Origin: Candidatus Omnitrophota bacterium
GTDB taxonomy: Bacteria > Omnitrophota > Gorgyraeia > Gygaellales > Profunditerraquicolaceae
Assembly (NCBI GenBank): GCA_028719265.1
Contig: JAQUKF010000001.1
Coordinates: forward strand, 6,463 to 41,187
Direction: 5' to 3'
Length of the DNA stretch: 34,725 bases
Shown here: piece by piece, positions 1-34,725 of the stretch
How the letters are laid out: each line of letters starts with the position of its first letter
How positions within the stretch are numbered: the stretch's first letter is position 1
The notes under the pieces: generated by a model
Databases searched by the model: none
Told to the model about the DNA's origin: nothing
What the model saw: the letters and a program-made list of their open reading frames with translations, nothing else
Position numbers and translations under genes: made by a program

Positions 1-33
1 GATACCGCAGCATTTCTTTTCTTCGCATGCCAT
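1..33 (-). CDS. 5' end of an unidentified CDS running off the left edge (MACEEKKCCGI...)
   Basis: ATG at 33..31 is preceded by GGAGG (44..40) with a 6-nt spacer, just downstream of the acyltransferase stop. Only 11 codons are visible, so no product call is possible. Confidence 0.3.
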   Translation of the reverse strand, partial: MACEEKKCCGI

Positions 34-46
34 TGGAAACCTCCTT

Positions 47-958
47 CTAACCGGGCTTGCTTTTCCACCTGCGATGGATCCATCCCCATTCTGCAGGATA
101 TTTACGTATATAAGCTTCAATAATATCAGTAAGCCTCTGGATATTTAGCGAAATTGTATCCCTGGCGTCTTTTCCTTCTATTAATTCCAGTTCCGGTTCA
201 AAAATTATCTTATGCCTGTCCCCTTTCTGCCTTAGTATGAAACATGGGACAAGCGCCGCTTTGGTCCGCTGGGCAAGGACTACCGGGCCGGTAGCAGTCG
301 CGGCCTGCCTGCCAAAAAATTTTACAAATATTCCCCCGGTACCAAAATTCTGGTCAATAGGGATAAAGATAAGCTCGTTATTGCGCAGGGCGGCAATAGT
401 ATTATTCACGCATTCGTTCCTCGGCTGGCTGTAAATTGTACGCACGCCGTATGCCTTCCGCTTTTCGAAAAATATCTTTTCTACCTTTGCATCGTGCATC
501 GGCCTCATGATACCGCATGTTTTATATCCGGCCACGGCAAGGCGTCCCAGAAGAAGGGGGAAATTTCCAAAATGCGCGCTTACCAAGATCGCCCCTTTGC
601 CGCGTTTTAGCGCCGCATCTAGATTTTGCCGGCCCTGGATATCGACTTTCCCTTCCAGCATATGCGGCTTATCGAAGAAAAACATGAGCTCTACCCCGCT
701 TTTAGCCATATGCACAAAACAATCCCTGGCTATTTTCTCAAGTTCCCGGCTGGACTTTTCCTTGCCAAAAGCTATATGCAGGCTCTCCAGGGCTATTTTT
801 TTTTGCTTCGTTACAAAGAAATAGGCAAAAGAGGCAAGCCCGCTGGCAAACCTGTACAGGCAGGCTGCAGGGATGACCTTTACTATCAAAGAACATATTT
901 TTAACCCCGCCCTCGCCAGGAAATGGCTCAGGCCTTTGCGTATTTTTTTGGAATCCAT
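47..958 (-). CDS. Lysophospholipid/lipid A late acyltransferase (LpxL/HtrB family)
   Basis: 303-aa ORF with an N-terminal membrane anchor, an AHFGNF acyltransferase block and a C-terminal YPAEWGWIHRRWK tail typical of LpxL-family proteins. Confidence 0.7.
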   Translation of the reverse strand: MDSKKIRKGLSHFLARAGLKICSLIVKVIPAACLYRFASGLASFAYFFVTKQKKIALESLHIAFGKEKSSRELEKIARDCFVHMAKSGVELMFFFDKPHMLEGKVDIQGRQNLDAALKRGKGAILVSAHFGNFPLLLGRLAVAGYKTCGIMRPMHDAKVEKIFFEKRKAYGVRTIYSQPRNECVNNTIAALRNNELIFIPIDQNFGTGGIFVKFFGRQAATATGPVVLAQRTKAALVPCFILRQKGDRHKIIFEPELELIEGKDARDTISLNIQRLTDIIEAYIRKYPAEWGWIHRRWKSKPG

Positions 959-977
959 CTTATTTTTGAATTAAGCA

Positions 978-1005
978 ATTATAACAAACTGTCTTTAAAT
1001 TGCAA
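978..1005 (-). promoter_or_regulatory. Putative sigma70-type promoter for the acyltransferase gene
   Basis: Minus strand reads TTGCAA (1005..1000), a 16-nt spacer, then TATAAT (983..978). The ATG at 958 lies 19 nt downstream of the -10 and no SD is visible. Confidence 0.5.
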
Positions 1006-1012
1006 ATGAAAT

Positions 1013-1495
1013 TTAGAGTTTATAGCCGATTTTGCGCAGCAGGTCCTTGCGCCAGGCGATATCCGAAGTATCTTCCCTGCCTTTGGGGCTTGATCCGTCA
1101 ATCACACCCAATATTCCCCTGCCGGAACCGCTTTGGGCAATCAACACCTCCGTGGCGTTCGCCGTAGCGCAATAGATGCTGCAAACCTCCGGGATGTTCT
1201 TTATGGAATTCAGAACGTTAACCGGGTAGGCATCCTTGAGAAAGACTATAAAACTGTGCCCGCAACCTATTTCAAGAGCGTTCTTGCACGCCAATTCTTT
1301 AAGCTCCGCGTCATTGCCCTCGCAACGAACCTTGCAGGCACCGGAAGCCTCATTAAAGGCAATTCCGAATTTTGCCCCCGGGACATTAACCAGAGACTCG
1401 TAAAGATCCTCAACCGTTTTGATAAAATGCGCCTGGCCCAGGATAAAATTCAAATCATCGGGTTTATCTATCTTTACCGTCTTGAGCTCCAGCAT
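1013..1495 (-). CDS. Adenosine-specific kinase-like protein (PF04008/DUF355 family)
   Basis: Sequence pattern GQAHFIKTVEDL...PGAKFGIAFNEASG...GCGHSF...PVNVLN...ATANA recalled as this family. I place the start at ATG 1495 (MLELK), preceded by a G-rich SD (GGGGGG). The longer ORF-track start would overlap the upstream gene. Confidence 0.6.
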   Translation of the reverse strand: MLELKTVKIDKPDDLNFILGQAHFIKTVEDLYESLVNVPGAKFGIAFNEASGACKVRCEGNDAELKELACKNALEIGCGHSFIVFLKDAYPVNVLNSIKNIPEVCSIYCATANATEVLIAQSGSGRGILGVIDGSSPKGREDTSDIAWRKDLLRKIGYKL

Positions 1496-1508
1496 ATACC
1501 CCCCTTTT

Positions 1509-2903
1509 TTATCTATTGAGCTTGATTTTACGAAAACCCACCGCGTCAATAGGCAGGTTGCCGTGGAAGGCCTTGAGTGCCGTCAGGATATAATCCGGCT
1601 TGCCCAAAAGCTCAAGCGGGATCTTTATAATCAGGTACTTATTTCCAAATTCAAGCTCTACCCCGGAGTTAAGCACCCCCTTGCGGGCATTAAATACCCT
1701 CAGTTTCCTTCCCAAGGTCACAATGCGTATCTTGGGCATCGCGGCAAAAGCCGTATCCCTGCTGTAGCCAAAAGCATAAAGCAGCACGCCGAACCTGTTG
1801 CTAAGCCTCATGGCCTTATCCACGCGCACGACAAAATAACCGTCCTCCTGCGCGTAGCTGACCTGGCCGTCCCCCTCTACCTGCGCCACCTCTTCGCCGG
1901 AAACCTCTTTAAACATCCTGGATGCGCCAAAATAAGAAACAGGCTTATCTCCTTTTTCCTGCGCAGAAAGCTCCAGGACCGGGTAATCCCCAAACAGCTC
2001 GTTCTCCCTGGCAAAGGCAAGCAGATAAAAAGCGCTGGATTGCGTCTGACTCTTGTAAAACAATATCGTCTGGTATTTTTTGTCCAGTTCGTCGAAACCC
2101 AAATCAAACCTGGACCAGTCGATCTTCGAACCGATAAACTTATGCGGAGGATAAAGCTCAAGCTCCGGATGATAATGCCTGGGCTTTGGCCATCCCACGC
2201 AATGCACAAGATAAGGGTAAACCTTAGGAGGAAGAATCTTCCCTTCTAAATCGCTTAAGGCTACCTGGAGGAATAAATAGAACGACTTATGATCGACGTT
2301 CACATCCGCCGGGTGAGAAACAAATATCTTATTAGGTTTGTAATCCAGGATCTGCCTGGTCAAATCGTTCAAGATGCTTTCGCCGCAATACGGGGCGCCA
2401 TAAGAAGGATTGTTCTTATAAGGCACGCTGGATATACGGGTCAGGCGGTCGCGGAAAGGTTTATCTGTCTGCCAATAACGGCTGAATATATTGAATGTCC
2501 CGTAATCCGGATACCCCAAGAATACAAGGTTGTTTTCCGGCAGCCCCAGGAACTCCATAGCTTTTATCGATTCCTGCTGGCGTACCTTGCCCATATGCAC
2601 AAACTCTCCCTGGCGCATGGTTATTCTTTTTTCATAAACTATAAAAGCCAGTTCGTTATGGTCGCCGTTGGTCAGATAGACTATTTTTACCCGTGCGCCG
2701 GCCTCAAGAGCCTGCTGGATAACTCCGGCGCAGGCGATAGCTTCATCATCAGGATGCGGAGCCAGGATTAATACCCTGTCCTCCTCCGTGAAAGGCTCAA
2801 GGTCGGGCATTTTCGACCAATACGCCAAATCGGATTTATCGACGCTGGCGCATCCGGCAAGCAGAAAAAAAGACAACAGGGTAACTAATTTAAATTTACG
2901 CAT
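1509..2903 (-). CDS. PIG-L/LmbE-family deacetylase lipoprotein with an uncharacterised C-terminal domain of about 200 aa
   Basis: Signal peptide with lipobox LLAGC. PIG-L motifs LILAPHPDDEAIACAG and HPADVNVDH are present. I do not recognise the C-terminal half. Confidence 0.7.
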   Translation of the reverse strand: MRKFKLVTLLSFFLLAGCASVDKSDLAYWSKMPDLEPFTEEDRVLILAPHPDDEAIACAGVIQQALEAGARVKIVYLTNGDHNELAFIVYEKRITMRQGEFVHMGKVRQQESIKAMEFLGLPENNLVFLGYPDYGTFNIFSRYWQTDKPFRDRLTRISSVPYKNNPSYGAPYCGESILNDLTRQILDYKPNKIFVSHPADVNVDHKSFYLFLQVALSDLEGKILPPKVYPYLVHCVGWPKPRHYHPELELYPPHKFIGSKIDWSRFDLGFDELDKKYQTILFYKSQTQSSAFYLLAFARENELFGDYPVLELSAQEKGDKPVSYFGASRMFKEVSGEEVAQVEGDGQVSYAQEDGYFVVRVDKAMRLSNRFGVLLYAFGYSRDTAFAAMPKIRIVTLGRKLRVFNARKGVLNSGVELEFGNKYLIIKIPLELLGKPDYILTALKAFHGNLPIDAVGFRKIKLNR

Positions 2904-2909
2904 ACGGTT

Positions 2910-2937
2910 ATTTTATCATCTGGCTAGGAATAGTCAA
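2910..2937 (-). promoter_or_regulatory. Putative promoter of the PIG-L gene, positioned for a leaderless transcript
   Basis: Minus strand reads TTGACT (2937..2932), a 16-nt spacer, TAAAAT (2915..2910), then AACCGT, then ATG (2903). No SD. Confidence 0.5.
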
Positions 2938-2963
2938 GGTAATGCGGTTCTAAGGTGAAATAA

Positions 2964-2992
2964 TTTGCAAAAACCCGCGCTTATTATACAAT
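2964..2992 (+). promoter_or_regulatory. Putative promoter of the CDF transporter gene, positioned for a leaderless transcript
   Basis: TTGCAA (2965-2970), a 16-nt spacer, TACAAT (2987-2992), then ATTCTC, then ATG (2999). No SD. Confidence 0.5.
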
Positions 2993-2998
2993 ATTCTC

Positions 2999-3883
2999 AT
3001 GACGGCCGATATCCGCAATCATTATCATAAGATCAGAAAGATCCTGCTGGTCATACTTGTCTTAAACTGGCTGATAGCCTTGGCTAAGATCATCTACGGC
3101 TTAACCAGCCGCTGTTCGAGTATGGCTGCCGACGGTTTCCATTCTCTTTCTGACGGGACAAGCAATCTCATCGGCCTGCTGGGTATCCATTTCGCCTGTC
3201 AACCGGTAGATAAAGACCACCCGTACGGACACAAGAAATACGAAACTTTTTTCTCCCTGATCATCTCCGTTATGCTTTTTATTGTCGCTTTCAACCTGAT
3301 CAGGGAAGGGTGGATCCGCCTGTTCAATCCCATCCTGCCCCGGGTCGATATAAGCAGCTTCGCGGTCATGCTCGTTACTTTAATGGCCAATATCTGGATA
3401 ATGCGTTACGAATACAAAAAAGGCAGGGAGTTAAAGAGCGACATCCTGATTTCCGATTCCATGCATACCAGGACGGATATCTTCATATCCTTTTCGGTAA
3501 TCGGCTCTCTTGTTGCGATAAAATCCGGGCTATCCATAGTTGACCCGCTGATAACAATGCTCATATCCTTATTTATCGGTTTTACCGCTTTTGAAATAGC
3601 CAAGCGGGGATCCGATGTCCTTTGCGACACGGCGGTCTTCCTCGATGACCGCAAGATCACGGATATCGTTTTAAAAACCAAAGGGGTGCGCGCCTGCCAT
3701 AAAATACGCAGCCGCGGCAGGATCGATGACATACATATTGACCTGCATGTCCAGGTAAACCCAAACATGCACATAGACGATGCCCACCAAATAAGCTACC
3801 AGATTGAAAAAGCAATAAAATCCTCCATATCCGGCATAACCGATGTGGTTGTGCACATGGAACCCCTGGAAAAGAATAAATAA
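2999..3883 (+). CDS. Cation diffusion facilitator (CDF) family metal efflux transporter
   Basis: Six predicted TM helices, HSLSD (TM2) and HTRTD (TM5) metal-site motifs, and a C-terminal cytoplasmic domain with His/Asp-rich HIDLHV...HMHIDDAH. Confidence 0.85.
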   Translation: MTADIRNHYHKIRKILLVILVLNWLIALAKIIYGLTSRCSSMAADGFHSLSDGTSNLIGLLGIHFACQPVDKDHPYGHKKYETFFSLIISVMLFIVAFNLIREGWIRLFNPILPRVDISSFAVMLVTLMANIWIMRYEYKKGRELKSDILISDSMHTRTDIFISFSVIGSLVAIKSGLSIVDPLITMLISLFIGFTAFEIAKRGSDVLCDTAVFLDDRKITDIVLKTKGVRACHKIRSRGRIDDIHIDLHVQVNPNMHIDDAHQISYQIEKAIKSSISGITDVVVHMEPLEKNK

Positions 3884-5377
3884 TTAGAAAGGACGCGCGG
3901 CGAGGCGCTTTCTGGAATAAATTACTGCGGAGTAAATCTCAAATGACAGACAGAGAAGGATAAATATATCCCCGTAATGGTTATAAACCGTACGCCCCTG
4001 AGAAAGCAAACAAAGATTCTTGCTATTGTACCCCCTGACAAAAATCTGCCTGCCGCTTCTATCCTGGACCGTCGAAGAAAGCCTGCCGCAGGGGTCGATA
4101 AATCCGGATATCCCGGTATTGGCTGAACGCACAAGATTCACGCGGTTCTCCACCGCCCTGAAAACCGAAGCCGCAAGATGCTGGTAAGGCGCGCTACTCT
4201 TTTTATACCAGGCATCGTTAGTAATATTCACCAGGAACCTAGCCCCCTTCTTCACAAATTCCCGGGACAGCTCCGGAAAAAGGTCTTCAAAACAGATAAG
4301 CACGGAAAAATCCGCCGGACTGGCAAAAACAACCGGCTCCCTACCCGGTTCTATGTCCCCGATAGGGGCGATTGAACGTAAAAAGGGAAAAACATCCTTG
4401 AGCGGCACGAATTCCCCGAAAGGCACCAGGTGGATTTTGTTATATATCTTTTCCGGCTGGCCGAACTTATCTACAAACAGGGCACTGTTAAAATAAGAAA
4501 CGCCTAACCGGGAAAGCGATCCCACCAATAAAGCAGTCTTTAAGTCTTTAGCCAAAGAAAAGATCCTGCGGAACTGCGTATCGGAAAAACGATCACCCCA
4601 GACAAACGGTACAGAGGCCTCCGGCCAAATGATCAATCCCGGATTATCCTCCCCCGCGGCCTTGCGGCTCAATTCCAGATAATCATCCAATATGCCGGAT
4701 GCCGACCCTTTATCCCATTTCAACTCCTGGGGGATATTCCCCTGTATCACAGAAACCTTAAGCCATTCTTTGTCCATGCGCAATTCCGGCCTATGGCTCA
4801 ACCTGTAGAAACCGTACCCCGCAGACAGGAATAATATAGAAAGGCAGATAAGAAGATCCGTTTTTTTCAGGCGCCTGCGGAGGGAAAAATATATTCCGGC
4901 ATTAACCATGATTACCAGAAAAGAAACCCCCCAGGAACCGGTTATATCTGAAATCTGGATAAGCGCAAGGTTCCTGTATTGCGAGAGCCCCATTAACGCC
5001 CAGGGAAAACCTGTAAATAAATAGCTGCGCAGGTACTCCAGCAATACCCAGCTGGCGGGGATAAAAAACAATGAAACCCGGACAGGATAAGAACGACAGA
5101 GGTAAACCAGACAGCCGAAGAGTCCGGAATAAAGCGCAAGGTAAAGGATCAAGATCGCCTGACCGAGGAGGGTAACATGCACAAGCCAGTATATGGTTAT
5201 TACCCAGAAAATTACTCCCCATAGATAAGCAACGAAAAATGATCTAAGCACTGAACCATTCTCCAGGGAAATAAGCAAGGGGATAAAGCCAACCCAGGCA
5301 AGCAGCCAAAGGTTGAAACTGGAGAACGAAAGGGACAATAGGACCGCAGATAAAACAGAAAGGATAACCGGGGTCAT
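3884..5377 (-). CDS. lnt: Apolipoprotein N-acyltransferase
   Basis: Polytopic N-terminus plus a CN-hydrolase domain ([17 protein letters not shown] catalytic Cys block). The preferred start is ATG 5377, which forms an ATGA overlap with the secA stop. An alternative start lies at 5389. Confidence 0.85.
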
Positions 5378-8298
5378 TTTCCGCAACACTTCTTGTACTT
5401 TTTCCCTGAACCGCAGGGACAGGGATCATTACGCCCAACCTTGGCATGCTGCGGTCTTACGGTCTTAGCCGTTGGGTCGGCCTTCTGTAAAACAGGATCG
5501 GGCTGAGATGCATTAGCCTCTGCCGGCGGCTGGAAGTTAACGGCCTCCGGGTGAGAAAGCTCCTGGGGAACAGAGCTAAAGACACCCCTGAATCTGTCGG
5601 GCCTGGCAGGCTGTAACTTAAAGATATTCTCTACCGCCTCCTCCTCTATACTGCTTATCATCTGGCCGAACATTTCAAAAGCCTCCCGCTTGTATTCAAT
5701 CAGGGGGTCGCGTTGGCCGTAGGCCCGCAGGCCTATGCCTTCCCTCAAGCTGTCCATAGCGTATAGATGGTCCTTCCACTTGCTGTCTATGATCTGCAGA
5801 AAAACCATGCCTTCCAGGCTACGCATCAATTCTGGACCGATCTCTTTCTCTTTGCTTTCGTAAGCCTTGAACAACTCCGCATACAATCTTTCCTTGATCT
5901 CCGCCTCGCCTAATCCTTCAAACCCCTGCGTATCCAGCTCTAAACCAAATTTAAGAGAAATGGCGTTTATAAGGCCCGGGACATCTATCGTCAATGAATC
6001 CTGTTGTTTATAAACCGGCAATGCCGCTTCGATAAGTTTATTTATGATCCCGGCGATATTATCTTTTAAAGAAAGACCTTCCAGTATCTGGCTGCGCTGG
6101 CCATAGATGATCTCCCTCTGTTTGTTCATTACATTATCGTACTCCAGGAGCTGTTTTCTGATTTCAAAATTATGCTGCTCAACCCGGCGCTGGGCAATTT
6201 CTATGGAACCGGTAACCCAGGGATGTTCGATCACCTGTCCCTCCTCCAGCCCTAATCTATCCATCAACCCGATAATCCTGTCCGAGCCGAACAGGCGCAT
6301 GAGGTCATCTCCCAAGGAAACATAAAAACGTGAAGAGCCGGGATCACCCTGCCTGCCGCTCCTTCCGCGCAGCTGGTTATCTATACGCCTGGCCTCATGA
6401 CGCTCTGTACCCAAAACATGCAAACCTCCCAGATCCACCACCCTTTTGTGCTCTACCGCGCACTCCGAACGATATCTCTCGAGCATCAACCTGTATTCAT
6501 CCTGGTAGTTTTGGTCTTCCGGATTTAATTTCTGCTTGGCCACGTTCCTGGCGATCGATTCCGGATTACCCCCCAGAAGAATATCCGTGCCGCGTCCGGC
6601 CATATTAGTGGCAATGGTCACTCCTTTATACCTGCCCGCCTGGGCGATGATCTCGGCCTCAAGTTTGTGATATTTGGCGTTCAATACCTGGTGCGGAACC
6701 CCCTTACGCTTGAGCATCTCGGAAAGCGTCTCGGATTTATCAATGGTAATAGTCCCTACCAATACGGGTTTGCCGGCGTTGTACAACTCAACAATTTCTT
6801 CGACCACGGCCGCAAACTTTTCTTCTTCCGTCTTATAAATACGGTCGGGGTAATTCTTGCGCACCAGCGGACGATTCGTCGGCAAAACAACCACGTCCAA
6901 CTGGTATATATTCCTGAACTCGTTGGCTTCGGTGAAAGCGGTACCGGTCATCCCGGCCAGCTTCTCGTACATCCGGAAGTAATTCTGGAAGGTTATCGTG
7001 GCCAATGTCTGGTTTTCCCGTTCGATCTTTAACCCTTCCTTGGATTCAACTGCCTGGTGTAATCCGTCCGACCAGCGCCTTCCGGGCATAAGCCTGCCGG
7101 TAAATTCATCAACAATGATCACCTGCCCGTCCTTAACCACATAATCTACATCCCGCTGGAAAAATTCCTTGGCCCGTAAAGCCTGAATGGTATGATGCCG
7201 GTATTCTATTGTTTCCAGGGTATGCAGGCTCTCTACCCCCCAGGACTTGGCCGCTTTAACTTCGCCGTCTTCGGTAAGCGCGACGGTCTGGGCTTTCTCA
7301 TCCGCGATATAATCGAACCCTTGCCCCAGATCCACGCCTTTATATTTTGCGTCGATCTCGTCCTTTTCGGTAACCCGGCGGCCGGTTAATCCGCTCACGA
7401 TCCTCTTGGCAGTGTAATATTTTTCGGTGGATTCCTCGGCAGGACCGGAGATTATCAGGGGGGTGCGCGCCTCATCGATCAAGATCGAATCCACCTCGTC
7501 CACAATGGCATAATAAAACGGCCGCTGTACCAGTTCCTGGGTAGAATATTTCATGTTGTCGCGCAGATAATCAAAACCGAATTCGTTGTTTGTCCCATAG
7601 GTTATATCGCAGGAATAGGCGAATTTCCTTTCTTCATCGGGCATATCATGCTGGATAGCTCCGACGGATAACCCCAGGAATTCAAAGACCGGCCCCATCC
7701 ATTCCCGGTCGCGGCGGGCAAGGTAATCGTTGACCGTAACGATATGCACTCCCCTGCCTAACAGGGCGTTCAGGTAGGCGGGCAAGGTGGCAACCAGGGT
7801 CTTGCCTTCTCCCGTGGACATTTCGGCGATCCTCCCTTCATGGAGGATTATCCCGCCGGCGATCTGCACATCAAAATGCCTTAACCCGATAGTTCGCCTG
7901 GAGGCCTCCCTGACTACGGCGAAGGCCTCGGGCAATACATCTTCAAATATCCTGTTGCGGCTGAGCTTAAGCTTCTCTTTCAATTTTTCTTTTTCTTCCG
8001 GAATGGCCACCGAAAACATCGCCTGCTGCAGGACCTCCAGCTCTTGCTCCACCTGGGCGGATTTATCCTTTAGGCGTCCCCTGAATTCGTCTGTCTTGGC
8101 GCGCAATTCGGCGTCGGTAAACCGGCTTACCCTGGGTTCAAGAGAATTCACCAGGTTGACCAGCCTGGCCAGCTCAACCATCTTGTTCATCGAAGGGCTG
8201 GGCATCTCCGGATGCAGGGTAATCCCTACCCCCGGAAACCTCCTTCTGATCGTTTCCTGTTTGTTCTTAAGGATAATTTTCTTTAACAATCCCAGCAT
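5374..8298 (-). CDS. secA: Preprotein translocase ATPase SecA
   Basis: 974 aa with MSTGEGKTL Walker [30 protein letters not shown], and the C-terminal zinc motif [14 protein letters not shown]. Confidence 0.97.
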
Positions 8299-8310
8299 AT
8301 TATTTTAAGT

Positions 8311-9421
8311 TTAACGCAAGCTTTGCCTGGTGGCGTTTAACTTCAGGAAGGACTCGATAAAATCATCCAATCCTCCATCCAGCACTTTAGCGCTGTCTCC
8401 GGTTTCAAAATCCGTACGGTGATCTTTGACCAAATTATAAGGATGCAAGACATAAGAACGGATCTGGCTACCCCACTCGATCTTCTTTTTATCCAAATCC
8501 TGTTGTTTCAGTTCCGCATCCCTTTTTTCCTGCTGTGCCTCGTAAATGCGCGCCTTCAGTATCTTCAAGGCAGTCTGCTTGTTCTGATGCTGAGAGCGCT
8601 CGTTCTGGCACTGCGCTACAATTCCCGTAGGAATATGAGTAATCCTCACCGCCGAATCCGTGGTATTTACGCTCTGCCCGCCGGCGCCTTTGGACCGGTA
8701 AACGTCCACGCGCAAATCCTTTTCTTCCAGCTTGATATCCAAATCTTCTTCTATTTCTGGGATCACATCGACCGAGGCAAAAGAGGTATGCCTGCGCTTG
8801 TTGGCGTCAAAAGGGGAAATACGTACAAGCCTATGCACCCCGCGTTCCGTCTTAAGATAACCATAGGCGTAATCCCCTTCGATCAGAACGGTTACATTTT
8901 TTATCCCGGCTTCTTCCCCGGGCAGGATATCGATAACTCTGACGTTATAGCCGTGGCTGCCCGCGAATCGGCTGTACATACGCAGGAGCATTCCCGCCCA
9001 ATCACAAGATTCCGTGCCTCCGGCCCCGGCATTAATACTGAGGATGGCGCTGTTCTTGTCCAGCGGCCCTCCCAAGAGCACCTGGAATTCCAGCTTATCC
9101 GTTATCACCAAAAGACCGTCAATATTATTCTTGAGATCCAGGAGCATCTGGCGGTCATCTTCTTTAAGCAACGGGAAGATCTCTGCGAGATCCCGGTATT
9201 TACTGTAGGCCATATCCCAGGGCTCGACTGTCGCCTTTAATATCTTCAGCTCTTTAACGATCTTCTTCGGCCGGTCCGTATTATCCCAGAAGTCCGCTGC
9301 GGACATCTGTCCGGATAGGGTGTCTATCTGTTGTTTTTTGTTTTCAACGTCAAAGATAACCTCTTAAATTTTCGAGTTTTTGCCCAAGATTATCCAAACT
9401 TGTTTTAATTTCTTCAAACAT
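8311..9421 (-). CDS. prfB: Peptide chain release factor 2, expressed through a programmed +1 frameshift
   Basis: The main ORF has the SPF (RISPFD) and GGQ (GAGGQSVN) motifs. A 23-codon frame-0 leader (MFEEIKTSLDNLGQKLENLRGYL) starts at ATG 9421 with GGAG 6 nt upstream and ends at CTT TGA C. Shifting +1 at 9352 joins it in frame to DVENKKQQIDTLSGQMSAADFW... Confidence 0.95.
9349..9364 (-). promoter_or_regulatory. prfB +1 ribosomal frameshift cassette
   Basis: Minus strand reads AGAGGT TAT CTT TGA C. This is an internal SD-like element, a 3-nt spacer, the slippery CUU, then UGA followed by C, matching the classical RF2 autoregulatory site. Confidence 0.9.
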
Positions 9422-9466
9422 ACATATCTCCTTATCTAACCCGCATCTTGCCTGAAAAAAACCGGT

Positions 9467-10537
9467 TTATTTTCTTATCCCCCTGAGGGACAATATGAAT
9501 TCGTCACGATTGTCCGCGGCGCCGGCTGCATCTTCCTCGCTGATCTTGCCGTCCTTAACCAGCTTGACCAGAGATTGGCTGAATGACTGCATGCCGAATA
9601 TCGCCCCGTCTTCGATAAACTGGGGTATCTCCCATACCTTGCCTTCGCGGATCAGGCGGCTGATGGTAGGGGTCAAAAGCATGACCTCATAAGCAGGGAT
9701 ACGCCCCGAGCCGTCCTTGGCAGGCACCAGGCGCAAGGAAATTACTCCTTTCAACAAGGACGCTAACTGGTTTCTTGCCTCCTGGTGCTGATGGGGAGGA
9801 TAAAGGTTGATCAGTCTCTCGACGCTCTGGGCGGCGTTAATCGTATGCAGGGTGCTTAAAACCAACACTCCCGTTTCTGCGGCGGTAATCGCGCTGGAAA
9901 CGGTCTCGTAATCGCAGATATTGCCGATGAACATCACGTCCGGGCTCTGCAAGGTAAAAGAACGCAAGGCCACCGCATAAGAAGCGACATCTAACCCTAG
10001 CTCCCTCTGGTTAATAATAGACTGCTTGTCCTCAAAGGTAAATTCGATAGGTTCTTCGGCAGTCAGGATATGCTTCTTGGAATTGCTGTTTATGTACTCT
10101 ATCATGCTGGCGATAGTCGTGGATTTCCCGCTACCCATACTTCCGGTCAGAAGCACGAGTCCGCGCGTCTCAAGGGAAAGTTTTTTTAAAATTTCCGCCG
10201 GCAGATTCAACTCCTCAAAAGTAGATATATGATTGCGCACGTTCCTGATGACAATGGAAGGCCAATTCCTTTGCATGAAGATACTCACCCGGAAACGCCG
10301 GCCGAATTCTTCAAGGTAAACGGCAAAATCCACATCCATCTTGTTCCTGAAAATATCAAGCTGTTTGAAATTTGCCAGTTGGTGGGTAGCGAGCATGACA
10401 TCCTCTACGCTCAAGATATGGTCTCCCATATGTACGATCTTGCCGTCAATGCGCAGGCGCGGCGTGCCTCCCGCCCGGTAGAACAGGTCCGAACCGCCTC
10501 TGGCTACCATCTCCTGCATCAATTTCTTGATATCCAT
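9467..10537 (-). CDS. pilT: Type IV pilus retraction ATPase PilT family
   Basis: N-terminus MDIKKLMQEMVARGGSDLFYRAGGTPRLRIDGKI, Walker A GSMGSGKST, and the PilT-type LSTLHT block. The start is ATG 10537, preceded by GGAGGG. The ORF-track GTG extension was rejected. Confidence 0.85.
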   Translation of the reverse strand: MDIKKLMQEMVARGGSDLFYRAGGTPRLRIDGKIVHMGDHILSVEDVMLATHQLANFKQLDIFRNKMDVDFAVYLEEFGRRFRVSIFMQRNWPSIVIRNVRNHISTFEELNLPAEILKKLSLETRGLVLLTGSMGSGKSTTIASMIEYINSNSKKHILTAEEPIEFTFEDKQSIINQRELGLDVASYAVALRSFTLQSPDVMFIGNICDYETVSSAITAAETGVLVLSTLHTINAAQSVERLINLYPPHQHQEARNQLASLLKGVISLRLVPAKDGSGRIPAYEVMLLTPTISRLIREGKVWEIPQFIEDGAIFGMQSFSQSLVKLVKDGKISEEDAAGAADNRDEFILSLRGIRK

Positions 10538-10574
10538 TTTACCCTCCACAAGGTATCTTCAAGGATGAGTTTCG

Positions 10575-10622
10575 CCTGCCGGCAAAAGAAACAAACCGGG
10601 CCGCGGAAGGCCCTCCGGCAGG
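10575..10622 (-). terminator. Rho-independent terminator after the glycosyltransferase gene, nested in a longer inverted repeat
   Basis: Minus strand reads GGGCC-TTCCGC-GGCCC (10613..10598) followed by GGTTTGTTTCTTTTG. It is enclosed by an outer 8-bp inverted repeat, CCTGCCGG / CCGGCAGG (10575-10582 / 10615-10622). Confidence 0.6.
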
Positions 10623-10641
10623 AAAACCATTATTCGCTAGA

Positions 10642-12135
10642 TTATAGCACTTTATTGCCTTTTAATGTAGGATTAAATTCCATGTACCTTGCAAACATGA
10701 GCCTGCTTTGGGCGTCTATCGCCGGAGAAGAACCGAGGAGCAACACGATGGCCGGTACAAAAAACCACTCCAGGAGCAAAAGCACATTCTTAAGCCAGCT
10801 GACGCCTTTTGGCCTTGGGGGTAAGATTGTCCAGCTCAAGAATATCCAAGTAAGGCTGGTAAACAAGGTAAACTGGAATAATAACCCCGTGATCTTCGGA
10901 AGGTTATAGGCGATAGCCATCTGGCTGAACAACCTGCCTCCGAAGAATATAGGCAGAGGGCCGATGACCATCAGGATAACCGCCCAAACCGCCCAGCTGA
11001 CATGGCTTTCCAGGAGATTGAACGACCTCCTCAGCTTCTTTAAAAGAGGGATTTCCCTGTTTTCCATAAAGCCTTCCGCCACAAAGGGAAAATTCTCCAC
11101 CCCCCAGGCCCAACGCCTCTTCTGCTTGTATTGCACGACTATGGTCTTCCAGATGTTGCTGGAATAAGCCACATCCATGGAAACCGTGATATACAGGGGG
11201 ACTACGCGGTAGTCGCCGTTGTAGTGCAGAAAACTTTTCCAGTAAATTACCGAATCATCCGAAATCATGTTAGTCGGCCAATAACCTACCTCAACCAGCG
11301 TCTTGAAACTCATGCTATGGCTGGAAAAAGTAACGAATTTCTCAAGCCGCATGCTGTCGATCATCTGGCAGAAAGAGCTGCTGATCTCAACCAGCCTGGC
11401 GAAAGACGGCGCCTGCCAGATATTATTGTTATAGACCGGCATCGGCTGATAGCTTGCCTGATGCGGTTTCTCCGAAGTCAAGAAATGATAGCTCAGGCAA
11501 CCGAAATACTCCGGATCCACGCAGGTATCCGCATCAAAACAGGATACTACCACGTGTTCGCATCCGATCCTGCGGGCATCGATAAGTTTTTTGGCTGCCC
11601 CGGCCGCCCAGGAGGCGTTGGCGCCTTTGGTGCGCCCCTCGCCCGGAAGGTTATCCGGGTGGTAGGTGGATAAATAAGAACCAAATTTGGCGCTGAATTC
11701 CTTCTCCAGCGCCAAGGCGTTATCGTAAGCACGGGGCGATCTTTCTTCAAAAGCCATGACCACGATAAACTTCTCCTTAGGATAGTGACTGGCGCTTAAA
11801 GCCTCAAGCGACGGACGCAAGACCTCCAGACCCTCGTTATAAACCGGGAATATGACCAGTTGGTATAAATCCTGCCAGCCTTTTCCGGCAGGCAGGCTCA
11901 AACAAAGCCCCAGCCAATCCTTGCCTCTCTGCCGGGAGATGCGGTGATGCGCCATGATCAAAAGCGTGGTCAAATAAATCGTACGGATAATCCAGTAGAA
12001 ATCAAAACTGATGATCAGAATAGCGCTGGCGACCGGATACGCGACCGAAAGCGCAATGAGTGAGATGATTATGCCCCAGGATAACGCGCCGGGAATAATC
12101 TCAAAAGCTCGCTTTAAAATTATGGCTTTCTTCAT
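10642..12135 (-). CDS. Membrane-embedded processive family-2 glycosyltransferase (synthase type)
   Basis: Two N-terminal and at least three C-terminal TM helices flank a GT-A domain. The domain carries FDADT (DxD), ISDDS and QYKQKRRWAWG (QxxRW). Confidence 0.75.
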   Translation of the reverse strand: MKKAIILKRAFEIIPGALSWGIIISLIALSVAYPVASAILIISFDFYWIIRTIYLTTLLIMAHHRISRQRGKDWLGLCLSLPAGKGWQDLYQLVIFPVYNEGLEVLRPSLEALSASHYPKEKFIVVMAFEERSPRAYDNALALEKEFSAKFGSYLSTYHPDNLPGEGRTKGANASWAAGAAKKLIDARRIGCEHVVVSCFDADTCVDPEYFGCLSYHFLTSEKPHQASYQPMPVYNNNIWQAPSFARLVEISSSFCQMIDSMRLEKFVTFSSHSMSFKTLVEVGYWPTNMISDDSVIYWKSFLHYNGDYRVVPLYITVSMDVAYSSNIWKTIVVQYKQKRRWAWGVENFPFVAEGFMENREIPLLKKLRRSFNLLESHVSWAVWAVILMVIGPLPIFFGGRLFSQMAIAYNLPKITGLLFQFTLFTSLTWIFLSWTILPPRPKGVSWLKNVLLLLEWFFVPAIVLLLGSSPAIDAQSRLMFARYMEFNPTLKGNKVL

Positions 12136-13084
12136 TTGCCTTTTTCATTAACCTTTCCAGTAAATAAAGCTCGGGGCTCAACTCCAGCTTGTACAGATTG
12201 TTATAAAGCGATCCGTCGGACCCCCTCTGAGTATCGCTGAAATAAAGCACCTGGCGTTTGTCGTCGTAAAATGCCTCCCTGGCTTCCTTATTCAGCTGTA
12301 CCAGGTTCACCGCCCTGGCCAGCGCCCTGGCCTCGATCACCGCAACGTGCTTATCGGTCAGAACTATCAGATGATAACTATCCGAATGCCAGAAAACCCT
12401 GATTATCTCTTCCCGGCGGCAATCCAGCGATATAGAGGAATCCGAGTACATATAATCGTCCTGATTGTCGAGAAAGACCACGCCGATCTGACGGGAATTG
12501 AAAATAAACATTTTGTCCTTATCCGGGGATATTCCCCAACCGTCGATCCTGCCGAATTTATCGGGAAGGCTGGCGATATCCTCAAAATTCTTACCCTCAA
12601 GGTCCGACCTGTAAACGATCCTGTTCTCCTCATCCAGATAATAAATCTTCCCTTCTTCAGTATCCGCACGAAAAGAAGAAAACCCGCTTCGGTTCAGCCT
12701 TTCTAAGTCCGGCCGCAAAGGAAAAAGGATTACCTTGTCTATACGGCTGACCTTGCCTGCCTCCACGTCCACCTCCGATCTCCAGGGGTAATATTTCGTA
12801 AGGGTCAAGGTAATCCTGTAAACCCCGGGGATGAGCTCCTGTATGCTCATCGGGGTTTTCTCGCAAAGGGGTTGGCCGTTAAGGTATACATTGGCCCCTT
12901 CCGGCTGGGTCTTGATATAGATAAGCCCTGTTTTGACGAACCCTAAAGAACTCCTGTTGAATTTGTAACCTAAGGCAAACAGCAGGATCAATGGCAGCCC
13001 GCAGAAGAACAAAAACAGGCTCAGATAAAACAGGAGGCTTCTTACTTTTTGAAAAGCCCGATCGCTTTTTAACCAGTTAGGCAT
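12101..13084 (-). CDS. PEGA-domain membrane protein with a repeat-rich C-terminal region that looks like a beta-propeller
   Basis: One N-terminal TM helix, then a PEGA motif (IKTQPEGANVYLNGQ). Later segments such as IYYLDEENRIVYRSDLEGKN and LYFSDTQRGSDGSLY resemble TolB/propeller blades. It overlaps the GT2 gene by 35 nt. Confidence 0.55.
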   Translation of the reverse strand: MPNWLKSDRAFQKVRSLLFYLSLFLFFCGLPLILLFALGYKFNRSSLGFVKTGLIYIKTQPEGANVYLNGQPLCEKTPMSIQELIPGVYRITLTLTKYYPWRSEVDVEAGKVSRIDKVILFPLRPDLERLNRSGFSSFRADTEEGKIYYLDEENRIVYRSDLEGKNFEDIASLPDKFGRIDGWGISPDKDKMFIFNSRQIGVVFLDNQDDYMYSDSSISLDCRREEIIRVFWHSDSYHLIVLTDKHVAVIEARALARAVNLVQLNKEAREAFYDDKRQVLYFSDTQRGSDGSLYNNLYKLELSPELYLLERLMKKANEESHNFKASF

Positions 13085-13341
13085 TTAGCTAGCTCTCTTT
13101 CCAGATCCAGAAGAAGTTTCTTTTGCCTGCTGCCGAACGCATAGCCGCCTATATGCTTATCGCTCTTTACCACGCGATGACAGGGTATGATCAAAGGATA
13201 AGGATTACGCTTGAGGATTTGTCCTACCGCCCTGCAGGCGCGCGCCGAACCTGCCTTCCGCGCCACCCACTTATAACTGCGCACCTGACCTAAGGGGATA
13301 CTTAAAACCGCTTTATACACTTTGGCCGCAAATGGTGTCAC
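13069..13341 (-). CDS. Single-domain MGMT/Ogt-family protein (C-terminal alkyltransferase domain only, active-site Cys retained)
   Basis: 90 aa with TPFAAKVY...IPLGQVRSY...RAVGQILKRNPYPLIIPCHRVV...GGY. The GTG start at 13341 forms a GTGA overlap with the uvrC stop. Confidence 0.8.
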   Translation of the reverse strand: MTPFAAKVYKAVLSIPLGQVRSYKWVARKAGSARACRAVGQILKRNPYPLIIPCHRVVKSDKHIGGYAFGSRQKKLLLDLERELAKCLTG

Positions 13342-14579
13342 CTGCCGATCATCTCCTTCCTGCGCAAAAGCAGATGGTAGCTTAGGGCAAACCTGTGGGC
13401 CTCGTCACGTACGCGGCGGATAAGGTTTAGGGCCGGGGTATCGTAAGGAAAATTCAAGACGCCCTCCTTTTCACTACTATACACAAGCTCCTCCTTTTTG
13501 GCAATGCTGGCCAGCGGCAGCCTAAGACCCAGCCCCCTGACCTGCTTTAAAGCAGCCAAAAGATGCCCCTTGCCTCCGTCGATAAGCAGGAGATCCGGCA
13601 TAGCCGCCTTTTCCCTGAGCAGGCGGCTGTAGCGCCGGCGCACTACCTCTGCCAGCATTTTATAATCGTCGATACCCGCAATATACCTTATGCGGTAACG
13701 GCGGTAATTATTTTTATCCGGATTCCCCCGGCAGAAGCTCACCATGGAACCGACCGCCTGGCGGCCGGAAATATTGGATATGTCAAACCCCTCGATGCGC
13801 TCGGGCAACCTGTTTAAGCCCAGCCTATTCTTCAAATCCTCCAGCTCGCTTTTGCGGTTAACCCCGCTTAATCCGGCGGCAAGCTCGGCCAGGACGGAAA
13901 TTTGGTCGCGTATCTCGGCTGCAGCCTCAAAATCCCTTTCGCTGGATTTATTATGCATTAGATGGCTCAGCCTGCGGACCAAAAAATCCACCCTCCCCTC
14001 CAGGACCAACGCGATATTGTCGATGTTTAGGGCATATTCTTTGCGTCCGGGCCTGCGTACGCAGGGAGCCGGACATAGCCCTATCCTTCCGTATACACAT
14101 ATCTTTTTGGGGAGAGAACGGCAGGAACGGTATGGGAAGCTGCGCCGGATTATCCTTAAGGCCTCCTTTAGAAGCTTAGCGTTAGTATAGGGGCCGATAT
14201 ATCTAGCGGAAGGGTCGGATTTTTTGCGCGTAATGCTTATTGCCGGAAAATCACCGGAAGAAATCTTTACCAACGGGAAGCTTTTGTCATCGCGCAGGGA
14301 AACATTGTAACGGGGCTTAAATTTACGGATAAGGCTGGCTTCCAGCAGAAGGGCCATTGCCTCATTAGGGCACAGCTTGAATTCAATATCGGAAACCCTG
14401 TTCATTAAAGCAAGGGTCTTGTTATCCAAAAACCTGGAGAGATAGCTTGATAATCTTTTTCTTAAGGAATTGGCCTTTCCTACATAAACGATCTCTCCTT
14501 CTGCGTCACGCATCAAATACACCCCCGGAGACTCCGGGGCGGAAGAAACCTTGTCTTTCAGTGCCTTCGAATAATCCAT
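13338..14579 (-). CDS. uvrC: Excinuclease ABC subunit C, short form (no C-terminal HhH2 domain)
   Basis: GIY-YIG block (PGVYLMRDAEGEIVYVGKANSLRKRL), a Cys-rich segment, a UVR motif (ERDFEAAAEIRDQISVL) and an endonuclease domain (IEGFDISNISG...DEAHRFA). The ORF ends right after the HR..RRK segment. Confidence 0.85.
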   Translation of the reverse strand: MDYSKALKDKVSSAPESPGVYLMRDAEGEIVYVGKANSLRKRLSSYLSRFLDNKTLALMNRVSDIEFKLCPNEAMALLLEASLIRKFKPRYNVSLRDDKSFPLVKISSGDFPAISITRKKSDPSARYIGPYTNAKLLKEALRIIRRSFPYRSCRSLPKKICVYGRIGLCPAPCVRRPGRKEYALNIDNIALVLEGRVDFLVRRLSHLMHNKSSERDFEAAAEIRDQISVLAELAAGLSGVNRKSELEDLKNRLGLNRLPERIEGFDISNISGRQAVGSMVSFCRGNPDKNNYRRYRIRYIAGIDDYKMLAEVVRRRYSRLLREKAAMPDLLLIDGGKGHLLAALKQVRGLGLRLPLASIAKKEELVYSSEKEGVLNFPYDTPALNLIRRVRDEAHRFALSYHLLLRRKEMIGR

Positions 14580-14613
14580 GGATTTATCCTTATTCCGGAC
14601 CTTGTTGTTATAT

Positions 14614-16155
14614 CTAATTCCTTAAGGACAGCCAGCGTATAATCTCTCTTAGTTCAGTCACGCCGAAAATAAAACAAAATATGAGATATGACATGGCCGC
14701 ACAAAATAAAGCCCAACCGAGATTCAGGGCGCGGTTAACCAGAAAAGAGACGAACGCCATACACAGAGAAGCAAAGAATATGCGTAAAAAAGAGAAAAAT
14801 ATCTTCCTCTCCCCGAATCCGCCCAGGCGTTTCCCAAGGATAAAGAAAAGTACCAGGAAAGTGGCTATTCCAGAGATAGAGGTAGCCAGGGCCAGTCCCC
14901 CTATCTTTAACGGGAACATTAAAATGGAATTAAATACGATGTTCATGACAAGCGCCAAGAAAGCTGTCTTTGCGGGGGTGACCGTATCCTTAAGCGCGAA
15001 GAAACAGGCTTGCAGCAATTTTGTCCCGCCATAAGCGCATAAGCCGATGCTATAAAAAAGAAGGGCGTTGCTGGTCAAGAAGCTCGAATTAAGATCGAAT
15101 CTTCCCCCGCCAAAAAGAGTACTTACCAACGGGCGGGCAAGGACCATAAAGATCGCGCTTGCCGGCAGCATGACAAAGAATACCATGCGTATTCCCCATG
15201 AAAGGGTGGTTTTAAGCTCATCCCTCTCTTTTTCCAAAGCCTGGGTGGAGAAAGTAGGCAGGATGGCCTGCGATAAAGCATTACTGAAAATGCCTATGGG
15301 GAATTGGATAAGCCGGTAGGCAAAATATAGCACCGCCACCCCTCCGTCTCCTACTATCGTTATCAAGGAAGCGAATACGGAATCTACAAAATTATTCAGC
15401 TGGTAGATACCCGAACTGGCCAGGCGCGGGAGCATCAGCCTTTTGACCTGTTCCAGGCCGGGGTGGTGAAAATTAATAACCGGACGCACCTTAAATCCCT
15501 TCCTGCGCAGGACAGGTATCTGCACGGCCAACTGCAGCAGCCCTCCCAATAAGACCCCGCTGGCCAAACCCCTGATCCCCTCTCCAAAAAGCAGGGCGCA
15601 GACGATTATGGAAATATTTAGAAAACAGGGGGCTAGCGCCGAAACGGCAAAATTCTTGAGCGAATTCAACACCGCCGTAGCATAAGCCGCCAGTCCGATA
15701 AGCAATATATAAGGGAAGATAATCCGGTTCAACCGGATAGTCGCCTCCAGCTTATCCGGGGACGCAATGAAGCCCGGAGCAATCAGGCGCACGATCAATG
15801 GCGAAAAGATAATCCCCAGTATGGTTATGGCGCTCAATATGACCAGCAGCAGATTGAGCAGGAGGTTCGCCAGCTCCCAGAACTCTTCTTTTGAACGCTT
15901 AATACTGTATTCACTTAATACCGGCACGATTGCGGCATTGGAAGCACCCTCACCGACAAAATCCCGGAAGAGGTTTGGTATGCGGAAGGCGATAACGAAC
16001 GCCTGGGCGTACAGGTAAACCCCGAAAAGACGGGCAATGACCATATCCCTTATGAATCCCAGGAGGCGCGAGATAAGGGTGGCCAGGCTGATCACGGTCG
16101 CCGAGCGCGCGACCATCCGGTTATGACTGCCTAGTGAATATTTGCTTGTTGACAT
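14614..16155 (-). CDS. murJ: Lipid II flippase MurJ (MviN family)
   Basis: 513-aa polytopic protein with N-terminal SRLLGFIRDMVIARLFG and FRIPNLFRDFVGEGA signatures. Confidence 0.9.
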   Translation of the reverse strand: MSTSKYSLGSHNRMVARSATVISLATLISRLLGFIRDMVIARLFGVYLYAQAFVIAFRIPNLFRDFVGEGASNAAIVPVLSEYSIKRSKEEFWELANLLLNLLLVILSAITILGIIFSPLIVRLIAPGFIASPDKLEATIRLNRIIFPYILLIGLAAYATAVLNSLKNFAVSALAPCFLNISIIVCALLFGEGIRGLASGVLLGGLLQLAVQIPVLRRKGFKVRPVINFHHPGLEQVKRLMLPRLASSGIYQLNNFVDSVFASLITIVGDGGVAVLYFAYRLIQFPIGIFSNALSQAILPTFSTQALEKERDELKTTLSWGIRMVFFVMLPASAIFMVLARPLVSTLFGGGRFDLNSSFLTSNALLFYSIGLCAYGGTKLLQACFFALKDTVTPAKTAFLALVMNIVFNSILMFPLKIGGLALATSISGIATFLVLFFILGKRLGGFGERKIFFSFLRIFFASLCMAFVSFLVNRALNLGWALFCAAMSYLIFCFIFGVTELREIIRWLSLRN

Positions 16156-16162
16156 AAATAAC

Positions 16163-16190
16163 TAATTATGCTTTAATATACGCTTGTAAA
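16163..16190 (-). promoter_or_regulatory. Weak candidate promoter of murJ close to the ATG
   Basis: Minus strand reads TTTACA (16190..16185), a 16-nt spacer, TAATTA (16168..16163), then 7 nt, then ATG (16155). The -10 is imperfect. Confidence 0.3.
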
Positions 16191-16299
16191 GTTAACTGAT
16201 ATCCCGCTCCCTGCAAGGGATTACGCGGGTGAGCCCTTCATGGGCAAATACCCGGCCTGAAATTAACGGCCGGCACACCCTTCTGGGTAAGGAGAATAA

Positions 16300-16563
16300 A
16301 TGCCAAGGCGTAGAACATCATTAAAAAGCAATCGCGTAAACAAAAGAAGGCATACCCGTAATGTCAAAGCAAAGCTTCAACTCAAAAAAGCCATAAAGCA
16401 ATTCCAGGAATTGCTCGCCAAGAAAGATTCCGTTGAAGCCAAGAAATTCATCAGCAAGGTCTTTTCCCAGCTGGACAAGGCGGCCAAAAAGAACATCATC
16501 CATCCTGGAATGGCCAACCGGAAAAAATCCCGCTTAATGCGACGCCTGGGTAAATCCGCATAA
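16300..16563 (+). CDS. rpsT: 30S ribosomal protein S20
   Basis: 87-aa highly basic protein with the S20 pattern (KKAIKQ...LDKAAKKNIIHPGMANRKKSRL). AAGGAG SD lies 6 nt upstream. Confidence 0.9.
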   Translation: MPRRRTSLKSNRVNKRRHTRNVKAKLQLKKAIKQFQELLAKKDSVEAKKFISKVFSQLDKAAKKNIIHPGMANRKKSRLMRRLGKSA

Positions 16564-17184
16564 ACCGACAACCAGTTTTTCCAACGCAAGGGCAGCTTTC
16601 AACCTGCCCGTCTTTATTTCCACGTCACAGCCAAGGAGCATCTTGAGCTTGCGCCTTGCCGTTAAATTACGGACACCTTGTTTTTCCCAGGCATAACGCA
16701 ATCCCCCCAGGATACGCTCGGGGGCCTCGCCATTCTTCAAAAGTTGTCCCAATATCCTCAAGGCGGAATCGGAATTCCTTAACTCGATCTGCCGGTTTAA
16801 AGCGAACGTGTCCGGTTTCACCGCCTCTCTAAAACGCATGACCTTGGCATAACGGGATAAGCCTTTTATAAAATCATCCTGGTAGTCATAACGTTCAAAC
16901 ACCAGCACCATCACCAGGTGTTTATCCGCCTGCGAGGGACGGCCGAGAATAAAACTGCGACAGGCATCATTCAGGCAGTCCGCCCCCTTGATCACAATAA
17001 TCCTTCTGGCGTTTTTTAAGGGGATAGCCAGGCATCTCTCCTGAAGATCTTTCAATGATATTTCTTTGGCGTATAATGTATCGAGGTTAAAATCCTGAAG
17101 CTCTTTCGGAAGGAATTCCTGTTTTATCTTCTTAAGCTGGGTTTCTCTGGCCTGGGCATCCTGGCCGATAAGTAAATAGACCAT
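16534..17184 (-). CDS. holA: DNA polymerase III delta subunit, compact form
   Basis: Begins MVYLLIGQD..., has a delta domain-I-like layout, and sits directly after lptE as in many proteobacteria. The start at ATG 17184 is 1 nt after the lptE stop. At about 216 aa it is shorter than canonical delta. Confidence 0.6.
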   Translation of the reverse strand: MVYLLIGQDAQARETQLKKIKQEFLPKELQDFNLDTLYAKEISLKDLQERCLAIPLKNARRIIVIKGADCLNDACRSFILGRPSQADKHLVMVLVFERYDYQDDFIKGLSRYAKVMRFREAVKPDTFALNRQIELRNSDSALRILGQLLKNGEAPERILGGLRYAWEKQGVRNLTARRKLKMLLGCDVEIKTGRLKAALALEKLVVGLCGFTQASH

Positions 17185-17185
17185 A

Positions 17186-17761
17186 TCACCATTGTTCGAC
17201 TGTACGCTCGACGATCCGGCGGGCCAGGTCATCTATGGCATTGTTCACGGCCGCCCCTTCGGAGACTACAATATTATTCCCCGGGTTCACCATGGAGCTC
17301 TTGACAAAATAGGAATAATTGCCGTTGAAATTCTTCTCTTCCCAGAGTATCTTGTTCTCCTTATTGTCCCAGAGGGCCAAGTTGACGTAAATATTGATGC
17401 GGTATTCGGTGACGTCCTCGCTATCCGAGGTATAGCTTAAAGGATCCTTGCGGTACTCCACCAGCTCTCCTTTTAAGACCAGGTCCGCCTCTCCTTCTTT
17501 TATCGGTCTGAGGTTGCCGTCAAAGAGATAACGGTTGATTACCTTCTTGGTGATATCCGTTTCCAGCATCGGACGGTAAATACGGTACTTGTTTGCGGTA
17601 TATGACTCCTGGGTCACATCCACCTTATTCAGGAAAGGGGTTATGTATATCGTACTGTATTTGCCGTAAAGCATGGAACGGGTAGTATAGCCGCATCCGG
17701 AAAGGGCAATGGAGGATACGCAGAATAAAACAAACAACGATAAACCAATCTTACTTTTCAT
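17186..17761 (-). CDS. lptE: LPS-assembly lipoprotein LptE
   Basis: Lipobox LSGCGY, size about 190 aa, and a position immediately upstream of holA. Confidence 0.7.
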   Translation of the reverse strand: MKSKIGLSLFVLFCVSSIALSGCGYTTRSMLYGKYSTIYITPFLNKVDVTQESYTANKYRIYRPMLETDITKKVINRYLFDGNLRPIKEGEADLVLKGELVEYRKDPLSYTSDSEDVTEYRINIYVNLALWDNKENKILWEEKNFNGNYSYFVKSSMVNPGNNIVVSEGAAVNNAIDDLARRIVERTVEQW

Positions 17762-18716
17762 TTTCTAGCTCCATTATTTGCAGCCTGGCGACGGCCTCAG
17801 CCGCCCACTTGCTATCCGCGTAGTTATCTATCAGGTCGTTATAATATATCTTGGCCGACTTAAACTCCCTCTGCTTTTCATAGAACCTGGCGATATCGTA
17901 ATTTGCCTGCGCCTCCTTCTCCCTGATCTGGCCGATGTTCTTTTCGGCATCAAGAGAAAGCACTGCGTCCGGGTGCTCCTTCACGAACTCCTCAAACTGC
18001 TGCTTTGCTTCCTGGGCCGCCCCCTGGTCATAAGAGGGGCCCTTGGAAAGGCTTGAGCGGCAAGAGGCAATCTGGAATCTCGCCGCGGAGGCCCACTCGC
18101 TGTCCGGATAACGGGAAACCACCTTGTTAAATTCGTCCTCCGCCTCGTAATAACGCTTAAGCTCCTTTAATACCAGGCCCAATTTATACTGTGCCCTTGG
18201 CGCCAAGGGGCCATAGGTGGAATTTTCGACTACCTTGCCGAATATCTCGATCGCGGGGTTTTCCACGGGAAGGGTTATGCCGAAGGCCTTGCGTTTTTCT
18301 CCTGTCATGAATTTTTCGGCAATCTTATACTCCCGTTCGATAACCTCCTGGATGCGCTCGCTAAATGGGTATTTATCTATTACCAGCTGATAGGCCTGGT
18401 AAGCTTCGTATAATTTACCCTGAGCCTCCTCTATTAAACCAAGATAATACTGGCTTTCCGCGGCCTCGGCGGATTTAGGATAAGTCTTGATCAGCTTGCG
18501 GAATTCCCGCCTGGCATCTTCGTATTTACTGACATCGAAAAATGATTTTGCGTAAGCAAACTGCTCTTTTGGATTATCTTTAGGCATATTCTTGGGATTG
18601 ACCCATTTGCCGCTTTTTGGGGTCCAAATCCAATACGGATATGCCGGCTGGATAAATAAGATGGAAACAAATAATAGGCTCAATATTATACGACGCATAA
18701 TAGTATAAGGTATCAT
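17751..18716 (-). CDS. bamD: BamD/YfiO-like TPR outer-membrane assembly protein
   Basis: Signal-like N-terminus and tandem TPR-like repeats (YYLGLIEEAQGKLYEAYQAYQLVIDKYPFS, YKLGLVLKELKRYYEAEDEFNKVVSRYPDS). It overlaps lptE by 11 nt. The true start may be the second ATG at 18698 (MRRIILS...). Confidence 0.55.
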   Translation of the reverse strand: MIPYTIMRRIILSLLFVSILFIQPAYPYWIWTPKSGKWVNPKNMPKDNPKEQFAYAKSFFDVSKYEDARREFRKLIKTYPKSAEAAESQYYLGLIEEAQGKLYEAYQAYQLVIDKYPFSERIQEVIEREYKIAEKFMTGEKRKAFGITLPVENPAIEIFGKVVENSTYGPLAPRAQYKLGLVLKELKRYYEAEDEFNKVVSRYPDSEWASAARFQIASCRSSLSKGPSYDQGAAQEAKQQFEEFVKEHPDAVLSLDAEKNIGQIREKEAQANYDIARFYEKQREFKSAKIYYNDLIDNYADSKWAAEAVARLQIMELENEK

Positions 18717-18817
18717 AGCCGGCTGGCTTTGTCAAAGGGAAAACGGGAGGGTATTGTAGCCATACATATCCGGCGTTCCGATATGACGGCTGTGCTATAT
18801 ACGGGTTTTCACAAGGC

Positions 18818-20233
18818 CTAAAAATAGAAATAGGCGCCCGGTATTCTCGCCATTAGGACATTTGTATTCAAAAGCAGGCTTACCAGTGCCGAAGCGGTTG
18901 AGCCAAACGCACTTCCCAGCAAAGGACAAAAAGAACCGCATAAAAGAAGACTGAAGCCGCAGAGGGTAATAAGGGTAGCCAACGGCACAATGAATATGTT
19001 GGCCAGAACGGTTAACGGGGAGACCATGCGGAAGTTACAGGCGATAATCGCTATTGTCCCGGCCCAGGCGGAAAAAGAAACCAGAAACCCCTCGGAAATG
19101 AATTTTAATATGGCCGATCGACAGTTATCCAGGCGCAAAAACGACTTTATCTTCGGGTAAAAATACACGATCGCCAACACGCTGGAAAAAGAAAGCTGGA
19201 AACCGATATCAAAAAGCTGTCCCGGACTAAACAGGAGTATAAACATGGCGGCGCAGGCAAGACAATTATATATATCCGCCTCCCTTTTTATAAGGTATCC
19301 TGCCAAGAATATAATTCCCATAACCGTGGCGCGGACAACAGGATTGCTTGCGCCTGTAACCAGGCAATAAACAAGCAGGCAGATTATCGTAAAGATGATC
19401 CGCATTTTACGGCGGATGCGCACAGTCTTGAACAAGAGATTGGCAACGAATGCCACGATGCCCACGTTGAACCCGCTGACTACCAGTATATGCACGGTCC
19501 CGGACTTGACCATAAGATCATTGACCAGCCAGGGGACGGAATCCTTCTGCCCCAGGACCATGGCTAAAACCACCGCCGCAGGTAATTCGGGAAGATATCG
19601 CCGGATCATCCGCCCCATCCTTTCGCGCAACCATAAGGGAAAAAGGGCGAGGCGATTGCCGTCTTTTCTTTCTTCCGGAATAACCTGTAAACTGCTCTTT
19701 ATGCGCATCAACCGATAAATGCCCTGCCTGTATAAGTACCGCCGGTAGGAACGGCTGGAGGCGGAAAAAGCATGTATTCTGCAAGGCGAACCGATGAGGG
19801 TCAAACGCTGAGCATAATCCAGCTTCTGCGCAAAATCCGTATTTACCAGTATTTTACCGCAAGATGGCCATTTTAAATCTTCGAGCTGTACCTGCCGGAC
19901 TCTAAAAACGAATGAGCTGCGCCCGTTTCTCGTCACCGGGATGCTTTCTACCGACCCGCTCAAGCTGTAAAGGGACTTATCTCCATAAGGCAGGCAATTT
20001 GCGATATGGTATTTGGGCAGTATAAACGAATTCTTCAAGCTCAACGCGCCCAGAAGCAAAGACAGGACAAAAACCAGTATAGTTGTCAGACGCCCGTGCC
20101 TAAAACTTAAACATGCCGCGGTCAGGATAAGAACCCCCGACCCCGAGATTATCCAGAAATCCACCCTCACCCGCTCGGCCAGGGCGATCCCCAGGCAATG
20201 GAATAGTACCAATAAGGCAAACGGCCTCTTCAC
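18818..20233 (-). CDS. comEC: ComEC/Rec2-family DNA internalisation channel lacking the metallo-beta-lactamase domain
   Basis: N-terminal DUF4131-like segment, then the polytopic competence domain with GTVHILVVSGFNVGIV. The ORF ends after the last TM helices. Confidence 0.75.
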   Translation of the reverse strand: MKRPFALLVLFHCLGIALAERVRVDFWIISGSGVLILTAACLSFRHGRLTTILVFVLSLLLGALSLKNSFILPKYHIANCLPYGDKSLYSLSGSVESIPVTRNGRSSFVFRVRQVQLEDLKWPSCGKILVNTDFAQKLDYAQRLTLIGSPCRIHAFSASSRSYRRYLYRQGIYRLMRIKSSLQVIPEERKDGNRLALFPLWLRERMGRMIRRYLPELPAAVVLAMVLGQKDSVPWLVNDLMVKSGTVHILVVSGFNVGIVAFVANLLFKTVRIRRKMRIIFTIICLLVYCLVTGASNPVVRATVMGIIFLAGYLIKREADIYNCLACAAMFILLFSPGQLFDIGFQLSFSSVLAIVYFYPKIKSFLRLDNCRSAILKFISEGFLVSFSAWAGTIAIIACNFRMVSPLTVLANIFIVPLATLITLCGFSLLLCGSFCPLLGSAFGSTASALVSLLLNTNVLMARIPGAYFYF

Positions 20234-20559
20234 TCTACGAAGAAAATTTCTTTTAGCCTTTCATAACGCCGCTCCCCTATTCCCCTCACCTCTTTCAACT
20301 GCTCCAGGCTCCTGAAATCACCGTGTTGCCGGCGGTAGGAGAGAATGCCCTGCGCCAGGTTTTCAGGCATGCATCTTACTTTGATCAACTCCTCCAGGGA
20401 TATTTTATTTAAATCGATCCTGCTTAACTGCATTGGCGGACAGATCATCTTTTTCACTCCGGAGTTAAACTTGGCCAAGATATTCAAGGTTAGGCCGCAG
20501 AAGGCGACAGCCAGGAGAAAAACGGCAACTCTTTTTTCTTCCGGGGTAAAGTCGGACAT
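20230..20559 (-). CDS. comEA: ComEA-type helix-hairpin-helix DNA-binding protein
   Basis: One TM helix plus C-terminal HhH (LEQLKEVRGIGERRYERLKE). The start is ATG 20559, preceded by GGAGGG. It overlaps comEC by 4 nt. Confidence 0.75.
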   Translation of the reverse strand: MSDFTPEEKRVAVFLLAVAFCGLTLNILAKFNSGVKKMICPPMQLSRIDLNKISLEELIKVRCMPENLAQGILSYRRQHGDFRSLEQLKEVRGIGERRYERLKEIFFVE

Positions 20560-20618
20560 CGCACCCTCCTCACCTTCAATAGACGTCAAAACTCATGGAA
20601 CCTAACTGAAATGCCCGG

Positions 20619-20647
20619 TTGTATTCCGTATTTTTTTGATGTATACT
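20619..20647 (+). promoter_or_regulatory. Putative promoter of the response-regulator gene, positioned for a leaderless transcript
   Basis: TTGTAT (20619-20624), a 17-nt spacer, TATACT (20642-20647), then TGATTC, then ATG (20654). No SD. Confidence 0.45.
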
Positions 20648-20653
20648 TGATTC

Positions 20654-21022
20654 ATGCCCAAGAAAATACTGATTATTGACGATGACTATAATATCGTCAA
20701 GAAAAGCAGGGAAGAGTTGTTGAAAGCAGGTTATGCGGTAGCAACTGCCTTCAACGGCAGGGACGGGATAGAGACGCTAAAGCAAGAAAAACCGGACTGC
20801 ATCCTGTTAGACCTGGTCCTGCCCGACGAGAGCGGGTTCAGGATCGCTCAAGAGATAAAAGCCATCCCGGATTTCACCGAAACTCCTATTATCGCCACTT
20901 CGCTAAAGCATGAAGAGATCGACAAACACATCGCCGCAAAAAGCGGGATCACCGTATATATTGAAAAACCCATAGATTACAAACGGCTGCTTTTCGATAT
21001 TAAAGACGTGCTGGGAGTATAA
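20654..21022 (+). CDS. Stand-alone receiver-domain response regulator (CheY-like)
   Basis: 122 aa with acidic pocket IIDDD, phospho-acceptor context ILLDLVLPD, and a conserved T/S and K (IEKP). No output domain. Confidence 0.85.
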   Translation: MPKKILIIDDDYNIVKKSREELLKAGYAVATAFNGRDGIETLKQEKPDCILLDLVLPDESGFRIAQEIKAIPDFTETPIIATSLKHEEIDKHIAAKSGITVYIEKPIDYKRLLFDIKDVLGV

Positions 21023-21042
21023 TAGCCGTAGCCGGCGGAGGA

Positions 21043-23439
21043 TTATACGACAATATTGACCAGTTTCTGAGGAACGACGATGACCTTCCTGGGGCTCTTG
21101 CCGCCCAGCCAGGGACCCAGCTTCTCATCTTTGAGCGCCAGCTCCTTAAGTTCGGCTTCGGGGATATTGCGGGACACCTTAAGCTTGCTGCGCACCTTAC
21201 CGTTAACCTGAATTACCAACTCTATATTTTCTTCGATCAATAATTCCGGGTCATAGCCGGGCCAGGAGGATTTAAAAATACTTTCTTTATTGCCCAGGGT
21301 CTGCCAGAGCTCTTCGGCAAAATGCGGAACGATCGGGCTAAGCATAGTTATAAGTTTAGAGAAAACATCCCTGTCCGCGCCAGATTGATAAATCGCGTTG
21401 GTAAATTCCATAAGACTGGCGATGGCGGTATTGAACTTGAAATCATTGAAATCTTCACTCACCTTCTTCACCGTCTTATGCATGGTCTTTACCAAAGACC
21501 TATCCGCCTTTTCCTTCAGGTTTTCCTGTATGCGCCATACGCGGTTCAGGAACCTGAAAGCCCCTTCCAGTCCCTTCCGGTCCCATTCCAGTTCGGTTTC
21601 CGGGGGAGCGGCGAACAAAATGAAGAGGCGCAGGGCGTCCGCCCCGTATTCCTTGATCATCGAATCAGGATCCACGATATTACCCCTGGACTTGGACATG
21701 ACCTCTCCGTCCTTGAGCACCATACCCTGTGTGAGCAGTTTCTCAAATGGCTCATCGAAATCCACCATTTTCAGGTCCTGGAAGAATTTGGTGAAGAAAC
21801 GTGAGTACAACAGGTGCAGGATAGCGTGCTCTATCCCGCCGATGTACTGGTCCACGCGCATCCAGTATTTGGCCTCCTGCACGTCGAAAGCGGAATCGCC
21901 GTATGCAGGAGAACAAAACCTCAGGAAATACCAGGAGGAATCGAAGAAAGTGGCCATAGTATCCGTCTCCCGCCTGGCCTCTCCCGAACAACGCGGACAT
22001 TTTACTTGTACGAATTCCTTCACTTTCCCCAGCGGGCTCCCGCCGTCCCCGGTAAAAGGCGCGTCTTTCGGCAGCTCCACCGGCAACTCTTCGTACGGCA
22101 CCGGGACAATCCCGCATTTAGGGCAGTAGATTACGGGAATAGGCGTACCCCAAAAACGCTGCCTGGAAATCAACCAGTCACGTAAACGCCAATGCGTCTG
22201 GATCTTGCCGGTCCCCTTTTTCTCCATCCAAACAGCGATCTTTTCCTTCGCCTCCAGGTTGGTTAACCCGTTGAACTCGGCGGAATTCACCTGGACCCCC
22301 TCCCCTTCGTATGCCTCAGACATCTCCTCAACTCTCATGCCGCAGCCCTTCGGAGAAATAACCAGGCGCATAGGCAATTTATGCTCTTTGGCAAAAAGAA
22401 AATCCCTCTGGTCGTGCGTGGGAACAGCCATGATCGCTCCTGTTCCATATTCCATCAAAACGTAATCCGCAACCCATACCGGGATATCCTCGTTGTTCAC
22501 CGGGTTAACCGCGAAAGCGCCGGTAAAAACACCTTCTTTCTTTACGTCGCCGGCCGTACGTACAACCTTGCTTTCTTTGGATACCTTTTCGATAAAACGC
22601 AGCGCCTCTTTTTCTTCGGGCTTGCCTTTAATCAGCTCTTTTACGAGTGGATGCTCCGGGGCCAGGACAATGTAAGTGGCGCCGAAGATCGTATCCACGC
22701 GGGTGGTAAAAACAGGTACTACCTCATCCCTGCCTTTCAGCCGGAAATAGATATCTACGCCTGCGGACTTACCGATCCAGTTGTTCTGCATGGCCAAAAC
22801 CCGCTCCGGCCACTGTTTCAATTTTCCCAAATCCTCCAGCAGTCTTTCTTTATAGTCGGTGATCTTCAAATACCACTGTTCCAGGTCTTTTTGTTCTACT
22901 TTGGTATGGCACCTCCAACAGCCGCCGTCAACAACCTCCTCATTGGCCAGGGTAGTCTGACAGCTGGGACACCAGTTAACTCCGGAGGCCCTCTTATAGG
23001 CCAGGCCGCGCTCCAGCATTTTCAGGAATATCCACTGGTTCCATTTATAATAGCTGCTGTCACAGGTAGAGATTTCCCTGTCCCAATCATATGAAAAACC
23101 CATCCTTTTCAACTCCGTTTCCATCTCTTTGATACATTTATAGGTCCAGACATCCGGTTTGGTCTTGTTTTTTATCGCCGCGTTCTCCGCCGGCTGGCCA
23201 AAGGCATCAAAACCCATAGGGTGCATCACATTGTATCCCTGCAAGAGCTTGAAACGGCTGGCAACATCTCCGATGGTATAATTACGCACATGCCCCATAT
23301 GGATCTTGCCCGAAGGATACGGGAACATCTCAAGAAGATAATATTTCCTGCGTCCGGGATCGGCCTGCGCGCGGAAGGCGCAGGTATCCTGCCATATCTT
23401 CTGCCACTTCTCTTCTATTTTCTTGAAATCATAAAACAT
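21043..23439 (-). CDS. leuS: Leucine--tRNA ligase
   Basis: 798 aa with the HIGH-type motif ([13 protein letters not shown]), the KMSKS-type motif (VMSKSRGN), and CxxC/CxxC zinc knuckles in the editing/insert regions. Confidence 0.97.
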
Positions 23440-23440
23440 T

Positions 23441-24289
23441 TTATTTACTCCCCAACTTCCTTACCAGCGCCAGGTTCTCCTTGTCGCTGGTCGCGGTGCT
23501 CTTTGGCGTCTCCAGGATCATAGGGATATTCTTCAGCTTGGGATGATTTATTATCCTCTTCATCCCGGAAATCCCTATATGCCCTTTGCCTATGTGGTCA
23601 TGCCGGTCATGATGACAACCCAGTTCCCCGGCTGCGTCGTTGAGATGGATCAGCTTGACCAGCTTAAGGCCGGCCATCTCCTCGATCTCCCCGAGCATCC
23701 TCTCCAGCCCTTCTCTGGTCGCCAGGTTATAACCTGCCAGATAGGCATGCGCTGTATCCAAACATAAACCCACGCGGGATTTTTCTTTCAATCCCTTCAA
23801 TATCTTGTGCTGGTGATAAAACCTGTAGCCCAGCCAGGAGCCGCTTCCGGAAGTATTCTCCAATAGTATGCCGACTTTCGAACCTTTTGTCTCATCTAAT
23901 ACCTTATCCAAGGCCTTAACCAGCCTTTTGATCCCGGCATCCTCAGAAGTCTCCTTGTGGCTACCCATGTGCGTGACGATATAATCCGCTCCCAGCTCAT
24001 CGGCCTCCCGGATATCCTCTATATATGCATGGATGGAGCCGTTATACAGCCGGGGGTCGGGAGAGGCCAGGTTTATCAGGTAAGAAATATGGATAAAAAC
24101 AGGGTTGATCTTATATCTCTTGCGCCTGGCCCTGAACTCGGTTATGTCATCGGGCTTAAGATGGCTGCCGTTGCGCCAACTCTGCGGAGAACGGCTGAAT
24201 ATCTGCATGGTATCGCATCCTAAGGATTTTGCGATATCCAGCGTCTGATAAATCTTCCCCGCTCCCGAAATATGCCCGCCTAATATCAT
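23441..24289 (-). CDS. nfo: Endonuclease IV (AP endonuclease family 2)
   Basis: TIM-barrel Nfo blocks: [38 protein letters not shown] and [10 protein letters not shown]. Confidence 0.9.
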
Positions 24290-24299
24290 GGTAAATTAG

Positions 24300-24328
24300 A
24301 TTATACCCTTGCCCCAAATCAGCGTCAA
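24300..24328 (-). promoter_or_regulatory. Near-consensus sigma70 promoter of nfo-leuS
   Basis: Minus strand reads TTGACG (24328..24323), a 17-nt spacer, TATAAT (24305..24300), then CTAATTTACC, then ATG (24289). Confidence 0.6.
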
Positions 24329-24380
24329 CAACTTATAAAACGTGGTCATAATATAACCCGGCAATAAATATGCCTGCCTT

Positions 24381-24410
24381 AAAAGCATAAAGGACGGATC
24401 TCATCCGCCC
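24381..24410 (-). terminator. Rho-independent terminator ending the tRNA-Ala transcript
   Basis: Minus strand reads GGGCGGAT-GAG-ATCCGTCC (8 bp with one G-U) followed by TTTATGCTTTT. Confidence 0.55.
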
Positions 24411-24507
24411 CCTGCCGAAGAATTTGGTGACACTACGCTCACTGTTCGGCTTGCCGCCTCGCTACGTTCGCTTTAGTGCCACCAAAAATTTACTTGTCGT
24501 AAATTTT

Positions 24508-24583
24508 TGGTGGAGCTGAGGAGGATTGAACTCCTGACCCCTTGCATGCCATGCAAGTGCTCTCCCAGCTGAGCTACAGCCCC
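24508..24583 (-). tRNA. tRNA-Ala (anticodon GGC), CCA encoded
   Basis: The reverse complement folds as GGGGCTG/TA/GCTC-AGCTGGGA-GAGC/A/CTTGC-ATGGCAT-GCAAG/GGGTC/AGGAG-TTCAATC-CTCCT/CAGCTCC-A-CCA. The G3:U70 alanine identity pair is present. Confidence 0.95.
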
Positions 24584-24598
24584 GTTAAATTTATCTTC

Positions 24599-24627
24599 TT
24601 GACCTTTGCTATTTTAGAATATAAAAT
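24599..24627 (+). promoter_or_regulatory. Candidate promoter for tRNA-Leu
   Basis: TTGACC (24599-24604), a 17-nt spacer, TAAAAT (24622-24627). This predicts a leader of about 70 nt. Confidence 0.45.
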
Positions 24628-24639
24628 GCTTAACGTCAA
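24611..24639 (-). promoter_or_regulatory. Candidate proximal promoter for tRNA-Ala
   Basis: Minus strand reads TTGACG (24639..24634), a 17-nt spacer, TAAAAT (24616..24611). This predicts a leader of about 20 nt. Confidence 0.45.
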
Positions 24640-24663
24640 CCCCGTTGGAAATACAATAAAACA

Positions 24664-24691
24664 ATAATAGCATAATTTCTAACGGGGTCAA
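24664..24691 (-). promoter_or_regulatory. Candidate distal promoter for tRNA-Ala
   Basis: Minus strand reads TTGACC (24691..24686), a 16-nt spacer, TATTAT (24669..24664). Confidence 0.3.
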
Positions 24692-24704
24692 CCTAAAAAT
24701 CTCT

Positions 24705-24787
24705 GCCGAAGTGGTGGAATGGCATACACGTCGGTCTCAAAAACCGATGAGGGCAACCTCGTAAGGGTTCAACTCCCTTCTTCGGCA
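24705..24787 (+). tRNA. tRNA-Leu (anticodon CAA), class II with long variable arm, CCA not encoded
   Basis: Acceptor GCCGAAG/CTTCGGC plus discriminator A. Anticodon arm TCGGT-CTCAAAA-ACCGA. Variable arm GAGG-GCAA-CCTC. T arm AAGGG-TTCAACT-CCCTT. Confidence 0.9.
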
Positions 24788-24802
24788 CAATATAAATAAA
24801 AT

Positions 24803-24842
24803 GGCCGCATATGGTTCCTAAAAGACACCTGCGGCCTTTTTA
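24803..24842. terminator. Bidirectional terminator between tRNA-Leu and feoB
   Basis: GGCCGCA (24803-24809) pairs with TGCGGCC (24830-24836). It is followed by TTTTTA on the plus strand and by ATTTTATTTAT on the minus strand. The loop is large (20 nt). Confidence 0.5.
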
Positions 24843-26579
24843 TTAATGGATAAGGAAATTTAGCAGTCCTCCGGTAGCCAGGGCCACCAAACACATAATC
24901 ATGCTCGCCTTGAGCAGGTCCTTGAAGCCGAGCTCCTTAAAGAAAACCACGAATGTCGCTGCGCAGGGAAAGGACACCGCCAGGAGCACGGCGGCGATAA
25001 AAAGCTGTTTGACGCTCAAAGCCAGCGGTATAAGCATTCCTACCGCCACATCCTTACGGAATAACCCCATCACCAGGGCAACCACCGCCTCCTTGGGCAA
25101 ACCGAATAATCCCTGGACCACCGGCTCAAACAACCCGGTGAATAAACCAAACAGCTTAAAATAAAGCAGGACATTGATTATCAAGACTCCCAAAAGGACC
25201 AGAGGCGCCGCCTCAATAATAAAACCTTTGATACGCAGAAACAATTTCTTCCACAGGGTGGAGAATGAAGGCAGGCGGTACGGAGGGATCTCAACCAGGA
25301 GCTCCGGGCTGTATCCCTTGACCGTATGGTTAAGGATTACTCCCAACACCACCCAGATAACCAGGAGCACAAGATATACCCCGGATACGTAAAACCCGGA
25401 TGACTTTCCCAACAGGCCGAAGATCATCGCCTGGAGGGCTACGCAAGGGATACCGATGGAAATCAACGTAGCGGCAATAAAGCGCTCACGCCTGGATTCC
25501 AGGTTACGCGTGGCCAGTATGCCAGGGACATTGCAGCCCAGTCCCAGGAGCACCGGTATAATCGCAAAACCATGCAGCCCGATGTGATGCAGGAGATTAT
25601 CCAAAAGCATTGCCAACCGCGGCAGGATCCCGATATCCTCCAGCAGCCCCAAAACCAGATAAAAGGCAACTATATAAGGCAGGACCATGGCAAACTCTAT
25701 ATAGGGCGCGGTGGTCAACAGTCCCAGAGACTGCTTGAAGTCGATTCTGCCGTCGACCAGATCCCCGATCAACAGATGATGTAGAAAGCTTCCCGGCCGC
25801 AAGGCCAGGCTTAACTTATCCAGAAAGGGCTGATAAAAATTAACAAATACAGGGTCGGCGATCAAATTGATCAAGCCTTCACCTATAAAACGTACTATCT
25901 TGAACGCGGCAAAAATAACGCCCGCGGCGATCAGCGCCCCGCTGAACGGCCTTACAGAGGCGTCCTCCAGCAGCTCGCGCAGGCTATGGTGCCTATGCGT
26001 CAAGTGCTGCGCTTTCTCGACAATCTCACCGATCGCCTGCCAGCGTTCCCGGTGGCTTATTTTGGGCCTGGAGACAATCTTTACGTTTTCTATCTTTTCA
26101 ATAAGCGCTTTTATGCCTAAACCTGTTACCGCGCAAGTGGGGACGACCGGAATCCCGAGCGCCTCTCCCAAAAGCGCCGTATCTATGCTTACACCGTGGT
26201 GTTTGGCCTCATCGCACATATTCAGGCATACCACTACCGGCAGGCCGGTCTCAAGCAGTTGTAAAGTCAAGTACAGGTTGCGCTCCAGATTAGTGGAATC
26301 CACTATGTTTATAACAGCTATCTCCTCTTTGGAGGATTCGTTGAGCATCGATACAACAACTTCCTCCGCCTTGGAACCCGGCTCAAGAGAATATGTGCCC
26401 GGAAGGTCGATAACCTCGAATTCCTGCCTGCCGAGCTTAAGGAACCCGCGCATGATCTCAACCGTAGTACCGGCATAGTTGGAAGAGATAACCTGCACCC
26501 CTGTCAGGCGCGAGAATATCACGCTTTTGCCGACATTCGGATTTCCCACCAGGAAGATCTTTTTAATCATGTACCTCAA
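24843..26579 (-). CDS. feoB: Ferrous iron transporter FeoB
   Basis: N-terminal G domain (GNPNVGKS, DLPGTYS, NMCD) followed by a polytopic membrane domain. Confidence 0.92.
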   Translation of the reverse strand: MRYMIKKIFLVGNPNVGKSVIFSRLTGVQVISSNYAGTTVEIMRGFLKLGRQEFEVIDLPGTYSLEPGSKAEEVVVSMLNESSKEEIAVINIVDSTNLERNLYLTLQLLETGLPVVVCLNMCDEAKHHGVSIDTALLGEALGIPVVPTCAVTGLGIKALIEKIENVKIVSRPKISHRERWQAIGEIVEKAQHLTHRHHSLRELLEDASVRPFSGALIAAGVIFAAFKIVRFIGEGLINLIADPVFVNFYQPFLDKLSLALRPGSFLHHLLIGDLVDGRIDFKQSLGLLTTAPYIEFAMVLPYIVAFYLVLGLLEDIGILPRLAMLLDNLLHHIGLHGFAIIPVLLGLGCNVPGILATRNLESRRERFIAATLISIGIPCVALQAMIFGLLGKSSGFYVSGVYLVLLVIWVVLGVILNHTVKGYSPELLVEIPPYRLPSFSTLWKKLFLRIKGFIIEAAPLVLLGVLIINVLLYFKLFGLFTGLFEPVVQGLFGLPKEAVVALVMGLFRKDVAVGMLIPLALSVKQLFIAAVLLAVSFPCAATFVVFFKELGFKDLLKASMIMCLVALATGGLLNFLIH

Positions 26580-26799
26580 CCTCTATTTTACTCGCCACTC
26601 CGTGACCCAGGACCAGGACGCTCCTGCCAACCTTGATCGCCACCGGACCCCTTAGGCCGACATGGCTGATCTTAACGATCTCCCGTCCTTTATAAACCCC
26701 CATGCTCATAAGCTTATTCTGCAGCCCCATGCCCGCGGCAATCTCGAAAACCACCCCTTTTCGATTAGCCTTCATCTGAGCCAAAGTTGTCTTTTTCAT
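26563..26799 (-). CDS. feoA: FeoA-family protein
   Basis: 78-aa SH3-like FeoA pattern (L..M..G..G.V..I...G......L..MG...G..I). It overlaps feoB by 17 nt. Confidence 0.8.
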   Translation of the reverse strand: MKKTTLAQMKANRKGVVFEIAAGMGLQNKLMSMGVYKGREIVKISHVGLRGPVAIKVGRSVLVLGHGVASKIEVEVHD

Positions 26800-26800
26800 T

Positions 26801-27409
26801 CTATTTGATGTATTTTTCTATCGCCTTGTATACCCGCCCGGCTATGATTTTATAACCCCGTGCGTTAGGATGGAAAAAATCGCTCTTCATCGCGGGATTA
26901 GTGATTATCTTATAAAGGACAACGGGGATGAATATCGCCTGTTTCCTTCTGGCTAATTTCTTTAAGGCTGCCCGGTACTCCCTGAAGAACATGCCCGCGC
27001 TGATATCCATTAAAGCTACCATCGCCCCTTGCGCCTGGATACGGTCGATTATTTCACTCAGATTATTGACCGTCGTCTCCCGCGGGATCTTCTTTAAAAA
27101 ATCGTTACCGCAGAACTCAACGATAACCAGGCGCGGGTCCCTGCTCAATACATCGCGCTCCAGACGCTCCAAGGCGGCAAAGCTCGTATCTCCGTCGACA
27201 CCTGCATTGATCACCGGTAGTTTCACCATCTTGCTTAAGGCCGATGGATAATCCTCGCCGGCAGAGGCGCCATAACCGAAAGTAATGCTGTCTCCAAAAC
27301 AAATAATGTTGGAGCCTTTGGAGCCGGCGTTCTTGATCTCCTGTTGTGCGCATCCGCATAAGGCGGCGACCAGAACAACAAAAAAAACAGAAAAACTAAT
27401 TCTTTTCAT
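26801..27409 (-). CDS. SGNH/GDSL-family hydrolase lipoprotein (arylesterase/TesA-like)
   Basis: Lipobox LCGC plus block I FGDSIT, block III CGNDF and block V DFFHPN. Confidence 0.8.
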   Translation of the reverse strand: MKRISFSVFFVVLVAALCGCAQQEIKNAGSKGSNIICFGDSITFGYGASAGEDYPSALSKMVKLPVINAGVDGDTSFAALERLERDVLSRDPRLVIVEFCGNDFLKKIPRETTVNNLSEIIDRIQAQGAMVALMDISAGMFFREYRAALKKLARRKQAIFIPVVLYKIITNPAMKSDFFHPNARGYKIIAGRVYKAIEKYIK

Positions 27410-28433
27410 GCTTCAGCCTCAATTGTCCGCAGGCGGCCTGGATATCCTGCCCGCGCTCCTTTCTTAAAGTAACATTGACCCCGGTTTTAAACAAATACTC
27501 TTTGAACGCCGACACCTCTTGTTCGGACGGCGGGAGCATCTTCTCCGTTGACCCGTTGACTGGATTTGCGGGAATAAGGTTCACTTTGGCCAGCCTCAAG
27601 CTACTTAAAAGCCCGGATAATTTTTTGGCCGACGCTAAATCCGAGTTCAACCCCTTCACCAGGATATACTCAAAGGTAACTTGTCGGTTCGTTTTCTCGC
27701 TATATTCCCGGCAACACCTGATTAAATCCGACAATGGATATTTACGGTTAATCGGCATTATCCTTGAGCGCAGGCTGTCGTCTGCGGCATGCAGGGATAT
27801 GGAAAGCTCTACCTGCAAAGATTCCCCCTGCAGCCTCCTTATCCCGGGAACAATCCCGCAGGTAGATATAGTGATTTTTCTGGAGCCGATATTAAAAGCC
27901 TCCGGGGAATTTATCACCCTTACGGCCTTCAAAAGGTTATCGTAATTGTCCAAAGGCTCCCCCGTCCCCATAAATACGATATGGGTAAGCTGCCCCTTTT
28001 CCAAGTTATGCTTTAAATACAAAACCTCATCCAGCATCTCCCCGCATGTCAAGTTGCGTTTAAACCCTTTAAGCCCGCTTGCGCAAAAGGAGCAGGCGAA
28101 TTTGCATCCCGCCTGCGAGGAAATACAACCGGTTACGCGTCTAGCGGCCGGGATGCCTACTGCCTCAATCAAATTACCGTCTTTCAGCTCAAAAAGGAAC
28201 TTATCCGTACCGTCGGAAGAACGCTGCAAATCCTCCAGTCTTAACCCTAGTATATAAAACTCATCGGTCAGCAGGTCTCTTAAGGTAACCGGCAAATCGC
28301 TCATCTTGGCGAATTCATAGGCCCCTTTACCGTAGATCCAAGACAATACCTGCCTGGCGTGATATCCCGGCTTCCCCCAGGAAAGCAACTTTACCTCCAA
28401 CTCCTTAAGGCTCAACTCCTTGATATCTCGCAT
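27396..28433 (-). CDS. rlmN: 23S rRNA/tRNA adenine-C2 methyltransferase RlmN (radical SAM)
   Basis: CKFACSFC radical-SAM cluster motif, FMGTGEPL, and the C-terminal conserved ACGQL. Confidence 0.9.
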   Translation of the reverse strand: MRDIKELSLKELEVKLLSWGKPGYHARQVLSWIYGKGAYEFAKMSDLPVTLRDLLTDEFYILGLRLEDLQRSSDGTDKFLFELKDGNLIEAVGIPAARRVTGCISSQAGCKFACSFCASGLKGFKRNLTCGEMLDEVLYLKHNLEKGQLTHIVFMGTGEPLDNYDNLLKAVRVINSPEAFNIGSRKITISTCGIVPGIRRLQGESLQVELSISLHAADDSLRSRIMPINRKYPLSDLIRCCREYSEKTNRQVTFEYILVKGLNSDLASAKKLSGLLSSLRLAKVNLIPANPVNGSTEKMLPPSEQEVSAFKEYLFKTGVNVTLRKERGQDIQAACGQLRLKHEKN

Positions 28434-28440
28434 GGTTTAT

Positions 28441-29949
28441 TCAAGAACGGTTTCTAAGTTTTTCTTTATCGATCTTTCCGGTCCGGTTTTTGGGGAGCTC
28501 TGCGCAAAACTCAAAGTGGTGGGGGATCTTAAAATGCGCCAGATGCCGGCGCAGGAAGAAACGCAGGTCCTCGTCTGGAATAACCCCTTCCTTCCTGGCC
28601 ACCAGGAAGGCTTTAGGCACCTCTCCCCTTAATTTGTCGGCCACTCCTACTACCGCGGCCTCGGCGATATCCGGATGTTTCAACAGGACAGATTCGACCT
28701 CCGGCTCGAAAACAATTTCTCCTCCGACCTTGATCATCTCTTTTTTCCTGCCGACGATATAAAGGAATCCCTGCGCGTCAAATTTTCCCAGGTCCCCGGT
28801 ATAAAACCAGCCATTACGGATACTCCGGCGGGTAAGCTCTTCATCCTTAAGGTAACCGTCGGTAACTACCCAGCTTTTTACCGCGACTTCGCCGACCTCA
28901 TCCGTCTTCAACTCCCTGCCGTCATCTGAAAAGATCTTCACTTTTATCCAAGGGGCAGGCCTGCCTACGCTCTCGATATTGCCGGAGCCCATCGGCAGGA
29001 CCACGGTAGGGGCATTGGTTTCAGTCAGGCCCCATCCGTTCAGAAGAAATGCCTTCGGGCAGAATTGATGGAACCTGCGTAAGGCATCCGGGGAATTCGA
29101 GGCACCGAAGGTAACGATCCAACGCAGACTGGATAAATCAAATGTTTCAAACTCCTTTAGCTGCAAAAGGGCATAATACATCGAGGGGACTATCCAGAAG
29201 AAATTAACCTTATGGTTTTGGATATTCCTCAGGAAATCCAGGGGCATAAAACGCTCCATAAGTATCATGGTCAGGCCGAAGGTGACCGTGTTCTGGATAT
29301 ATATTAAACCTCCCAAATGAGAAAACGGAAGGGCGCAAATGGTGGTATCTTTTGGGCCCAAATCCGCGTTCACAAAGAAGGCCATTGATTTGGGAGGGGC
29401 GTCAAGCTGCAGGTAATTGATCAACACTCCCTTGGGTTTACCTGTTGTCCCCGACGTATAAAAAACTATTGCCTCGTCCTTTTCTGGCGCTCCCGCACCG
29501 CCCGAGAATTCCGCCTCTTGTCCCAAAAACCCTTCGAAGCTTAGCGTTCCCTCCTCCGCAGAACGGCAGGAAACTATGTGAGTTAATGCCGGCAGGGCCG
29601 ACTTAAGGCTGGCAAAAGAAATATTGGCTTTATGCTTGGTTATCAGGACTTTGGCTTCGCAATGCCCTAGGCATGAGATTATCTCATCTTCGGTAAGCAT
29701 AAAATCAAGGGGAACACTGCATGCGCCGATAGACCAGATAGCCAAATAACTGTAAATATACTCCGGCCAGTTGGGCAGATAGACGGCAACCCTGTCCCCG
29801 CGCTTGACCCCAAGCTTAAGCAGCCCCCGGGCAAGCGAAAAGACTTTATCCTTGAGCTGCAAAAAGGAAATTTTTTCCTGGCCAAAGACGACCGCAGGTT
29901 TATGCCCTTGCTCCTGTGCTCTTGCTTTTAAAAGACTGACAACATCCAT
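28441..29949 (-). CDS. AMP-forming acyl-CoA ligase (ANL superfamily)
   Basis: Motifs YTSGTTGKPKGV, GWGLTE, YTGDLG and GRKKEMIKVGGE. The start at ATG 29949 (MDVVSLL) forms a TGATG junction with the ALDH stop. The 79-codon upstream extension in the ORF track lies inside the ALDH gene. Confidence 0.85.
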   Translation of the reverse strand: MDVVSLLKARAQEQGHKPAVVFGQEKISFLQLKDKVFSLARGLLKLGVKRGDRVAVYLPNWPEYIYSYLAIWSIGACSVPLDFMLTEDEIISCLGHCEAKVLITKHKANISFASLKSALPALTHIVSCRSAEEGTLSFEGFLGQEAEFSGGAGAPEKDEAIVFYTSGTTGKPKGVLINYLQLDAPPKSMAFFVNADLGPKDTTICALPFSHLGGLIYIQNTVTFGLTMILMERFMPLDFLRNIQNHKVNFFWIVPSMYYALLQLKEFETFDLSSLRWIVTFGASNSPDALRRFHQFCPKAFLLNGWGLTETNAPTVVLPMGSGNIESVGRPAPWIKVKIFSDDGRELKTDEVGEVAVKSWVVTDGYLKDEELTRRSIRNGWFYTGDLGKFDAQGFLYIVGRKKEMIKVGGEIVFEPEVESVLLKHPDIAEAAVVGVADKLRGEVPKAFLVARKEGVIPDEDLRFFLRRHLAHFKIPHHFEFCAELPKNRTGKIDKEKLRNRS

Positions 29950-31433
29950 CAGAATCCGTACCAATAATTGACTAAAGGTTTCCCTTCCGGGGATTGATCC
30001 AAAATCACGTTCTTGAGCCGGCTGTACTCCAGCATTCCCTCTCTTCCCAGCTCTTTGCCAAAACCGCTCTGTTTGAACCCGCCGTAGGGCAGCTGGTTGT
30101 AAAACATGCCGTAAGTATTTATCCAAACAGTCCCGGCATTTATCCTGCCGGCCAGATCCCTGGCCCGCGGCAAATCCTTGCTCCATATGCAGGCGGCTAA
30201 ACCGAAATCCGCATTGTTAGCCAAGATGGCGGCTTCATCGGAGCTTGAGAACTTATTGATCAAGGCCACCGGACCAAACACCTCTTCCTTGAATATATGC
30301 GCGCCGGCGCCCACATTTGCCAAAACCGTAGGTTCAAAGAAATAACCGTTTTTCAGCTCCGCGATATCAGGTATTTTGCCGCCGCATACAACCTTAACCC
30401 CCTCGGCCCTGGCCTTTTCTATACCGGCAATTACCTTTTTACGCTGCGCATCATTGATTAATGGGCCCATTTGGGTTTGAAAATCCTCCGCCGGACCCAA
30501 TTTTATACGTTTAGCCTTCTCCGTAAATGCGGCAAGGAACTGCTCGTAAATAGCCTCCTGGACAAAGATCCGCGACATCGCCGTGCACATCTGGCCCTGG
30601 TTAAGAAAAATAGATGTCAGGCAGCTGTTCACCGCCACATCCAGGTCAACATCGTCAAATACTATGCCGGCGGATTTCCCTCCGAGCTCCATGGTCATCT
30701 TCTTAACATTCTTGGAGGAATACTGTATTATCTTTTTACCCGTTTCATTGCTGCCGGTAAAAGAGACCATATCAATACGCTTGTCCGCGCAAAGACTTTC
30801 CCCTACCAACGAACCGCTTCCATTGATCACATTAACTACCCCGTCAGGAAGGCCTGCCTGGCGGACAATCTTTGCCAACTCCAGAGCGGTAAGCGGCGTA
30901 AGGCTGGAAGGTTTTAAAATGACCGTATTGCCGCAAGCCAGGGCCGAAGCCAGCTTCCAGCAGGCAATCAAAAGCGGATAATTCCAAGGGACGATCAGCG
31001 TCGTCACCCCCATAGGTTCACGAAGCAGGTTCGCTCTGGCATCTTCACAAACCTTGATCTCTTCGGAGGCCAGATAATTTATGAAATTATGTGCCGCAAA
31101 TTCAAATGCCTCGGCGCTGGAGGGGATATCCATAAAGGTGGTTTCCTTTATGGGTTTGCCGCTGTTAGATGTTTCCAGCTGCGCCAGATCAGCGGCATTA
31201 TCCAGGATGCCCTGGCCGATCCGGGAAATAAACTCCCTGCGTTCAAGCAATGACAGGCGCGGCCAGGGGCCGGAATCAAAAGCCTCCCTGGCGCTGGCAA
31301 GACCAAGCTCCAATTCCTTTGGGGAAGCTAAAGATGCTTCGGCAATCACCTTGCCCGTGGAAGGATTGATAATATTCTGCTTCTTGGCTGTTTCTATGAA
31401 TTGTCCGTTTATAAAAAGCGGATAGGAGTTCAT
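29949..31433 (-). CDS. NAD(P)+-dependent aldehyde dehydrogenase
   Basis: 494 aa with catalytic Glu block MELGGKSA, catalytic Cys block NQGQMCTAMSR, and FTGS cofactor motifs. Confidence 0.9.
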   Translation of the reverse strand: MNSYPLFINGQFIETAKKQNIINPSTGKVIAEASLASPKELELGLASAREAFDSGPWPRLSLLERREFISRIGQGILDNAADLAQLETSNSGKPIKETTFMDIPSSAEAFEFAAHNFINYLASEEIKVCEDARANLLREPMGVTTLIVPWNYPLLIACWKLASALACGNTVILKPSSLTPLTALELAKIVRQAGLPDGVVNVINGSGSLVGESLCADKRIDMVSFTGSNETGKKIIQYSSKNVKKMTMELGGKSAGIVFDDVDLDVAVNSCLTSIFLNQGQMCTAMSRIFVQEAIYEQFLAAFTEKAKRIKLGPAEDFQTQMGPLINDAQRKKVIAGIEKARAEGVKVVCGGKIPDIAELKNGYFFEPTVLANVGAGAHIFKEEVFGPVALINKFSSSDEAAILANNADFGLAACIWSKDLPRARDLAGRINAGTVWINTYGMFYNQLPYGGFKQSGFGKELGREGMLEYSRLKNVILDQSPEGKPLVNYWYGF

Positions 31434-32431
31434 TTTATCTTTATTTCTTTAAACAGGGAAAAGAGCCGAGTAAACGGAACATACCATTTAGAAAGCTGGC
31501 CCAATTGCCCGCTCAATCTCATCTTTCCCTGGGTCACCGCCACAAAACAATCCAGCTTGCCCAGAAAAACCTGTTCCCAGGTTGGCCGGGGGGCGGATAT
31601 CACAAAAGGAGCCTCGACGTCAGGATCCAATCTCACGATCTTCCCCTTGTCAAAACTGAATTTAAATACATCGTCGCAATCATCCATGCGTATAGCCAGT
31701 TGTAAGGTCAGATCCAGCTCTTTTCCCTTCTGGGCGATAAATTCATCCTTGTTGACCAAATCCACGATCGCCTGTATATGCTCCCGGCTAAACATCCTGT
31801 AAGCCGGCTCATCGCGTTTAAAATCATCCCTTAAAGCGGAGTCCAGACTGTCCAATATGCCTCTCTCGAACAGGCGGGCACAGGCAGCGCTCTTTACCGC
31901 CTCTTCCAGGGCTTCAGTAACATCCAGGGCTTCCTCAAACTTATCTGCGATCGCCACCGTGCCGTGATTTCTTAAAACCACCAGGTTATTGCTCTTTAGG
32001 GCGGCGATGACCGGCTCGGGAACGGTTACCGTCGGTGTTTCCTGCGGTATCACCGGAATATCCCCCAGGTAAAATTTAGTCTCAAAACTCATGGCCTTGA
32101 GCGTCTTGGTAACCGCAAAATACCCGTTGATCAAAGGAGGATGACAATGCAGTACCACCCTTGCAGGAAAATTCTTATATACCAGCATATGCAGGGGAAG
32201 TTCAGAACTTGGTTTAACCGAACCCGCAGCTTCCGGTTTATCCAGGTTGACTTTAACTATATCCCCTTCCTGCAGCCGGCCCAAAGCAGTGCCGCTGGCA
32301 GTAATCAATATATTTTCATCGTCGATCTTCACGCTTAAATTCCCGGATTTGGCCACCGCCAGCCCGGACTCATAAAGCCGTCTGCCGACCTCGATAATCT
32401 CAAGTTTCAAATCTTTCTCTGACATAATCAT
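31430..32431 (-). CDS. Class II (metal-dependent) aldolase/adducin-family domain fused to a C-terminal SCP2 domain
   Basis: The N-terminal ~190 aa carry SGNLS, PSSELPLH, LHCHPP and LRNHGTV (Glu/His metal ligands). The C-terminal ~110 aa show the SCP2 pattern FKFSFDKGKIV...WEQVFLGKLDCFVAVTQGKMRLSGQLGQL. Confidence 0.75.
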   Translation of the reverse strand: MIMSEKDLKLEIIEVGRRLYESGLAVAKSGNLSVKIDDENILITASGTALGRLQEGDIVKVNLDKPEAAGSVKPSSELPLHMLVYKNFPARVVLHCHPPLINGYFAVTKTLKAMSFETKFYLGDIPVIPQETPTVTVPEPVIAALKSNNLVVLRNHGTVAIADKFEEALDVTEALEEAVKSAACARLFERGILDSLDSALRDDFKRDEPAYRMFSREHIQAIVDLVNKDEFIAQKGKELDLTLQLAIRMDDCDDVFKFSFDKGKIVRLDPDVEAPFVISAPRPTWEQVFLGKLDCFVAVTQGKMRLSGQLGQLSKWYVPFTRLFSLFKEIKIK

Positions 32432-33342
32432 ACCCCCAAATAAACATGCCTGGTGATCAATTCTGCCGGCGTGACGTCAAAAGCCGGGTAATACGCTTTA
32501 ACCTCTTTCGGAGCAAGCAACAATCCCTGGTAAACCTTAAGTTCATTCTCCGGCCGGATCTCAATCCTGATCTCTTTGCCGCTTTTCAACTTTGAAGGAG
32601 GAGGACAAAGAACATAAAAGGGAACCCTGAAATATCTGGCTACTACCGCGATCTGGTAGGTTCCGATCTTATTGGCGATATCCCCGTTTTGTGCCAAATG
32701 GTCTGCCCCGACGACAACTTTATTTACTTTCCCCAGCGACAACAGGTAGGCCACCATATTGTCGGTAATGATGGTTACGGGGATTTTCTGTCTCATCAAT
32801 TCCCAGGCGGTAAGCCGCGAACCCTGCAGATAAGGTCTGGTCTCGGTAACGTAAAAGCTTACTTTCTTCCCCTCTTTTCTGGCAAACTCCGCGATTAACG
32901 GCATTGAACCGCTGACATTGCAATGCGTAAGTATGACGTCGCCGTCCTTAAGCAGTGCGGCCATATCCCTGGCCTGCTGTATGCGCGCGGCCTTAAGCGC
33001 TTTCAGGAAACCGGTTATACTCTCCTCCAGGGGCCGGCCGGATTTCGCCCAACCCAGGACCATATCCGTCAATACCTTGAACGCCAGAGTAGGACGAGTG
33101 GCATTAATGGCCTCGGCCACCTTGGTTAAATCGATTTTCTGCCGCCTGCTCAACATAAAGGTGTACATCACCAGGAGCACTTGGCCTACCGCCCGGGTCT
33201 TCATCTCTTTGATCGCCCGGCATGCCTGACGGTAGTCTTTTACTTTTATGTAAACCAGCTTCTGCGGCAGCCTGGTCTCATCAAGGATGCGGATGAAACT
33301 GCCATTCAGTTCTATAGGCCAGAAAAGCGGAGACAGTTTCAT
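32428..33342 (-). CDS. MtnA/eIF2B-family sugar-1-phosphate isomerase (MTR-1-P / 5-deoxyribose-1-P isomerase-like)
   Basis: LTHCN (catalytic Cys context), VTETRPYLQGSRLTAWEL, and GADHLAQNGDIANKIGTY (catalytic Asp context). At 304 aa it is shorter at the N-terminus than typical MtnA. Confidence 0.75.
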   Translation of the reverse strand: MKLSPLFWPIELNGSFIRILDETRLPQKLVYIKVKDYRQACRAIKEMKTRAVGQVLLVMYTFMLSRRQKIDLTKVAEAINATRPTLAFKVLTDMVLGWAKSGRPLEESITGFLKALKAARIQQARDMAALLKDGDVILTHCNVSGSMPLIAEFARKEGKKVSFYVTETRPYLQGSRLTAWELMRQKIPVTIITDNMVAYLLSLGKVNKVVVGADHLAQNGDIANKIGTYQIAVVARYFRVPFYVLCPPPSKLKSGKEIRIEIRPENELKVYQGLLLAPKEVKAYYPAFDVTPAELITRHVYLGV

Positions 33343-34091
33343 TATCTTCCTTCCATCTTCTTTACCGCCTCCAGGGCGATCTTAATCAGGTTGCTCTCGG
33401 CCATATAATAAAGCGGGTTCATAAACCCCATCTCTCCGGTAATCACGTTGTCGCTGACCGCCAGTATGGAAGCGGCTTTTATCTTATATGTCTGGCAGAT
33501 TGTCAGCAGGGTTGAAGAAACCATATCTACCGCCATGGCCCCTTCCTTCCGTTTGGCCTCCACGATCTGGCGCGTCTCGCGCAAGAGGGCATCGGTTGTC
33601 CAGGCTTTACCTCGGTGCACGTTCAACCCCATATCTTTGGCGATACCGAATAAAAGGTCGGATATGCCTTTATCGCTGGCAGTCTTAAAATCCTCATCCA
33701 CGTAATACGGGGTAACCCCGTCCCCGCGGATGATCTCATCTACGATAAACAGGTCCCCTACCTTGATATTTTCATCGAGAGAACCGCAGGTGCCTATGCG
33801 TATAATATTCGGTATCCCGGCATTACACATCACCTCGGTGGTAATCGAAGTGTCTGTCGAGAACCTCCCGCCGTTTATTCCGGTAACCTTGATCCCTTCG
33901 AATGTCCCGGTGTACATGGTATATTCCATAAAAGAGAAGTTGCGCACGGGGTTATCGATCTTTTTCATCAATACTTCCAGCCGGTCCTTCGGGCCCGGCA
34001 CGATGGCATATTTACCTACATCCTGCGGCCTGAGCTGCACCATGGCCGTTAAATCCTTACCTGTCAAATGTACATCCTTCTGCATCTGCAT
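33342..34091 (-). CDS. PNP/UDP-1 family nucleoside phosphorylase
   Basis: Family pattern IRIGTCGSL...GD...VDMVSSTL...AVSDN. The preferred start is ATG 34091, preceded by AGGAG (34105..34101). The ORF-track GTG at 34118 would overlap the DUF190 gene. The stop forms a TAATG junction with the isomerase start. Confidence 0.7.
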   Translation of the reverse strand: MQMQKDVHLTGKDLTAMVQLRPQDVGKYAIVPGPKDRLEVLMKKIDNPVRNFSFMEYTMYTGTFEGIKVTGINGGRFSTDTSITTEVMCNAGIPNIIRIGTCGSLDENIKVGDLFIVDEIIRGDGVTPYYVDEDFKTASDKGISDLLFGIAKDMGLNVHRGKAWTTDALLRETRQIVEAKRKEGAMAVDMVSSTLLTICQTYKIKAASILAVSDNVITGEMGFMNPLYYMAESNLIKIALEAVKKMEGR

Positions 34092-34110
34092 TTTTAATCT
34101 CTCCTGTTCT

Positions 34111-34440
34111 TTAAGCACGGTACATGATTACATTCGCCTTCTCAAGCGTGATCAACCCCTCTTTGACCATGGCGTCAAGCTGGGGGATAAACTGATTTAT
34201 CTTCTCTTCACTATCCACTATTTCGATAACTACCGGCAGATCCTCGGACAACCTCAGGATGTTCGAGGTATGCATATGGCTTTTACATCCAAACCCCATA
34301 AACCCTTTAACCGCAGTCGCCCCGGCCAAACCGCTCCTTTTAGCCAAAAGAATGATTTCTTCATATAGCGGTTTACCGTTGAATTTATCCGCCTCTCCTA
34401 TAAAAACCCTCAATAGCTTGCCATCCGCGGGAATCTTCAT
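34111..34440 (-). CDS. DUF190 (PII-like) protein commonly paired with CrcB
   Basis: 109 aa with LLRVFIGEADKFNGKPLYEEI...GLAGATAVKGFMGFG. It has an ATGA-type overlap with the crcB stop. Confidence 0.7.
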   Translation of the reverse strand: MKIPADGKLLRVFIGEADKFNGKPLYEEIILLAKRSGLAGATAVKGFMGFGCKSHMHTSNILRLSEDLPVVIEIVDSEEKINQFIPQLDAMVKEGLITLEKANVIMYRA

Positions 34441-34725
34441 ATCGCCTCTCCTATAAAAGCCCCTGCCCTGAATAATATAAGCCCCAGCAACACGCTGAGG
34501 AATACGTTATTGAAAGCCCTTACCGCCTGGCCGTTCCGGATCAGGCTGTCGGTCTCGAATATCAGGGTTGAGAACGTGGTGAACGCCCCGCAGAAACCGA
34601 CCATCAGCAGCATGCGCGCATCCGGACCAAGCATAAACTTCTTCTCGGACAGGGAAACCAAAAACCCCAGGATAAAACAACCGCTTATATTTACAGCCAG
34701 AGTACCGTAAGGGAATGCCGGGCCC
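34437..34725 (-). CDS. crcB: Fluoride channel CrcB/FluC (5' end beyond the right edge)
   Basis: GFCGAFTTFSTLIFET signature. The frame stays open upstream of the ORF-track TTG to the window edge and reads GPAFPYGTLAVNISGCFILGF, which is typical CrcB TM1/2 sequence. Confidence 0.8.
   Translation of the reverse strand, partial: GPAFPYGTLAVNISGCFILGFLVSLSEKKFMLGPDARMLLMVGFCGAFTTFSTLIFETDSLIRNGQAVRAFNNVFLSVLLGLILFRAGAFIGEAI

Follow-up and report, generated by a model that had tools for sequence, protein, structure and literature searches.

A five-gene module of Omnitrophota that may extend a DHAP-shunt-type route by aldehyde oxidation and acyl activation

The chemistry of the DHAP shunt is established (PMC6079011), and the fluoroacetate pathway offers a precedent for an aldehyde dehydrogenase (ALDH) that oxidises the aldehyde so produced (PMC3999930). 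The locus described here lies in a window of 34,725 nt, the whole stretch of DNA that was analysed, from a Candidatus Omnitrophota bacterium (GTDB lineage Bacteria; Omnitrophota; Gorgyraeia; Gygaellales; Profunditerraquicolaceae; assembly GCA_028719265.1, contig JAQUKF010000001.1, positions 6,463-41,187 of the forward strand). On its minus strand, five adjoining open reading frames at 28441-34091 encode, in this order, a phosphorylase, an isomerase, an aldolase-SCP2 fusion, an ALDH and a ligase.

Gene set and enzyme families

The five families and four start/stop junctions named in the first-pass annotation were recovered by Pfam profile matches and by direct re-reading of the sequence. The first gene (PNP; 33342..34091, minus strand, as are all genes below; 249 aa; PF01048 E=5.6e-33) encodes an NP-I nucleoside phosphorylase, DeoD/uridine-phosphorylase-like and purine-type, and meets the second gene in a TAATG junction. 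The latter (ISO; 32428..33342; 304 aa, unusually short; PF01008 E=1.8e-58) encodes an MtnA-clade isomerase converting aldose-1-phosphate to ketose-1-phosphate, and overlaps by ATGA with the aldolase gene, which starts two codons later in public annotation. The third product (ALDO; 31430..32431; 333 aa; PF00596 E=9.9e-38) combines a class II (FucA/DrdA-type) aldolase domain (~31892-32401) with a C-terminal SCP2 domain (~31457-31816), and a further ATGA joins it to an NAD(P)-dependent hydrolytic (non-acylating) ALDH (29949..31433; 494 aa; PF00171 E=3.9e-162). The TGATG junction that follows opens the gene for a FadD-like AMP-forming acyl-CoA/acyl-carrier-protein ligase (LIG; 28441..29949; 502 aa; PF00501 E=1.1e-81, PF13193 E=1.5e-22), whose coding sequence begins with the ATG at 29949 and not at 30186, where a 581-aa open reading frame starts. 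Close spacing is not peculiar to these five genes, as crcB and DUF190 upstream share an ATGA, DUF190 and PNP are 19 nt apart, rlmN lies 7 nt beyond the ligase, and rlmN and the SGNH lipase gene overlap by 14 nt. Scanning 26500-34725 for consensus promoters and terminators gave nothing beyond shuffled expectation.

Among NCBIfam models the phosphorylase scores highest on uridine phosphorylase (113 bits) and DeoD (88 bits), in every case far under the cut-off, and its identity over 64 related loci is 78-96%. It retains R37, R98, T101 and the purine-type Asp214 ('SDN'), and the uridine-phosphorylase-specific insertion is not present. Its E-M-E motif reads D-M-V, with Val191 in place of the canonical ribose-binding Glu, and Met occupies the inter-subunit Arg position. 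The earlier statement that catalytic motifs are intact in all five proteins needs narrowing to the isomerase, aldolase, ALDH and ligase, the phosphorylase being only partly canonical. Identification as an MTAP orthologue was rejected (19.9 bits on TIGR01694, cut-off 274.85).

The isomerase scores 210 bits on TIGR00524, above the 185.85 cut-off, and 228-237 bits on MtnA models (under their equivalog cut-offs) versus 126 bits on the R15P isomerase model e2b2. Of the solved structures it comes closest to MtnA 1t9k and 1t5o, with 173 bits for 1t9k against 93 bits for R15P isomerases, so that both models and structures agree with the first-pass assignment to MtnA-like enzymes rather than R15P isomerases or eIF2B subunits. 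The catalytic residues C141 (in THCN) and D214 (in GADH) are intact and conserved, whereas the 7-aa loop following the catalytic Cys is deleted. At this missing loop the protein resembles R15P isomerases, which would suit an ordinary purine nucleoside (adenosine, inosine or guanosine) as substrate: ribose-1-P would be isomerised directly by the MtnA-like enzyme, without a bisphosphate detour, and the resulting ribulose-1-P would yield DHAP and glycolaldehyde, then glycolate and a glycolyl thioester. Such a route appears improbable, since the isomerase scores clearly higher with MtnA than with R15P isomerase, the aldolase reaches just 69.9 bits on the halophile Ru1P-aldolase model (cut-off 300), the neighbourhood gene tables contain no ribokinase or R1P kinase nearby, and the repeated radical-SAM association, the SCP2 domain and the FadD-type ligase would be left unexplained. 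It does accommodate a phosphorylase that is DeoD/UP-like with a purine-type Asp and not MTAP-like, the preference of the ALDH family for small polar aldehydes, and a CCG-domain (GlcF/LutA-like) protein preceding the module in locus L091.

By profile score the aldolase sides with FucA and DrdA (105-120 bits) against 42 bits for the MtnB dehydratase, and its catalytic G30, N31, S33 (G30-N31-x-S33), E77, H95, H97 and H156 are invariant in 26 diverse family members. FucA and DrdA are also the top Foldseek matches of the fusion protein, whose AF2 model has a pLDDT of 81 (~90 across the C-terminal domain). The SCP2 domain read in the first pass is borderline in the single protein (E=0.001, 19.8 bits versus a cut-off of 21.3) and is upheld at family level, where 21/26 members match PF02036 (best E=3.9e-8) and residues 206-325 of the family profile match the solved SCP2 proteins 1wfr and 2cx7 (E ~4e-8 to 9e-8). 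Known SCP2 fusions work on lipidic or acyl-CoA substrates, and the conserved domain is unexplained by acetaldehyde (C2 aldehyde) chemistry.

The closest models of the ALDH are BADH and aminobutyraldehyde DH, under cut-offs, its closest structures are betaine-aldehyde DHs (~405 bits), and its catalytic E249 (ELGGK) and C283 (GQMC) are intact. The ligase retains its adenylation motifs (YTSGTTGKPKG at 165-174, GK at 490-491) and matches best the long-chain-fatty-acid-CoA ligase model PRK06187 (416 bits versus a cut-off of 476), with only 238 bits on acetate-CoA ligase PRK04319; structurally it comes closest to M. tuberculosis FadD5, feruloyl-CoA synthetase and 4CL. These matches liken it to ligases of the FadD type, for medium/long-chain or aromatic acids, and not to acetyl-CoA synthetase. 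The first-pass family assignments of ALDH and ligase are correct, but the acetyl-CoA end of its proposal is weakened.

Conservation and genomic context

In the collection of GTDB species representatives, 331 tblastn-confirmed stretches encode a relative, and at least 80 species representatives share the module. PNP-ISO-ALDO-ALDH is contiguous in every locus where contigs permit, and the ALDH gene follows the aldolase gene in 74/74 informative loci of the window's clade (clade 1). The same holds for the rearranged loci of clade 2 (L082-L084, L087 and the P0281 contig). The ligase gene occurs in four orders: ALDH-LIG, as in the window; PadR-LIG-PNP-ISO-ALDO-ALDH in L082-L084 and L087; LIG-PNP-ISO-rSAM-ISO'-ALDO, without ALDH, in L090; and PNP-ISO-ALDO-LIG-x-PPTase in L091. 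The last two loci lack ALDH, and L057-type loci lack PNP and the ligase. The co-conservation of ALDH and ligase with the other genes, on which the initial reading depended, is thereby borne out, and the linkage of the ligase in four orders across deeply diverged Omnitrophota argues from gene order that the five-gene module is a real functional unit.

The relatives found all come from Omnitrophota or from metagenome contigs that carry no assignment, so inherited gene order could account for part of this conservation. That nothing more is involved, each enzyme having a separate housekeeping role, is very improbable: although the relatives come from one phylum and the order of rlmN, SGNH lipase, nfo and leuS is kept in the window's clade, the module has outlasted toxin-antitoxin insertions as well as several independent rearrangements and stands between wholly different flanks, its genes share four start/stop overlaps, and its enzyme order equals the known reaction sequence (PMC6079011).

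The rlmN gene (27396..28433; TIGR00048 364 bits, cut-off 290) had been read as a functional clue, which is not sustained. It follows the ligase in 51/52 clade-1 loci but is absent beside the module in the rearranged L082-L084, L087, L090 and L091, and recurs outside clade 1 only in the divergent L089, which is without isomerase, ALDH and ligase. Since SGNH lipase, nfo and leuS are likewise retained in order downstream in the window's clade, the adjacency reflects mostly local synteny, and rlmN is not part of the module outside this clade.

Upstream, partial crcB (34437-34725, read from the sequence and the contig gene table) and DUF190 (34111-34440; PF02641 E=1.6e-39) form a fluoride-export pair that separates the module from the cluster upstream. 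Their proximity to the phosphorylase gene could suggest a fluorometabolite pathway from 5'-fluoro-5'-deoxyadenosine via fluoroacetaldehyde and fluoroacetate to fluoroacetyl-CoA. This is close to refuted, as no neighbourhood gene table contains a fluorinase/DUF62 (PF01887), crcB/DUF190 lie upstream of PNP in just 10-11/39 related loci, no fluoride riboswitch was found, and the product would be toxic. The pair is probably context, not part of the pathway.

The recurrent radical-SAM partner is instead a BchE/HpnJ-like B12-binding enzyme encoded just outside the window, with the hopanoid enzyme HpnJ as its second-best model. Its gene accompanies the module in 35/39 clade-1 loci having enough upstream sequence, adjoins ALDH in clade 2, lies within the module in L090 and, in L057 and L066, stands two genes upstream of ISO; the modules of L087, L089 and L091 have no such gene nearby. 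B12 radical-SAM enzymes of the BchE/HpnJ class release 5'-deoxyadenosine stoichiometrically. The partner cluster is type II PKS/FAS-like (KS-CLF/ACP/KR/cyclase), comprising a KS pair of which one subunit has the Cys-His-His triad and the other does not, together with an ACP, a KR, an SRPBCC protein and a PF04199 cyclase. In addition, an Sfp-type PPTase gene lies two genes past the ligase in L091 and L092. An acyl thioester could plausibly be taken up by this KS-CLF/ACP cluster.

An alternative scenario, which we consider rather unlikely, is that the radical-SAM enzyme attaches a 5'-deoxyadenosyl group to a hydrophobic olefin such as a lipid or polyketide, much as HpnH/HpnG (hopanoids) or MqnE (futalosine) would suggest. 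The phosphorylase, isomerase and aldolase would next split off adenine and, in the form of DHAP, C1-C3, with the hydrophobic tail held by SCP2, and the two-carbon-extended aldehyde would be oxidised and coupled to CoA or ACP, giving an acyl thioester for KS-CLF. This would make sense of the family-wide SCP2 fusion, the FadD-type ligase, the atypical sugar pocket of the phosphorylase, the HpnJ match and the embedding in a KS-CLF/ACP cluster, as well as of L090, where the radical-SAM gene lies inside the module and genes for an MMPL/Patched/sterol-sensing RND transporter, DUF1329 and DUF1302 come after it. However, the radical-SAM enzyme is neither HpnH- nor MqnE-like, and no B12-domain enzyme is known to carry out adenosylation. 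The HpnG model gives 45.6 bits (cut-off 187), the nearest relatives of the ALDH act on small polar aldehydes (BADH, aminoaldehyde DH) and are not fatty-aldehyde DHs, and the L087 and L091 modules have no radical-SAM gene nearby.

Candidate route and comparison with known systems

The reading that we tentatively prefer, while giving it somewhat less than an even chance, is a DHAP-shunt-type route converting a SAM-derived 5'-substituted adenosine to an acyl thioester that feeds the KS-CLF cluster. Gene order, families, catalytic residues and co-conservation with neighbours are observed directly; all substrates and products, the flux direction and the links to the radical-SAM enzyme and KS-CLF system are inferred. 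The substrate would be a purine nucleoside with its 5' position altered by SAM chemistry, most likely 5'-deoxyadenosine from the co-clustered B12 radical-SAM enzyme, and possibly MTA as well. The phosphorylase would strip the purine to leave a 5-substituted ribose-1-phosphate, the MtnA-like isomerase would form the corresponding ribulose-1-phosphate, and the class II aldolase would cut C3-C4 to give DHAP and a C2-based aldehyde, namely acetaldehyde from 5'-deoxyadenosine or 2-(methylthio)acetaldehyde from MTA. The hydrolytic ALDH would irreversibly oxidise this aldehyde to the acid, which the FadD-like adenylating ligase may load as a thioester onto CoA or the cluster's ACP, probably for the neighbouring KS-CLF/ACP/KR/cyclase system and not for general metabolism.

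Several observations weigh against this reading. SCP2 has no role if the aldolase handles only 5-deoxyribulose-1-P and acetaldehyde, and a dedicated acetyl-CoA route looks redundant, the ligase being FadD/4CL-like and not ACS-like. The phosphorylase falls outside the MtnP/MTAP orthologues and has Val in place of the canonical Glu, and the isomerase falls under MtnA equivalog cut-offs with its active-site loop deleted. The three loci without a nearby radical-SAM gene, those lacking ALDH (L090/L091) or PNP and ligase (L057-type), and the possible share of inherited gene order point the same way. Collectively, the DHAP-shunt reading first proposed is partly supported: it gains from the enzyme families, the MtnA-like isomerase and the co-conservation, and loses by the rlmN link, the phosphorylase, the ligase type and SCP2.

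The first-pass annotation had also regarded the arrangement as not previously described, which needs qualifying: the first four steps are closest to the lower half of the fluoroacetate pathway, in which phosphorylase, isomerase, aldolase and aldehyde dehydrogenase follow in the same order (PMC3999930; PMC6079011).

Organization and conservation of the module

The module comprises five ORFs, all on the minus strand, at 28441-34091 of the window. They encode a nucleoside phosphorylase (PNP; 33342-34091; PNP_UDP_1, E=5.6e-33), an MtnA-like isomerase (ISO; 32428-33342; IF-2B, E=1.8e-58), an aldolase-SCP2 fusion (ALDO; 31430-32431; PF00596 Aldolase_II, E=9.9e-38), an aldehyde dehydrogenase (ALDH; 29949-31433; Aldedh, E=3.9e-162) and an AMP-forming ligase (LIG; 28441-29949; AMP-binding, E=1.1e-81, and AMP-binding_C, E=1.5e-22). 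These Pfam matches bear out the enzyme families named in the first-pass annotation, confirming that the finding is real, and the junctions it reported (TAATG, ATGA, ATGA and TGATG) were reproduced from the sequence. LIG starts at 29949; a 581-aa ORF from 30186 overlaps ALDH out of frame and is absent from public gene calls. Close spacing is not confined to the module: crcB overlaps the DUF190 gene, DUF190 and PNP are 19 nt apart, LIG and rlmN are 7 nt apart, and rlmN overlaps an SGNH lipase gene by 14 nt. Scans for consensus promoters and terminators across 26500-34725 gave counts at or below shuffled expectation.

The window, part of a Candidatus Omnitrophota metagenome-assembled genome, is mostly a minus-strand housekeeping run (secA, prfB, leuS, lptE, lnt, murJ, uvrC, feoB), and its host is a diderm bacterium; the ALDO protein is 100% identical to one from GCA_028712145.1 (contig JAQTQP010000003.1). 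The prfB gene (RF2; 8311-9421, minus strand) contains a classic programmed +1 frameshift, in which ORF0 runs from an ATG at 9421 to an in-frame TGA within CTT TGA C (9355-9349), with an SD-like AGAGG ahead of it, and the main ORF occupies 8311-9306 (minus strand). Two divergent tRNA genes, at 24511-24583 (minus) and 24705-24787 (plus) between nfo and feoB, are the only Rfam matches in the window.

Relatives of the ALDO-SCP2 fusion form 1214 clusters at 90% identity (E<=1e-3), with full-length fusions in about 30 clusters at 50% identity, and tblastn confirmed 331 stretches that encode a relative among the GTDB species representatives. The named sources are Omnitrophota throughout, save for MAGs labelled "uncultured Planctomycetales bacterium", "Deltaproteobacteria bacterium" or plain "bacterium". 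A narrower ALDO alignment used as the locus query returned Omnitrophota only, and two more protein searches with the most divergent fusion profiles returned only Omnitrophota or unnamed metagenome proteins.

Within the window's own clade (clade 1; 81 loci, 65-82% ALDO identity), ALDH follows ALDO in all 74 loci whose contig continues, and PNP-ISO-ALDO are contiguous in 59 of the 65 loci with room for PNP. LIG adjoins in 41 loci, lies 0.7-6.9 kb away behind unrelated genes in 14, and is missing from the remaining flank in 11; the genes inserted before it include those for a PlsC-like acyltransferase, PurU and DUF748. The rlmN-SGNH/GDSL lipase pair (window 26801-28433, minus strand) is kept behind LIG in 51 of 52 clade-1 loci, and nfo and leuS follow farther downstream in about 25 loci each. 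The retention of these four genes in order indicates that local gene order is generally conserved. The first-pass annotation had pointed to rlmN as a producer of 5'-deoxyadenosine (5'-dAdo); we reject rlmN as the 5'-dAdo source for the module, as its adjacency tracks synteny with the SGNH lipase, nfo and leuS genes and is gone in rearranged clades. An rlmN gene is also found near the minimal PNP-ALDO pair of the divergent locus L089. Such general synteny could in principle account for the module as well, with no dedicated pathway behind it, but this is very improbable, being contradicted by the rearrangements found in more distant loci.

Loci of more distant fusion proteins (26-45% identity) are arranged independently, and PNP, ISO and ALDO are also clustered in the rearranged loci L082-L084, L087, L090 and L091. 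L082-L084 and the P0281 contig share the order PadR-LIG-PNP-ISO-small IF-2B fragment-ALDO-ALDH-B12 radical-SAM, with ApbA-KS-KS-ACP-cyclase further on, and L087 has the same order minus the radical-SAM gene. L090 reads PadR-LIG-PNP-ISO-radical-SAM-small IF-2B-ALDO-MMPL/Patched transporter-DUF1329-DUF1302, without ALDH, whereas L091 and L092 read MarR-CCG protein-PNP-long IF-2B-ALDO-LIG-small ORF-Sfp-type PPTase; the 100-aa ORF after LIG in L091 was considered as an ACP and rejected because it is not ACP-like. The order in L057 and L066 is KR-radical-SAM-Amidohydro_2-class IV aminotransferase-ISO-ALDO-ALDH, with no PNP or LIG nearby, L089 has PNP-ALDO-outer-membrane protein-rlmN, and L088 has ALDO by itself. 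Toxin-antitoxin pairs (HicAB, MNT/HEPN) lie between module genes in a rearranged clade (L082 8046-8344 and 10972-11588; P0281 contig), and the module order persists around these insertions. Approximately 3 kb downstream of the ALDH-less module of L092, a three-subunit molybdenum hydroxylase (5700-9546; Fer2, MoCoBD, FAD_binding_5) of the aldehyde oxidoreductase/xanthine dehydrogenase type might serve as a non-orthologous aldehyde oxidiser or act on purine bases. LIG accompanies the module through four gene orders whose flanks are unrelated, which is good evidence that they are functionally linked. Together with the invariant ALDH of clade 1, this retention supports the expectation of the first-pass annotation that ALDH and LIG are co-conserved with the first three genes.

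Enzyme assignments

The first-pass annotation described the catalytic motifs of all five enzymes as intact, which holds for ISO, ALDO, ALDH and LIG but not for PNP. The top models of PNP are uridine phosphorylase and DeoD, every one under its cut-off, and the MtnP/MTAP model TIGR01694 scores only 19.9 bits (cut-off 274.85), so that the protein does not qualify as an MTA/5'-dAdo phosphorylase by this measure. These scores place it among the hexameric NP-I enzymes (uridine phosphorylase/DeoD) and outside the MTAP orthologues. The uracil-specific insertion is missing and the purine-type Asp ("SDN") is retained. Residues 189-193 read VDMVSS in place of the NP-I E-M-E ribose-binding motif; the second, near-universal ribose-binding Glu of that motif is Val in the window protein and one of Val, Ile or Thr across all clades. 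Met likewise takes the place of the inter-subunit phosphate Arg in the window protein, and Met or Phe in the family.

ISO scores 210 bits against TIGR00524, over the cut-off of 185.85, and 228-237 bits against MtnA models, under their equivalog cut-offs, compared with 54-64 bits for eIF2B subunits and 126 bits for the R15P isomerase model TIGR00511 (cut-off 314). Among solved structures, MtnA proteins score 143-173 bits and R15P isomerases 87-93 bits, and the catalytic Cys (THCN, Cys141) and Asp (GADH, Asp214) of MtnA/DrdI-type isomerases are conserved. ISO is accordingly placed by these comparisons in the MtnA branch of the eIF2B-like family; the grouping with R15P isomerases or eIF2B subunits that the first-pass annotation named as decisive against its proposal was not seen. 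The protein is short (304 aa), and the 7-residue loop after the catalytic Cys of MtnA is deleted. In further clades, an extra gene of 147-171 aa beside the full ISO matches the C-terminal part of MtnA only (L082 9426-9941; L083 9511-9990; L084 9483-9926; L090 9535-10014). L091 carries a single 506-aa IF-2B protein (8477-9997), which suggests a fusion of the full ISO with the small C-terminal gene. A route from ribose-1-phosphate to glycolaldehyde is quite unlikely in view of the MtnA-type ISO and the radical-SAM association of the module.

ALDO retains the phosphate-binding GNxS motif, the catalytic Glu and three metal-binding His residues in 26 of 26 family members, and the invariant E77, H95, H97 and H156 mark it as a class II metal-dependent aldolase. 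The family profile scores 105-120 bits against FucA, 110 bits against DrdA (6btd) and only 42 bits against MtnB, values that place ALDO, as a predicted aldolase, with FucA and Ald2/DrdA as a group and not with the MtnB dehydratase. For the window protein alone, the SCP2 match is borderline (PF02036, 19.8 bits; cut-off 21.3). However, PF02036 matches 21 of 26 diverse family members (best E=3.9e-8), and the family profile matches the Thermus SCP2 structures 1wfr and 2cx7 over residues 206-325 (E ~4e-8 to 9e-8). The AF2 model of the C-terminal domain is alpha/beta with pLDDT ~90, running from helix-helix through four strands to further helices. Foldseek matches of the full-length model are dominated by the aldolase domain, and the SCP2 fold was addressed by the profile-versus-PDB sequence search. 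Profiles and modelled secondary structure agree in making the assignment to the putative sterol/lipid carrier domain SCP2 solid for the family.

ALDH is nearest to betaine- and aminoaldehyde dehydrogenases among both models and structures, has a marginal LuxC match, and carries the Glu249 and Cys283 of hydrolytic aldehyde dehydrogenases. These two residues led us to reject a CoA-acylating or reductive (reverse-direction) enzyme, and ALDH is accordingly expected to oxidise its aldehyde irreversibly to the free acid. The adenylation motifs of LIG are intact. Its best model is the FadD-like PRK06187 (416 bits; cut-off 476), its nearest structures are FadD5, feruloyl-CoA synthetase and 4CL, and the acetate-CoA ligase model PRK04319 reaches only 238 bits (cut-off 729). 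By these measures LIG is classified as FadD/4CL-like, not as an acetyl-CoA synthetase.

A neighbouring KS-CLF cluster and the candidate route

The window ends within crcB, and the contig goes on upstream into a biosynthetic cluster (1-7529 of L086, the contig just past the window's high-coordinate end). From crcB outward, the cluster encodes Amidohydro_2, a 137-aa protein, a CBM_11-like protein, an SDR/KR, an MFS transporter, an SRPBCC/polyketide-cyclase-like protein, a PF04199 cyclase, an ACP (L086 1983-2219), a B12-binding radical-SAM enzyme and a ketosynthase. In clade 1, 39 loci extend 8 kb or more upstream; every one of them has Amidohydro_2, the 137-aa protein, KR and SRPBCC, while 38 have the cyclase, 37 the ACP and 35 the radical-SAM enzyme, the shortfalls falling mostly where the fetched flank ends. 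Of two ketosynthases, KSa has Cys-His-His, residues that are replaced in KSb by Arg, Asp and Asn; the ACP bears a GVDS motif, and KR, SRPBCC and the PF04199 cyclase accompany them. Judged by residues and gene content, KSa and KSb are a KS-CLF-like pair in a type II PKS/FAS-like system, and an AmcF model match was recorded for this cluster. The KS-CLF/radical-SAM cluster co-occurs with the module across Omnitrophota.

Between this cluster and PNP lies the fluoride-export pair crcB-DUF190 (window 34111-34725; L086 7615-8315; minus strand; ATGA overlap). Its position directly upstream of PNP would suit a fluorometabolite route. However, crcB/DUF190 occupy this position in only 10-11 of 39 loci (about a quarter), no fluorinase (FlA, SAM-dependent halogenase family PF01887, for 5'-FDA supply) occurs in any neighbourhood gene table, and neither the window nor the contig upstream of it yielded a fluoride riboswitch. 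A fluoride link was rejected on these grounds, and the route is extremely improbable.

The best models of the radical-SAM enzyme are BchE (217 bits) and HpnJ (TIGR03471; 148.5 bits, cut-off 577.6), both well under their cut-offs. B12 radical-SAM enzymes of this class release 5'-deoxyadenosine, and the recurrence of one beside the module therefore favours a dedicated route of by-product removal. Our tentative preference is that the module removes inhibitory 5'-dAdo and returns its carbon as DHAP and an acyl thioester, the latter probably passing to the adjacent ACP/KS-CLF system; MTA would run by the same chemistry. The pathway logic of the first-pass annotation thus stays plausible, with the B12 radical-SAM/KS-CLF context taking the place of its rlmN argument.

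The conserved SCP2 domain, the FadD-type LIG and the atypical PNP fit poorly with this preferred route. These three features, together with the MMPL transporter of L090, keep alive the somewhat unlikely alternative that a hydrophobic substrate is adenosylated and that the module trims away the ribose, leaving a C2-extended acid. The glycolaldehyde, fluorometabolite and pure-synteny explanations rank below it. In L090, an MMPL/Patched/sterol-sensing RND transporter, DUF1329 (LolA-like) and DUF1302 (11086-15798) follow ALDO and replace ALDH and the KS-CLF cluster, a context that hints at a lipid connection. Taken more broadly, the module might be a ribose-trimming device through which adenosyl carbon from SAM becomes a building block for polyketides or lipids, which we hold to be unlikely. 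In one version of this device, the B12 radical-SAM enzyme may adenosylate a hydrophobic substrate and the module may leave a C2-extended acid that is loaded onto the ACP; in the other, the module may provide the KS-CLF system with an unusual starter acid of nucleoside origin.

If the preferred removal of 5'-dAdo holds, the module would be a DHAP shunt that keeps all the by-product carbon as DHAP and an activated acid, and one dedicated to a single biosynthetic cluster that includes a radical-SAM enzyme, not to housekeeping in general. The module may also be something more unusual than a variant of a DHAP-shunt-type pathway. Trimming via adenosylation, if true, would represent a novel form of carbon-chain homologation, and either version of the device would tie nucleoside/SAM salvage to type II PKS/FAS priming, a connection not known before, across an uncultured phylum. 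Two of the enzymes are new variants, namely the ALDO-SCP2 fusion and the PNP that lacks the canonical ribose-binding Glu. Omnitrophota are widespread and almost entirely uncultured, and we know of no characterized lipids or secondary metabolites from them; the approximately 15-gene cluster conserved across the phylum (KS-CLF pair, ACP, KR, cyclases, B12 radical-SAM enzyme and module) is therefore a concrete handle on their biochemistry.

Comparison with known systems

In hopanoid side-chain synthesis, HpnH adenosylates the substrate, the PNP-family HpnG cleaves the product, HpnJ is a B12 radical-SAM enzyme and HpnN an MMPL transporter, a precedent for nucleoside-derived carbon ending in a lipid. 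A similar combination is found here: a PNP_UDP_1 enzyme occurs with a B12 radical-SAM enzyme resembling HpnJ and with a putative sterol/lipid-binding domain, and L090 adds an MMPL transporter. However, the hopanoid pathway retains the ribose carbons, whereas the module would cleave them by its aldolase. PNP reaches only 45.6 bits against HpnG (TIGR03468; cut-off 187), neither an HpnH (TIGR03470) match nor a squalene-hopene cyclase was seen, and hopanoid orthology was rejected because the Hpn models score far below cut-off. The haloarchaeal non-carboxylating pentose bisphosphate pathway uses a phosphorylase, R1P kinase, R15P isomerase, RuBP phosphatase and Ru1P aldolase. Unlike that pathway, the module has an MtnA-clade ISO rather than an e2b2 enzyme and lacks the kinase and phosphatase, and ALDO scores 69.9 bits against the Ru1P aldolase model NF053831 (cut-off 300).

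The DHAP shunt for 5-deoxyribose disposal clusters a phosphorylase, an isomerase of the MtnA clade and a class II aldolase of the FucA/DrdA type in the order found here, and the two share a tie to radical-SAM by-products. The products predicted for the module, DHAP and an aldehyde from putative cleavage of 5-deoxyribulose-1-P or MTRu-1-P, are likewise those of the shunt. The shunt enzymes are MtnP or MtnN plus MtnK, MtnA/DrdI and Ald2/DrdA (PMC6079011, PMC10986504), and in the described shunts the aldehyde is released or reduced. The enzyme order of the module equals that of the shunt (PMC6079011) plus one oxidation and one activation step. It differs in having a divergent DeoD/UP-like NP-I enzyme instead of MtnP, a short ISO with a deleted loop, an aldolase with an SCP2 domain, co-conserved ALDH and adenylating LIG, and a setting within a KS-CLF/ACP/B12 radical-SAM cluster.

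The first-pass annotation regarded the arrangement as undescribed, which holds insofar as no description of the module was found in the searchable literature; a published catalogue listing Omnitrophica among phyla with KS-CLF pairs does not mention a nucleoside module (PMC10132072). Its first four steps, however, match the lower half of fluoroacetate synthesis in Streptomyces cattleya/Nocardia brasiliensis, namely the FlB phosphorylase, 5-FDRP isomerase, fuculose-type aldolase and fluoroacetaldehyde dehydrogenase (PMC3999930). The four enzyme types act there in the same order, an NAD-dependent ALDH converting a C2 aldehyde to the acid, which by analogy is the closest described precedent for C2-aldehyde oxidation. 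In those actinomycetes, the aldolase and ALDH genes are not clustered with the others, unlike here, and a thioesterase destroys the CoA ester, whereas LIG would make one.

Some type II PKS-like systems are primed by an adenylate-forming enzyme, as in cispentacin (AmcF/G with AmcH) and enterocin (EncN) biosynthesis. We know of no described system of this kind that makes its starter acid via a phosphorylase, isomerase, aldolase and ALDH. The usual substitute for the active-site Cys in type II PKS partners is Gln, whereas KSb has Arg. As in the cispentacin- and enterocin-type systems, a KS with an inactive KS-like partner, a discrete ACP, a KR, cyclases and an AMP-ligase are gathered in one cluster here, and by analogy a non-standard starter acid could reach the KS-CLF system through LIG.
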